Origin: Corallochytrium limacisporum Hawaii
Taxonomy: Eukaryota > Protista > Pluriformea
NCBI GenBank assembly: GCA_002811645.1
Contig: PDIP01000009.1
Coordinates: forward strand, 68,214-132,213
DNA length: 64,000 nucleotides
Direction of reading: 5' to 3'
A program made the position numbers and the translations under genes. The first letter of the stretch is position 1. Every line of letters starts with the position of its first letter. Below, piece by piece: positions 1-64,000 of this stretch. A model generated the notes under the pieces. That model ran no database searches and was not told the DNA's origin. It worked only from the letters and a program-made list of their open reading frames with translations.

Positions 1-3000
1 GTTTAGTCACCGTAGCAGAGTCATCCGTGCTCTTCAGATAATGACCGGTGACATGGTCTAATCCAACTCTCATGTTCACATTGGCTGTCGTGAAGCTATA
101 CATCAAAGACTCCACTTCCAGGGTGACCGAGAAACGTGAACGGAGGGTTCGTTGTCCCCGCAGATCCTTCTCTACGCTCGGTGCTGGAGCATGAACAGGA
201 GCTGCCTGTTTACTTGATTTCCTCGGATGGTCATCACCAGCAACTGCTCTAATATCATCCAAGAGAGGTAACACCGCAAGGTACAGAATCTTGGCATTCT
301 CCAAAGAATTTGTGGCGTTGATCTTTGGACATGAAATCGTCATGAACCCCTCATCACCACGTTTCATTGAGATGGCTCTCTGCATAATGCCATGAATTGA
401 TGGTAAGGGCAGCACAACATCATCAAGTTCCACCCCGCTATCCATGGTGAAGGCGTCCTCGGATTCCAAGTCAAGGTCAATCGCCTCATCAAGCATCACA
501 TTGGAGATAACTTGCACGCTATGAGAGGCCAGATTGAACCAGAGCGCCTCGGAGGTATGTACATCACCAGCCCAGTACCTGAATTCTTCTGCTTTATATC
601 GAATGAGCAAAGGACAACGGGACCCAATCTCGATATTTAAGGCATGGAAGACAAGATTCCGGACGGTCACAGAGGGCATATTCTGTTTTGGCTCTGGCAT
701 ACTCTGTGGCTGAGACGCGGATTGACTGTCTACAGGTACCTCCGACTGTGCTTTCTTTGGCAGATCGCTCGCTCCGAGAGCTGACCGAATGGATTCTACG
801 GCATTATATCCATGATGAACCTCTTGAATTCCGTACGGCACATCAATGTCTAGACCTAAGCAACTCATCAACTTGTATGCCTTTCTGGCACCCATATCCC
901 TGTGTACAAAGATCAAATCAGACAACGTTGCCATAAACACTATCGTCCACTGCATGTCTGATTTGGTTTCGTCGACAAGCTTGTCAGCAACACCACCTCG
1001 CCGCACTAGTTTGTCGCTGATCATAAAAGTAATCTGCAGACGTGGAACAGAGAAGTAGACCATGAGACGGCCATGTGATCCTCCAATGGAACAATTCAGA
1101 TATATGCTACGAGTGATCAGATGCATCAGCGCAGTACGGTACCGGTGTGACAGCTGAATGCAAGATATGGCAACGGAAACATCAATACACCAGCGACCTT
1201 TGTAAAGCTTGTCCAAAAGACCATCCTGGTCTTCCGCCTTTTTCCAAGTCTGGCCTGCCGTGGATTTTTGCTTTTGTTTATGCTTCGAGAGCTGGCCGGT
1301 CACCGAGGTTGAGACTTTGAGCAGTGCCGATAGAGACCTCAAACTGATCCCTCCACATGCAGCAGTTACAACACCCTTACCACCGATTCCCTCCGAGCTA
1401 ATGCTCCGGAACTTCGTTCCCTTGCCTCTACAAGTAACATAATCAACTGCAACCAACGGCTTGCGAAGGCCTTTCTTGCTGATTGTAACAGCTGTAAGGC
1501 TCCCAAGGTTGCAATCAAGTGAGTAAGTCTTCGTTGATTTTCCATGGTGAGGATAGTGCTCAGCGATCAGTCGTTGACCAGTGAATATGTCACTGATCAT
1601 TGACACAGTCTGGATCTCTTCGTAGTCTGCAAAATTTGCGTTGTACCAGCCCTCCAGGGTACTATCAAAATGGAGCCTTGTGATGTCCACGTGCTCATCT
1701 TCAAAGGTTTGTCGAGCCGGGACGCGCTTCTCTGACACTGTTAAGTTGTCAGCAACAGAAGTCTGTAGGAAAAGAGCAATAATCCAATTGGGATCCGAAC
1801 GACATTCTGTCAAGAAATCCACATCAGCATCTCTGACCTCCGCCCAGCCAGATGCATCCAATGTTTCTACATAGTTTGCGCCGTGATAAAAGAGTCGGCG
1901 ATGGATGGACTGCATCTCTTCGTGCATTTCTTTGGACTTGGTCACAATGGTGGCAATTGCATCCTGCCAAGCCATCACAGCATCCACCAATGGTTCGATT
2001 TGCCCAGAAGAGGGCGTACGGAGCCGCACTTCCGGAATTTCTATCTTGTACTCTTCGTTGAATTTGGCCTCACCCTTGACCAATTTTACATTAATGAGGT
2101 CAATCTCCGCATTCTGTTTTGCTCCAGTGACAGCATCAACAGCACGCACCTGAACACGACCGACTTGAAGGTACGAGAAGTCAATAAGGCGACGGGTGCC
2201 ATACTTCCACGGGCCCTTTTCAGAGAATTGGTCTCCAACAATAACACCGCCTTCCAAGAGAGGCCTTTCAATGTACAATTCACCGCCTTCTTGTGTTTTC
2301 GCGTCGAGTCCAATGTTAAACAGAGAAACTTTGAACAGGAGAGAGCAGGGCTCACCGTGATTCTGTGAAGCCGACGCATATGAGGTATCATCTCGGCTAG
2401 ATCGAGGCTGAGATTCTTCGTCTAGTACACCAGTTGAACCGATAGGGTCCAGATCTTCCCTCCTGTCAGGGTCAACAACGGAGTGTGCAGTCATAAGGCC
2501 GACAGTGATACCCTCTATACGGATTTGGAGGCGTCTCTCAGGAAGTAAATCAAGGTTTCCTTTCTTCCTCGCCACATACTTCCGGCGGACACTGTCCATA
2601 ATTTTCAAGGCTGTCCGTGACTTGCCTTCCACAAGACTGGTACCGATGCTTGCAAGCTCAACCAGGGACTCTGGGATAAAGAAAGCAACGATGTTGCCCT
2701 TGAGAAGAATACATGAAGCAGTGTTAACCGTGTCAAGGGGACAAAGCTCAGGTACGGCATTTTTTGTTGACCGATTATCTCTAATGGCCTCATCCACCAT
2801 GGCCTTGAAGAGTTCTGGTGCTCGTCCAGTTCTAAAGCTTGAAGACGCTGACATGGTTGAAATCCCATCCACAATAGAGTCCATGTTCGGATTCTCGATG
2901 AGAAGCTGGTACACAGCAAGACTGCTGTACTCGTGAACGGCGAAGAAATTTTCTGTGAAGCTGTCAAGGTTACTTGCCCATGCCTTCCGCTTTGACGACA

Positions 3001-6000
3001 TAGTGGCGTTTGTGTCCTCATACTGGTACTCATTGAAGACGTCGCCGAAATCAAGTCCCTCGTCATCCACAGCCTTTGGTACCTGCACATCCAACTCCTC
3101 CATATTTTCTGCGGCATCTTGAAATTCGCTACTCTCAAACCGCTGGAGTTCATCAATGCTAGAAGCCGCAGAATGGAAGCTGTCGACATCTTCATGAATA
3201 CTTGATATTCTTCGCTTAGGCAATTGGTTGGCAAACCAGTCTTCACCATTCTCATCTCCATCTTCTTCAGAAACTACTCCATGTTTGTCATCGTGGATAC
3301 TTGCAGAGTCTTCGGCATCCTCTACGTCAATTCTGTCGATAGCTGCCATGACCTCAGCTGGATTGTATGTTGACCGCCGAGAATGCGTTGTTCGCCATTC
3401 TGACCCTTGTTCCTCTGGTTCCAGTCCTCCTTGCACGATACCACTGACTCCGTCCTGGCTTCGCCACCGGCCCATTGCAAATGAATGCAGGTCAGTCTTA
3501 AGATGAGAGCCAGACTTCAACTTTTCTCGTCTTTCAAGCACTTCCTGCATGACCCGATTGTCGTCATAGATGTTGAGAGGCAACAGCTGTTGATGCCAGT
3601 CCTGATTGAACAGGAAGTCCAATTGGTTGTCAATGATTCGCTCATCTTCGTCTGTCATCGATGCGCTGTGATACTGAACATGTGGAATGTGTATACGTGC
3701 AGTCTCTGTCATCCAAGAGCCGTCAATCCATTCTCCGTTCACGTCCTGTCCAAACAGATCCTTGTTGAGCACGGATTGTCGTAATACGCTGATGTTGGCC
3801 CCTCTAAGGTCCAAAACTGAACGCTCATCTGCAGTGGGAGTCTTTAAGGTGGTAGACTCCTGGGTAATCGGCTGCGTCACGCTCACAACCACTGCTGCGA
3901 TCTCATCTTTCAAAACCAGGTTTACTGACGCAAACTCCATATTACACGTGTTCAACGACAAGGTGTGATAGTCCGTCACATCAATCAATGGCGTGTTTTC
4001 TTCGTCACTCAAGTAGAATCTCACACTATCTGCCCAGTCCAAGAGCCCACAGAGTTGATCGAGGGTCATGCATCCTATGACATCCCCCACAAAAACTTTT
4101 CTTGAGCAGGCATACGACAGATAATTAGGTTTTGGTCCGTAATTGTAAATCTGTGTCAGGGAGAAGCTTTCAAGGCCACACTCACCAGAATTCACGTATC
4201 GACCCCATGAAACTGCCATGGGAGAAGTGTTCACAATCAGTTCCATACCTTTGAGATCTGCTCTCATTCCGACAGAAATATCATTAACTGCCAAAAAGGG
4301 GCCAACTTTAGACATCGTTTCCGTGTGATGGTCAACAAGATAGATCGTGTTGTTCTTGGCATTTAGCCTCACATCAATTTCCATGTCTGGCCCCTGATGG
4401 TCAATAAGTATCGCAGGGTCAAGTATCTTTTCCTGACGAATTTCAGCTCTCAGCGCCGGATCTGTCAAGACGGATCGCTCACTGGAAAAATAGTTTGCAA
4501 CAAAGGCAAGGAAGATCCTCAGCGCTGTGCCATCGAGCCAAAACTCCGCCCCGACGAACGTCATGGTGTTTCGGAAGCAGTCCCGTGCTTCCACAGAGTC
4601 GTCCAGCTGCTGGTAGAAGTAATCAAACTCGAATCTGAAGGTTTGTAGGGTCCAGAATGTGACATAGTCCTTGTCATCATTACGTCTCAAGAATCCTTCG
4701 GAGTGCCACTCTGGTAGAATGTACGACAGTGCAGAATTTGGCGCATTGATCACAATGTTGTAATTGTCCTCAATGGGATGGAATGTCTTAAAAGGAACCA
4801 CCGCATTTACCGTGAGCACGTCACCCGTCATGATCAGAGTCGTATTATCCCTATCATCCTCTGGATTTGGCATGATGTTGGCAGTATTGCAGTACGTACG
4901 GAAACGATAGCTGTTGCACTTGATCTTGACCTTATAGACCAGTGGCATAAAATATGCAGCACATCCATTGTCTGGTACGGAAAAATCGAAACCAAGCGCG
5001 GTGAAGAAATCGGCTTGGTCTCTGACAAAGTATATATCCGGATCCATCACCGTGATATTGAAATCCCATTTGGCGCATGTCTTCCACAGCCGACCATTGA
5101 ACATGCTTGACTCTACGAGAAGATAAGATGTGTTCACAAGCCTCGTGAAAGGTAACGTCGTTCGAAGATCAACGTTGTGAAGATCGAGACGAAGGTCCGC
5201 AGTGTATCCCTCGTTTGTGATGACATATGGCATTGTGTAGCTCATTGTCGAAGCAGCTTCTGCGAAGATGAAGAAACAATCTTTTGCTTCTGCAAATTCT
5301 TGTGGGATGGAGGCAAAGATGGGATCGTCGATGAGTTCTCCGCGTGGTTGCTCCGCGTGGTTGACGGTATAGCCAGAAAAAGGGACTCGAACGGTGGCGC
5401 CGCCATCAAAATTCACATGAAAAGCCATCCCATCTGGACTTCGGTAGGCCCCAACCCGCTTAGGTGGCGTTGGGGCATAATCTTCATAGGCCCAAGGCAT
5501 CATGAATGATTGGATTTTGTATCGATGATGATCTATAACTGATCCATACATGATGTTCACATTATGAGGACAGGTGATGGACACTTCCGCTGCGGGTTGC
5601 TGAGGATCCCCTAGACTCTCTTCCGTGTTAAGTCCTGGTTTGTCTTTCAAAACTGTGATTTCCATTTCCTCCGTCTCAATCAGGTCGATGCTGGGTTCCG
5701 TAGTTTTGACTTGATACCTTCGACGCGTGCCTCCAGACAAAAATTCATTGTTAACTATGAACTTAACACATGGTTTTGACAATTTAAGCTTCATGATCAC
5801 CCGATACACGTCAAATTTACATTCGGTGTTTGTGGCGCCGAAGTACCCGAGAGCTTCATCAAAGAAAACTGCTGCTTTGACTTTGAGCACATTGTTCCCG
5901 ATGATCGAGCAACCGTTTCGAACATGAATGCCAATGGATGGCAATATCCTTGCCCAGTATGGATATTCATGTCTGAAATCTTCCACCAGCGGCTCTTGGG

Positions 6001-6466
6001 TCTCTTCGGTATCTGCGCCAGTCTCCCGTCTACGTTTATGTAATTCATCAACGTATTCATATGCGGCTGTACGATTGAACATGTAGTGCTCCAGACCAAC
6101 AAGGTGTAGTTTTGCCCGGTGTGGTTTCTGGAGCTCTTCTTCATTCCCGACACTCATGCACACATGTCTGTACCAATATTTTATGCTCAGATAGCCGCTG
6201 TAGATTCGTATTGACTGGTCTGAGTCAAAGTATTGCAAGTCTTGAAACATGATTTTGCCTCCCATTAGTGATATTACGAAAGATCCAATTGATAGTTTTA
6301 AATTTTGATCCTTCGTATAAAATCTCAATGTCGTTGTGATAACGAAACCCACAAACTTGGAGTTCAACACAACCAAGTAAATAAGGAGGAAGGCACCCAC
6401 GATAATTGTACCAATGACGAGCGGAACATCCGCGTCCTCCACATCCCTTGGGGGCGTGTCAGCCAT
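1..6466 (-). CDS. BLTP1: Bridge-like lipid transfer protein 1 (KIAA1109/Tweek/Csf1 family), 5' part; 3' end lies beyond the left edge of the window
   Basis: Manual translation from the ATG at 6466 (in-frame TAG 33 nt upstream): MADTPPRDVEDADVPLVIGTIIVGAFLLIYLVVLNSKFVGFVITTTLRFYTKDQNLKLSIGSFVISLMGGKIMFQDLQYFDSDQSIRIYSGYLSIKYWYRH. This is an N-terminal TM helix followed by the GSF.(I/F)S...GK.M......D.SIRI..G......W signature of the KIAA1109/Csf1 N-terminus. The frame was open at every spot check down to position 2 (>2150 codons). The ORF track lists nothing in this frame, consistent with no stop inside the window. Confidence 0.9.
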   Translation of the reverse strand, partial: MADTPPRDVEDADVPLVIGTIIVGAFLLIYLVVLNSKFVGFVITTTLRFYTKDQNLKLSIGSFVISLMGGKIMFQDLQYFDSDQSIRIYSGYLSIKYWYRHVCMSVGNEEELQKPHRAKLHLVGLEHYMFNRTAAYEYVDELHKRRRETGADTEETQEPLVEDFRHEYPYWARILPSIGIHVRNGCSIIGNNVLKVKAAVFFDEALGYFGATNTECKFDVYRVIMKLKLSKPCVKFIVNNEFLSGGTRRRYQVKTTEPSIDLIETEEMEITVLKDKPGLNTEESLGDPQQPAAEVSITCPHNVNIMYGSVIDHHRYKIQSFMMPWAYEDYAPTPPKRVGAYRSPDGMAFHVNFDGGATVRVPFSGYTVNHAEQPRGELIDDPIFASIPQEFAEAKDCFFIFAEAASTMSYTMPYVITNEGYTADLRLDLHNVDLRTTLPFTRLVNTSYLLVESSMFNGRLWKTCAKWDFNITVMDPDIYFVRDQADFFTALGFDFSVPDNGCAAYFMPLVYKVKIKCNSYRFRTYCNTANIMPNPEDDRDNTTLIMTGDVLTVNAVVPFKTFHPIEDNYNIVINAPNSALSYILPEWHSEGFLRRNDDKDYVTFWTLQTFRFEFDYFYQQLDDSVEARDCFRNTMTFVGAEFWLDGTALRIFLAFVANYFSSERSVLTDPALRAEIRQEKILDPAILIDHQGPDMEIDVRLNAKNNTIYLVDHHTETMSKVGPFLAVNDISVGMRADLKGMELIVNTSPMAVSWGRYVNSGECGLESFSLTQIYNYGPKPNYLSYACSRKVFVGDVIGCMTLDQLCGLLDWADSVRFYLSDEENTPLIDVTDYHTLSLNTCNMEFASVNLVLKDEIAAVVVSVTQPITQESTTLKTPTADERSVLDLRGANISVLRQSVLNKDLFGQDVNGEWIDGSWMTETARIHIPHVQYHSASMTDEDERIIDNQLDFLFNQDWHQQLLPLNIYDDNRVMQEVLERREKLKSGSHLKTDLHSFAMGRWRSQDGVSGIVQGGLEPEEQGSEWRTTHSRRSTYNPAEVMAAIDRIDVEDAEDSASIHDDKHGVVSEEDGDENGEDWFANQLPKRRISSIHEDVDSFHSAASSIDELQRFESSEFQDAAENMEELDVQVPKAVDDEGLDFGDVFNEYQYEDTNATMSSKRKAWASNLDSFTENFFAVHEYSSLAVYQLLIENPNMDSIVDGISTMSASSSFRTGRAPELFKAMVDEAIRDNRSTKNAVPELCPLDTVNTASCILLKGNIVAFFIPESLVELASIGTSLVEGKSRTALKIMDSVRRKYVARKKGNLDLLPERRLQIRIEGITVGLMTAHSVVDPDRREDLDPIGSTGVLDEESQPRSSRDDTSYASASQNHGEPCSLLFKVSLFNIGLDAKTQEGGELYIERPLLEGGVIVGDQFSEKGPWKYGTRRLIDFSYLQVGRVQVRAVDAVTGAKQNAEIDLINVKLVKGEAKFNEEYKIEIPEVRLRTPSSGQIEPLVDAVMAWQDAIATIVTKSKEMHEEMQSIHRRLFYHGANYVETLDASGWAEVRDADVDFLTECRSDPNWIIALFLQTSVADNLTVSEKRVPARQTFEDEHVDITRLHFDSTLEGWYNANFADYEEIQTVSMISDIFTGQRLIAEHYPHHGKSTKTYSLDCNLGSLTAVTISKKGLRKPLVAVDYVTCRGKGTKFRSISSEGIGGKGVVTAACGGISLRSLSALLKVSTSVTGQLSKHKQKQKSTAGQTWKKAEDQDGLLDKLYKGRWCIDVSVAISCIQLSHRYRTALMHLITRSIYLNCSIGGSHGRLMVYFSVPRLQITFMISDKLVRRGGVADKLVDETKSDMQWTIVFMATLSDLIFVHRDMGARKAYKLMSCLGLDIDVPYGIQEVHHGYNAVESIRSALGASDLPKKAQSEVPVDSQSASQPQSMPEPKQNMPSVTVRNLVFHALNIEIGSRCPLLIRYKAEEFRYWAGDVHTSEALWFNLASHSVQVISNVMLDEAIDLDLESEDAFTMDSGVELDDVVLPLPSIHGIMQRAISMKRGDEGFMTISCPKINATNSLENAKILYLAVLPLLDDIRAVAGDDHPRKSSKQAAPVHAPAPSVEKDLRGQRTLRSRFSVTLEVESLMYSFTTANVNMRVGLDHVTGHYLKSTDDSATVTK

Positions 6467-6555
6467 GTTGGGACAAAGTACAGGACTTCGGCCTTGCTAC
6501 GTTCCCAATGATTCACGTCATTCCATCCAAGTTCATTTTGATATGAGTGGTATCT

Positions 6556-6603
6556 CGTTGTGACAAAGTGGCTGTTCTGCGTTGTGACAAAGTGGCTGTT
6601 CTA
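6556..6603. repeat. 24-bp tandem duplication upstream of BLTP1
   Basis: cgttgtgacaaagtggctgttctg (6556-6579) followed by cgttgtgacaaagtggctgttcta (6580-6603). Confidence 0.95.
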
Positions 6604-8866
6604 CCGCAGAACCAGTGCGACAGACGTCTATATAACGATGACAGCATCGTTAGCAAAACCTTTAATCACATGCGCAGAGTATGACTTGTACCTCGTAGAA
6701 ACAATAACATTCGTGTGTAGTTTGGCTTCTCCGCTCACACGCCAGTCCAGACTGTTGCCAACCCCCCGATGCACTGGAAGATCAGACCATCTTGCCAATG
6801 TATGCGAGACCCGCCGGGCCCTCTCAGTATAGAGTGTCCTACTCGCGCTGTCACAGGCGAGCCTCGCCTCCCGTCTTTCCCGCTTGGTCGCCCTCTCTAC
6901 TCTTTCAATTCCGGTCCCGCCACCCGAGGCGTCTAGATCCCCCCGGGGCAGCCCGCCTTCGGGGCTCCCGGGGAGGGGAGGAGGGCTGTGACGATGAAGC
7001 GGAGAGGGAACAACGGCAAGAAATGAAGATTCTGGGGCCTATTTTGGCCATTTGCACCGCAAGTCCGTACTCTGTGTGGCCGGGCTACAAAGAGCGTAGC
7101 GCTCTGCTCGTTCGGATGTACGATCATTATATATAATACAAAAATATATAAATATAATATATACATAAAACATTTCTCAAAATTGCTCGTCCGACTGATC
7201 AGGGTGGTAAGATTAAACTAAATAAATAGAGAAAGAGGCCACCCAGCAGCACCTATTAGGGACACTCGACACTCAGTCAGGGCGGTTCACATTCTCTGAT
7301 GAAAAAACCCGCCTCTTCGTCAATGGTAGCGCAGAGAGAAGGCGAGCCTTAGAATCGCTCCAAACGGGCGACAAAACCACCGGTCATTGTCGTCAGTAGT
7401 GGTTTGGATGGGGCAGCCCTAAACCTGTGAAGACTTGACGAAATAGAAAGAAAGAAAAGTCAGAAAAATAGTCTTTGAACAGCGACTAACATTTCAAGGA
7501 ATGCTAAGTGACGAACTTCAGGTCCTATTGTGAGAGGAAGGAGGTGGGGATGGTACTTTCACTCTACAAAGGTTTTGTAATTGGTACGTTGCAACGACGG
7601 CACACCTGGGTAATACATACGGCGATATTGCTGACGGATGCGTGGTGGCTTAGCTTGGACGCCACCATTCTACAGCTTCGGTGATGAATCCCCCATCAAA
7701 GGAAATAAGAGGATTTCTTCCACAATAAAGCAAAACACCGACCCCAGCATCAGACGGATTAATCGTTTGCTCTGACTGGCACTAGTTTGCAGGGACAGGC
7801 CTTGCCTGCCTTGTCATTTGTTGCTCGCCACACGATCGAAGCCGCTGTTTCATGTGACTCGAAAGAGGCCCCCAATGTGACCAATCAGAGGCCACTACGT
7901 ATCACAGCGTTTCAGAACTTTGGAAACAGTGCGTCCATGCCCTCCATTGCGTTCAGTATTTGACAGTACGAGCGCGAAAACTGAAGGAATGTCAACACCA
8001 ACCGCATAGCTCTCGTGCTGAACAGATGTTGTAAGTCTTGCTAGACATGCACGTCGGAGTCGAGTTCCCGCAAGTATGTTAGCGTACGAGTACTGTGCTC
8101 GGCTTGCTGCGCCCTAAGCCATGCTATGCCGGTAATGCATATCTTGCTGCATCTAAACAAGTGTTGCTCAACTTTGCTGACCCGAAGGTTTTCTAACATA
8201 GGTTAGGAACAGCACAGTACAGCAGCTATCCCCGGCACAAAGGTGAAGAAAAACGTTAAGCGCACCTCACTCTAAATCCCTGTACATTTTGCAAGTGCCC
8301 AACTACCAGTTCTGCAAGTACAGTACCAGTTCTTTCTGGGAACGGTGGGGTTATGCAGAACAGGGATAACATTGAATGGGGCTCGACTGGGGCTACGGAA
8401 GCCAACCGGTACCCTCAGTACCGGGGCAGACCCCAATCGGGATGTCGTGCGGGAGTATTGGTATTGAGAATGGGTGAGAGAGCCGGGGGAGGAGGAGAGG
8501 GGTTGGGGGAACGGGAGATTTGCTGAAAGTGTGTCCTGCTGGGCGGGGCTCCCTTTTTTTTTCGGCCAAAAAGTGCCACCACCACAAGTGAGTCCTGTAC
8601 CAATGGTCTCACGGGCCCTCTGGAATTGCGTGGTACAGACGGGGTGTGTCTCGGTGTCTGGTATTTTGGGTGGTGTGGTTAGCAAACGCTTCTGACCATG
8701 AACACAGAAATAATGAATTATTAGAATCTGAAAGCCCAGGGCTTGGGAGAACGGGTTACTAATTTTTTTTAAAAGAGATAATGGACTGAATTGGTGAGGA
8801 ATCGACGACAGCCACTTTGACGCAAACATGACTTGATTGGTACCAGCACAGAATGTCACTTTCATT

Positions 8867-10534
8867 ATGATAGAGACAGCCAAGAAAACCGACATGCCGG
8901 ACACATCACACGTTATCGGAAATATCGATGACACCCAAGGGTTTCTATCGCCCGTGCGGGTCATGAACAAAGACTCTCGGGAACAGGCAATCCAGCGCCT
9001 GTGTGCGCAGATTATGGATGTAGCAAGGATTGCAGAGGTAGAAGGGCCGGAACGCAGTGCAGCTCTACGTATTTTAGAGGCCCACTTGCCAAGAATTCTC
9101 CACATGGCCAAGGAATGTCCGTTCAGTGACGTCCGCAGTGCTTGTGTCGGGCTATTGAGGACGCTCCGCAAGCATTACAGTGTACCGGTCCCCAAGACTT
9201 CAATACATTGTGTCTCCGTATTCATCGAAAAAAGCACCTTTGAAGCAGATGGAGGAACAAATCGGGCGGTCCTACAGGAAGCATTCTGTCACGATGGGCG
9301 GGTAAGTCACATGATACGATTAATGGGACAGTGCCCACAGTTTATTGCACCATTTTTGAGGTCTCAGCATTATGTTATGCGTGGAGATGGGCCGCTGCAA
9401 AGACCATACCGGTGTTACCTTGCCATCATGGCTGCTGCACGACATGATTGCCAGTATTTGATTGATATCTGGAGAGAGGAATTCACTGCGTGTGGTGGAA
9501 ATCGAGAGTGGCTGCAGGGGATTTCGAAAGCGCCAGTGAAGCTGCAGAGCTTTGCAAACATTGTTGCCTTACTCGCCCATCAGCCATGGCGGATGACAGT
9601 GGATGACATCAAGGCCATTGCCCGTGGAAAGGACTCCTGGTCAATTGGGGAGGTTGTGCATGCGATTACAATTATTGCCCACATCCATGCTCTGTCATCC
9701 TTCTGTCTTGGCCTTGGTGTGTCTCCGGAGATCGACAGTGCTCGTGGTCACTCCATGATGGCCCCAAGCGAGGCATCTACGGACTCTCCGACTATCACGA
9801 CCGAGAAAGATGTCTTCGACTTCAGTCCCACGATCCCAGAAGCGGAAGTGTATGGAGCAATCCTCAGTATGGGTGCCACAATTTCGGATGATCGTTTTGA
9901 CAAATTAGTTGATATCCTGAAGGAAGTGAATCTTGATGACGAAGATGTTGATGAGGATGCGAACGAAACTGCGTTTGAAGCAGCTGATATTGAGAATCCT
10001 GTGGATGAAAGCACCAAGTTCAATCTTCCCCAGTTCTGTCCTGAGACTGATATCAAGCATGAAGACTTTGACGTTGCCAATGACGAATATTCCATCTTTC
10101 GTGGACACGACTTTTCTTGGGAAGATCATGGTTTCAGTATTGTGAGTCGATTCTACCCGGACGCAGCTCCGCTGCTTGATGAAGAGTTCACGCAGGTCAC
10201 CAATATGACTGACCGTAGTATCGGGGACCGTTTCATTGACATTGACACTAGCCAATTCCGATGGGCTATTTGGTTCTACATTCATCGAATTTATGGGATT
10301 CTGCACGATGACTACAACTACCATATTGTTAATCAGATTTTGGAGAAAGATCTGAAGAAATTTATCAAGAAGGCGGTGTTCTACCCGGAAGCGGTAACAA
10401 AGGACGATTTCACAAAGGCTATGCGTGATTTCCGGGTCGCCGAAAGTGTTCACATAGTTGCACTGATATGTGATGCTAAAAAGGTCGCGGGAATGCTCTA
10501 TGGACTTGAACGAGTTATGCGTTACATGACCTAA
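8867..10534 (+). CDS. SESN: Sestrin (PA26 family)
   Basis: YLAIMAAARHDCQYL (active-site Cys region), LAHQPW, WSIGEVVHAI, DFSWEDHGFS, GILHDDYNY and C-terminal RYMT match animal sestrins. The ORF-track start at 8837 is TTG; the first ATG is at 8867 (8894 is an alternative). Confidence 0.95.
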   Translation: MIETAKKTDMPDTSHVIGNIDDTQGFLSPVRVMNKDSREQAIQRLCAQIMDVARIAEVEGPERSAALRILEAHLPRILHMAKECPFSDVRSACVGLLRTLRKHYSVPVPKTSIHCVSVFIEKSTFEADGGTNRAVLQEAFCHDGRVSHMIRLMGQCPQFIAPFLRSQHYVMRGDGPLQRPYRCYLAIMAAARHDCQYLIDIWREEFTACGGNREWLQGISKAPVKLQSFANIVALLAHQPWRMTVDDIKAIARGKDSWSIGEVVHAITIIAHIHALSSFCLGLGVSPEIDSARGHSMMAPSEASTDSPTITTEKDVFDFSPTIPEAEVYGAILSMGATISDDRFDKLVDILKEVNLDDEDVDEDANETAFEAADIENPVDESTKFNLPQFCPETDIKHEDFDVANDEYSIFRGHDFSWEDHGFSIVSRFYPDAAPLLDEEFTQVTNMTDRSIGDRFIDIDTSQFRWAIWFYIHRIYGILHDDYNYHIVNQILEKDLKKFIKKAVFYPEAVTKDDFTKAMRDFRVAESVHIVALICDAKKVAGMLYGLERVMRYMT

Positions 10535-10603
10535 ACTAGCTCTTGTTTACTTGTACAATAGTATATAAATGCATGGATTTAATATGCGAATTGTTTGCTT
10601 TCT

Positions 10604-11470
10604 TTATTGTTCAGATGGGCCCATTCCAAATTGCGACATCATCGCATTCATGGCATTCTCCTCTCCTTCAAGGTCTGGATCCAGCTCCTTCGGCTCCTGT
10701 GGCTCCTCATGCTCGCCGTACTGCATAGCGTTGTCAATCTGTGCAAGCATATAGTCCATCCGAAACTCATCATCTACAGCGTACGGGATGAAGACCACCA
10801 AACTGTACTCATCGATCATTTGCGCGACGATGTCATTGAGACGGCGCCATTTCTCTGAATGATACTTATGTGCATCGTAGGCCAGAAGATCGGTGTCCAC
10901 ACTCAAATACCGGTCGAGATACCGACGACGGAATGCCTTGGGTAGTAGATCAACCTTTGTCAAAACGTTTACATGAGGCACCTTCAAGTGAAGCATGGCA
11001 CTCATTGCGGTCAAAGTGACGGCAAAGAACTTTGAGCTGTCACTCACAAACTGAGAGTCTACCATGTATACAGCACACATCCGGTACATTTGCCGCTCCA
11101 AAAAGGAAACAAAGTTACGAATGACGGGAATATGTGTGTAAAGTTCAATCTGTCCGGGCAAATCCACTATTAAATACTCTTCCTCGTAGCTTCCTAGGGC
11201 CTCTTCAAACCAGTCGAGGTTGTCCATTAGAAATTCCATGCAGTACACTAGAGCTCCATTAGGTCCGTATTTAAGTTCCTCAGCTACGTCGGCAGATGAT
11301 ATCAGGTCGCGTATGTCCAAACTAGGTTCGTACGGGAGATATTCTGCAGCGGGATCCAAGTTAACTACATGAACAGTGCGTTGAATCGACTCACAATGCC
11401 GTTGAATTGTGGCACAATAGGTAGACTTTCCGGCGCCAGCCGGTCCCATTACGAGCTGTGCATACTTCAT
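10604..11470 (-). CDS. GPN3: GPN-loop GTPase 3
   Basis: MKYAQLVMGPAGAGKSTYC P-loop, VNLDPAAE, YGPNGALVYCME (GPN loop), DLPGQIELYTH. Confidence 0.95.
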   Translation of the reverse strand: MKYAQLVMGPAGAGKSTYCATIQRHCESIQRTVHVVNLDPAAEYLPYEPSLDIRDLISSADVAEELKYGPNGALVYCMEFLMDNLDWFEEALGSYEEEYLIVDLPGQIELYTHIPVIRNFVSFLERQMYRMCAVYMVDSQFVSDSSKFFAVTLTAMSAMLHLKVPHVNVLTKVDLLPKAFRRRYLDRYLSVDTDLLAYDAHKYHSEKWRRLNDIVAQMIDEYSLVVFIPYAVDDEFRMDYMLAQIDNAMQYGEHEEPQEPKELDPDLEGEENAMNAMMSQFGMGPSEQ

Positions 11471-14400
11471 GCTTCACGTCGAATAGAGGCCAATTTCACT
11501 GTGCTGTGTATCACAGACTTTGGCAGTACGGGTGGTAGATCAGTACATTCTCTTCGTCTCACTCCTTTGAAAACACGTGTAACATATCGCATACAAGTCA
11601 ATGTGATGTTATGTCGCTACCAGAGTGTGGTGAGAAAATGGGCCTTAATACCTCGCCACGGAATCTCGACACTGCGCGTCCCGAAAGACCGACACCCGTG
11701 TGTTTCCAAAAAACCAGGGTGGTGGCCATATTTGTAAATATATTTTAAATCAAGAAATATATTATATGTTCCCGGATGATGAAATTGTGGAAATTCTGAC
11801 CGAAATGCTGTGCGACCCACTGCCATTGATAACTTGACTGTTGAGCTAAGTAAAGCTAACAAGAAATTACACACAAGGCAGCATTTCTTTGCGCTTCCTG
11901 CAAAGGGTTTGCAAAATTTCCCGTCCAGCAATGTTCTATGCGGAGCGCCTGACCACTCAACGATCGGTGCGTGAACGGAAAGCTATATTGAGGCGAAACG
12001 AATTTCAAAAGATAGTGTAGGGGTCCAGTGAATAAAAACGCAGAGTGCGAAAGAGAACTGTAATCTCTCTGTTGCTGTTTGTGCGACCTTATCTTTGCAA
12101 GTGTTTTGATGGGGCGAAGAATGAAGAAAGAGGAAGAAGATGAAAGATCTCGTCGGGACGAAAAACATGCGTCTGTCCAACTGACCTCACCAGGCACAAG
12201 CAACACCTAAAGTATGAAAGGGGAGAGGTTTCATGTCCCCGGGCTACTCTACAATGCCTGCCGCTGCTGTCCAGATGAGTGCCCACATGAGCACTGGCCA
12301 TGCAACATGGAAGACAACAGATCTACCAACAAGGAGTTGTAGAAGTCCTCATGTGGATGCCAGATGAGTTAGAGATGATCTCCCTCGCTGTCAAACCCCG
12401 CTGTCAACTCGACCTTACCGATCATATTTTAAGAGGTCAGGGTGAGTGCATGTGGCTGTGGATGTGTTTGTGCAGCAGGTAGTCGCAGTGCAGGGGGCAG
12501 GAACAAAATGCTCCATTTCTTCATCCTCGCCCTGGGAACCATCACCTCATTCTTCACTTCTCTGTCCGATACCAACACATGATCATGGTGATGGGAATGA
12601 GAAGAAGGCGAGGAACCCATATGCATGCCAGATGATTTGGATGGCGCGCTTGTGATGTCCGATGTGGCTGCGAAGGGTAGCATCTGGCACTCTCCGGGTA
12701 GTGTTGGGGTGTGCAACACTTTCAATGCTTCATGTTTGCAAGGGCATAACCACAGTCCCGTTAACGTTAGGATGCTTTCGACGATACTACCGGTAACGGA
12801 GATTCGGAGAAAGAAACAATGTGTGAGAGGTGATCTGTGGTGAATAATAATATGCGTGTGTTGGTTTGCGGGTGTGCGGGCTGGCTGATTGGGTTAACGC
12901 TTAGCTTACTCGTCCGATGCCTGCCACCACTGCGTATACCTCTGAACGTGTGTATGACATGCCCTCGAATACGGGGATACAACTCTAATGAAAGGCATGC
13001 CGCACCTATCTTGGCTGGCAAGTCATGAATATGAAAAAAATGAGGAGTGTGGGCTGGTAATGAATATGGCAAAAATAAGGAGCGGTCAGCTGTTGGTTTC
13101 AAGTTTTTGATACTCGTGCTGTTGGGAGAGTAGAGGCGTATCCCCAGCTGTTCCAATACTGGGGATTTTAAGGCTTTGCGGTGTACCGGTCATCCGCATT
13201 AACCAATATGAACTGCTCATGTATTATTGAACGCCTGACCCGTTCAAGAAAATCGTTGCACAGCATAGGCAGTAACCCCCCTCACCCCAATACTCCCCCC
13301 CGTGGATCATTACACATTAGTGAGCGGGCCGGCCAAACAAACCCCGAAGTTTGATAGGTAAGTTTTATTCCTAAGGGCTTTGTACGGACAACATGTCTTA
13401 GGTGAGGAACATCAGAAGAAACCACTATGTGCATGCCCCATGCTCGTTTTGTTGCGGCCGCCACCGCTCTGTCGTTTCTCCAAAGTGGAGTAAGTGTATT
13501 CTGACGTAAACGGGGTTCAAAGTCCGCGATGATTCCTCAAGCGTGCTGTTGAGATTAGGGGGGCCGAGGGAAATGGGCAAAGCTACCTCGCAGTGAAACG
13601 CACTGTCTCCCATGTTGTGACCACATTCTATGGAACGAATACCATACCTTCAGGCTTATCCAACTCATCAGTATGCCCATTCTGCGCGTGCCGTTTGTCC
13701 TCTCCATCGCACAGAGCTGGCGGTCATAAATGGCAATAAAAAATGACGGAAAGCGCTTCAAAATGAAGGGCAATGTAATTCCGAATTGGATAGTCAGTTC
13801 ATTTTATATTGATTTCATTATCCATGAAAGATCTTCATGTTCAATTCTCCATGTATAAAAGATCTGCGTAGAGTCGCTGATCATGAACACCTTAAAGCCA
13901 TTTGCACAGGAATATTTACCCACTTGTTAGAAACTATGATGAGCTCACTGCCCAAGGAGTGAACGCAAAAGACAAACAAGGTATTGACAAATCAACCACA
14001 CCCATTTGTCAATCATAAAGCCGAAAAGCGAGATTATAGGAGGCCAGCGCTCCAAACTAGCCATGAAGAAGTAAGTTGGGCGGAGAGCGAACAACACATA
14101 GACGTTGGGTTCCCAAAAGCAGTGCACTGGTGCCATTCAAGCAACCTTCACACAAAAGCACGAGCCACCATCAGCTGTCCCTTCCAATATTTTCCGACGC
14201 ATGCACAGTGGGCTATAGCCGTCGCTTATTGGATATGTATTGTATATGTAACCTCGCTCGGACGCAGTCACGCATACACAGTCAATTTCCTTGTTTGCTC
14301 TGTTGAACTATGTTACATGAAGTCATCATCGGCCGCCACAAACCAAGGGTGTGTGAAGCATCGCACAGAGTGGCTCCCTCGCAACTCCGACTTTTGTCTC

Positions 14401-17400
14401 ACAACCAACATCAAACACGGTCATCACGCAGGTCGTACGTTGAAGTAGGACTTTGCTAGCCGTACTATGGTGTAGTGGTGCCTTATGTGTGAGAAAAGAG
14501 ACATGAATCGGTGGGTGGGGGCACGGTGAGCACACTGAAAACGAAAGACGTTCATGTGTGTAAATGAGGCGGTCAATAAATTTCCCTCCGTCAATGGATC
14601 CAGAGTCAGCACAGTACACAAACCTTACGGAATTGTCCCTGCTTGTACCGCCTTCATCCGAACGCTCCGGGCTGTGTGACGACAGAGATAGCAAACGTGA
14701 TGAGAGAGAGCCACGAGTAGGTCTTGGTACGTATGCAATCGTAAGTGCCGCCGGGCGTTTACTAAAGAGAGGGCGACAGGCTGCCTGCATAAGAATGGGA
14801 TTGAAACAAACTAGTACCATTCCTTGGTTAAAGGGAATCATCGACGTTATCGTCATCGTCAGCAGGTGGTAAGGCGCGGCCTCATAATGCAAATCGTGAT
14901 ACGTGGCGGGTATGGACAGTTTGTGCGTTCCAGGTGAGGGACCGATAGCCGACTAAAAAGGACAAAACGGGCAACAAATATGAAAAAGTTGGCTTGGTGG
15001 AGCTGGTTCTGTAGGTGTGTGTGCGTTGCTTTCAAGAAAGTAACCATTGTTGGCCCTTTCCCCGTCTGCTTCTTGTTACTTTGTTCTAGTTGATGGATGA
15101 TGACGATGCGGTAGTCATGGACATGTACATCGATGACATATGTATTTCAAGCGCGACACAGGAACAATAGGAATGCACCATCTGATGCATGTTGATGTCC
15201 GAGTTGGTGGATGTGTCAGGCTGTGGCGCGGTTTAGTAGAATCTTCGAGCGCGCGCTTCCTTTTCCACAATCAAAAAACCGGATGTATTCATCTTCCTCT
15301 GTGTACCTTATTAACATCTGCTGGTGCGCTGCCCACAAACGCTACACCACGGCCCATGGCCGCTCAGACAAGAGTTTGGCTGACAAATACGGCAGGTCCC
15401 CGTCATGTTTCTTCCCGCCCAAGCCCTAACCCAATTGATGATGAAAGTCATAAACGAGTTGCATAAGGTTGTATGTTTTTAATGCTCGGCCATCATATAT
15501 TACGTGTGGGTGGGTGGCCGCAGGGACGAGCAGGGTCAGTCCCGATATACGGATCCCGTGTGCGTGTGCGGAGGTATCAGCTGGTCCATCCACCCGACGG
15601 ATATTCCAAATGTTGATGCACACACGCGTGCACACGAAATACGGGAGTTCGGCTGCATCCAAGCAGCAACAAAAACAGCAGGTAGCATGTGGTGTCTGGA
15701 GCATGTGCCTGTGCCCAGAATAGTAGCTTTCACCACTGACATACAGCGCATGGATGTAAGAGCGCAATGTGGCTATGATACAGCTCTTGCTCGTCCAGCT
15801 CTTGTGAGGCCGATGAGTATAAATTTCAAACGCTGAAGAATTGAAAGGCAAGGGGAAAAGAAATTTTGGACAGACAATGTTGGACACACACGTTCCTGCT
15901 CTGCAAGTTTTTGCACTCAGCCGAGCTGCCAAGATGGAAAAGACCTAACTTTGGACCTCTTCGATACACTATCTCGAGCACCGCAGCAAAACCTGGGATT
16001 GCCACCTGAATTCAAACGGCGACACTGTCACCATGTCGGGAACCCATGGGAATATCGGCCCTCTTCTGACATGCCATGGCGATGACAGACTTGGGTCATA
16101 TAGTTTTTAAGCAGGAGTAGGGGTGAAACGCCGAAATGAAAAACATGTAGTAGCGAAGGCAATCACTGCGATTTTGCATTATAGAATACGACGACGAACC
16201 CTTAGTAGCACTGCGTGCACTTGTCTGTTCACCTGCTGCGTCTCAACCACGCGACGTCTTCTCAGTTGGGACACCTTTCCTTTGCTGCGCGCTCAAACTT
16301 TGCCGCCGTGCTGCGGACCCTATTCGACTCTGTCTCCGTTCCGTTTCGTTGAACGTACTGCTCCCTTGCATTCGTAGAGATGGACCACGGGGCAAGTGGA
16401 CGCCTCGCAAAAGTTTCGGGATGGCCGCTCTCTGGTGCTTTGTGCATTAGCAATTGCCGCAGTATGGGCCAAATCGACCAATCCCTTCTTGCCCTCTTTA
16501 TTTCTCAGAAAAGATTATGAAAATTTTCTCCCTCCTCGTTCCCCTCTCCCTTTCCTCCCACCTCCGACTTCGGCTTTTTTCAAATCGTTCCCTTTTCTAC
16601 TTCCTCCGTAAAATTCTGTGTTCCTTAGCACCTTTCTTCTTTTGTTTGGAGGTTGTTTTTGTGAGACTTTAATGTGTTGTGGACAGTATGCACTGAGGTT
16701 TTGGAAAGACGCAATAAATTAGTATCTACAGAATTTCTTCAGGAAAAAAATTACCACTTCAACCATGGGAAGGGAAAATGCTCACATCTGCTCCCCCCCC
16801 CCTTTGTTCCCGTGCGTCTACGAGAGAGTGGCTAGAACTACGCCTACTGTTTGCCTCTCTTCCCCGTACATTGTGACTTTTATGGTGTACGCAATTGATA
16901 TCAATTCGTCTCAATTCGTGTTTGCTCATTGTTTCTCGTTTCGAATGAAAGTTGATATAGACTACTACCATCAAAACAAGGACAAAAGATTATTTTGCAA
17001 TTTGCTGATATGAAAAAGAACAATACAGAATGTAACTTCTTTGTTTTCATGAGTCGTTGCTTGGGCCCTTGTATGTAGAGGTTGCGAACGCATTCCAATA
17101 TTGGCTTTGATTGTTCCCATCGCACGGACCGTCGTGCTTCAGGATGAGCGGACGGTTTGGAATGAATTGACGTGTTTCGTGTGTATTTTGAACAACGTGA
17201 CTGATCACAAATATCGACTGATGATCGAGGATGTCAATACAAAACTGCGGGTTGGGTCGTCGATGCGCAACCACGACCAAGGATTGAAATTCCTCAAAAT
17301 CAATGTATATCCAACCGCTCAGTTGGGACCCGTGTGCAGCCTCGTATCGGTGTGTATTATGCACGCCGTGACCAGCAACGGGGAGAAAGCGTTCAGCGCA

Positions 17401-17915
17401 TCAAACGTCATAGTTTCTTGGTCAACGTCGCTAACTTTACTCCGATTCTCCTGCCCCTCCCTTCTTTTCCCCTCCCCCCCCCCCCCCGGGGCATCCCACA
17501 CGGGAGAGTGAGGGGACAATTACCCGGTGTCGTCGACAGGCGCCGCACACCGACAGTATAATATGTACCGCGGTGAGCTTTACCTGCAAGGCTTGCCAGG
17601 GAAGGGGAGGGTTACGGAATGGGGTGATGATCACCTCACCTTCCGCCCTCGTCGGTGGCCGGCCAAAAAAGTAAAACATTCCCATTTCATGGCCCAGGCC
17701 CCTTCGCTCCGCCCGAAGGACAACGAAGGAGGATCTCTGGCGACGGAAAAGATACGCACCAACAGAACACTTAAGACACAAACACAAAGACGGTGCCTCA
17801 ATTGCAATAGATACGGCGGTCCGAGGTGTCACATGTTGAAATAGTTGCTAGTATACTTTACAAACATAAAACCATGAACATAAAAGAAAATGGGCTCATC
17901 TGTTGGTGCCCCGTT

Positions 17916-20105
17916 TCAGACCACGTTCTCCGCGGAGAGCGCAAATTCATAGTGTTGCCGGCCAAGGAAAAACTCATCGCCGTGTGCGAGTTGGATCATA
18001 TCCAAGCCCTCTGACTCTTGCTCACGGCTGCGAAGCAGGCCCCCGGTGTAATCGATGACAATGTATTTGCCGACGTCCTCGTCCCACAGCACCAGTGCAT
18101 GCTCATCGTCGGTGGAGCCCTCCATGTCGATGCGAATCTGTTCTCCGTGGCTGAGATGAGTCTCCCTTTCGGTGGCAAGTTCAATGATGCGGTCCTTCAT
18201 TGGGTCACCAGCTACAATCTTCCAGCCCTGTGGATATATCTTCACTACTGGTGTCTCGTCCATGGGCTTGAGATCGGCAAGTTTCCCTTCGTCGACAACG
18301 TCTACGTTGTTGTCCTGTACCTCAATGGCATCTTCAGCATCAGGGGCGTCGTCTTGCGGCTCGGTCGCCGCCACAGACACCGCTGTCTCTGTGATGTCCT
18401 CGCCTTTGACTAACTCGGTTACCACTTCCAAAATGTTGGTGGGATTGCGCCTCTGTTGCAATGCCTCCAGCGCCAACTGCTGTAAAGATGCCTCGTCCAA
18501 CATTGCCACTTCTTCCTCAGTGGGCTCATCATCATTGTCGACCAGCTGGTCAACGCTCACCCCGGCGTCCTCTCCTCTGGCGGCATCCTCTCGCACTGCA
18601 ATGATGTTCTTGCGAATCTCTCGATGCAGACCATCCAAACCACTTAGCCAGGCAATTATCTCTTCAGGGGTGGCCTTGGCGGCGGCCTCACGAGCCTGTG
18701 CTTCAGATGAAGCTTTGTTCAAAAACTGTCGCTTGACCTCCAGACGCGTGTCAGGCAAGCGCGTCTGCTCCCTTGCCATCTCTGCCACCTTCACACTGAG
18801 TGCCCGACCCTGCGCATCATTGCGGCCTGATGGTTCGTAGTGCTCAGCATGATACGGACAGACCCAATTCGGCCCCTGGGGGACAGACAAGGGAGGGTCT
18901 AGACAATCCATGTGGAAATACAATCCACACTTACCGCAAAAGATCAAGTGCCGCTGGAAGTTAGCTGCCAGGCCACAGATCTGGCATTCCTTGGATCGCT
19001 TACCGTCCCTCCGCAGAGTACCGATGATTGCTGCAGTCGCAACATCCTCCAGTTCTTCCTCTGGGAACCAGTTCCATACGCCTGAAGGGGTCTTGTTCGT
19101 GCGAGCATCCAAGAGATCCTCCAGACCGATCCACATGCTTCGAGTCAGCTCGAATCCCGATGCGTTGTGCTCCACCACATCTGTGATCAGAGCCTGCCAT
19201 GGCTTCGACACGGTCTCAACTTGAGGCTGTGGTCCCTTGCCTTCCTTCACAAGGCATTCAGTGCATTGCCAATCATCCGGAATGTCTTGCTCGGGAACAT
19301 AGGGAGAAATGCAAATAAAGTGGAAGCTGAGGGTGCATGTCGCACAGCAGAGCAGCTTACCCTCTTCACCGCAGGTTTCACAGTGGTCCTGATTTCGCCT
19401 AGTATTCATGACATCGACCATGGACACAAAATCGACCTTTTCTTTCTTCATGGTCGGTGTCTGTATGTTGGGTCGACGCTTTGGTGCGTTTTCAAAGGCA
19501 AACTTTCCCCTAACTGCATTACGCATCTTCCGCCTCTCCTTTGCGCGACGTTTGGCTAGTTCGGCATCGGGTCCTCTTTCCTTGTCTTCAATCGACTGTA
19601 CAGATTTGGTACCCTTTGCGCCCGACTTTGACTTGGTAGATTTACTCTCGTTTGCATTCATCGGGGTCCCCGGTCCACTACTACTATTTCCCGCAGGATC
19701 TCCAGAGTCCACTGCCGCTGCAGCTTTCCGCGACGACCGTCGGGTCTGCCGCGTTGTTATGGGCGAAGGCTCCGGAGATGAGTCTTCTTCTTCCTCGTCC
19801 TTGGACTCTTCAACTTCTTCTTCTGCAACGGTAACCCGTTTCGAAATCTTCTCCGCATGCCCATTACTATTTTCGGCATGTTGGTCTTCAAGTTTTCGTT
19901 TCTTTCCGGATCGTGTTGCTATGGGTTCCTTGTCTTTCGCGTCTGCTTCTACTACTTTTAAATGTCCTCCATTCCGTGCTTCAGTGGTCGCATCTGTATC
20001 ATCAGGGCGCAGTTCGCTCTTCGCAAGGTCCGCGGCCTCAGATGCTGGAGCACCAGACGGCTTGGCCGATTTCTGATCCATCACGATCGGCACTGCTACA
20101 ACCAT
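17916..20105 (-). CDS. PHF12: PHF12/Rco1-like double-PHD-finger chromatin protein with a C-terminal FHA-like domain (Sin3/Rpd3S-type subunit)
   Basis: PHD1 CETCGEEGKLLCCATCTLSFHFICISP..WQCTEC; PHD2 CQICG..LIFCGKCGLYFHMDCLDPPL..WVCPYH (WxCPxH ending typical of PHF12/Rco1); C-terminal EHALVLWDED..YIVID..LAHGDEFFLG resembles FHA beta-strands. Confidence 0.8.
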   Translation of the reverse strand: MVVAVPIVMDQKSAKPSGAPASEAADLAKSELRPDDTDATTEARNGGHLKVVEADAKDKEPIATRSGKKRKLEDQHAENSNGHAEKISKRVTVAEEEVEESKDEEEEDSSPEPSPITTRQTRRSSRKAAAAVDSGDPAGNSSSGPGTPMNANESKSTKSKSGAKGTKSVQSIEDKERGPDAELAKRRAKERRKMRNAVRGKFAFENAPKRRPNIQTPTMKKEKVDFVSMVDVMNTRRNQDHCETCGEEGKLLCCATCTLSFHFICISPYVPEQDIPDDWQCTECLVKEGKGPQPQVETVSKPWQALITDVVEHNASGFELTRSMWIGLEDLLDARTNKTPSGVWNWFPEEELEDVATAAIIGTLRRDGKRSKECQICGLAANFQRHLIFCGKCGLYFHMDCLDPPLSVPQGPNWVCPYHAEHYEPSGRNDAQGRALSVKVAEMAREQTRLPDTRLEVKRQFLNKASSEAQAREAAAKATPEEIIAWLSGLDGLHREIRKNIIAVREDAARGEDAGVSVDQLVDNDDEPTEEEVAMLDEASLQQLALEALQQRRNPTNILEVVTELVKGEDITETAVSVAATEPQDDAPDAEDAIEVQDNNVDVVDEGKLADLKPMDETPVVKIYPQGWKIVAGDPMKDRIIELATERETHLSHGEQIRIDMEGSTDDEHALVLWDEDVGKYIVIDYTGGLLRSREQESEGLDMIQLAHGDEFFLGRQHYEFALSAENVV

Positions 20106-20956
20106 GTGACCTCTACACGTTTTCTGGCATTGTCCTCAATAAGGTGCGTCTCAGATGTGTTTGGAGAGCATGTGGTGTATATACCTATCTACGTACAGTG
20201 TACCCCCTTGCACTCTGTTTGTGGTTTTGCAACCTGTGTTTTCTGTTTTGTATTTTTCGCGCATATATTCTCACAGAGCGTAATGCTCTCATAGCAATGA
20301 TCATCATCGTCAAATCAAATCAAGTACCACACCGTACAACTCCAGTGTCTCAAGTCCCTCATCGGAAACCTTTGCTCTCCACTACAGCGGTCGAGGTCAT
20401 AGCCAGGACATGCGCCGCAGTCGGCAGGCTGTGCAGCCCCCAAGATAAGCGCTTTCTGGTCCCCCCGCCCCGGGGGGGGTTCCAAGGGGCTTGTGTCGGG
20501 ACCACCTCCCCCCTCCCGCCACCACTGTCAGAGGTATAGTCCCTTCCGTCTTCCCCCCCCATCCCTCCTTTTTAACCGGCGCGTGCAACTCCCACAAACG
20601 GTTCTGACGGGAAAAGAAAAAGTGGAGGGATGTGTGCAGTTCACTGAACACAGGGGACCCGGAGAGAAGGGAAGGGATCCTCAACCATCGCACCAAATTC
20701 CCCCCCGGTGGAGGTCACGCGGTGTTCAGGGTGTGAGGGTACACAGGAAGAACTGAGGTGGGTTAGAGCACAAATTTCTCGCGTCAGTTCATGACAATGG
20801 TGCTGCCCGGCACTGTAAGTGGATTGTGGACACGTAAGTGGTGAATTGTGCTGGTATGTGAAGTTTAGAAGATCTTTGTGGAATAACGAACAGTGGTTTC
20901 ATTCCAAGAACTCACTGCGGAATTGCAAGAGATCATGGTCAGTGAATGCAGGAACC

Positions 20957-23533
20957 ATGCTCGGAATGATACGGTTGGCTAGAAGCCAGGCCCGGATGGG
21001 GTTAAGGTGGCACGCTGCAGTGGGCATTGTCGGCCGCAGGACCTTGACGCATCTGGGTGAGTCCGTGTCGGCTAAGGTTACCGATGACTCCAAGACGCCA
21101 CTGGTACTGAGCACCGGTCGGGTGGCGTCGGTGGCAGATGGCTCCGTTGTGGCGAACCATGGCGGGCACACCTTGCTAGCCAACGCTGTTGGTGCATCGG
21201 GTTCTGCAGACGGATACGCAGAGTTCAGCGTGAACTACAGAGAATATGCCTCTGCCGTGGGGGCAGTTCCCGGTCGTCGAGATCGGCGTGATGGAGGTGA
21301 ACGCGACCATGAGATCCTGGTATCCCGTCTGATCGACCGATCATTACGGCCCATGTTTCCTAATGCCTACAACCGCGCCACACAAATTACAGTTTCTTTG
21401 CTCGAATTCGATAGGAAGTCACTTCCGGACGTAGATGCGGTCAATTCGGCAAGCGCTGCTATTCACATCAGCGACATACCCTGGGCTGGTCCCGTGGGAA
21501 GTGTCCGAGTCGCAAGGGTGATGGATGAATGGGTTGTGAACCCAGACAAGCAGGAAATGGATATTGCAGACTTTAACTTGGTCTATGCGGGCAATCGCGA
21601 GGGTGCTTTAATGCTGGAGATGGATAGTGAGGGTGTGAGGCCGGAGGACTTCAAGGAAGCAATTCGTCGGGCGCATGAATCGATTCAGCCAATTTTGCAG
21701 GCACAGGACGATCTCCGGGTGAAGAAGGGCGTCGAGAAGCTCGGTTTTGACCCCACTCAAGCAGATCAGATCATCGTGGCCAAGACTAAATCTACAGAAG
21801 CCCTCGCGGAGGTCTCTGATCCAGCTGACGGCAAAGAGATTACGAGAGAAGGCATGATGAAGATTTTGAAAGAGAAGTACAATGAGCGCTATGACGAGAT
21901 TCTGTCCCAAGGGGATTTGTCGAAACGGGCCCGGACCAAATTGTTCAACGATTTAGGAAACGAGATTATTGAAGATTTGCAAGCAAGTGGAGATTACGAC
22001 TACCTCAAGACGGGTGAGATCAACAACCTGCTCGGAGAGCTGAGCCTGCAAAGAATCAGATACCAGGTACTCCATAACAATCAGCGGGCCGATGGCCGTG
22101 GCATGGACGATATTCGAAAATTGAAGATGGACGTCGATGTTCTACCAACCTTGCAGGGATCTGCTCTATTTGACCGTGGTGAAACCCAGGTGCTCTGTGT
22201 TGCCACAGTGGACATTGCGGATTCTGCGAAACGCGACCTTGACCTTGCTGGTGAGTTCCAGAGGCCCCAGAACTTTATGGTACACTACAGCTTTCCACCT
22301 TTCAGTGTCAATGAGACAGGTAATCTCTTCCGCAAAGCTCGTAGAGACGTTGGACACGGACGTCTGGCGGAGAAGGCATTGGAGGCAGTCTTCCCTGAAG
22401 ATTTTGCCCATACTGTTCGGCTCACATCGCAGGTCATGTCTTCCGACGGATCTAGCTCCATGGCGACAGTGTGTGGCGGCACACTTGCTCTTCTGGACGC
22501 AGGTATTCGGATTCGTGAGCCTGTTGCTGGCGTAACTTGCGGCTTGATCACTGAACTGGACAACGCTGAAGACCCTTTCTCAAAGTATGTGCTCCCTTTG
22601 GATATTAGAGGCCTGGAGGATGCCTGTGGAGACATGGACTTCAAGTTGTGCGGCACTCCGACTGGCCTTACCGCCTGTCAGATGGACATTAAATTGAAGC
22701 ACTTGCCTCTGAAGGTTCTCGACGAGGCAATTGATCGGGCCAGTAATGCACGCCACATCCTTCTGAATGCCATGAAAGAGTGCATTAGTGGACCACGCAA
22801 GGATCGCAACCCAGAGACCATTGTGCAGACAGTCATGATTCCCATCAAGTCAGTGGACGGTACCAAGCGCCTAATTGGACGCCGGGGCTCCACCATTCGA
22901 TCCTTGCAGGAGAAGTTCGGAGTTGATATTGACATCACCGATGATAACCAGGTTAGAATCGACGGCAAGGACGCTGCTGCCGTAGCTGAAGCCCAAACCG
23001 AAGTTGAAGCGCTTGTGACCTCACTGTTCGAGCTGCATGCTGAGTTGCGCGCAAAGGTCAAGCAGTCACACATGCAGGGTCTCATGCTTCAGTTCGAGAA
23101 TGGTCAACAAGCTTTGCTCCCGCGGAATCGAATGTCTCGTGTCGGTGGTGCACCTAAGCCAGGAGACATAGTTGACGTTCGAGTTATCTCGTTTGATGAT
23201 TTCGGGCGCCCTGTGCTCGCTCAAATGGGGGATGACGAAATGGAAGAGGCGGAGACCTTTGGAAAGGGCCTTGAGTTCAGCTTCTTTGGAGACAAGCAAG
23301 CCAGTAGTAGCGGTGAGGACAAGAGCGACGATCTGTTCAGCGAAAAAGACCTGGACGATCCGGAAGAGAAGAAGTCAGCGACCACAGAGAGCAAGCCTGT
23401 CCCAAAGCGGACCATGATTCCAGATGTGAAACGAGAACAGGAAGCTCCCCGGGAGTACGTGTCATCGAATAAGCAAAAACTCAGCAAGCATGGTGGTCTA
23501 CGACGCAATCGTAAGCTTTTAAAAAGTGTATAA
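20957..23533 (+). CDS. PNPT1: Polyribonucleotide nucleotidyltransferase (PNPase), probably mitochondrial
   Basis: Two RNase PH domains (SRLIDRSLRP; RRDVGHGRLAEKAL; SDGSSSMATVCGG; EDACGDMDFK), KH (LIGRRGSTIR) and S1 domains. The first ATG (20957) begins an Arg-rich, acid-free transit-peptide-like segment MLGMIRLARSQARMGLRWHAAVGIVGRRTL. Confidence 0.95.
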   Translation: MLGMIRLARSQARMGLRWHAAVGIVGRRTLTHLGESVSAKVTDDSKTPLVLSTGRVASVADGSVVANHGGHTLLANAVGASGSADGYAEFSVNYREYASAVGAVPGRRDRRDGGERDHEILVSRLIDRSLRPMFPNAYNRATQITVSLLEFDRKSLPDVDAVNSASAAIHISDIPWAGPVGSVRVARVMDEWVVNPDKQEMDIADFNLVYAGNREGALMLEMDSEGVRPEDFKEAIRRAHESIQPILQAQDDLRVKKGVEKLGFDPTQADQIIVAKTKSTEALAEVSDPADGKEITREGMMKILKEKYNERYDEILSQGDLSKRARTKLFNDLGNEIIEDLQASGDYDYLKTGEINNLLGELSLQRIRYQVLHNNQRADGRGMDDIRKLKMDVDVLPTLQGSALFDRGETQVLCVATVDIADSAKRDLDLAGEFQRPQNFMVHYSFPPFSVNETGNLFRKARRDVGHGRLAEKALEAVFPEDFAHTVRLTSQVMSSDGSSSMATVCGGTLALLDAGIRIREPVAGVTCGLITELDNAEDPFSKYVLPLDIRGLEDACGDMDFKLCGTPTGLTACQMDIKLKHLPLKVLDEAIDRASNARHILLNAMKECISGPRKDRNPETIVQTVMIPIKSVDGTKRLIGRRGSTIRSLQEKFGVDIDITDDNQVRIDGKDAAAVAEAQTEVEALVTSLFELHAELRAKVKQSHMQGLMLQFENGQQALLPRNRMSRVGGAPKPGDIVDVRVISFDDFGRPVLAQMGDDEMEEAETFGKGLEFSFFGDKQASSSGEDKSDDLFSEKDLDDPEEKKSATTESKPVPKRTMIPDVKREQEAPREYVSSNKQKLSKHGGLRRNRKLLKSV

Positions 23534-23677
23534 CATAGGAGCATAGGAGTTCAGGAATTTGAAAAGAAAATGAATATGGAATGTTATTTCGTTGTATGTA
23601 GAAATCTTCAAAAGTTGAATGAATAGATGAGACTGCTCACAACTTCAAGATCAATGAATGGTGTTTGCGTTGTTTCT

Positions 23678-24790
23678 TTAGACCTTCTTCACAATCTGCA
23701 CGACGTCCTCATCGGATAGAATGTGATCCTTACCACACCGCTGCGGTTGATGCTTTGCACTTGCTCCCCAGACCAAAGCAAATTTGAATTCCTTGACGAG
23801 AGCCTTGTGAATAGCCCTGCAAAAATCCTCGATGGTCTTTGTTCCTTTCTCACCACGCAGAACGACGGGAGCCTCGTAATCTGGAAGCTGTCCCTTGGGC
23901 TTTGTGTAGATGCGGGTAAGGCTCAGCTTGTCCCACATGGCCTCGAGCAGATCGTCAAAGTTCCAGCGAAGGTTGGCGCTGATAGGCACACAGTGCGGAA
24001 TCTTGTAGATGATCTCGAGTTCCTCGATGGAGATCTGATCGATCTTATTAAGCACATAGATGCAGGGAATATAGATTCGGTTACCCTCAATGATATCAAT
24101 GAGATCGTCAACCGTGGCATCGCAACGGAAGCTGATGTCAGCATTGCTGATCTTATACTCGTTGCAAATGCTCTTGACGAGGTCTAGATCAAGGTGTGTC
24201 ATGTTGCTCACTGTGGAGTTCATTGTGATACCACCCTTCTCCTTCTTGCGGAATGTAATGGCAGGAGGCTGCTTGTTCAACCGAATACCGTATCCTTCCA
24301 ACTCCCCCTCAATAATGCGCTTATGGTCTATAGGCCTCAGCACATCGAGACACAGGAAAATAAGATTGCATGTACGGGCCACAGCAATGACCTGGCGACC
24401 ACGACCCTTTCCATCCTTAGCGCCTTCAATAATACCTGGTAAATCCAACATCTGAATCTTGGCACCTTTGTAGTGGATCACACCAGGCACAGTGGTCAAA
24501 GTAGTGAATTCATAGGCACCCACTTCCGAATGCACACCCGCAAGGTTCGTCAGCAAGGTTGATTTACCTACGGACGGGAATCCGACAAAGCCAATCCGAG
24601 CATCACCAGTCTTTGCGACATCGAATCCCTCGCCACCGCCGCCGCCGCCAGAGCTCTTGGGATCGATGATCTCACGCTTTAGCTTGGCTAATTTAGCTTT
24701 GAGCTGACCCAAATGGAAGGCTGTGGCCTTGTTCTTTTGGGTACGGGCCATTTCAGCCTCGATCTCGGCAATCTTTTGCAGAGTCGTCAT
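23678..24790 (-). CDS. DRG1: Developmentally regulated GTP-binding protein 1
   Basis: [50 protein letters not shown] and a TGS domain ending [10 protein letters not shown]. Confidence 0.97.
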
Positions 24791-27055
24791 GGTGGTCTCT
24801 TATATGTCACACACACACAAATTGGGTTTTCCCAAAGGTTGAATCACTATGGTACAATCTTTCACCGTCAATTCCCAACTAATGATTTCAGACAAAAAAG
24901 TTAATTTAGTTCCAGTGAGTATCGAGAACCATTTGATATATCACGGACCGTCGCTTTCCTATGAATTCCAGTTGGTGTTGTGAATATGTGAATGACGAAA
25001 CTTTCTATACCTGTTCACAGTGAAATGCTAGGGTGCTACACATAACAGCACAGTCTATCCAACACGTTAAGCCCGAGACCGAAGGAGCGACGGAGAACAA
25101 CGTACCAATCATCGCAAACTGTTCGATCCTTTAAGCCTCCGTTGGCTCGACATCGCACCCAACAAGAAAACACACACAGTCCTACCCCCCCCCACGCGCA
25201 ACACTTTTGTGTGTTCTACGCGCGAAGAATCGGAAAGTGCCCCTGCACACCGGGGGAAGGGAGGGAAGGCTGGAAAAAAAGCCAGGGTATTTGAATCGCG
25301 CTCCCCTATACCGAATGGCCCGGATCGAGTGAGGTTGAGTTGCCAGTGGCTGTTGCGTACACTACGGACGCGGCGGGGACCACCCGGGATGTGTGTGCTT
25401 CGAGAACGGTCTGGGTGGTACCAAGCCTATAGTAAATATGTGACCAGTTTCTTTGGCCTTTCGCCTTAGTGAAAGTATGGGACTTGTACGGTGCATGTGA
25501 CACACTTCCCCCGGTTCCAGGCGAATTTTATATCCGGGATCTGCAACTGCTGCGCCAGAAACGATTGGTTTGCATCAAGTACACACACTTGTGGCATGTC
25601 ACATGCTTGGCAGATGTTCAGCCGACATGGTGGGTTTCAAGAGCTTCGCGCCGTATCTATTACAGGCGTAGTATATGGCACGAGAGCACCGGCACAAGGG
25701 AGGGGACTTGTTGGTATTGATCATGTTCGTGTCACTCTTGTGAAACCAACCACGATGCAGCCGTCCTCTCACCTCCGGCAACGACTCCTCAAAGGAAGTG
25801 CCGATGTGGCTCGAGGTTTAAGTCCGGGTCCTCATTGGGTGCGATAGGCTACCCCGTTGTCGAGGTCAGGACCGCTATTAGATCCGGTCTGGATGAGTGT
25901 ACGGCAGTTGTTGCACAGCAAGTTTCGCCCTTAATTAGAGGAGGCGGCGGGGTATCCAGATACTATGTGCATTTGGAAGGGAGACATGTGGTCAATTTTA
26001 TTGATAATGTGTAGTATTGAGTTCTTTACTCTTCAGCCAGTGTCAGCTATATTGGAGGATTGCCGTGACTCGAAAAGTTCCGGTTGTGGTGCACACCACG
26101 AGTTTGGATTGAGATTTGGGATTTGCTTTTTCCCTTCTGCCTTGGTGGTTCGGTGGACTGAGACTGTACGTGTGAGGTCGTGTGTTTGCGTTTTGGGTGC
26201 CCAGCCTTTTGGTACAATAGCCAACCGCATCCTGGGTGCCGCACATTTTTGTGGACGTGTGCGCGATGGGAGTGTCTCTTCACCGAGGAGGATAAGTGGT
26301 GCAAATACACGTACCGATAACGACTTCCACCACAACACGTCGTCCCGAAACATGGACACATACCGGCAGGATGTTAAGAAAGTAGACTTGCATGGCTTTT
26401 GAATGCCTTCTCGGGATCGTGAGCTCTGTTAACTGCTTCATGAATCGGCGTCCGTTACCAATTACCTCAGGTGGACGCAGTCCTACTCTAAGGTCGGAAT
26501 GAGGGAGGCTGCAAGGACACAAGAGTGTGAACCTCGCCAGGCAGGGAAGCTAAATAAAGGCCAGTCGGTCACCCCAACCACTTTCACTTGGGATTATGAC
26601 ATGGAATGAGGCACGACTTCAGCTGACCGTCATCAGATCGATATTAAAGGGCCTGGTAGTTTCATAATATACCCCGGGCTTTGGAAACTCTGTGTGAGAT
26701 AGTCACAATTGCGGCGCCTTTTCAATAGGTCCCTCCCGAAGGCGGGGGGAGAGCACATGACAGCCGACGGGAGATTTCTCTCACACAACCACTCACCACG
26801 GTGCTATGTGCACAACAAATACCAGGCACCAACGGGCTCACCCCCACAATGCAGCGTGCCTGTCATACACGTATACATCACGCGCTGACCTCACACCTGT
26901 CATTACACAAGATTTGGCCCTTTTCGTCTTCTCGTTCTGTGTCTAAGTACACCAAAACATTTCCCAGCCTTGTTCATTGCTGGAGGTTCCCCCCCCCCCT
27001 TCCCCCCGGTTCGTTCTTCAGTCGTCATTCCGATCGCGTAGCCACCTCATACTCC

Positions 27056-27058
<3 letters not shown>

Positions 27059-27116
<58 letters not shown>
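27059..27116. repeat. (CT)29 microsatellite, followed by (GA)n/(GT)n/poly-G at about 27149-27190
   Basis: Directly visible. Confidence 0.95.
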
Positions 27117-27119
<3 letters not shown>

Positions 27120-27809
27120 CGCCGCGGGTCCCCCCCCGGGGGGTCAACGAGAGAGAGAGTGTGTGTGTGTGTGTGGGGGGGGGGGTGGGGCAGGCAAGAA
27201 AAAAATAAAACAGGGAGAGAGGAAGAACCTTTGACCAGCAGCCAGCAAAGTACACAGGAATTGACGGTAACAAAGGAGAAAAAAAATGAGGAAAATCTCA
27301 GGGTGCGGTTTTCATGCAAAGGGCCCAAAAATGGCGCACCCTCGCGTGTAATCCGCACGCCAACGGGGAGAGAGAGAGACTTTTAAGGGAGAGCGGGAGA
27401 AAACCCGAAAAGAAAATAGTAAAGAAAGTACGATAGTACCCAAGAAAAAAAGACCTGGGGCCATGTTCTTAGGCGTAACACACGAATGGCCAAGGCCAAC
27501 AAAGGAAAAAAATGTAGAGAGCGGGGGCATACCGAAGAACCGCAAAAATGAGAGCAAGGATAGAGACACACACACACACAGAGACACAGAGACATGGCGT
27601 TTGGGTGGGGGGGAGAGCGGCCGAATTCGCGTGGCCTTCGTCACCCCTCGCGTCCTTCGAGCTGAGCCAGGAATGCCATCGCCCGGAGCAACTTCCAAGA
27701 AATCCTGCCAATCTGTCTCTCTTTTTTTTTATTGTATGTATGTCTTGCAACCAACCATCCCCGTCTGCCAGTCCCCTTCCCTCATTTCTATTTTAAAACG
27801 TCTTTTAAC

Positions 27810-27905
27810 TCTCTGACGCTCTATCTATCTCTATCTATCCTCTCCCTCTCTCTCTCTATCTCTCTCTCGCTCTCTCTCTTTCTGTGTCCCTCTCTCTCTC
27901 TCTGT
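27810..27905. repeat. Degenerate CT/CTAT-rich microsatellite
   Basis: Directly visible. Confidence 0.85.
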
Positions 27906-30900
27906 CTTCGTCTTCGCGCTCCCCCGGGCGCGCGGCGGCGGGGGCGCATCTCCTCCTCCAAGAACTCCGTTTGGTCGTGGTACTGAGGAGAGGTGTGAAA
28001 CGTCTTGGCTTTGATGAATAGAGATCGATTGGGAGAGAAGGAGGGCTTGGGGGGGGGGGGCCTGATGATCATCAGCACTATCTTCTCTGTGGTCCATGGG
28101 GTTATATGGCACTTGAGCATGATCGTGCCAGCCTTGGCTGCCAGAGCCATCAGATGAGGCTATATTTCCTCCCCTTGCATTTGCATGGGAGTTCTCTACA
28201 AACATGAGGCTAACCGCTGCATCTGCATTACTACCCACGATGACATATCTCACATCAGCACCCATCGCCGTGGCATATTAACAATCCCACACTCAGTGTC
28301 TCGCTATGGTTTCCGGGGATTATTGCCCCAATTCGCTGCCGCCCTTCTGCCCCTCTCCCAGGTACTTTCTCTCTCTCTCTTTTTCCTTTTGCCCTTTACC
28401 CTCTCCCCCACCACACACTCCCTTTCCTGTGTACCCTGTGAAATACATTTCCCCCAACCCCTCTCCTTTCCTTTTATCTTTGATTTTCCTCCTCCGGGGT
28501 TCCATCTCCGTTGCGCTTATTCGGGGCGGGAGGTTAGGAGGAAAAAAGAAAAGGAGGGAAGGGAGGGGGGGAACGCCACTGAACACATCACACACGCCGC
28601 TCGTACGTTGGGGACACAAACACTGCTACCGCACAAGCAGTACTTCCCACTTGCGTACATTCAGTATTAATTTTCAAAAGTAGACGACAAAAGCCGGTGA
28701 AACGCGGACGGACTTTTAAGAAAGTAAAAAAGAAAAGGAAGTGAAGAACGAAAGCGTTACAAAACGGAGAAACCCGCAAGTCAACCAGGGCATCACCATC
28801 ATCGCCCATCGTTGGTCAGCAAAGCGCTCAGGCCATAGACAATGAATGGCAAAGAAATTCTTGGCCGTTTGCAAAAAAAAATGAAAATGGGTGGAGGGGG
28901 CGGTAAGAGGGATGGAGGAGGAAAGGCAGGACCCTGAGGCCCGAATCATATCACTGCGCCCCGCTCTCTCGACGAGCCCCGTGTTGACCACCGCCATCAT
29001 CATCACCAACCAGTGAACGTCCCAGACATGCCCTACCGACACCAATGGCGCACATCCGAGTGACTTCTGTGGTCCACCACACACGCTACAGCATACCATT
29101 CTTAACGCGGTACGAACGAAAGCTTCATGCAGTTGTGGCGTACCGGTCAGTGATTCACCACTGTCGTGGACCCCGTGGCGAGCTGGCCAGAGAGTGGAGA
29201 ACCCGGGGGCAACACAGGGCGAATAGACAATCAGCACAAGCGGGGCGGCTGACGTCCTGTGCGCAGGTCCCGGCCCCTACGGCTCCCTCCCGTCCTCTTT
29301 GGCCCCCCTGTCCCCGGTATCACAAGCTACTCGCCGTTTCCCGCCGCGGTCGGTCCGGTACATATTGTACCGAGGAAAGGAGAGGAACGACCGTGAAGCA
29401 CAAAAAAAATGGGGGGCGGCGGGGACCGGCGGGAGAGAGCAGCAAACACAACCACCAGCGCAAGCAGCGAAAGACGGAAAAGAAAAGAAGGAAGAAAAAA
29501 AAATCCCACTCCCCCCCCTCCTCCTCCCGTGTCTCGCCTTCCTTTCTCTCCCTCTCTCTCCTTCTCCCCTCCCCCTTCAAATTTCGAAACCCGCCTCCCC
29601 ATTTCTTCCCAGCCGCCTCACGCAGCACACTCTCTGGAGTGGTGGTGGTTAATGAATCGTCGTTTCTCTTCTTCTTTTGTAAACGCCGTTGCCTTTCTCA
29701 GGTGTTATTTCCCACTCTAATCCGCTATGTTTCACTCCCGCTCTCCTTAATTGTTTCTTCTTGTTTGGGTTCAACCGTTTCATGTCTCGGTCCATTTGGA
29801 TTGTTTTTATCGTTTTCGGAATTCTGCAAACATTTTCTCCTAGCCACGGCATAACTCCCATAGCCAAGCCCCTTGTAGTCAGTCAGTGCGGAAGAAGACG
29901 AAGAAGAAAAAAAAGCGGAGGAAAACAAAGGAAGGGAAGGTTAGGACGGAGGCACGGACAAAAGACCAAAGAGCCGAGCTTGAGTTGATAGCGAGGAATG
30001 AGAGAGAGAGTGAGAAGGCGATTAATTTCTCATTATCCACACCCGTCCCTCTCCTCCTCACCAGCCCCACCTCCCCCTCCTCCCACACCCGGCTCTTCCG
30101 CGCGAAGGGGACTGCCGCTTTAGCCAGGAACTCTTTAACTTTTTTTCGGCTGTTCTTTTTTTTCTCTTGTCCATTTCCAAGATAGAGAAATCCGCAATCG
30201 TAAGGAATCGGACCACTCTTGGTTGAATTTTTTGTGCCAGGACATATTTTTTTTTTGCTTTTCCTTTTTTTCCCTTAAAACCCGTCCTCTGAAGTAGTCC
30301 GCTAACTTTTTTTGTTATATTTCTGTTTTATCTCTTGCGGCTCCATTTTGTCTATTGTCGTTAGGGGCCGGGCAACCTCCGCTGGCGTCGGTCCGAGACG
30401 AGACCTCGGATCTCTCGTCTCGCTCATACGAAAATAGAAAATCAAGGCAAAAAAAAGGAGAGAGGAGAGGGGAGGTGGTTTATCATTGGTTTTATAGCAC
30501 CTTTTGTTCCCTTTGTCAAATATTTTCCTCCCCTCCTCATTACGGCGAACCAAGGGCGAGGGACGCGAGACTAAGCGTGTTTTACACGCTGGCCCTTTCA
30601 ACGCGGAGGCTAGGAGTGGGGTGGGCTACCGTTGGTGGCGGTTGAATGGGGCTTGCTGGTGGCCGCCTGCGCTAGGTGCCTTGTCGCCCACCCCTCCCTT
30701 CCATGCTCCCCCGAGTTTTTTTCTTTCTTTCTCTCTCCCAGTTCTCCGTGTTTACCTTTTTCTTTTTGACTTTCTGGAGCCTTGACGTTTCTTCCCATTT
30801 CATAGCTGGGCTATTGCTCTCCTCCTCCTTCGTCCTTCTCCGTGTCCCCTTATCATCCTGAGTTGATCCTTGCTCTCGTTTCCCGTCGCGGCCCCGGTGT

Positions 30901-30928
30901 TGTCCGGACAGTGGTCGATGTGCTGCGT

Positions 30929-31074
<146 letters not shown>

Positions 31075-34000
31075 GCCCCCTCTTCCCTTACTCCCAACCC
31101 GCCCCAAACTCTCATTCCGTGTCAATGGGAAGAAAAGAGAGAGGAGGAAGAGGGGGGGGGGGGGCGAGAGGGCTCTTGTCTTTCAAAAAAGTCCCGCGTG
31201 TGTATGTGTGTTGTGTCTCGCTTTAAACGACCATGTGCCCATCCGTGTGGGTCCTGCAGCACGCGTTTCCACAGTATTTTTCATATCGAATCCGTCTTCT
31301 GGTCAGATGATGGACACACTCTTAGGAATCCCGGGCACGGCACCCACACACACACACACGCTCGCTCGCTCGCTCTCTGCTCAGTCAGAGTCTCTCTTGC
31401 TCTCGGTGTCTTTCTGTGGTCTCTGGCGCCCAGCTGACCAGCACGGGAGGATAAAACGGCAAACATTCTTTCGGTGTTCCAATATGAATGCCATTTGTCC
31501 GGAACCGATTAAACCAGGGCAATAAAAGAAGAAAATATGAAACAAACACACAGAGGTAAAATTATCTTGACAAGGGGGGTTAAATGGGAAAAACAAATAG
31601 GAAAAGAATGAAAAAATGAAATAGGCCCCTTCGCTGCAACTCCCCTTCTTTTTTTATTCTTTCCTTTTCTTTTCTTTTTCCTTTACACCAAACCCCGCAT
31701 TTTCTCTCCTGCGGCTGTGTCCCTCTCTCCACCCCCCAAAAAAAATGGAAAAGGAGGAGGGGGTTAAATTTCTCCACCCTTCCTTTCCCCGAAAGCCCTC
31801 ACTATCGAAGCCGGGCAGGTTGGAGACAAAGAGAGAGAGAGAGAGACAGAGAGGGAGAGGCAGGCAGGCAACGGGACAGAGGGAGTCTACAGCCAAAAAG
31901 AAAAAAAAAATAAGAACAAGGAAAACTGTGTTCCAACGAACGGACTGCACCGCCGGGCCAGGTGGAGCTTGGGAGGTGGTTGGTTGGTCGGCTGCCCGGA
32001 TGATTCACTGGCGGACAATTAGTGATATAATGTAATATCTTAGCATTCCGGATATACCAAACTGCCTGGGTGAGAAAAAGGGGGGGGGGGGAGTAGGTAA
32101 CAAAAGGAGGAGAGAAAGGGGTAAAGGTGGGGGAGGGGAGAGGGGGAGAATTATGTCCGTGGGTAGCAGCGCGCTCCTCCACAAGCGCCTTTGGCCTGTG
32201 TGGCCCATAACTCATATAAGTGGGTAACGGATCGGTTGCTTTGTGAGTGTGACCACGGCTCGCATCATGTTGGATCTGCGGTCTGGGACGTATTCTTCGG
32301 TAACGTATTCCATGCCAAGTTGAAGAAGGAAGACTGTGTTACCACACTAGCATCAGGCAGGAATGGGGAGGGCTTCCGATCCATGTTCGGATTGAGATCG
32401 CCTGCATGGTTCCTGTCATCTCCAACCAGGGCCTTATCGACGGATACCCTTTTTTTTTCTCTTTTGTCATTCATCGCCGTGGGGCCCCTGCAGCTGATCT
32501 TCTACTGAGTGGCCATCATGCGTGCTCACCACGGTCTGTAGTCTGGCCCGTTGGGCCCGTTGGGACCAAAGTCTCCGACAGTCCGGTTGAACTCGTCCCT
32601 ATCTTCAAGCCCGACTCAGAGCATATTGCTACGAGACGGGTTGTCTAAGCATGACTGACACAGTGTCACCTGCGTGGAGCTCTGACGTCTCCATGTACTA
32701 CTGCCGACTTGTTTGATTTAATTGTTAGATGCCCACATCAAAGAACAAAGAACGGGGGTCTAGCCACAGCAAACTCGTGGACAAGGGCAGTAGGTCCCCC
32801 CCGGGCTAAAACAGACATCGTCAGCATCCAAGGCTCACCTGCCTGGCAGGCAGAACTGAACGGTGAGCAAGAGGGGTGCGGCGATCGACCATAATCCTCA
32901 GCGACGGCGAGACCTGGCGAGTTCCCGATTCGGAAAATGCTCATCAGGCCCCGGCATCGCACCCAAGATCAGCCTGAAATGCGAAAGCTGTCCGCACCCT
33001 GGGGACGCAAAACGGCACTCCTTCCGTCTTGGTCATCGGTCAAAAACCCCGCCGATTTGAATTTCTTTGGGTCCCTTTACATCTCCTTATTGTGGGTATT
33101 GATCGAACCGGAAGACAAGACAAATCTAGAAACTACCCAGGACAGGAGGATAAAAGGACGATGTGATAAACTGGAAAGGAAGGCATCAGGGCACCGCGCA
33201 ATGTAGAAGGAAAGGACAGCCCGATGTTAACCAGCAAAATAAAAAATACCCCACAATGGTGGCCAAACGCGGGTCTTGAAAAAGCAAAATAGAAAAATGG
33301 TTCTGCAAGTGTGGTCGTGTAGCAAACAGGGACACCCCGCCTCAGTTGGGTGGGTGTGAATTTAGGTATTTTCTCGGTTGGTTCAGTATGGCCACCGGAT
33401 CTTTTGCTGAGCCGGGTGGTGCATTTCCTGGGGTCCTCCTCGCCATCCTACCTAATTCCTTCTGCCTTTACCCACGAGAGAAGTACACGACTACAGTGGC
33501 GTTTTCGGGTCGGCGAATTTCGGTAGTATTTATATAGAATGAATGGTTGCCAAAATATTGACAGAGTAAAATACAATCACACACACACACAGAGACACAC
33601 ACACAATATATATATATAATACATACCTATGTATCAAAGCAAGAAAAAAATTGAACTATAGTAAAAGTACGAGATGTGTAGAGAGGGGAAGAGGGCGGCC
33701 CGCGGGCGGCGGCCGCGCACACAAAGTGGAGAGCGCAAGAGAGCAGCAAATCCCTAAGGTCTTGGGGAAGGAAGGAAGGACGGGAGGGAGGGGTTGGGGG
33801 CATCTCAAAACAAGAAAAAGCTGGACATTTCTTCCCTCTTTCGGTAGGCGGCTTGGGCAAAACGAGCTGACAACCACGGTCCCGACGACCGTGTCTCTCT
33901 CTCTGTGTATGTGTGTGTGTATGTGTGTGTGTCGGGTATCCTATTCGTCTCTTGTGTGTTTGTGTGACACAAGGCTGTCTATGATGTCTGCCTCCTGGTG

Positions 34001-34480
34001 TGTGGATCCGGGCCGTTGTGAATGTGTGTGGAACCCGGTTCGGGGAGAGAATTGCTTTTGCTCGGCTTTTTCGGGCCTCCCGGCGGGTAAGTATAACAAA
34101 ATAAGAAATTAGGCCCCTTCGCATGGTGGAAGCCACCCGGACCCCAACGTCGGCATCAATGGAGGATCGAAACGGGCTGGCATGCTGGGAAGTCCCGACG
34201 ACACGGATGCACCCCCGCAACTGAAGCTATGACCAGGAAACTATACGTCGAGCACCAGAGTAGTACAAAAGCAGCAAACCCACGATCTGTACGAACACAC
34301 CAAGAAAATGTCACTTGTTTAATATGGCATAGTTTAGAACATGGGGTGCACCGCAGAGCCACGGGAGATGCGTTCATGATGGTGTGACTCTTTGGCATAC
34401 CTGGTATGTGATGATTGATATGTTGAATGGGGTTCTTGGCGATGGGACTACAAGATAAGAGTGATCTACTTCTCTGCTCT

Positions 34481-35836
34481 CTACAGCTTGCCGTTGGCTA
34501 GATCGACAATCTGTACAATGGTCACCGCGAGACCGAGGGCGCCAACCAATACGCCACCAATAACGACCACCAAGCCCATTTGCGCCATTTTGGGATGGGT
34601 TTCCTTATCCTTGCGGTACTGAATCATCCCTGGGATAACAAACGTGATCGCCACTGCCGCCGTTGAGCCCAGGATCTGGAACCCAATGTCGAGGTGGCTT
34701 AGACTCAAGGCGAGGACCAGACACAGGCCCACAAATGCCACCGCAAACATCGCACGGCGTGCCAAGGTTACCTCGAGGTCACCATACCTCCAGGCGTGCA
34801 CGAGCTTGACCGAGGGGTAGAAGACCAAGGGAAACTTCAACAAATTCAGCAGTCCCACGAATCCACGAGCAAAGGTCATAATGTACCCAGGATATTCAGT
34901 CAAAATATCTCCGCTAACGTTGCGGCCAAAGTAGAAGTAACCTGCCAGACCAAAGACAAAGTAAATAGAAGTGCAGATGCCCATAAGAGAGGTGTGCATG
35001 ACGGCCGGGAACAGATGCCTTACTCCTGCAGCCATTTCAGTGTAAATATGCAACACATTGAAGTGGCACATGTACACAAGGCTGAGTAAAGGCACGGCCT
35101 GGAGAATCGCCACCGGGTCCGTGTCCACCGCCTTCACGGTCGGTGCAATTCCTCCTTTGGCAATCAGTTCGTAGACCATCGCACCTGCAACGAAAAGCAT
35201 GAACCCTACGGCCAGCGTACTCGAGTACTGCAGTGCCTTCAGATCAGGCGCACACAATAGCGGTAGTATGGCCAGACCGCTCCACACTTCGACCCACGCC
35301 CGCTGGAGGTACCAACTTTCAGAGTCTCCGAATGCAAGCTGTAGAACAGGCGTCAGCAAATCGCCGGCCACAATGAACAGTACAGATGCAGAGAGCAGGA
35401 GCAGGATGCCCAGGCTCAGACGAGTGGCTAGAATACCCGTTGGTCCGAGGTAGATGCCCGCAAGGTCCTCGTAGTTGGCTTTGCCTTTCCGCTTGGCCGC
35501 GTTGCGGAGCCAGACGCCCGTAAGGTCGCTGAGGAAACCAAAGAAAACAATTGCTATGAGTCCGGTCAGCCAGCCGGTCTTGGCGAAGGCGATCGGTAGT
35601 GACAACACACCGGTACCGAGGCAGCTCGCCGTCAGGTTCGCAACGGAAGAAAAGAAAGTGCCATTACCCTCCCTCTCGTGTACTACGGACCGCGCACTGA
35701 TCTCCTGCTCAACTTCCCGGAATTCCCGGTCAATTAGCGATGTGTACTCGTCTGCGACAGGGGAGAACTCGATCTGTGACTCGTCTATGTCGCTGGGGTA
35801 GACGTCAGTAGTGTTCTCGGGTACTCCCAGAGCCAT
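34481..35836 (-). CDS. Amino-acid transporter, Aa_trans (SLC38/AVT) family
   Basis: SVANLTASCLGTGVLSLPIAF (TM1 motif), YMCHFNV, GLAGYFYFG...GDIL, GSTA...FVIPG; about 11 hydrophobic segments. Confidence 0.92.
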   Translation of the reverse strand: MALGVPENTTDVYPSDIDESQIEFSPVADEYTSLIDREFREVEQEISARSVVHEREGNGTFFSSVANLTASCLGTGVLSLPIAFAKTGWLTGLIAIVFFGFLSDLTGVWLRNAAKRKGKANYEDLAGIYLGPTGILATRLSLGILLLLSASVLFIVAGDLLTPVLQLAFGDSESWYLQRAWVEVWSGLAILPLLCAPDLKALQYSSTLAVGFMLFVAGAMVYELIAKGGIAPTVKAVDTDPVAILQAVPLLSLVYMCHFNVLHIYTEMAAGVRHLFPAVMHTSLMGICTSIYFVFGLAGYFYFGRNVSGDILTEYPGYIMTFARGFVGLLNLLKFPLVFYPSVKLVHAWRYGDLEVTLARRAMFAVAFVGLCLVLALSLSHLDIGFQILGSTAAVAITFVIPGMIQYRKDKETHPKMAQMGLVVVIGGVLVGALGLAVTIVQIVDLANGKL

Positions 35837-37775
35837 TTTGGTTGTGTACTTTGTGGACTAGTTTTCACTTGTCCTTGAAGTACGTTAAAGTAGCAGTCTA
35901 CAATATGTGACGACACTTTGTCAGGTGTACGAACAAATATACTTAAAGTCTCCTGTTGCACCGAATCAATTTCCTGATGCCCAGGGTTTTTGGTCGAGTC
36001 CGGTTCACTACCAAAGGAGAGATTTCTGTCGTCTCAGTTTTCGCATGATCTAATAATGCACAAGTACAAGATTAGTGCTGCCACATTGTCTGCAAATTTT
36101 CATGAAGTACCAACAGTGCCCTGGGAAACGTCAAGCATGTCCACCGTACAACACCCTGAACCCTTTCAGACACCAGAGGACGGTGCCCGGCCAGCAGTAA
36201 GCAAGCCCCATGAATGGGTCCCCCCCTCCCCCCGCCTCCTTTTCAGCCTTATCTCTCACTCTCCCAGTATGGACTCTCTACCGCACTCCGAACCCGCCCG
36301 GACACGGACCGGAAATGGAACGACCCGACGAGGAGCCAGGAGGTAGCGGGTGCGCGGGGAGGGGTGGGCAGTCAAAGCAAGACTCCGTTTTGCCAGAGAA
36401 ATGGACGGGCAAAAAAAAAAAGAAAGAGTCTGCCGGGGTGGTTGTGACCCCCGGAAAAAGGGGGGGGGGTTAGTGGGCGATTCCGCCTTTGCCGCTTCGC
36501 CCTTTCAAACACTGCGAAACGAGGGCGTGTAGGAAGAGGAAGACATGAGAGCTCCTGAGAACTTTAGATGGGATCTGACCTATCCCATGTCCCGGACCAA
36601 TACAGTGCCCTTTTGATGCACTATCCCTGGCACTTCGCCATGCAAACAAACGGAGTCCATCCGGAATACACTGGGACGAAGAACGCGTCACATGCATGCC
36701 ATCATCTCACCCACGTACACGCAGGGAACACATGAGATAGTGAGAGAGAGAGCGATGGACAGATATGTCACAAAACGTCAGGTATCGCGCGGGTCCGAGT
36801 TAACATGTTCATCCGCACTACCAACAAGCATCGCGAACTGTATTGTATCTGCCATGGAGTAAGCAGTGGCACTGATGGTAGGTGATGGTGGTGACGGAAT
36901 AAAAACATTCGGCTTGTGTGCGGGGTCTGGGTTTTTGCTTCCTGATCAGCAAATCTCACTCTCGCCAGTCAATTCACAGAGGCGCGCTGGAGTTTGGGGC
37001 GGGTGTGGGCACGGGTTTGCACTCTGGGCTCTTTCGTTGGCACTTCCTCCCTCTTCCCTTTCTGACGTTGCGGGAGTGCTACGTAGCTCTCGCTCCCGGC
37101 CCCCACGCATCCGCCGCAAGAGAGAAAACAGAAACTGCCACTTTTTCCCACCGTCTCTGTCCCCGCGTCCCCCCTTCGCATCGCTTTTTCGCTAATTTGC
37201 GCACAACCGGGGGGCAAGTGAGTGGGAGAGGTAACGGAGACTGGTTGGCGGGCAGAAGGCAGAATGGAAAAAAGTGGGGGGGGGGGAGGGCGGTGAGGTG
37301 TTGCCGCCATAGTGAGAGCTCAGCGAAGCATTTGGAATTCCTGTAGATTGCTAAGGTCTCCTTTTTGTTTTTATTCCCCCTCAACCCCACTCTTTTTCCT
37401 TTCAGCTCGTCTCCTGGATTGGTGGATTAAAATGGACTCCTGATCCCATGGAGAGAATAGGAGCCCAGGTTTTTCGTTGCTTTTAATAGGCCCCTAATTT
37501 CTGGCTTTTTGTCCCTGCCGTTTCTCCTCCCCCTTTGTCTTTCGAGTTGGTGGTGCGGCACCTGCCTTGTGTGTTTGTTTTGTGTGGGGGGGGGGTTGTG
37601 CCCGACCAAAACTTAGATAGCGCGACGGGGCAGGGGATCCTTGTTGCATCCTTGTTCCGGAGCTATGGGTCAGCAGGGTTTGGGAAGGTATTTTGCTTTC
37701 TGCATACTCCTCTCGAGTAATCTTCCTTAAGGATCTCGGAAGAAACTCCAAATTTGAATTGAAAATTCAGAAAGC

Positions 37776-38039
37776 ATGGGACTCACCGCAGACCAGCTCC
37801 AGGCTGTAATTGAGGAAAGGTTCAAACCGGTGCATCTCACCGTGGAAGATGTGTCTGGAGGGTGCGGATCTAATTTTGAAGTGACCATTGTCAGTGAAAT
37901 GTTTGAGGGAAAGAAGCTCCTGCAAAAGCACAAGCTGGTGAATTCTCTGCTGGCAGATGAGATAGCACAAATGCATGCGTTTAAGCAGAACCCGTACACT
38001 CCAGAGGAGTGGGCCAAGAAGCAGGGTGAGAGCAGCTGA
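37776..38039 (+). CDS. BOLA2: BolA-like protein 2 (Fra2-type Fe-S/glutaredoxin partner)
   Basis: VEDVSGGCGSNFEVTIVSEMFEGKKLLQKHKLVN..EIAQMHAF..TPEEW. Confidence 0.93.
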   Translation: MGLTADQLQAVIEERFKPVHLTVEDVSGGCGSNFEVTIVSEMFEGKKLLQKHKLVNSLLADEIAQMHAFKQNPYTPEEWAKKQGESS

Positions 38040-40693
38040 ACTCAGCATGTAACAGACTAATATAAAGAACATATGACAAATACATTTAGAATAACTGGAT
38101 GTGTATATTGGAATCCATGACATTCATGCGGAAGTAAGACTGGAGACGACGAAAGTTCTTTTGAGATTCCGAACAATTGCAGACGTCAACTAGGCGACCA
38201 CAATGCGAATGCACAAATTGCCCGCTCGATTTTCAGAATACTCCGTATAATCATTGAGGGGAGAGAATCTCCCCTCAAAGACTCTCTTCTATCCACAATA
38301 TATCAGTTGGCATATCTGTACTAATTGCTTTCAACAATGTTCTTATGGTGTGTTATACGACTCCTTTCAACCCAGGGCGCACACAGTCTACACACACACA
38401 CACACAGAGGGACATGCCTCGAAGAATTCCGCCTCCGGTTGGAAGGTTTCTGCATACACAAGATAACACGAAGATCAAAGGAAATTGGATAAGGATCTAC
38501 TATCAACCTCAACTGAACCAAGCAGTTTCCAACATCTACCGTTGTCGACCCATCCCGTCATCGCCACTCTACAAGACATCTTGTTGCTTTCTGCGGCGAT
38601 CAGAGACTGTTCCTGCTTTCGTTTTCTCTTCTCTGTTGGAAATGTAGTGATGATGCTCTCGAATGTGCTACCGCTTTACTCTGGTAGCCCACAGAAAAAC
38701 TGTGTGTACCGGAGCGTTAAACCCTGCGCGCCCCCCCTGCCTTGGTCCGCTTGGAAGAAAGAGACCCGCCCTCCCCCCACAATTCTTCCCACTCAGCTTG
38801 GAGTGCCGGGGGTGCGGGTTGCTAAGGCCCGCGCTTCTATATTGATCATACTGAGTCAATATCACACGAGCGCCAGCGCTTTGCGGCCCTATTCCCAAAC
38901 ACGAGAGGGGTGGGGGAGCGGGGGCTGCAGCAATGCATGGGTTCTCGTCGACATTGTCTGGGGGTTTAAGCAGCACTTTACAGGGCTGAGGTCGCCTACT
39001 GGTGTTGCGCTGTTCATTATCACTTGCCTTCCAAACCTGACCTGCCGTTTTTGGTACGTGGTAGGCTACACAGTGGAGGCATGGCTGGTGCATATTTAAA
39101 GACTTGTTCTTTGTTCTCGTTGTTCCATAGTCACCCATCGCTGACCACCACGGGTGTTGAAGAAGAGCATGGAGACGAACGCCATTGACTTTGCGCACAA
39201 GACAATGTTGCAGGTGGGCTAATCTGCTCACTTGCACCTGCAAGGGCAAGGAAGAGTGCCAGCGATGCTAGATAGTAAACTCAGGGAAAAGGAACGACAG
39301 GATTCCACCACGTTTATCGTTGCTGTTTTAGTGAAGGGGGAGTCGCTGCATCCATGTCATGGGGTCCTCTTCTTTACAAGTCGCGCTTCAGCTAGCCATG
39401 TACACAATCGTGTGGCTTGAACATTGCAAAAATGGGGTGGCAGGGCCTCCGAAGACCCATCCACCAAGTACCAGAATGAAAAGAAACAGAGAGTCCCAAC
39501 CCACGCCCGAGTACGTCGAAGCTTTTCCTATTCCATTCCTTCCCATAGGGTCCAACTCAAATCAAACACACAGCACCGTCCCCAATGACACGCATCCAAC
39601 TCGACCTCCAGTGCCATCCAATGCAAATGGAAAGTTCGTTGCGTACGATATTCCCGAAATCAACGTTCGACTCTTTGTCCATGCAGGATTTACGTGGTTG
39701 CTGTTGCTTCACCCCACAACCTCCCAACACCGAAGTGCTCCCCCCTCACACCTCCCCCACCTTTTCCTTTCACTCACTCCCCCGTTTATATTACCCCAGC
39801 GCCCGACCCGCGGGAGCAGGGATGGCCCCCCTCCCCCGGCCTGTTACGGTGGAAACGGGGGCACACCGAAACGAAGGCAAGGGACACCCTTGGTGTGGCG
39901 GGGGAGGCGAGCGGAGGGGGGGGGTGGGAGTTTGGTCAACTTCGAGCAAGAAGGGAAGAAGAGACGCACTTTCTTACGCAGACTTGTGCTGCCGTCCGAT
40001 GTGCGCGGTCCTGCAACAACACAGGCGTGTTTTTGACCGACATTATTTCTTGTGTCTCTTCACTACATGGGACGACACGCTCAACAGATGAGGCTACCCT
40101 TGCTGTGGTGCATGCCAGTAGATCCGGAGGCATTGCGCCGCGGTTGTTTAGAAAGAGAGTATACGGATGGGGGGAAAGCAGGGAGGAGGCTTTTGTTTCA
40201 TTTGGCGTTTCCACAGAAAGTGACAAACGCTCTGGTCTGTGTGATTTCTGCTGGTCGTCTTGATCCGTGCTCAGTCGAGTAAAACAAGCAATATGTAGAA
40301 TAGAATGCTTCATCATCTAGGGTGAATACAACATTCCATTTTGTCGAGAACTAAATAGTTGAACTTCGAGCCTGGTATCGTGACCATTGGGCTGCGTATG
40401 GTTCTGAGTGGAAGCTACTTGAAGCCAACCTGCGCATCCATCGGGGAAAGAGGATCTCCATGTTTCTCCTTGTTCTTCCAGTGTGAGAAAATTAATCTGT
40501 GCGTGAGAGTGTGTATATGTGTACGGCTCGCCGACAAGGTACCATCACACACCTCGTCTCGGTTGCCAAAGTGAGTCAGAATCTAGTGTGTTACTTTTGC
40601 GGGAGTGTTTTCTACTAGATTTCGGGGAAGCAGAAACCAAAACAGTTCAGAAGGTTGCAATACAGGTAGGCAAAAGGCTGTCGATAATCAACG

Positions 40694-42589
40694 ATGGCAA
40701 CCACCGCAGCTCCCTGTCCCCCCAGCTATCAGCCGACTGCCCATCCGTCGAATGCCACCGCCACGGTTCCAGGGGATGAAGAGGCAAAGGCCTGTTCCAA
40801 CTATAGATTTCTGAAATGTGTTGGCGAGGGTAATTTCGCCAAGGTTTGGATGGCAAGGCATGAAATCACTGACGAGGAGGTTGCAGTGAAGGTCGTGGAG
40901 AAGGCCAAGCTGAGCGCCACAAACGCCAAGTATCTGGCACGTGAAGTTGCGGTTATGAAGCTAGTTAAGCATCCCAACATTGTGCGTCTCTACGAGGTCA
41001 TCGAAACGAAGAGTAAATTGATCCTAGTCATGGAGTACTGCCCCAAGGGTGAGATTTTTGACTACGTCGTAGCGCAGGGCAGGCTGCAGGAGCGAGAGGC
41101 CCGCCGTGTCTTTCGCCAACTGCTGTCCGCCATTGCTTACTGCCACAGTCGCAATATTATCCACCGGGATCTAAAGGCAGAGAACCTGCTCTTGGACGGC
41201 AATATGCACATCAAGGTCGCTGATTTTGGATTTGGTCGCACGGTTGAAGAAGGCGACAATGTGCAAACTTCCTGCGGCAGTCCACCCTACGCGGCCCCAG
41301 AAATATTTGCTGGTTCTCGGTATGACGGTCCTGAGGTAGACGTGTGGGCTTGTGGCATCATGCTCTATGTTCTTGTTACCGGCTGTCTACCGTTTGATGG
41401 TGCCAATTTGAGTATTCTGAAACAGCGTGTGACTGTGGGAAAGTTTCGCATCCCTCTGTTCATGAGTGTAGAGTGTGAGCGTCTCATCAAGCGGTGTCTG
41501 ACGGTGGATCGCAAGAAACGTCCAACAATTTTTGATCTGTTGTCAGACCCTTGGATCAACATGGGCTACGAGGATTGCCCCTTGCAGATCACTGGATTGG
41601 AGGCCCATTCCAAGGATGCACCCCTGGACCGAAGTGTACTGGAGCTCATGGAGTCTATGGGTGTTGTGAGAGCCAGTGTCGAACAGAGCCTGGAAGAAAA
41701 TGCATACAACAACCTTACCAGTGCTTACCACCTGCTCAAGGACCGTATCTTGGCCAAGGGTTCTGTCGCCGCAGTCCAGATGGAACTCATGGACAAGAAC
41801 GTCATTGCAGGTAATAACAACAACGCCGCCGTTCAGAAAGCCAAGAAAGAGCAGCGTCTCAAATCTGCCCAGATCCGGGTCACCCAAGACCTTGAGACCG
41901 AGACAGACATCCGGCGGATTAGCTTTAATGGTCCGCGCAAGCCCAGCACCTTGTCTGAGGATGTGGCCAACATGCATGTCAGTCATCCTCCCGCCTCCGC
42001 TCAGCAGCAGCAGGGCCAGGCTCAGACAACGACTGGAAGTGGTGGCTTGAAACAGCGCATTATGGCCCAGAAGCTGGACCGTCTGAGGAATCTTGCTCCC
42101 TTCAGCCGTCGCAAGAGCTCCACGGTCGAGCCAGACCCACCGGCTTCACCCATGAGCAGTGGTACAGCTTCAAAGAGTCCACTCGGGCACGAGCTGCGCG
42201 CCTCGATGGGCAGCCGTCAGTCGCTGTTGGTGCCGGGTTCGCCCGTTCAGGAGCACGCAGCATCAAGATCATCACTGTCTCCAATGCTCGGGCGAAAGGC
42301 CAATGCTACTGAACGTACAAAGTTTGCTGCCGCGTCTGTGACTTCAAAGAAGAGCGAGGTTGATGTCCGTGCTCAGGTTGTCAAAGCGCTCAACAAACAT
42401 AATATGACTTTTGACTTGGCATCCGATGGAAAGTCCTACAGTTGCCGAGTGGAGAAGTGTGATTTTGACATCAAGATCATCACTCTGAACGCCCTGAGCC
42501 TGGTTATGGTACAGTTCAAACGAACTCGTGGTGAGGCCTTTGTCTACAAGCAGGTAGTAGAGAACCTGGTGGGCTCGTTGCGTCTCTAA
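40694..42589 (+). CDS. MARK: MARK/PAR-1 family Ser/Thr kinase (kinase-UBA-spacer-KA1)
   Basis: GEGNFAKV, VAVK, HRDLKAENLLLD, ADFGF, TSCGSPPYAAPE, YDGPEVDVW; UBA-like segment (MESMG..YNNLTSAYHLL); KA1-like C-terminus (VQFKRTRGEAFVYKQVVENLVGSLRL). Confidence 0.92.
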   Translation: MATTAAPCPPSYQPTAHPSNATATVPGDEEAKACSNYRFLKCVGEGNFAKVWMARHEITDEEVAVKVVEKAKLSATNAKYLAREVAVMKLVKHPNIVRLYEVIETKSKLILVMEYCPKGEIFDYVVAQGRLQEREARRVFRQLLSAIAYCHSRNIIHRDLKAENLLLDGNMHIKVADFGFGRTVEEGDNVQTSCGSPPYAAPEIFAGSRYDGPEVDVWACGIMLYVLVTGCLPFDGANLSILKQRVTVGKFRIPLFMSVECERLIKRCLTVDRKKRPTIFDLLSDPWINMGYEDCPLQITGLEAHSKDAPLDRSVLELMESMGVVRASVEQSLEENAYNNLTSAYHLLKDRILAKGSVAAVQMELMDKNVIAGNNNNAAVQKAKKEQRLKSAQIRVTQDLETETDIRRISFNGPRKPSTLSEDVANMHVSHPPASAQQQQGQAQTTTGSGGLKQRIMAQKLDRLRNLAPFSRRKSSTVEPDPPASPMSSGTASKSPLGHELRASMGSRQSLLVPGSPVQEHAASRSSLSPMLGRKANATERTKFAAASVTSKKSEVDVRAQVVKALNKHNMTFDLASDGKSYSCRVEKCDFDIKIITLNALSLVMVQFKRTRGEAFVYKQVVENLVGSLRL

Positions 42590-43832
42590 CGATACGCAGG
42601 GCACCTTGGGCATAGCCATCAGCTTGGGCATAGTATGAAATTAGTACGCTGGACGGAGCGTTTGTGTGGTGACTCGACATGAAAAAAATCGATGTGGGTG
42701 GTGTCCGTAAAGGGACCATCATCAAGTAGTCATCATCGTCAGTGTTGCGTGGTCTCACAAACACCTCTGTCCTCATAATAATCACCAGACAAATTCGAAC
42801 ATAACACATTGAAAAACAAATACAGCACCAGTGGATAAATAGTCCCTACGACATCTTGTACTATCATGTACTTCACCGAACAGAGATGTGGCGGACCATG
42901 GGGTGGGATGTTCGTCGTTTTCTGTAGATTCTGGGTGGTGCAGCGATTGCTTTACAAGACCAGCACACGGAGAGATGGAGGGGTTCAGAACACGGGGGGA
43001 GGGGGGGGAAGGGGGAATGGACCTTTGTAACCTGTGTTGAAATATATATTTCAAATCAAATAATTGGGGGTCTATTTATGTGGCTGAGCAGAAGGAAAGT
43101 TTTTTCTGCTGAAGTTCTTCCTGCTTTTCTTCGGAAGCGGGTTACTACTTATTCTATGGGACGTGGCTTCGATGCCCACCCAAGACTGGAACTTCTCCCT
43201 TCCCTGTCAGAAAGCAGACAGCCATCCGGGTTCACCACCGCGCCACACTACTCACGCACACCGTAACAGGACCACAGTTATGTACGAAACACCACTCGCA
43301 GTCCCATTCTTCACATATGCTCAGGATGGGGTCGGGTTGGAATGGGACCTCTAAAGGGCTGGGAAAGGATTCCGTAAACCTCAACCGAACAGCCCCATGC
43401 GTACGCGTAAAGGCAAAACAAAACTGGCCCAACTCTTTTTGGCGAAGTGAAATCTGATCAATGGAACCGACGGCGGAAAAAAAAATACTCCTTCCTTTGT
43501 TCAATTGTCTATAGCGGGGCATCCATTCTGTCCCCTTCCTTTTTTTCTTATTCTTCCTCTTTCTCATCGCTCTGCTACGAAAGAAAAACAAACACCCCTT
43601 CCTCGGGGCCTCTTCTTTCAGGCACCCGAAACGCAGTAGCCGACTTACCCCGTGTGATTTAATTTGGTCACTAAAAAACCTCAATGCCGTCGAGTGTTTC
43701 ACACGCACACGGTAGCGCAGGTCGCACATCCAAACAAGAAGAATTTCCAACGATACTCTCTGGGTGCAAAATTTAAGGAACGAAGATGGCACAATGGATT
43801 ATCAAACTGGGGGCGGGGGCACATTTTCAGAG

Positions 43833-44390
43833 AGCGTCAATCGAGCCAGCCATCAGCGGTGCCAGTAGTACCTAGCAGTGACCCGCTTTTCGTGGTGGTG
43901 GTGGTGGGGGGGACGTGGTAGGGGGAAGGGGGAGGTTGTCGAGTACTAAAAGCCCGCAAGTCTCTCGGAAGGTCTAGCAACGCCGCACCTTCTGGTGCGG
44001 AGGCCTGGCCGAAAGCGGTACCGGCCAAGAACACGGCGTGCGCGGTAGTCCCTCTCGAACTTGTGGAAGGAAGGGCTGTGTGGCAGCTCTTGTCGTGCTT
44101 TTGGCCAGCACCCATGCCGTTTGTGTTGATTCCATTCTGACCATTCCCAAGTACCAGTGGTAGAGTCTTTTGTATATATTGTCGTGCTATCGTGGACTTT
44201 GTCGTCCCTTTCGTCACGCTCCTCACCGCTCTCGAGTTTGACCGCGTTGTAACTCTACACAGAAGGGGTCTCTTACACTTTGTCACTTGAGTGAGACACC
44301 AGCCGCTCCGTAGATCACCAACTGCTCTTCGGCTTCTGGTAAGGTCATCCAGCCACGCAGTGTCCCTCTTTGGTCGCCTCCGGCAATTTT
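43833..44390 (-). pseudogene. Chimeric degenerate duplicate of the neighbouring RWA-like gene (inverted) and LRR gene (direct)
   Basis: The reverse complement of 44007-44256 aligns to 44900-45132 with scattered substitutions and frameshifting indels. 44257-44331 aligns directly to 46648-46722. Shorter collinear matches flank both sides, so the outer limits are tentative. Confidence 0.85.
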
Positions 44391-44774
44391 AGCAAACACA
44401 CACATGCCCTCTCTCTCTTCTGTAGTTCACAAGGCCAATTTGTTTCAACTTGCGATGAAGGGGGGCGCACAAGCGGAGAAAATGAAGGTAACTCAATGAA
44501 CCAAAATGGGCGCAGCCTTGGGAGACCAAATACGGTTTCATGGGGGCCGCGGGCGGGGGAGGGGCCAGATCCCGTCCACGAACCCAATATTCAGCTTGGG
44601 ACTGCCAACATGTTGGCCACAACACTTTCTCTGCCAGGGAGCGCCTGTGAGAAAAGGTATTGGAATGAATCGGCGTTTTGTTAGGTAATGGATGGAAACA
44701 CAGGGTGAGACAGACGAACGGGGAACCTAGGCACCGAATCTTCATGGAGCGGTGGAAAGACTGACCAGTAAATC

Positions 44775-46361
44775 ATGTTGACCGCATTGCAAGCCGGAAC
44801 GCTTGTGTTCTGGCTCGTCTTTGAGGTCTATGGACTCTTAGAATACAACTCTATATTACACATCCTGTCCCGAATCGGTAGCAGAAAATGTTTCACCACA
44901 GAGTACGACGCGGTCAAACTCGAGAGCGGTGAGGAGGGTGACGAAAGGGCCGACAAAGACCACGATAGCAACGACGATATATACAAAGACTCTACTGGGA
45001 ATGGTCAGAATGGAATCAACACAAACGGCATGGGTGCTGGCCAAAAGGACGACAGAGCTGCCACACAGCCCTTCCACAAGTTCGAGAGGACTACCGCGCA
45101 TGCCGTGTTCTTGGCCGGTACCGCTTTCGGCCTCATAATTATTTATATGTACCTATGCGAAATTGCCGAAATCTGGCCTTCGGGAGAGCGTACGTACAAC
45201 CGTGACCAGTTCATATTCTTGGTTTTCGTAATTGGTATTGTCGCCGTTCTGACTGCCAAACGGGACCGCAAGGATATTATTCTCAACCGTGCGCAGACTG
45301 AAGAGTGGAAGGGATGGATGCAGATCCTCTTTGTCTTCTACCACTATTTCCGAGCTGCTGAAACATACAACTTCATCCGTGTGTTTATTGCAGCCTATGT
45401 ATTCATGACGGGCTTTGGAAATTTTAGTTACTTTTGGGTGCGGGAAGATTACAGTGTGCGGCGCATGATCAAGAGCCTGTTCCGTCTGAACTTTATGGTC
45501 ATCTTCGTCTGCATTGCCACGGAGAATGAGTACATGCTGTACTACATTTGTCCCATGCATACGTTCTGGTACCTCTATGTGCATGCCTTCTTTGCCATCA
45601 AGTCGAGCTGGAATAAGAACTCAAAGCTTATGGCAGTTAAGTTTGTGCTGGCACTGCTCTTTGTGGTGGTGATCTGGGAATCTCCAGGTCTGGTGGAGGT
45701 CCTGTTCTACCCGCTGAAGCCTATTCTTGGCTTCCAAGACTCCATGCATGAGTGGGCTTTCCGTTCTGGGTTGGACCGTTATGCACCATGGTTTGGTATG
45801 CTTTGTGCCTACAACTACCCACAGTACGAGGCCATGTTGCGAGGCTGGGAGAAGCCGGACAATCCCTTGGGTAAGGTGTACAAGATGATTAGTGTTGTAG
45901 TCTGCGTGATTGCCTTTTTGATCTGGCTGTTTGTGATCGAGCGGCGAGATAAGTTTGACTACAATTCTTTACATCCTTATACGAGCTGGATCCCCCTGGT
46001 TGTGTACATTCACCTGCGCAACGTGTCACAGGAAGCCCGCTACTACCACAGCGCTCTGCTCCGCTGGCTGGGTCGCATCACGCTGGAGACGTATCTGGGC
46101 CAACTTCACATTTATATGCAGGCCAACGCCAAAGAGCTTATTGTCTACATTCCCGATTACCCCCTGATGAACTTTGTGCTCAACTCGGCCATTTATATTT
46201 ACCTGAGCTACCGAGCGTTCCAAGCCACCAACACCATCAGTAACTACATTTTCCATCCGGACAACGACATGAAGTTCATTCTCACTCACTTGGGTGTACC
46301 GATTGCCTGCCTGTTTGCTGCACTCCCGCTTGGAACGATATTACTCAACCTTGGGACGTGA
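44775..46361 (+). CDS. Cas1p/RWA-type membrane O-acetyltransferase component (Cas1_AcylT domain only; unrelated to CRISPR Cas1)
   Basis: LNRAQTEEWKGWMQ, IRVFIAAYVFMTGFGNFSY, YYICPMHT, EWAFRSGLDRY, HPYTSWIP, WLGRITLETY; multi-pass membrane protein of 528 aa. Confidence 0.93.
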   Translation: MLTALQAGTLVFWLVFEVYGLLEYNSILHILSRIGSRKCFTTEYDAVKLESGEEGDERADKDHDSNDDIYKDSTGNGQNGINTNGMGAGQKDDRAATQPFHKFERTTAHAVFLAGTAFGLIIIYMYLCEIAEIWPSGERTYNRDQFIFLVFVIGIVAVLTAKRDRKDIILNRAQTEEWKGWMQILFVFYHYFRAAETYNFIRVFIAAYVFMTGFGNFSYFWVREDYSVRRMIKSLFRLNFMVIFVCIATENEYMLYYICPMHTFWYLYVHAFFAIKSSWNKNSKLMAVKFVLALLFVVVIWESPGLVEVLFYPLKPILGFQDSMHEWAFRSGLDRYAPWFGMLCAYNYPQYEAMLRGWEKPDNPLGKVYKMISVVVCVIAFLIWLFVIERRDKFDYNSLHPYTSWIPLVVYIHLRNVSQEARYYHSALLRWLGRITLETYLGQLHIYMQANAKELIVYIPDYPLMNFVLNSAIYIYLSYRAFQATNTISNYIFHPDNDMKFILTHLGVPIACLFAALPLGTILLNLGT

Positions 46362-46663
46362 CACGGACAATAGGGGCATATTGAAAAACGTTTAAAGTGA
46401 TTGGGATTTGGGGCAGAAGTAAGGCCTTTGCAGCATTGCTAGTTAACTCTCACAGGCACACAACCGCTTAGATATGCACGACTTGCTCCCGTGCATGCCA
46501 TCTAAAGTTGTACTCAATAGATAGAAATACGCCATGCAATCCACGCCTTGCCTTGCAGGGCCGTTGTATTCAATTTCTGTGACCTGAAAAGGATTTGTGG
46601 TTCCAAAGACATGCCAAACTGACTATGGGAGCTTAGTAGTCAAGCGCACACAGAAGGGGGCTC

Positions 46664-49600
46664 TTACAATTTGTCACTTGAGTGAGACACCAGCCGCTCC
46701 GTAGATCGCCATCTGCTCTTCGATGGACGTAACATCTCGTCCAGGTCATCTGACCACTTAACCTCTCCGACTGGTTCTGCCTCCTGACCAACGTAGCCAG
46801 CGTATATATCAACGGGCTCAGCCTCCTTGTCATTCAATGCGATGTCCTCAAGTTCTTGCTGCAGAACCTCGTCCTCATGGATTGATGTCGAACGGAGTCG
46901 CTCCATTTTGCCAGCATCAAGCACCTGCTCCATGAGCTTCGGTCTGCGATAGATACCTTCTTCTCCGAAGCTTGCATGCATGACACTCGCACTCGATGTC
47001 TCCAAGCGATACAGAATACGTGTGATACGGAAGATGACTTCGTGAACTGTTTCACAGGGAGGGAATTCAACCTCACGCGATGCTACATGAGCGTGTAGCT
47101 GGGTCCTTTCAGGTGAGTACCGCACAATGATGCGTTCGAGATCCCTCTTCTTTCTGACACTGATTGGCAGGTGTGCAGAACCCGTGCACATGATAACAAA
47201 CCGCCGCAGATCGGTGCTCCTGGTGGCGTCAGAAGTGAAGACCCGCTTCACTAGGTTCAGCATTTCATTGTCGGCATCATTGAATTCCTCAAAGTCAATA
47301 AATTCCAAAAGTCCGTGGCCATCGACATGCTGATCACCGCAACTTAGCAACATGACATCCAGTGTGTTGAGACTGTGCTCTTCTGCCAGCTTCATGAAGA
47401 TACCCTCGGAGTAGAACCCTTCGCGCAATGCGCGCATTTGCTGCGCCCGGCAGCGATACAAAGACTCCAACCATTTCTTTGTGAAGCGATCCAGGTTATG
47501 GGTCCCTTCCCGTCCTCGTCTAGGGGCACTGCTGGCTCTCGTATGACTGGCTGTTCCCCTAAGATTGCTATCCCCTCCTTCCTCCATGGATGACATCTCA
47601 AAAACGGGTAGAAGGTCCCGATTTACGCTGATTGATGACGCTGACAAAGGGTCAAACAAGCTGAAGTCTTCAAAGGACGGATTTTGGCCCAAGAAGTAGC
47701 GGTAGATCATCGGGGCCAAGGGAGCGGCAATGCAAACGTCGTAAATCATGGCATGGAGCAACAATGCACCAATCGTACGGAAATCGTCCAGGTTCTGGTT
47801 GTCTTCAGCAGGCAGATAGTATGTTGCCTTGCGCTCGAATAACCCATAGCGTGGGTCGACCATTTGTGTAAAGAACTTCTCAAGTACTCTGCCCATCTGT
47901 CCATCAGCATCGCGGTATCCAGTAATGCGGACAGGTATCTTCACCGATTTGACGTGCTGGAACGCAACGAGAAGTTGAGGTACCAATTCTTCACCGTCCA
48001 GTTCCACCAAAAGTTCTTCATTTTTACACCGCAGGTTCTGAAGACTCCGCCGTGCTTGGAAGATTCGCTCATCTGCAGTCTCCAGTGCAGTTACGAAGAC
48101 CTGAGTGTCCACATGAACCTCCCGAGGCAAGGAGAAGTAGGCAGAGTGCAGGACGTCGCTGACGCTGGACAGGCTGTTGTCGATACACACCTCCCGTAGT
48201 ACCTCCTTTGCGTTTTCATCAGTCAGTGCATTTAGGTCCTTCGGAACAGCCTGACAATACAAATCCTTTGTGAGTAGCTGGTACAGAATTAGCATGGCTC
48301 CACGAATGTCCTGCTGACGTCCTTCCTCAGGGTCAATGTCCTCTGCCTTGCCCAAATTTGTCAGCCTAGGAGATCCGTCCTTGTCCATCAGGACTTGATC
48401 CAAGAGCAATTTGCCGTGGAAGATGCCACGCGCGTGAAGGTATCCAAGGCCATTGAGAATGCACCGCACAATGCTACAGACCTTTTCAGAGTCCATGTCT
48501 CTGTCCCGCTCGACATACTCCCGCAACGTCCCTCCCTCGCAGTAGGGCATCTCAACATAGACGTAGTTGTCATCATAGAAGAATCCGTTGATGCCAACCA
48601 CATGAGGATGGCTGAACTGTCTGGGAAGCAGAATCTCACTCTGTGCTAGTTTTTTCTCATCACGCTTCAAGCGCTTGATGATGACAAGATGCTGCTCATC
48701 ATGAGACACATGCTTGCGCCGCATGAGGTAGATAGTCCGCCGGGGGTCCGCATTTGGTATCTGCTTGAGTTCCTCGTAGTCATCCACAATGTTTCTGGTA
48801 AGGTATGCACCACTGTTGATCAAATTGACCATATCCGGATCTTGACCTCGACTTCCGTGGGTCATTGCGCTGGCCTGTGCAGCCTTCTCTGGGTAGTGTA
48901 CGCCTCCCTCTGTGATGATCGTCGTGAGTACACAACGTCTCTGGTTCGTCACCTGTTTGAGCTGTTGCTTCGCTTTAACTAGTTTCTGCCTTGCTGCGGA
49001 GGCCTCGGCATCGTTCTCAATCAAATCATCGTGCATCTGCTGCTTCCATCCCCGACGATTCAGCAGAGAATTGAAGCTCATTTCAAGGCTTGTGATTGAC
49101 TTGCGCTCCTTCTCAATCTGAGTGCCGAGTTGTTGCACTTCCTTAAACCGAGTTGAAAGAGTCTTCTGGAGCTCGGACCTGCCATTGATCTGCCGATATT
49201 TCATTCTCCACAGGTCATACAAAGTGATGAGGCCGATGACAATCAATTCAATCATGCCCCCGTTGTCCATCACGGGCTTCACACTGCGGAGCAGAACAAC
49301 GGACTCGTCCTGGGCTTCTCGTAGGCGGTAGTGCATTACCGGAGTGTCTAGCGCTTCCCCGAGGAACTTCACTTGATTCGAAGGACTTAACCAGTTGACG
49401 TATCCATACAAAATATGGCAGGATTCGTACAGAGAAGACAAAAGACCACGCTTCTCTCTTACAGAAATCATGAGTTGGCTCAGCTCTTCCAGGTGATCTT
49501 CGAGGATAGTGGTGTAGTCCTTCAGAGCCCTGTTTCGTTCCTTCAGTACTTTGTCAAGCTTCCCCCCGGCTTGTAGCCCGTCCCGTTGAACCAGATCTCC

Positions 49601-51175
49601 GACAGCGGAAAACGCATTATGAGTCCTTTGTTCTGCCACGTTTTGCTCCTCCTGCACTTTCTCAGTGATGTGGTAAAGCGAACCCATAGTCTGACGATAC
49701 TGCGAGAATAGGGCACGAATGGAATTGATTTGCGCTTTGAGAATGAGCGTTGGTCCATCTGATACCAAAGCATTTGAATAGCGCATTAGCATGTGCTCAG
49801 TATCTTCAGTTTCGCGCAGCTCTTCCATGATTCTGTGGTCCTCCTGTTCCCGTATTTCCTCCTTGGCAGATTCGAGCTCTGATTCTGTGTGCTGCGTATG
49901 TTCCGCATGCTCCGATTCGGATGGCATACTTTGCCTGCTCATCTCCATGTCCGGTTGAGGATCGGAGTCCGCGGCCAAGGACGAGTCAACCAACCGGCCA
50001 TCTTCAGTGGAGCGGAAGCTGGCACGTCTAATTCGGTCTGCATGTGATTGACTGTGATGAGTGCCGCCAGCAAGATTGTTCAACAGCTCTTCAGTTGCAT
50101 CCTGTAGGAGCTGCGCCAAATACTTCATGACAGTTGTCGGTCCCTTCTTAACCTTCGGTGCAATGTCTGCACTCCAGGGATTGCCATTCAAATGCAATGT
50201 GGTCAATTTACTACACCGAGCTAGGGTGTACGGCAGATCGGTAAGGTTATTATGATTCACCGCGAGCAGCACCAAAGAACGGAGATTACCAATTTCGTCA
50301 GGTAGCTCCTGCAGCTGATTGTGCGCCAAATTAAGCATGCTTAAGTTCTCGAGATTCCCCAGTTCTACGGGAACTTTCGTTAGATTGTTGCGCTTCAAAT
50401 GCAAGACTGTGAGTGTCTGCATTGATCCAATGCTGTCGTCAATGACACCGCCCAGCTCATTCCGGCCCAAACCAAGGACAGAAATAGATGGGAAATTCAA
50501 AGCCCCTGACTCGATCACGCTAGCCCCATTGCCTTCAATCCACAAGTTCTGAAGGCTTGTCAAACGACTCATCCATGCTGGAATTGTAGTGATGCTGTTG
50601 TCATCCAGCCACAACTCCTGTAGCTCATTCAAATTTCCCAGTCCCTCAGGTAGACTTTCCAGGTCATTGTCATACAGCCATACAATGCGCAGCTCAACAA
50701 GATTACCCATGGACTCCGGCAATGTTGTCAAATTATTTCTGTGCAACCAAAGCTCACGAAGGTTAACGAGCTGTCCAATGTTTTCGGGCAGTTTTGTGAG
50801 CTGGTTCTGGCCAAGTCCAAGGACTGTTAATTCCGTGAGGTCACATACTTCGTCTGGTAACTCCTTGAGAGCGTTCTCGGACAATGAAAGAATTTGCAGA
50901 TTCTTCAAGAAACCTAATTCTTTTGGCAGCCGTTCCAGGCGGTTGTGAACCACTGAAATTTTTTCTAATTGTGTTGCGGCCTCTAAGAATTCCTTGGGGA
51001 TCTCTGTGATGTAGTTTCGGTTGAAAGCAAACGAGATTATGCGACTTGCAATGGAGCCACTGCCGCTACCACGTACAGTCAACTCAACTGGGATACCTCG
51101 TAATGAGAGCTCCGATAAATCCAGAGTACCGCCGACGTCTGCGGCTTTCAGCCGGTACTGGACCTCTGCGTCCAT
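46664..51175 (-). CDS. LRR - coiled-coil - pseudokinase - HECT-like multidomain protein (1503 aa)
   Basis: About 13 LxxLxLxxNxL repeats (about 51130-50180); heptad-rich centre; kinase fold (VIIK, HPHVV, EMPYCEGGTL, LGYLHARGIFHGK) at about 48785-48135; HECT-like region (FFTQMVDPRYGLF, FRTIGALL, EDFSLFDP, FVIMCTGSAHLP, HAHVAS..FPP) at about 47925-47010. Confidence 0.85.
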   Translation of the reverse strand: MDAEVQYRLKAADVGGTLDLSELSLRGIPVELTVRGSGSGSIASRIISFAFNRNYITEIPKEFLEAATQLEKISVVHNRLERLPKELGFLKNLQILSLSENALKELPDEVCDLTELTVLGLGQNQLTKLPENIGQLVNLRELWLHRNNLTTLPESMGNLVELRIVWLYDNDLESLPEGLGNLNELQELWLDDNSITTIPAWMSRLTSLQNLWIEGNGASVIESGALNFPSISVLGLGRNELGGVIDDSIGSMQTLTVLHLKRNNLTKVPVELGNLENLSMLNLAHNQLQELPDEIGNLRSLVLLAVNHNNLTDLPYTLARCSKLTTLHLNGNPWSADIAPKVKKGPTTVMKYLAQLLQDATEELLNNLAGGTHHSQSHADRIRRASFRSTEDGRLVDSSLAADSDPQPDMEMSRQSMPSESEHAEHTQHTESELESAKEEIREQEDHRIMEELRETEDTEHMLMRYSNALVSDGPTLILKAQINSIRALFSQYRQTMGSLYHITEKVQEEQNVAEQRTHNAFSAVGDLVQRDGLQAGGKLDKVLKERNRALKDYTTILEDHLEELSQLMISVREKRGLLSSLYESCHILYGYVNWLSPSNQVKFLGEALDTPVMHYRLREAQDESVVLLRSVKPVMDNGGMIELIVIGLITLYDLWRMKYRQINGRSELQKTLSTRFKEVQQLGTQIEKERKSITSLEMSFNSLLNRRGWKQQMHDDLIENDAEASAARQKLVKAKQQLKQVTNQRRCVLTTIITEGGVHYPEKAAQASAMTHGSRGQDPDMVNLINSGAYLTRNIVDDYEELKQIPNADPRRTIYLMRRKHVSHDEQHLVIIKRLKRDEKKLAQSEILLPRQFSHPHVVGINGFFYDDNYVYVEMPYCEGGTLREYVERDRDMDSEKVCSIVRCILNGLGYLHARGIFHGKLLLDQVLMDKDGSPRLTNLGKAEDIDPEEGRQQDIRGAMLILYQLLTKDLYCQAVPKDLNALTDENAKEVLREVCIDNSLSSVSDVLHSAYFSLPREVHVDTQVFVTALETADERIFQARRSLQNLRCKNEELLVELDGEELVPQLLVAFQHVKSVKIPVRITGYRDADGQMGRVLEKFFTQMVDPRYGLFERKATYYLPAEDNQNLDDFRTIGALLLHAMIYDVCIAAPLAPMIYRYFLGQNPSFEDFSLFDPLSASSISVNRDLLPVFEMSSMEEGGDSNLRGTASHTRASSAPRRGREGTHNLDRFTKKWLESLYRCRAQQMRALREGFYSEGIFMKLAEEHSLNTLDVMLLSCGDQHVDGHGLLEFIDFEEFNDADNEMLNLVKRVFTSDATRSTDLRRFVIMCTGSAHLPISVRKKRDLERIIVRYSPERTQLHAHVASREVEFPPCETVHEVIFRITRILYRLETSSASVMHASFGEEGIYRRPKLMEQVLDAGKMERLRSTSIHEDEVLQQELEDIALNDKEAEPVDIYAGYVGQEAEPVGEVKWSDDLDEMLRPSKSRWRSTERLVSHSSDKL

Positions 51176-52498
51176 GGTAACAAATCTTCCGAACTATGGG
51201 CCAGTACAAGATATTTCATGCGCTGGTTTTGTTCCAGCATATGTGCATCTAAGCGTGTGTGCAGCTAAATACCAATGTAGACGACATCTATGAATGCCTG
51301 TCGATTCATAAGGCTCGGTACGATCCCTGTGTTTCCCATTGTGACGTTTGTTCCCTTTCCGTTCTCGTTCGACCGGATGGTGGTGAATGCTATATCCTCT
51401 GGGAGGCCCCTGCAATCGCCCCCTGCTTAACCCCCCCTTTCTATCCACTGTCTCTGCGTAAGCTCTCATTTTCGTTTTCTCTCATAAGCTACCGTATGTT
51501 GAATGTTAGTCTACAGGGTTTCAGAGTCTTGTTTGTATTCCTTTTTTGGTTGCTCCACAGTCGTCCCAGAGAAAATTCACGAGCGGTAGCGAAACACGGC
51601 ACAAACGTTATATATTACCCGCTGCATCCCGTGCCAAAATGTAGATGAGCTGCTGCTACCGGCAGCGCACCAGACGCGCGCACCGCAACCGCTACTACGA
51701 CTCAGAAACCCTCCGCCTTCTCCATCTGAAAGAACCGCTCTCTTACCAAAGAACTTCCCCGCCGGCAGAGCTAAGAACGCAAAGCCACAGCAATGAGCAT
51801 CTGCACAATCTCCCCCGTCCGGACCCACAATATCGGCTCCCCGCCACCCTAACCACTTCCGCGATACGAACAGCGCTTCGGTAATATATATAAATCACCG
51901 ACTTTACTCACTGTTACACCCTGGTAGTTATGCTCGCACTGGAATAGTAAGCATTGTCGGCTTCTGCTGAGATTGCAAATATCTCTACTGCTCTACTGGT
52001 TTCTATAGTTTACGCATTACTGGATTGTACGTGCACACATCAAAATGGGAGTCTATTTTCTCTTGATCTACGAAAACCCCGAATAATACGAATACGACCA
52101 ATGTCACACAAATAGTATTGGCTTGAGCGTAAACGGCCTCTCGGAGTTGCCAGCAACGAACACGGACCAAGGCTGACGAACTGTGATAATCATCCAAAAT
52201 CGGGGGTCCAAAGACTAAGACCAAGCCGGGGTAGCGAAAAAAGGTGGCAGACGGAGCTGTGTAGCCAAGCCGTTCCGTGGTCTGAGACCCAGGAAATAGC
52301 TCTCTCACGCTGGCACTCCGCGGAGGGTAAATTGGGGAACCTTTTGGCCTTGACGAGACTGCGAATAACATCGAATATAGCGGAAGATAATAGAAGGAAA
52401 AAGCCCTAATTGTCACACCTGTTCCGCAATAGTTGCTTTCCAGGTATCTTAAGCAGACGACTGAAGGGTATGACAGTGTCAATGTCAAAGTTTCCAAC

Positions 52499-53830
52499 AT
52501 GATGAACACCGGGGCAAAGGAGGTGTCATGTGACCGACTGCGTATCTCAACAATGCAAGTGAACAGGCGTATGTTGTCTGCCAAGGCGGTGTACGGCTTG
52601 TACTTTGCGGGTGCGTCTGCATTGACACCATACTTGCCGGTGATTCTCAGAGCGAGGGGGTTCTCGCCTACTCAAATTGGACTGATTTCTGGGCTTCGGC
52701 CTAGCTATGGATTCGTCGGTTCAATTTCATTGTGCGCGATCTCTGACAAGTTCAACTTGCATCAAATTGTCCTCTATTCTTCGTTCATAATCGGAAGTTT
52801 ACTCAAGCTGGCATATTGGATATGCGATACATATCTGCAGTTCTTTATTGCTGCGACACTTGCAGCGGTGGTGGCAGGGCCCGTCATTCCCTTAATTGAC
52901 AGCAGTGTGGTTGCAATGTTGGGTGATCGGCCACAAGACTATGGTAAGCAGCGAGCATGGGGTGCTGTTGGGTGGGGCGGTATGTCTCCAGTTGTTGGTT
53001 ACCTTGCGGCCCACTTTGGAGAGCACGCATATTTCTTTTGCTTTGCAACTCTAGCAGTGCTCACCCTAATGACCATGGCAAGAATCCCGGTAAAGAGGAC
53101 CCCCAACAAGGACCCATTCTGGCAAAATCTAAAGCTTGTCATTCGCAGCATGGAATTCCTTGAGGTCTTATACCTGGTTACCATATGCGGTCTAGCTTTT
53201 GGTTCTATCTCAAACAATTTGTTTTTGTATATTGATGATCTTGGTGGTAACAGCACCATCATGGGACTATCTCTGCTATTCACTTGCATATCTGAGGTTC
53301 CTGTACTACAATTCAGCCATCATTTCCTAGAGCGCATGGGTGTGGAAGCGGTGATTTACACCAGCATAGCATGCTATGTGTTGCGATTGACTTTGTATTC
53401 CATCACTACAAATCCGTATATGATCTTGCCAGTTGAATTTCTGCACGGGATCACGTTTGGTGCTATGTGGGCGAGCACAACCTACTTTGCGCAGACGCGT
53501 GCACCAGCAAACCTTAAGGCAACTATTCAAGCTATGCTTTCCGGATTATGGTCAGGTGTTGGTGCCGGCACTGGCGCTGTGATCAGCGGAAGAATGTACG
53601 ACGAGTTTGGGGGTGCACAGACCTTTCAATACTGCGCAATTTTCATGGCAGGAGCTGGTCTCTTAGGTCTCTGTGGTAGACTTGTGCGTGTGCATTTCTA
53701 TGGCCGCGCTGATGATATTGAACTACTGAAGATGGACACGTTTGCCTATACTGCCCTCGATGACAAGGAACAATTTGGTGACGGCGAGAGCAGTGGAGAC
53801 ATCTATGGTGATCCAGAGGATGCGATCTAG
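52499..53830 (+). CDS. Major facilitator superfamily transporter, MFSD6-like
   Basis: PYLPVIL..RGFSPTQIG, ISDK, YGKQRAWGAVGWG, SEVP, EFLHGITFG, GVGAGTG; about 12 TM segments. The ORF-track start is TTG; the first ATG is at 52499 (52553 is an alternative). Confidence 0.9.
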   Translation: MMNTGAKEVSCDRLRISTMQVNRRMLSAKAVYGLYFAGASALTPYLPVILRARGFSPTQIGLISGLRPSYGFVGSISLCAISDKFNLHQIVLYSSFIIGSLLKLAYWICDTYLQFFIAATLAAVVAGPVIPLIDSSVVAMLGDRPQDYGKQRAWGAVGWGGMSPVVGYLAAHFGEHAYFFCFATLAVLTLMTMARIPVKRTPNKDPFWQNLKLVIRSMEFLEVLYLVTICGLAFGSISNNLFLYIDDLGGNSTIMGLSLLFTCISEVPVLQFSHHFLERMGVEAVIYTSIACYVLRLTLYSITTNPYMILPVEFLHGITFGAMWASTTYFAQTRAPANLKATIQAMLSGLWSGVGAGTGAVISGRMYDEFGGAQTFQYCAIFMAGAGLLGLCGRLVRVHFYGRADDIELLKMDTFAYTALDDKEQFGDGESSGDIYGDPEDAI

Positions 53831-54640
53831 GCGACAAACAGGTGCCACTCTCCAACTTGGATGGTTGAGGATTGTCATTAAAATACGATAATTTAGTTAG
53901 GGGTTCTGTTTGTATTGTGACCTTTGTTTTCTACGGTCTCGTTGTCCGTGCCTCCCGTGCTGACCGGTATGTATAATTGGTAGGGATCGAAGAAAGGAGG
54001 GGAAGACACGGTGCACAAAGCTTTTCGCGCAAAAAAAAAAAAGGGGGAAAAAAATTTCACGCAATCCGCTACTTAACGTATCCGTTCAGAACCGGAAGCC
54101 CTGAGAAACCCGCCCGCTTGTTTTGCGGCTTGTGTGTGCATTTGCTAACCGCTCACGCGCTCCCCTTTTGTTGATGCCGCAAGAATCCCTTCATTGCAAT
54201 ACCCAACCTACTCGCAGAGCGGGCGATACGGGATTCATTAATTCATTTCCGTTGAGATGCGAGGAGGGACGATACCAAAGAAAAGAGTTCGGAAACCGAA
54301 GTGCTGCTGATAGTATGGGCGGCGAGCGGGACAATATGTTCACTCCACCTTTCCACACACCTCAACAAATCCATCGACTAGTGTCACTGTTCCCCTGTTG
54401 CTGTTGCCCAGTACGACACTGTACATACAAACCGCCGTACCTCAAATCCGAAAGGACCCAAAGGAGAGAGTCGCGATATGACCTGATAATGTATTTGGGC
54501 AGCCCCAGTTTACACATTCCCAATTCGGATTACTAGATTAGTATCTGCAATTACCAGAACTGCAGTAACTGTGGTTTCGTGAAACTGGGGATCTCGTGCA
54601 ATGTAAGGGCACCATTAGTAGTGAGTAGTACTAACGAACG

Positions 54641-57600
54641 ATGCGGCTTCAGCAGACAGTTCCGTCCGCTGTTGCCGTGTCTCCTCAGGAGACTGTGCGA
54701 CAAGCGGGAGAATTTGGCTCCGCCAATGTGATCGATGGTGCGAGTCTTGAAGGCTTCCCTCACATTGCTTTTGTAACATGCGCAGGAAGTGTAGTCATCC
54801 AACGAGAAGACTTTGTATTCGTTCAGCGGTTGTCCGCAAAGGAGCTCGGTATACATGTTCCGAACTGCGTGCGTTGGAACAAGCTTACTGGAGAACTGGC
54901 GGTAGGAACGGGTCCAATGCTGCTAATTTTTGAACCTAGATTGTCTTCAGTACCTGCAAGATTTGCATGCTCTATGAGGGTGCGGTCAAGTCGAGGTCCT
55001 ACGGACGATGAAAGATATGAGGTGTCTCCATATGCAGTGAATGGAAACGTTACCTGGGTCCTGACTTCCAGTGTTGCCTGTGATTCTGATGTGCAGTCCT
55101 GTGACTGGAGTCCGGTATCGGGAAACTCTTTGATTTTGTCGACAAACACAGAACTTCAACGGCTTAGACGTCACGTTAGTGGACCTGGACGGGCGCAGAG
55201 ATTTACTGTGTTGGCCAGCATGAAGCTTCCGAATCCGGCGAAACTTGTCAGAGTCTCGCCAGATGGTCGATTGTTTGCGACAGTCGGCTCGTATGACCGG
55301 CATGTCAAGGTCTGGTTCCGACCTGAAATGCGCTCGGATCTTCGACTCGGTGACGAAACCGGAAGACCACGGCATCTTGAATCAGACTACATGTTCATAT
55401 ACGTAACCCATGCGAGGGCGGTAAATTCTTTTAGCTGGAGAACACCGAGGGCGGTTTTGCAACAGAGTGGGAGACAGGATGGCGACCTTCCTAGTGAATA
55501 TCCCACCAATGTTCTGCTCACTAGTAGCATTGACGGCTACCACAGATTGTGGTGTGAATCATCGCCTATCGAGAGCGTGAATTTCTATCTGGGACTCATC
55601 TTAGCACCAGCATCTGCGGAGGAATCTTATGGAAGTGAAGATGGTACCCACGCAGCCGCTTTCTGGATTGACAATGTCGCTGTCCGTCACTGTTTGAATC
55701 CATCAAGTTTTGAACCATCCCTTGACCCCGTGAAGACTCCAGGAGACGAACTAGAGAACGGCGTGCGCCATAAGACCCACAACCCTCTCCGGCAGTCAAT
55801 TGGATTCCAAACTGAGCCAACGTACAATGGAGGGGAGAAGGTTCTGCGAATGTCCTCGGCGTCGTCGACTACTTCAATGCAGTCATATCACGGACATCAT
55901 GTCCCACTAGTAGACAGGAGAAGTCGCCTGCAAATCAACGTCGTGGATGAAGAACAGACAATTGTACAGAGCTTGGTGCATATGGATGGCATTGGCACCA
56001 ACATCGTCACAAGTGGAGGCATCATGCGTCTGAATGTGGACTTCCTAGCTGTCTTTTGCACCAACAACACCGTGAAGGTTTACCAGATCGAAGGCCTAGC
56101 TGATGCTCCGCGGCGAATGATTAGAAAGTCCCTACTCAGCTGCGAAGAGATGCTATCTAATGGAAAGGCTTATAAGTTTGCACCTATGGTGCGCATCTAT
56201 GCAGAGAATAGCCATGTACATGGTGATCATGGATATGGGGTGAACAAGGAGCTTTATGTGCTTGCTGTTGGGAACGATCAAGATTTACTCAAGTACCATC
56301 TCGGTATTTCCGTAAAACCGCGGTTTCAAATTTCTAAGTTTGAGTTCCGAGCCAGACTGCGAGGTCATTCTGATACAATCAGGCAGCTACGACTGCACCC
56401 AAGCAAGCCGCTGTTTGCATCGATATCCCAGGATGAATTGATGGTATGGAAAACGTTCCGTGTGCCCTCCATGGCGAAAAGGAAACAGGTCATTGAAGAA
56501 GTTGATCGCTGGAAGGATTCACTTTCTATACGATGCTGTTCATGGAGTGTTGTAAGCAACCATATCCTCGTTGCAACAGAGGAGACAGCCTACTTTGCTT
56601 CTGTCACCGATTCTGCAATCGAGATCATGAAAGAGGTACCTGAGTTTGCAGGAGCACGAGCAATCATCTGCATTCGATGCATATTTGACAGTCGGCGCGG
56701 TTATTTCGTGGGTGTGTTCGAAGACCGCACTCAGGTTGTTGGCATGATTGTCAGACAAGACGAGCACGATGTTGAGAAGGTGAGTCTGGAGAAACCTGCT
56801 GCAAGCACCCTTCCTGACTTGAGCGATCCTCCACTCTGTATCGACGGTGGCGATATCCCTGGATTGGGTTTTAATATCTTTCTTGGCACAAAACAAGGCC
56901 AAGTTCGGCAGTACGCCTGGGATGAGGACTATTCCATGTGGATGTTAATGGATGTTTTAGACGACGAGTTAGTGAGAGGAATGGAAGTGTCAAGGATCAG
57001 CGTAGCCCATTCCAATCTGATCGCTGTAAGCTATGGCTCTTCCAAGTCATCTAAGTCTGAGGTGTACATCTGGGAAGCGATGTCCAGTGGTGGCGAATTT
57101 GGTGTCCAGCAGCGAATCAACCTCGACGGCAGAGTAACCTGGCTTGAATGGACTGGCATTGGGGATGGGTCTGTCATCTTAGGTATCTGCTGTAACAACA
57201 TTGTTCAACTATTCTACAGCAGCAGCTCTGGAGATGTCATCTCAACCGTGCATCAGGAATGGGATTGCCTGTACACTATTGATTGTCGGGAAAAGTTTGA
57301 GACTTCTGAACATTTGTTGATATGTTGGACTCATGACGGTTCCATCGCTGTTTGTGACCACAGTTTGGTTGAGATTTATACGAAGTGGCTGCCGTCCCAC
57401 TACTACGAAATCGACGACAAACAAATTGCCATGGAAAACGAAGACGTTGTCGAGGATGTGGAGGAGGAAGACGTCAGCAGTGTCGATTTTGAGGCACAGC
57501 TCAAAGCAGACGCTGGTATGCTGCCCTCAATTTTTGATCTCAAAAGGTACCATAGCCACAGAATTCCATTCTATCACCCAACTGTGCTTTCCTCTGCGAT

Positions 57601-60600
57601 TGCGGAAAACGCATATGCATTAATTTTACGCCTTCTGCAGGACCTCTACCGTTACATTGATCTCATCAGTAGGGAAGACGAAGACAAGGACCAGGGTAGG
57701 CTTGATCCCTATATGGACTCAGTAAGTGTCCTGAAGGAGCTGGTGCCTTCAGAGCTGAATGAATTGGTCGAGGCTCTTCAGAAGTCTGTACAACAATCCG
57801 GACAGCGTACTGCAACGGGTCTGGATTTTTTCGCGATGACTAGGGACGAGGATGAAGCGGATATGAAAGATTTGCTCTCTGGCCGTATCCACAGACAGTC
57901 GACACGTAGGGGTGATGACGAAAACGCGCCAAAAGTGGATCTAGGCACCGGAGAGTTCTCTAGGGAAGATGCGAAGAGATTGCGCGAGCTGTTAACAACT
58001 GTGAATCTTCCGTACTTGTCATCGCAGCAACAGCTGCAGGTCCGAAGTCTTCTAGACATCATATTGAGCGAAGAGAACAGATTTGCTGGAGTGGATCAAT
58101 TTGGTATTCGATATTGGATTCATGTATCGCAAGGATTGTTGATGAGCCGTACTGTCAGGCAAGGAGCTCGACTGAGGCACTTCCTGGAATCACAGGACTA
58201 TTGCTGGGCCGCTATCAGTGAGACCCAAGACACGCTCATCAAACTGATTGGCCGCGAATTCGAGCGCGATAGTAGTATTGACTTTCTTAACAGCCTCGGT
58301 GTAGCTTACTGGGTCCGTGACGACCGTGTGTTGACAAATTTGGCAGAGTCTCTGGCGCGGAGACGCTTCACGAAGAACAAGGACCCTCTTGATGCTGCGC
58401 CGTTTTACATTGCGATGAAGCGAGTGTCTGTGCTGAGGGCGCTCTTCCATACGGTCAAAGACAAGCGTATGGAAGCTTTCTTCGCAAACGACTTCGCGGC
58501 TGATCGGTGGAGAGAAGCAGCCCTGAAGAATGCATATGCTCTGATGGGAAAACATCGCTTCCTTACTGCTGCGGCTTTCTTCCTACTCGGTGGGTCTTTG
58601 ATGGATTGCGTGAAGATTTGCCTCAACAAGCTGAAGAGCTATCACCTGGCCATGTTGTTCTGCCGGTTGTATGAAGGTTCCGGTGGTCCTACGTATATGA
58701 AATTGGTTGACCAGGACGCACGCACTCACTTTGAACACGAGCAAGACTACTGGATGTTGGCTCTGCATCAGTATATGATTGGGGATACAAAGGCTGCGCT
58801 GAACCAGCTAAGTCAGAGTGTGAATGCATCAAAGGGTTCTGAGATGAGGAAAGGATCCGAATTTCTTCACCGTCAAAGATCTCATATGGGTATGTTCGCC
58901 TTCTACAATGCGCTCTATACAAGATACAGGCTGCAACCTGGCGTCACGTTCAATCTCGATGAGGTGGCTCAACGTCGACGCCTCGGATTCCTGTGCGCAA
59001 ATCTTTACCTGCAGAACGGCATGCAATTAATGTGCATCCACACAATTACGACCATGAAACGACTGGAGGAAGCCGAAGCTGTTGACATGCAGGATTTAAG
59101 CAAGAAACCTCAGGCAGAGGCTGTAGTACTGGACCCCTTTCAACAGACTATGGGTGCTGCTGCGCCGTCAGCTCTAGACACTGGCATGGTTGACTTCGAT
59201 GCGTTCGGATTCGATGACGATGGGTGGGAAGACGATGGAGATGCTGCTGCAACTGCTCAGGAGGAGGATTTCACACTGGAAACGCAGAGTGTTGCAGAGA
59301 AGCAGGTTGATAGAGTTTCTGATGAAGATGACAACCAGTTGGCAACCGCAAGAGATACGTATTTTGCAGACAGGATAACAGCTTATGCGGCATACCAGCT
59401 GCTCATTGACAACTGGATCAAAGGTCGTCTTGCCTCAGATTGGAGCAAATTTGGCGCCCAAGTGATACGTGACAAAGATGCGTTTGAGAAGACGTATGAC
59501 CTCAAGCTGGAGCGCTTCATGGAATTGGCTCTGTACTACTCAGGTCGCCTTGAGCGCAGGGGTCATGAAATGGCTCTCTGCATCGCCTCCAAGACTGAGA
59601 ACTCCATCCCAAATGCCCTGCAAGTCGTCCGCTTGCTGGTTGAAAACGTTCAACGGTACTTTGACAACCTCGCTGCAATCAACGAGATCAAGAAATCGTC
59701 TGATGCGGAGGTTCAGAAAGAAGGTCTTGCGGTGAATCAGATCTGCTGGCAACTTAGCAGGTTCATGTGCCAATTGAGAGATGCCGTGAGCGCAGAGGAA
59801 TTCAAGGCCAATGTGTCAGTGAACTTTTTGAGCGAGGTCTATCTGACTGTCTATCTTGGATTTGTCATCGTAGCGTACAAGACTTTGAACCGATCGAGGC
59901 TGTTGGGCCTACTTAAGTGGCGGGCTCGTGGAGATCTCATTGAGGTAACATTTCGGGATGGAAATGTTGATATCGCTGCAAACATCCATGCCGACATTGG
60001 AACCGGGAATGGGGATTACTCCGGTTATGAATCAGAGAGTGAGAATGGAGAGGATGCCAACGGTACCGATGCAGATAGTCTTGGGTCAGACAGTTCTGAC
60101 GAGATGTTGATGCTTGGAGGTGCGGACCGCTCGGAGGCAGCGATTCTAGACCGCATCCTGGGAAAGACTGCTGCCGAATTGCAGGTTGAGACTACGACTG
60201 GTGACGCCCAGACACCACAAGCGAACGGAGCCAATAGCACTATCACACCAGAGCCCTCAAGCGCGGCGGAAACCAAGGCCCAGAAACAAAAGGATTTCAA
60301 GAGTGTGCGTTCATTTGCCAACAAGGTGCTCCATGTGATGGTTGCGCAGTATGTGACGAATTGGCTTGAAACTTTCATGCTGAACCAAAACATGAATTTC
60401 CAGGACGATGGGGATGTGAGCACTAGCCTTATTGATGTCATTTACAATATGGAGTTTTGGCTGAGTACCTGTGACGGGCAGGCTGCGGCTGCTATCCCGG
60501 AATGCAGTTTGGAAAAGTACGATTTCAGATACTCTTCGTCGGCTATCGCAGGTCCCACTTTTGGCGAGCAGAAGACGCCAGTGTGGAGTAGACGCTCTGT

Positions 60601-61906
60601 TGGACTCCTTTTCAATTGGCTGCAGAGACAGGAGAGCGTGGAGGAGGTCATTAATCGGTACATCATTCAGCTCAAGCCCAACAAAAAGCCGCTGACTTTG
60701 GTTTTGTACCGGCAGCCAGAGCTTACTGGAGCCATGGCCGTTAGTAGCCTGGATGCTCGCCGCATTGTGGTTACCACAGTGAAGGGCCTTGAAGAAGTTG
60801 ACATTTCAGGCGGCAAGTCCCTTGAGTCTGCAATGATGACTATCCATGAACCGAGGTATGAAGGGGCTGAGAGCGGCGCAAGAATGCTCAAGAATCTCAG
60901 TGAAATGCCTCACGGCAGTAGTGGAAAGAGCACATTTGCAGGCGGCAAGAAGCGCTTCAGCGGAAGAGCCCTTCGGATCAAGACTGTGGCTTCCATTGAC
61001 CGCTTCGAGCGACTGGTGCATCGTGGTAGCTCTCAGGACTTGCAGTCCGTGAAGGACCCGGCCAAAGTGACGCAGGTTCACAAGGGTGCGAATTTCTCCG
61101 CCGTGGCGGGACACCCGAACCTACCTCTCTATATCTCAGGGTCAACCGACTCCTCCATTGCTCTGTGGCAATGGGATGTTCCCCACCAACTCTATCAGTA
61201 CCAGGCCCCGCAGAAGAATGGTTGTCGAATTGCGAACGTTCGCTTCGACCGCTTCGGTACCAAATTCGGCACCGCCGACGTGAATGGAAGAATCGACTCG
61301 TGGGTCTTTGACCAAACTGAAGTCAGAAATGATATGCGGTACTTGGTGACTGAGTACGATCGAACCTCTGGGGATCTTTTGTACTTAAATTCATCGACAG
61401 TCATTGCAACGACTGGTCATCGTGCGAATGGAAGGAATGTTAGCGTTCATGATTCACTGTTGCCACCCGGAAAGAATATGATCAGCCAATTTCAGGTAAT
61501 TGAAGGAGGTGGTCAGGTCTTATCTTTCATGCCAAAAGCACAAGCACTTGTTGCTGCTGGTAAAAAGGGACAAATTTGTTTGTTAGATGTTAGACAAAGA
61601 AGACCTCTGTCATCCATTTCACTTTCTGGCGGCCATTCAGTGAAATCCTTATCGGTAGATATGACAGAGAGTGTCATTGCTGCTGGTATGAGTGACGGAT
61701 CCATCAAATTATGTTCTGCGAATAATTTGAAGGAATTGCGAACGTTTGATAAGTTCCACGCCAAACATTTCCTCCGTACAGCATTTGATTCTGGTGTTAC
61801 CGAGTTGCATTTCCAACAAGATACCCTTATCTCAGTGGGAAGCGATGGACTCGTCAATTTGCTAAATTGGAAAGATGCAATTTCTAACTTACTATTCAAT
61901 TCATGA
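54641..61906 (+). CDS. DMXL: DmX-like / Rabconnectin-3 alpha / Rav1 (RAVE V-ATPase assembly factor)
   Basis: N-terminal MRLQQTVPSAV (compare DMXL M.LHQVLTGAV), WD40 repeats (SPDGRLFATVG.YDRHVKVW), Rav1p_C motif FFANDF..RWREAALKNAYALMGKHRF..AAAFFLLG, and a C-terminal WD40 propeller (HPNLPLYISGS..G; DSLLP). Confidence 0.95.
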   Translation: MRLQQTVPSAVAVSPQETVRQAGEFGSANVIDGASLEGFPHIAFVTCAGSVVIQREDFVFVQRLSAKELGIHVPNCVRWNKLTGELAVGTGPMLLIFEPRLSSVPARFACSMRVRSSRGPTDDERYEVSPYAVNGNVTWVLTSSVACDSDVQSCDWSPVSGNSLILSTNTELQRLRRHVSGPGRAQRFTVLASMKLPNPAKLVRVSPDGRLFATVGSYDRHVKVWFRPEMRSDLRLGDETGRPRHLESDYMFIYVTHARAVNSFSWRTPRAVLQQSGRQDGDLPSEYPTNVLLTSSIDGYHRLWCESSPIESVNFYLGLILAPASAEESYGSEDGTHAAAFWIDNVAVRHCLNPSSFEPSLDPVKTPGDELENGVRHKTHNPLRQSIGFQTEPTYNGGEKVLRMSSASSTTSMQSYHGHHVPLVDRRSRLQINVVDEEQTIVQSLVHMDGIGTNIVTSGGIMRLNVDFLAVFCTNNTVKVYQIEGLADAPRRMIRKSLLSCEEMLSNGKAYKFAPMVRIYAENSHVHGDHGYGVNKELYVLAVGNDQDLLKYHLGISVKPRFQISKFEFRARLRGHSDTIRQLRLHPSKPLFASISQDELMVWKTFRVPSMAKRKQVIEEVDRWKDSLSIRCCSWSVVSNHILVATEETAYFASVTDSAIEIMKEVPEFAGARAIICIRCIFDSRRGYFVGVFEDRTQVVGMIVRQDEHDVEKVSLEKPAASTLPDLSDPPLCIDGGDIPGLGFNIFLGTKQGQVRQYAWDEDYSMWMLMDVLDDELVRGMEVSRISVAHSNLIAVSYGSSKSSKSEVYIWEAMSSGGEFGVQQRINLDGRVTWLEWTGIGDGSVILGICCNNIVQLFYSSSSGDVISTVHQEWDCLYTIDCREKFETSEHLLICWTHDGSIAVCDHSLVEIYTKWLPSHYYEIDDKQIAMENEDVVEDVEEEDVSSVDFEAQLKADAGMLPSIFDLKRYHSHRIPFYHPTVLSSAIAENAYALILRLLQDLYRYIDLISREDEDKDQGRLDPYMDSVSVLKELVPSELNELVEALQKSVQQSGQRTATGLDFFAMTRDEDEADMKDLLSGRIHRQSTRRGDDENAPKVDLGTGEFSREDAKRLRELLTTVNLPYLSSQQQLQVRSLLDIILSEENRFAGVDQFGIRYWIHVSQGLLMSRTVRQGARLRHFLESQDYCWAAISETQDTLIKLIGREFERDSSIDFLNSLGVAYWVRDDRVLTNLAESLARRRFTKNKDPLDAAPFYIAMKRVSVLRALFHTVKDKRMEAFFANDFAADRWREAALKNAYALMGKHRFLTAAAFFLLGGSLMDCVKICLNKLKSYHLAMLFCRLYEGSGGPTYMKLVDQDARTHFEHEQDYWMLALHQYMIGDTKAALNQLSQSVNASKGSEMRKGSEFLHRQRSHMGMFAFYNALYTRYRLQPGVTFNLDEVAQRRRLGFLCANLYLQNGMQLMCIHTITTMKRLEEAEAVDMQDLSKKPQAEAVVLDPFQQTMGAAAPSALDTGMVDFDAFGFDDDGWEDDGDAAATAQEEDFTLETQSVAEKQVDRVSDEDDNQLATARDTYFADRITAYAAYQLLIDNWIKGRLASDWSKFGAQVIRDKDAFEKTYDLKLERFMELALYYSGRLERRGHEMALCIASKTENSIPNALQVVRLLVENVQRYFDNLAAINEIKKSSDAEVQKEGLAVNQICWQLSRFMCQLRDAVSAEEFKANVSVNFLSEVYLTVYLGFVIVAYKTLNRSRLLGLLKWRARGDLIEVTFRDGNVDIAANIHADIGTGNGDYSGYESESENGEDANGTDADSLGSDSSDEMLMLGGADRSEAAILDRILGKTAAELQVETTTGDAQTPQANGANSTITPEPSSAAETKAQKQKDFKSVRSFANKVLHVMVAQYVTNWLETFMLNQNMNFQDDGDVSTSLIDVIYNMEFWLSTCDGQAAAAIPECSLEKYDFRYSSSAIAGPTFGEQKTPVWSRRSVGLLFNWLQRQESVEEVINRYIIQLKPNKKPLTLVLYRQPELTGAMAVSSLDARRIVVTTVKGLEEVDISGGKSLESAMMTIHEPRYEGAESGARMLKNLSEMPHGSSGKSTFAGGKKRFSGRALRIKTVASIDRFERLVHRGSSQDLQSVKDPAKVTQVHKGANFSAVAGHPNLPLYISGSTDSSIALWQWDVPHQLYQYQAPQKNGCRIANVRFDRFGTKFGTADVNGRIDSWVFDQTEVRNDMRYLVTEYDRTSGDLLYLNSSTVIATTGHRANGRNVSVHDSLLPPGKNMISQFQVIEGGGQVLSFMPKAQALVAAGKKGQICLLDVRQRRPLSSISLSGGHSVKSLSVDMTESVIAAGMSDGSIKLCSANNLKELRTFDKFHAKHFLRTAFDSGVTELHFQQDTLISVGSDGLVNLLNWKDAISNLLFNS

Positions 61907-62353
61907 GTTTCGTAGGATTTAGAATTCAATAGACATGTACTATATGATATAGTGAATGAGATGCGGTATATGGTAACATATACATGCACACGCAGAGTGA
62001 ATTTGACAACTGATTCGCATCATAAGAGAGCGTTGTTCGTTAGTGTTCAAATGAAACTGGTACTTTCATCAATGCAATTTTCTTTCCACGATGTGTCTGT
62101 GCAATACGAACACTTAGTACGCAAATGATGAGATCTCCCAGTGCTCAACCCTCCTAAACAAGAGTTGCCAAGACCCCTTCCGCGATTGCATTTTGCATTC
62201 GATTGGTCCAGGAGCCTTATTGCAAGAGGTGATTTTTCAATTCAGCTATTTAAGGGACACCAACAACCTCTTCCTTGCCCGTATGGAACAACTCTTTGTG
62301 GTCTGGGGTTTCCGTCACTTTTTATGTTTTTTTGGCTTTGCTAAGCGCCAGCC

Positions 62354-63817
62354 ATGCTCAGTACCCTGTATTGGCTGCTGTTGGTTCTGTTGGACTGCCT
62401 CCAACTGTATACGCGGGCAGCGTTTGCCGTTTTGGCACGACGGTTCTATGTATACTCAGCACCTTCAGGCCATGTCACGCACTTGAGCAGACCACCGTTG
62501 GCCTTCATCTGCCGGGATCGTAACTATATGACTCAAGTGATTCAGAACAAGAACAGCAACAAAGGCTTATTGGTTACACGAGTTGTCCATGGGGATCTAG
62601 AGGATAATCGTGGTCTGGTCTCCGCAATCAATCAGCTCAAACTGGAAACCCACACGGGTGATACCATCAATGTCATCGTCAAGAGTCACAGTGAAGGCCT
62701 AGAGAGTTCATACCGGGCGCTGACCATCGGGCAGTGGCGAGAGGCCCACTTTCTCAGGCACCTGATGGACCACAAACAAGATGAAACGTCCCATAACATT
62801 GTCGAGGCAACGCAGGAGACCAGTCTCAGGGCCCTAGTCAGTCCATTCAAATTGTACACCCCACGTATTTTCTTTGCCGGTGCCCAATCGTTTACTGGCG
62901 ACTACGTTATTATTAGTGAATTGGTTGAACCACGCGTAGGCATGAATCTATGCTTGGGCAACCAAATCTGGGGATTGCCGGACGGTTTCCGCAATCCTTT
63001 CTCTCTTGGTAACCGTGGGGCGTGTGTGGCCATGGGTGCTCTCTGTGGAAAAATGCATAGGCCGTTCTTGAATGATCCCCGCCTGGCAGAGGATCGGCCC
63101 GAACTGCGGTTCCTACGCGCGCATCAGTGGTATCTCGGTGCCAACCGGTTGCGCTGGGAGTCCGCAGCCTTTGCCATCCGTCGTGCGTGGCTTCGCTGCA
63201 AACACCAGATGGGAACCGATGGTGTGCAATGGAATTCTGAGCTTACTTTGCTTCTCGATGCGGTAATGCGAGACAGCTCATGGGAGGCATTGCAGCGTTT
63301 GATCAACCATCGGGACCGCGATGCCAGTGATCGCTCGTTTGACTTTGTTCTAAGCCACGGTGACTTCCACGGATCCAATTGCATCCTGCGCTACGATTCC
63401 GGCCATGCAAAACCGATTTCCCAGCCAGGACAGGCTCGCTTGATCATGGCTGACTGGAGCGAGATCGGGTTGGCCCACCCGAGCTACGATCTTGCCCAGT
63501 TTTTGATCTCGGATGTCACACCACAGCTGCGCAGACAGGTGCTTGATGATGTGGCGCAAGCTTACGCCAATGAGTTACAGAGCGAGCTCTGGACTGCGGA
63601 CACTGTTAAAGAACAGCTGGCAGAGCGTGGTGTCGAGCGCTGGCTGGCTTTGATTCCCTTCCTCATGAGTTTCACCAACATTCCTGTGGAACTGCGTCAG
63701 TATTTCCATGATCAGGTGCACTCATTCTGTTCGGATCTTGGTGTGTACAGTGGGCGATACGGCCCCTACTTGCTGACCTCGATTCCCTCACTTCCGCCCT
63801 TCCTTACGTCCCTGTAA
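62354..63817 (+). CDS. APH/choline/ecdysteroid-kinase-like (EcKL) small-molecule phosphotransferase
   Basis: Brenner-type motif LSHGDFHGSN, ADWSEIGL.HPSYDLAQFL, N-lobe IVK..REAHF; hydrophobic N-terminus. Confidence 0.8.
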   Translation: MLSTLYWLLLVLLDCLQLYTRAAFAVLARRFYVYSAPSGHVTHLSRPPLAFICRDRNYMTQVIQNKNSNKGLLVTRVVHGDLEDNRGLVSAINQLKLETHTGDTINVIVKSHSEGLESSYRALTIGQWREAHFLRHLMDHKQDETSHNIVEATQETSLRALVSPFKLYTPRIFFAGAQSFTGDYVIISELVEPRVGMNLCLGNQIWGLPDGFRNPFSLGNRGACVAMGALCGKMHRPFLNDPRLAEDRPELRFLRAHQWYLGANRLRWESAAFAIRRAWLRCKHQMGTDGVQWNSELTLLLDAVMRDSSWEALQRLINHRDRDASDRSFDFVLSHGDFHGSNCILRYDSGHAKPISQPGQARLIMADWSEIGLAHPSYDLAQFLISDVTPQLRRQVLDDVAQAYANELQSELWTADTVKEQLAERGVERWLALIPFLMSFTNIPVELRQYFHDQVHSFCSDLGVYSGRYGPYLLTSIPSLPPFLTSL

Positions 63818-64000
63818 AGAAAAGAAATTCTATCGCAGGTTTGCGCTCTGAGTGACTCCGCAGGGATTTGGATTGGAACAAGGCTCTTGTGGGACGACGG
63901 TGAATGTAAGCAGTACAACAGCACTACTATCCTCTGAGTTGAATGTATACTCCGTATCCAACCAAAATTTTCGTTCGAAAATATATACCGGATCGTGATT

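What the first reader, a model, noticed from the sequence alone, without database searches (positions are those of the whole stretch)
46664..51175. LRR-coiled-coil protein with both a pseudokinase and a pseudo-HECT domain
The architecture LRR (about 13 repeats), acidic linker, coiled coil, kinase fold, HECT fold is not one I recognise from characterised proteins. The kinase has no GxGxxG loop, HRD reads HGK (48419-48411), the catalytic Asn position is Gln, DFG reads NLG and there is no APE; only the beta-3 Lys and alpha-C Glu remain. In the HECT-like domain the N- and C-lobe motifs are recognisable, but the catalytic (A/S)HTC reads AHVA (Ala codon 47083-47081) and a Cys sits in FPPC where LPxY is usual. 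The ORF is intact over 1503 codons, which suggests a maintained double pseudo-enzyme. It may be a sensor, scaffold or decoy (ligand sensing by LRR, oligomerisation by coiled coil, E2/ubiquitin or effector trapping), reminiscent of innate-immune receptors with integrated decoys.
Basis: partly seen in the sequence, partly recalled or inferred. Interest (0 to 1): 0.75.

Follow-up and report, generated by a model that had tools for sequence, protein, structure and literature searches.

The report
Doubly dead LRR kinase-HECT fusion
An intact gene of an unnamed eukaryote joins leucine-rich repeats to a kinase-like and a ubiquitin-ligase-like domain that have both lost their catalytic residues; it is a relative of the Leishmania kinase-ligase TKUL and likely works as a non-enzymatic binding scaffold, so it is an unusual variant of a known protist family and not a new kind of protein.

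Summary
Window 51175-46664 (-) is an intact 1503-codon ORF: LRRs, acidic linker, helical region, kinase fold, HECT fold.

The architecture is not new. It descends from a eukaryote-wide repeat-helical-kinase-HECT family: 31 of 149 listed hits, including Leishmania TKUL/HECT12 and LRR-bearing Anaeramoeba proteins. Kinase, HECT and helical region each tie it to this family.

No relative has GxGxxG (0 of 32), and the PE of APE is kept. The real losses are the catalytic Asp, Asn, Lys and DFG Asp, the activation segment (11 residues against 28-106), and the HECT cysteine; a 100-residue tail follows the usually near-terminal Phe. The FPPC cysteine sits at the Tyr of LPxY.

A second data set has the same motifs and an open frame; pN/pS is 0.29, weak evidence. 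HGK matches human MLKL, where that Lys aids metal-free ATP binding.

Best reading: a non-catalytic adaptor or switch; partners unknown. The scan noted doubly dead relatives on other DNA (unchecked). New variant of a known kind.

The parts
46664..51175 (-). Single uninterrupted ORF, 1503 aa
   Evidence: one contig of run X2 spans 44721-51210 with no joint
50171..51124 (-). LRR solenoid, about 13 repeats of 23 aa (residues ~18-335)
   Evidence: Pfam, regex; 35% identity over 277 aa to the LRRs of Anaeramoeba P0043, which may be generic LRR similarity
49766..50098 (-). Acidic linker, likely disordered (residues ~360-470; 24% Asp+Glu)
48887..49768 (-). Helical, coiled-coil-like region (residues ~470-763) with family-conserved Arg547 and Pro762
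   Evidence: both columns at least 90% invariant in alignment A2; 24.4 bits on a family profile built without the query, 0 of 300 heptad shuffles as high
48131..48781 (-). Pseudokinase (residues ~799-1015): Lys834, Glu847, His920, Pro949-Glu950 and Asp956 kept; Asp to Lys922, Lys to Leu924, Asn to Gln927, DFG to NLG; activation segment deleted
   Evidence: fold Z 22.2, rmsd 2.4, 210 aligned to PLK4 9o63
48410..48418 (-). HGK in place of HRD (His920-Gly921-Lys922), the same triplet as human MLKL
   Evidence: PMC4718504 and PMC6013482 passages
46961..48103 (-). Pseudo-HECT domain (residues ~1025-1405)
   Evidence: Pfam; model pLDDT 82.1 overall; Z 27.6, rmsd 3.8, 311 aligned to WWP2 HECT 4y07
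47501..47617 (-). Low-confidence, Ser/Gly/Pro/Thr-rich stretch (residues 1187-1225) where the E2-binding subdomain hairpin would lie (placement from my own knowledge of HECT structure)
   Evidence: pLDDT under 50 at model residues 418-456; 41% S/G/P/T
47081..47083 (-). Ala1365 at the position of the HECT catalytic Cys
   Evidence: Cys in 28 of 32 relatives
47054..47056 (-). Cys1374, aligned to the Tyr of the LPxY motif and not to the catalytic position
46664..46963 (-). Acidic C-terminal extension of about 100 aa after Phe1403, which aligns with the family's near-terminal Phe
   Evidence: 129 residues after the LPxY column against 18-27 in 31 of 32 relatives; Phe in 27 of 32

Best explanation
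This is an intact gene of the TKUL-like kinase-HECT lineage that has lost the catalytic residues of both enzyme domains and likely works as a non-enzymatic adaptor, with the LRRs predicted to bind a partner and the two dead domains likely kept as a docking and switching unit. Shown: intact ORF, domain order, homology to the family in three separate regions, and loss of the catalytic residues. Predicted: both domains still fold. Inferred: no phosphotransfer and no ubiquitin thioester (about 0.85). Inferred: the kinase fold may bind ATP without metal through Lys834 and Lys922, as human MLKL does (about 0.35), and so act as a conformational switch on the adjacent HECT fold, re-using the kinase-to-HECT coupling reported for TKUL. 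Untested: oligomerisation through the helical region, and what the LRRs and the HECT surface bind.
For: Family: 31 of 149 non-self listed hits carry kinase plus HECT. The best PDB sequence hit of the kinase is 9gmp_A, E 1.2e-15, whose name and length match a 285-aa member of the Leishmania HECT12 cluster; HECT12 is TKUL. The kinase groups with the 31 family rows against 41 other kinases, SH-aLRT 97. The HECT falls on the family side against 16 NEDD4/HUWE1/HERC-type rows, SH-aLRT 99. The helical region matches the family profile. Dead sites; the HECT C-terminal end is part of the active site (PMC13196369) and C-terminal fusions were not seen in a eukaryote-wide survey (PMC3673628). Maintained: 39 of 79 family-conserved columns are kept, mostly structural ones by my reading; the model has 308 of 641 residues at pLDDT 90 or more; a second data set shows 6 synonymous and 6 nonsynonymous differences and no break in the frame. 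ATP pocket: Lys834, Glu847, gatekeeper Met876 and Leu929 match the family consensus; Lys331 of human MLKL's HGK contributes to ATP binding.
Against: No partner, location or phenotype is known, and no orthologue was found, so there is no cross-species test of which surfaces are conserved. The pN/pS test is weak: 12 sites, p 0.035 one-sided with no transition/transversion correction, and the ratio (0.29) is higher than in two neighbours (0.07, 0.10). The query is the longest branch in the HECT and joint trees (2.5-2.6) and the trees are quick ones. The helical match was not significant with HMMER's composition correction on. The good model depended on an alignment of relatives; the single-sequence model failed (pLDDT 33). 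Ile815 and Ile832 are bulkier than the usual Val and Ala/Val above the adenine (Ile in 1 and 5 of 32 relatives), which could hinder ATP binding. The E2-binding region looks degraded, so E2 trapping is doubtful.
Confidence: 0.5

Rival explanations
1. It is the inactive regulatory partner of an active kinase-HECT paralogue in the same cell. It would pair with the active enzyme through the shared helical region, lend its LRRs as a substrate receptor, or dampen the enzyme.
For: The helical region is homologous across the family. Several genomes hold more than one member: Anaeramoeba ignava P0043 and P0073, Cymbomonas P0014, P0053 and P0080. In A. ignava one has a Cys-less HECT and the other a degenerate kinase. 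An inactive paralogue regulating an active one is a common pseudoenzyme role (own knowledge; UEV1 with UBC2 in PMC7647121).
Against: No paralogue is known in this organism: none in the window, and no genome is held.
Confidence: 0.22
2. It is a decoy or innate-immune sensor: the LRRs or the dead domains bait effectors that target kinases or HECT ligases.
For: LRR plus helical region plus dead enzyme domains is compatible with it. N-terminal modules vary widely in the family: TPR, ankyrin, RCC1, Kelch, LRR, beta-helix, zinc finger. HGK recalls MLKL.
Against: No NB-ARC, NACHT, TIR, Roc-COR or MLKL-type Pfam hit down to E 0.1. One copy in the window among housekeeping genes. No excess of nonsynonymous differences.
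Confidence: 0.1
3. It is a gene under relaxed selection, in which only part (for example the LRRs) still matters and the enzyme domains are decaying passengers.
For: Longest branch in the family trees; 40 of 79 family-conserved columns changed; pN/pS higher than in neighbours (the difference was not tested).
Against: The frame is open over 4.5 kb in two data sets. Many separate catalytic changes and a clean deletion accumulated while core positions and the predicted folds were kept, which needs long selection on the folds.
Confidence: 0.1
4. It keeps atypical activity: Cys1374 or another cysteine serves as a relocated nucleophile, or the kinase transfers phosphate without metal.
For: His1363, Lys834 and Glu847 are kept. 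Some predicted pseudoenzymes proved active, such as CASK and TRIB2 (PMC4718504 passages).
Against: Cys1374 is nine residues downstream, in the LPxY Tyr column. The 100-residue tail removes the terminal position of the Phe motif. The kinase lacks the catalytic Asp, Lys, Asn, DFG Asp and activation segment together.
Confidence: 0.08

Closest known systems
Leishmania mexicana TKUL / HECT12 (LmxM.34.4000; Fokkens et al. 2025 Mol Cell, PMID 40997810: not held, known to me only from passages in PMC13196369 and bioRxiv 10.64898/2026.05.08.723729 and its title in a reference list)
   Same: Repeat module, helical region, kinase directly followed by HECT; no GxGxxG; HG at the start of the catalytic loop; H-PE motif before the kinase; 24% identity over kinase and HECT. 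Best PDB sequence hit of the kinase is probably its kinase domain.
   Different: TKUL has TPRs, an intact HGDLKPSN loop, DFG, a 42-residue activation segment, the HECT Cys and a terminal Phe motif, and both activities are reported. The query has LRRs and none of these catalytic features.
Kinase-bearing HECT proteins of the GL-Bikonta group, class IV (Grau-Bove et al. 2013, PMC3673628; passages and section 16 read)
   Same: Divergent HECT with a protein kinase domain in Naegleria and Ectocarpus; a Naegleria protein (P0115) is among the relatives found here.
   Different: The passages read describe no LRR member and no doubly inactive member. I did not test whether my family set equals their GL-Bikonta clade.
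Anaeramoeba LRR-filamin-kinase-HECT proteins P0043 (KAJ5075310) and P0052 (KAJ6249568), uncharacterised
   Same: Similar 23-residue LRRs (35% and 34% identity), and a HECT without the catalytic Cys.
   Different: They carry two filamin repeats, keep an intact-looking kinase and have no C-terminal tail. Orthology is unresolved: a clade with the query is neither found nor rejected (p-AU 0.74).
Human MLKL pseudokinase (PMC4718504, PMC6013482; passages read)
   Same: HGK at the HRD position, beta-3 Lys and alpha-C Glu kept, metal-binding residues lost.
   Different: No four-helix-bundle hit in Pfam; the query's kinase groups with the kinase-HECT family (MLKL was not in that tree). I read the likeness as convergent.
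Human G2E3 (as described in PMC3673628 section 16)
   Same: A HECT domain described as non-functional, in the same loosely supported class IV.
   Different: G2E3 has active RING/PHD-like fingers and no kinase; the query has no second ligase domain in Pfam.

Membership tests
TKUL-like kinase-HECT lineage (by descent) | Kinase domain directly followed by a HECT domain | tested here: met
TKUL-like kinase-HECT lineage (by descent) | Kinase domain belongs to the family clade | tested here: met
   SH-aLRT 97 with 31 family rows against 41 of 121 other kinases; quick tree without mixture model
TKUL-like kinase-HECT lineage (by descent) | HECT domain belongs to the family clade | tested here: inconclusive
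   On the family side of a branch with SH-aLRT 99 against 16 outgroup rows, but the query is a long branch (2.54), the careful tree did not finish and the outgroup is narrow
TKUL-like kinase-HECT lineage (by descent) | Homologous helical region before the kinase | tested here: met
   24.4 bits, 0 of 300 heptad shuffles as high, with composition correction off; Arg547 and Pro762 at least 90% invariant; not significant with correction on
TKUL proper (dual-activity TPR-kinase-HECT enzyme) | N-terminal TPRs | tested here: not met
   LRRs, no TPR hit
TKUL proper (dual-activity TPR-kinase-HECT enzyme) | Catalytic Asp, Asn, DFG Asp and an activation segment | tested here: not met
Active HECT E3 ligase | HECT fold, both lobes | tested here: met
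   Z 27.6, rmsd 3.8, 311 aligned to 4y07; model built with an alignment of relatives
Active HECT E3 ligase | Catalytic Cys in the C-lobe | tested here: not met
   Ala1365
Active HECT E3 ligase | HECT at the C-terminus, Phe close to the end | tested here: not met
   100 residues follow Phe1403
Active HECT E3 ligase | Ubiquitin thioester formation | not testable with these tools
   needs biochemistry
Metal-independent ATP-binding pseudokinase (MLKL, STRAD type) | Beta-3 Lys kept, metal ligands lost, basic residue in the catalytic loop | tested here: met
   Lys834, Gln927, Asn940, Lys922; comparison
Metal-independent ATP-binding pseudokinase (MLKL, STRAD type) | Measured nucleotide binding without cation | not testable with these tools
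   needs thermal shift or calorimetry
NLR, ROCO or other LRR immune receptor | NB-ARC, NACHT or Roc-COR nucleotide-binding domain | tested here: not met
   no such Pfam hit down to E 0.1
NLR, ROCO or other LRR immune receptor | Paralogue expansion and diversifying selection | tested here: inconclusive
   one copy in the window, no genome, 12 variant sites only

The most novel reading that the evidence does not exclude
The kinase-HECT module of this old protist family has been turned, several times independently, into a wholly non-catalytic machine. In this member an MLKL-like HGK pseudokinase senses ATP without metal and switches a cysteine-less HECT fold that works as a ubiquitin- or ligase-binding platform, making it a nucleotide-gated pseudoligase receptor steered by LRRs.
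Probability: 0.15. Interest if true: 0.7.

Novelty: new variant of a known kind. Interest (0 to 1): 0.42.

Why it matters
TKUL is reported to couple its kinase to its HECT ligase allosterically. A member that keeps both folds but neither chemistry suggests the module has a function as a binding or conformational unit apart from catalysis. Non-catalytic HECT domains are little described: G2E3 is the one case named in the papers I read. Among the 32 relatives, 5 lack the kinase Asp and 4 lack the HECT Cys, and only one, a truncated Chlorokybus model, lacks both. So loss of one activity recurs (at least 5 and 4 changes on a poorly resolved tree, query included), and full-length loss of both is rare in this sample. 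The HGK match to MLKL gives one cheap, sharp test.

Tried and rejected
Word-index homologue searches found no orthologue. One search gave 4 weak kinase hits besides the query. One search covered only proteins of 3039-5000 aa and gave generic HECT ligases and one kinase. One search gave NEDD4-type ligases and general kinases and no new family member, so these searches are insensitive here.

The metagenome scan returned one locus, L001. It is a false hit on the opposite strand of a gene in a bacterial-looking contig.

The single-sequence fold failed (pLDDT 33). The homodimer prediction for residues 524-1015 gave no answer (score 0.00, alignment not used); it is no evidence either way.

The Atlas search with the helical region gave no usable hit. 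With kinase plus HECT its first hit was a 71-member eukaryotic kinase-HECT cluster, score 0.92, mostly Streptophyta; I did not examine its members.

The position inside the family is unresolved. Quick trees join the query to Cymbomonas P0014/P0053 with a long-branch warning (support 91, 44). Clades with Anaeramoeba P0043/P0052 or Chlorokybus P0123 are not rejected (p-AU 0.74 and 0.81), but there the constrained trees scored higher than the free one, so the free search was incomplete. The mixture-model test did not finish.

No holder is on record as RNA. Contigs of X1 and X2 cover mostly gene bodies and leave 51474-52424 and 26000-32509 uncovered, a weak hint that they are transcriptomes. X1 shows no difference from the window and may be its source.

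No whole genome is held, so paralogue counts and lineage were not determined. The TKUL paper is not held; it or its supplements may already survey homologues.

Literature searches listed no paper describing a doubly inactive kinase-HECT protein. I saw listings for these and read passages of six papers: PMC13196369, the bioRxiv preprint, PMC3673628, PMC7647121, and PMC4718504 and PMC6013482. The library lacks most subscription journals.

Rejected: lack of GxGxxG as a sign of inactivity; the FPPC Cys as the catalytic Cys; assembly error as the cause of the odd motifs (X2 shows no difference at those codons).


Full report
Observation. The minus-strand ORF 46664-51175 encodes 1503 residues without a stop. 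Its GC3 of 0.56 lies within the range of ten neighbouring ORFs (0.50-0.65). The window is eukaryotic and intron-poor: the neighbours are single long ORFs matching a UBA/KA1 kinase, a Cas1-type acyltransferase, an MFS transporter, a RAVE/WD40 protein, sestrin and PNPase. No genome is held and I did not determine the lineage. Pfam places LRRs at the N-terminus, a kinase at 823-951 and a HECT at 1102-1354, all above their cut-offs. A model of residues 770-1410 built on 33 aligned sequences has mean pLDDT 82.1. It matches HECT structures (WWP2 4y07: Z 27.6, rmsd 3.8, 311 aligned) and kinases (PLK4 9o63: Z 22.2, rmsd 2.4, 210 aligned). The single-sequence model failed, so the fold prediction leans on relatives; the Pfam scores do not.

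The family. The best PDB sequence hit of the kinase is 9gmp_A. Its name and length match a member of the cluster that holds Leishmania HECT12 / LmjF.35.4000, and a preprint passage equates HECT12 (LmxM.34.4000) with TKUL, a dual kinase and ubiquitin ligase whose ligase activity needs autophosphorylation. A review passage adds that a kinase inhibitor blocks its ligase allosterically. I could not read the TKUL paper itself. A phmmer search with residues 466-1430 gave 34,216 hits at E 0.001 or better and listed 150; 31 of the 149 non-self rows carry a HECT as well as a kinase. This is a similarity-ranked sample, not a census. Named members come from Leishmania, Phytomonas, Naegleria, Pharyngomonas, Anaeramoeba, Tieghemostelium, Soliformovum, Gloeochaete, Cymbomonas and Chlorokybus (23 of the 31 clusters were looked up). 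Their N-termini carry TPR, ankyrin, RCC1, Kelch, beta-helix, zinc-finger or LRR modules. Kinase-bearing HECTs were already noted in Naegleria and Ectocarpus in 2013 (PMC3673628).

Membership by descent. Three regions were tested apart. The kinase groups with 31 family rows against 41 of 121 other kinases, SH-aLRT 97. The HECT falls on the family side against 16 outgroup ligases, SH-aLRT 99, though on the longest branch and in a quick tree that left out two truncated rows. The helical region scores 24.4 bits on a profile built without the query, against a maximum of 15.7 in 300 heptad shuffles; with composition correction on it was not significant. The place within the family is unresolved.

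Which changes matter. I compared the query with 32 relatives, the 31 hits plus L. mexicana P0169, so Leishmania counts twice. GxGxxG is absent from all 32, so it says nothing about activity. P949-E950 and D956 are kept. The true losses are Asp to Lys922 (Asp in 27 of 32), Lys to Leu924 (26 of 32), Asn to Gln927 (28 of 32), Asp to Asn940 (28 of 32), an activation segment cut to 11 residues (28-106 in relatives) and the subdomain XI Arg. In the HECT, His1363 is kept, Ala1365 replaces the Cys (28 of 32), and Cys1374 sits in the LPxY Tyr column. Phe1403 aligns with the near-terminal Phe but is followed by 100 residues. The C-terminal end of a HECT is part of its active site and C-terminal fusions were not found in a eukaryote-wide survey. 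Residues 1187-1225, where I would place the E2-binding hairpin, are low-complexity and unmodelled. Five relatives lack the kinase Asp and four lack the Cys; only the truncated Chlorokybus model lacks both. The two Anaeramoeba LRR proteins have a Cys-less HECT and an intact-looking kinase.

Is it maintained? One contig of run X2 spans the whole ORF with no joint and 12 single-base differences, none at the altered motifs; X1 shows no difference and may be the window's source. Six differences are synonymous and six are not: pN/pS 0.29, one-sided p 0.035 without correction for transition bias, against 0.07 and 0.10 in two neighbours. This is weak evidence of purifying selection, perhaps relaxed. 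The stronger argument is that many catalytic changes accumulated while 39 of 79 conserved columns and the predicted folds were kept. The runs are only guessed to be RNA, so transcription is likely but not shown.

Mechanism. I infer a non-catalytic adaptor (0.5): the LRRs bind a partner, and the kinase and HECT folds serve as a coupled docking unit. HGK is the triplet of human MLKL, which binds ATP only without cations and whose HGK lysine contributes to binding. The query keeps Lys834, Glu847 and the hinge, so metal-free ATP binding is plausible (about 0.35); two Ile residues above the pocket argue mildly against it. Rivals are a regulatory partner of an active paralogue (0.22), a decoy or immune sensor (0.10), relaxed decay (0.10) and atypical activity (0.08). 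None of the binding steps is shown.

Novelty. It is a member of the kinase-HECT lineage by descent, but neither a TKUL nor an active HECT ligase by defining features. My searches listed no paper on a doubly inactive member, within a library that lacks most subscription journals. Earlier notes of this scan describe two doubly dead and two kinase-dead relatives on other DNA; I reached the TKUL reading before seeing them and did not check them. A search by sequence found no look-alike window. Verdict: new variant of a known kind, interest 0.42.

Noticed in passing
window 44007-44331: A chimeric relic: 44257-44331 is a 95% direct copy of this gene's 3' end (46648-46722, stop codon included), abutting a 90% inverted copy (44007-44256) of the neighbouring Cas1-acyltransferase coding stretch 44900-45132. 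On the minus strand both pieces read in mRNA sense. No contig of its own covers it.
   Followed up: partly
window 44721-51210: One X2 contig bridges the convergent Cas1-acyltransferase gene and this gene. In X1 the contig over 45486-47363 is deeper (172) than the rest of this gene (36), which might reflect overlapping 3' ends; contigs cannot show this.
   Followed up: no
P0043, P0052 (Anaeramoeba): LRR-filamin-kinase-HECT proteins with an intact-looking kinase and no HECT catalytic Cys.
   Followed up: partly
P0028, P0029, P0073, P0130: Family members with a degenerate kinase and an intact HECT Cys; P0029 groups with Leishmania TKUL and the Phytomonas protein.
   Followed up: partly
ESM Atlas cluster, rank 1: A 71-member kinase-plus-HECT cluster, mostly Streptophyta, auto-named MAP3K; my one search for such land-plant proteins listed no paper.
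   Followed up: no
window 26000-32500: A stretch with CT microsatellites (27059-27117, 27819-27907, 30933-31059); its two ORFs over 200 aa have no Pfam match.
   Followed up: partly
window 37716-38297: A short stretch covered by deep contigs in both runs (131 and 261) with no ORF of 200 aa or more: perhaps a small gene or an RNA.
   Followed up: no
window 62354-63817 (+): ORF of 487 aa with an ecdysteroid kinase-like (EcKL) domain.
   Followed up: no
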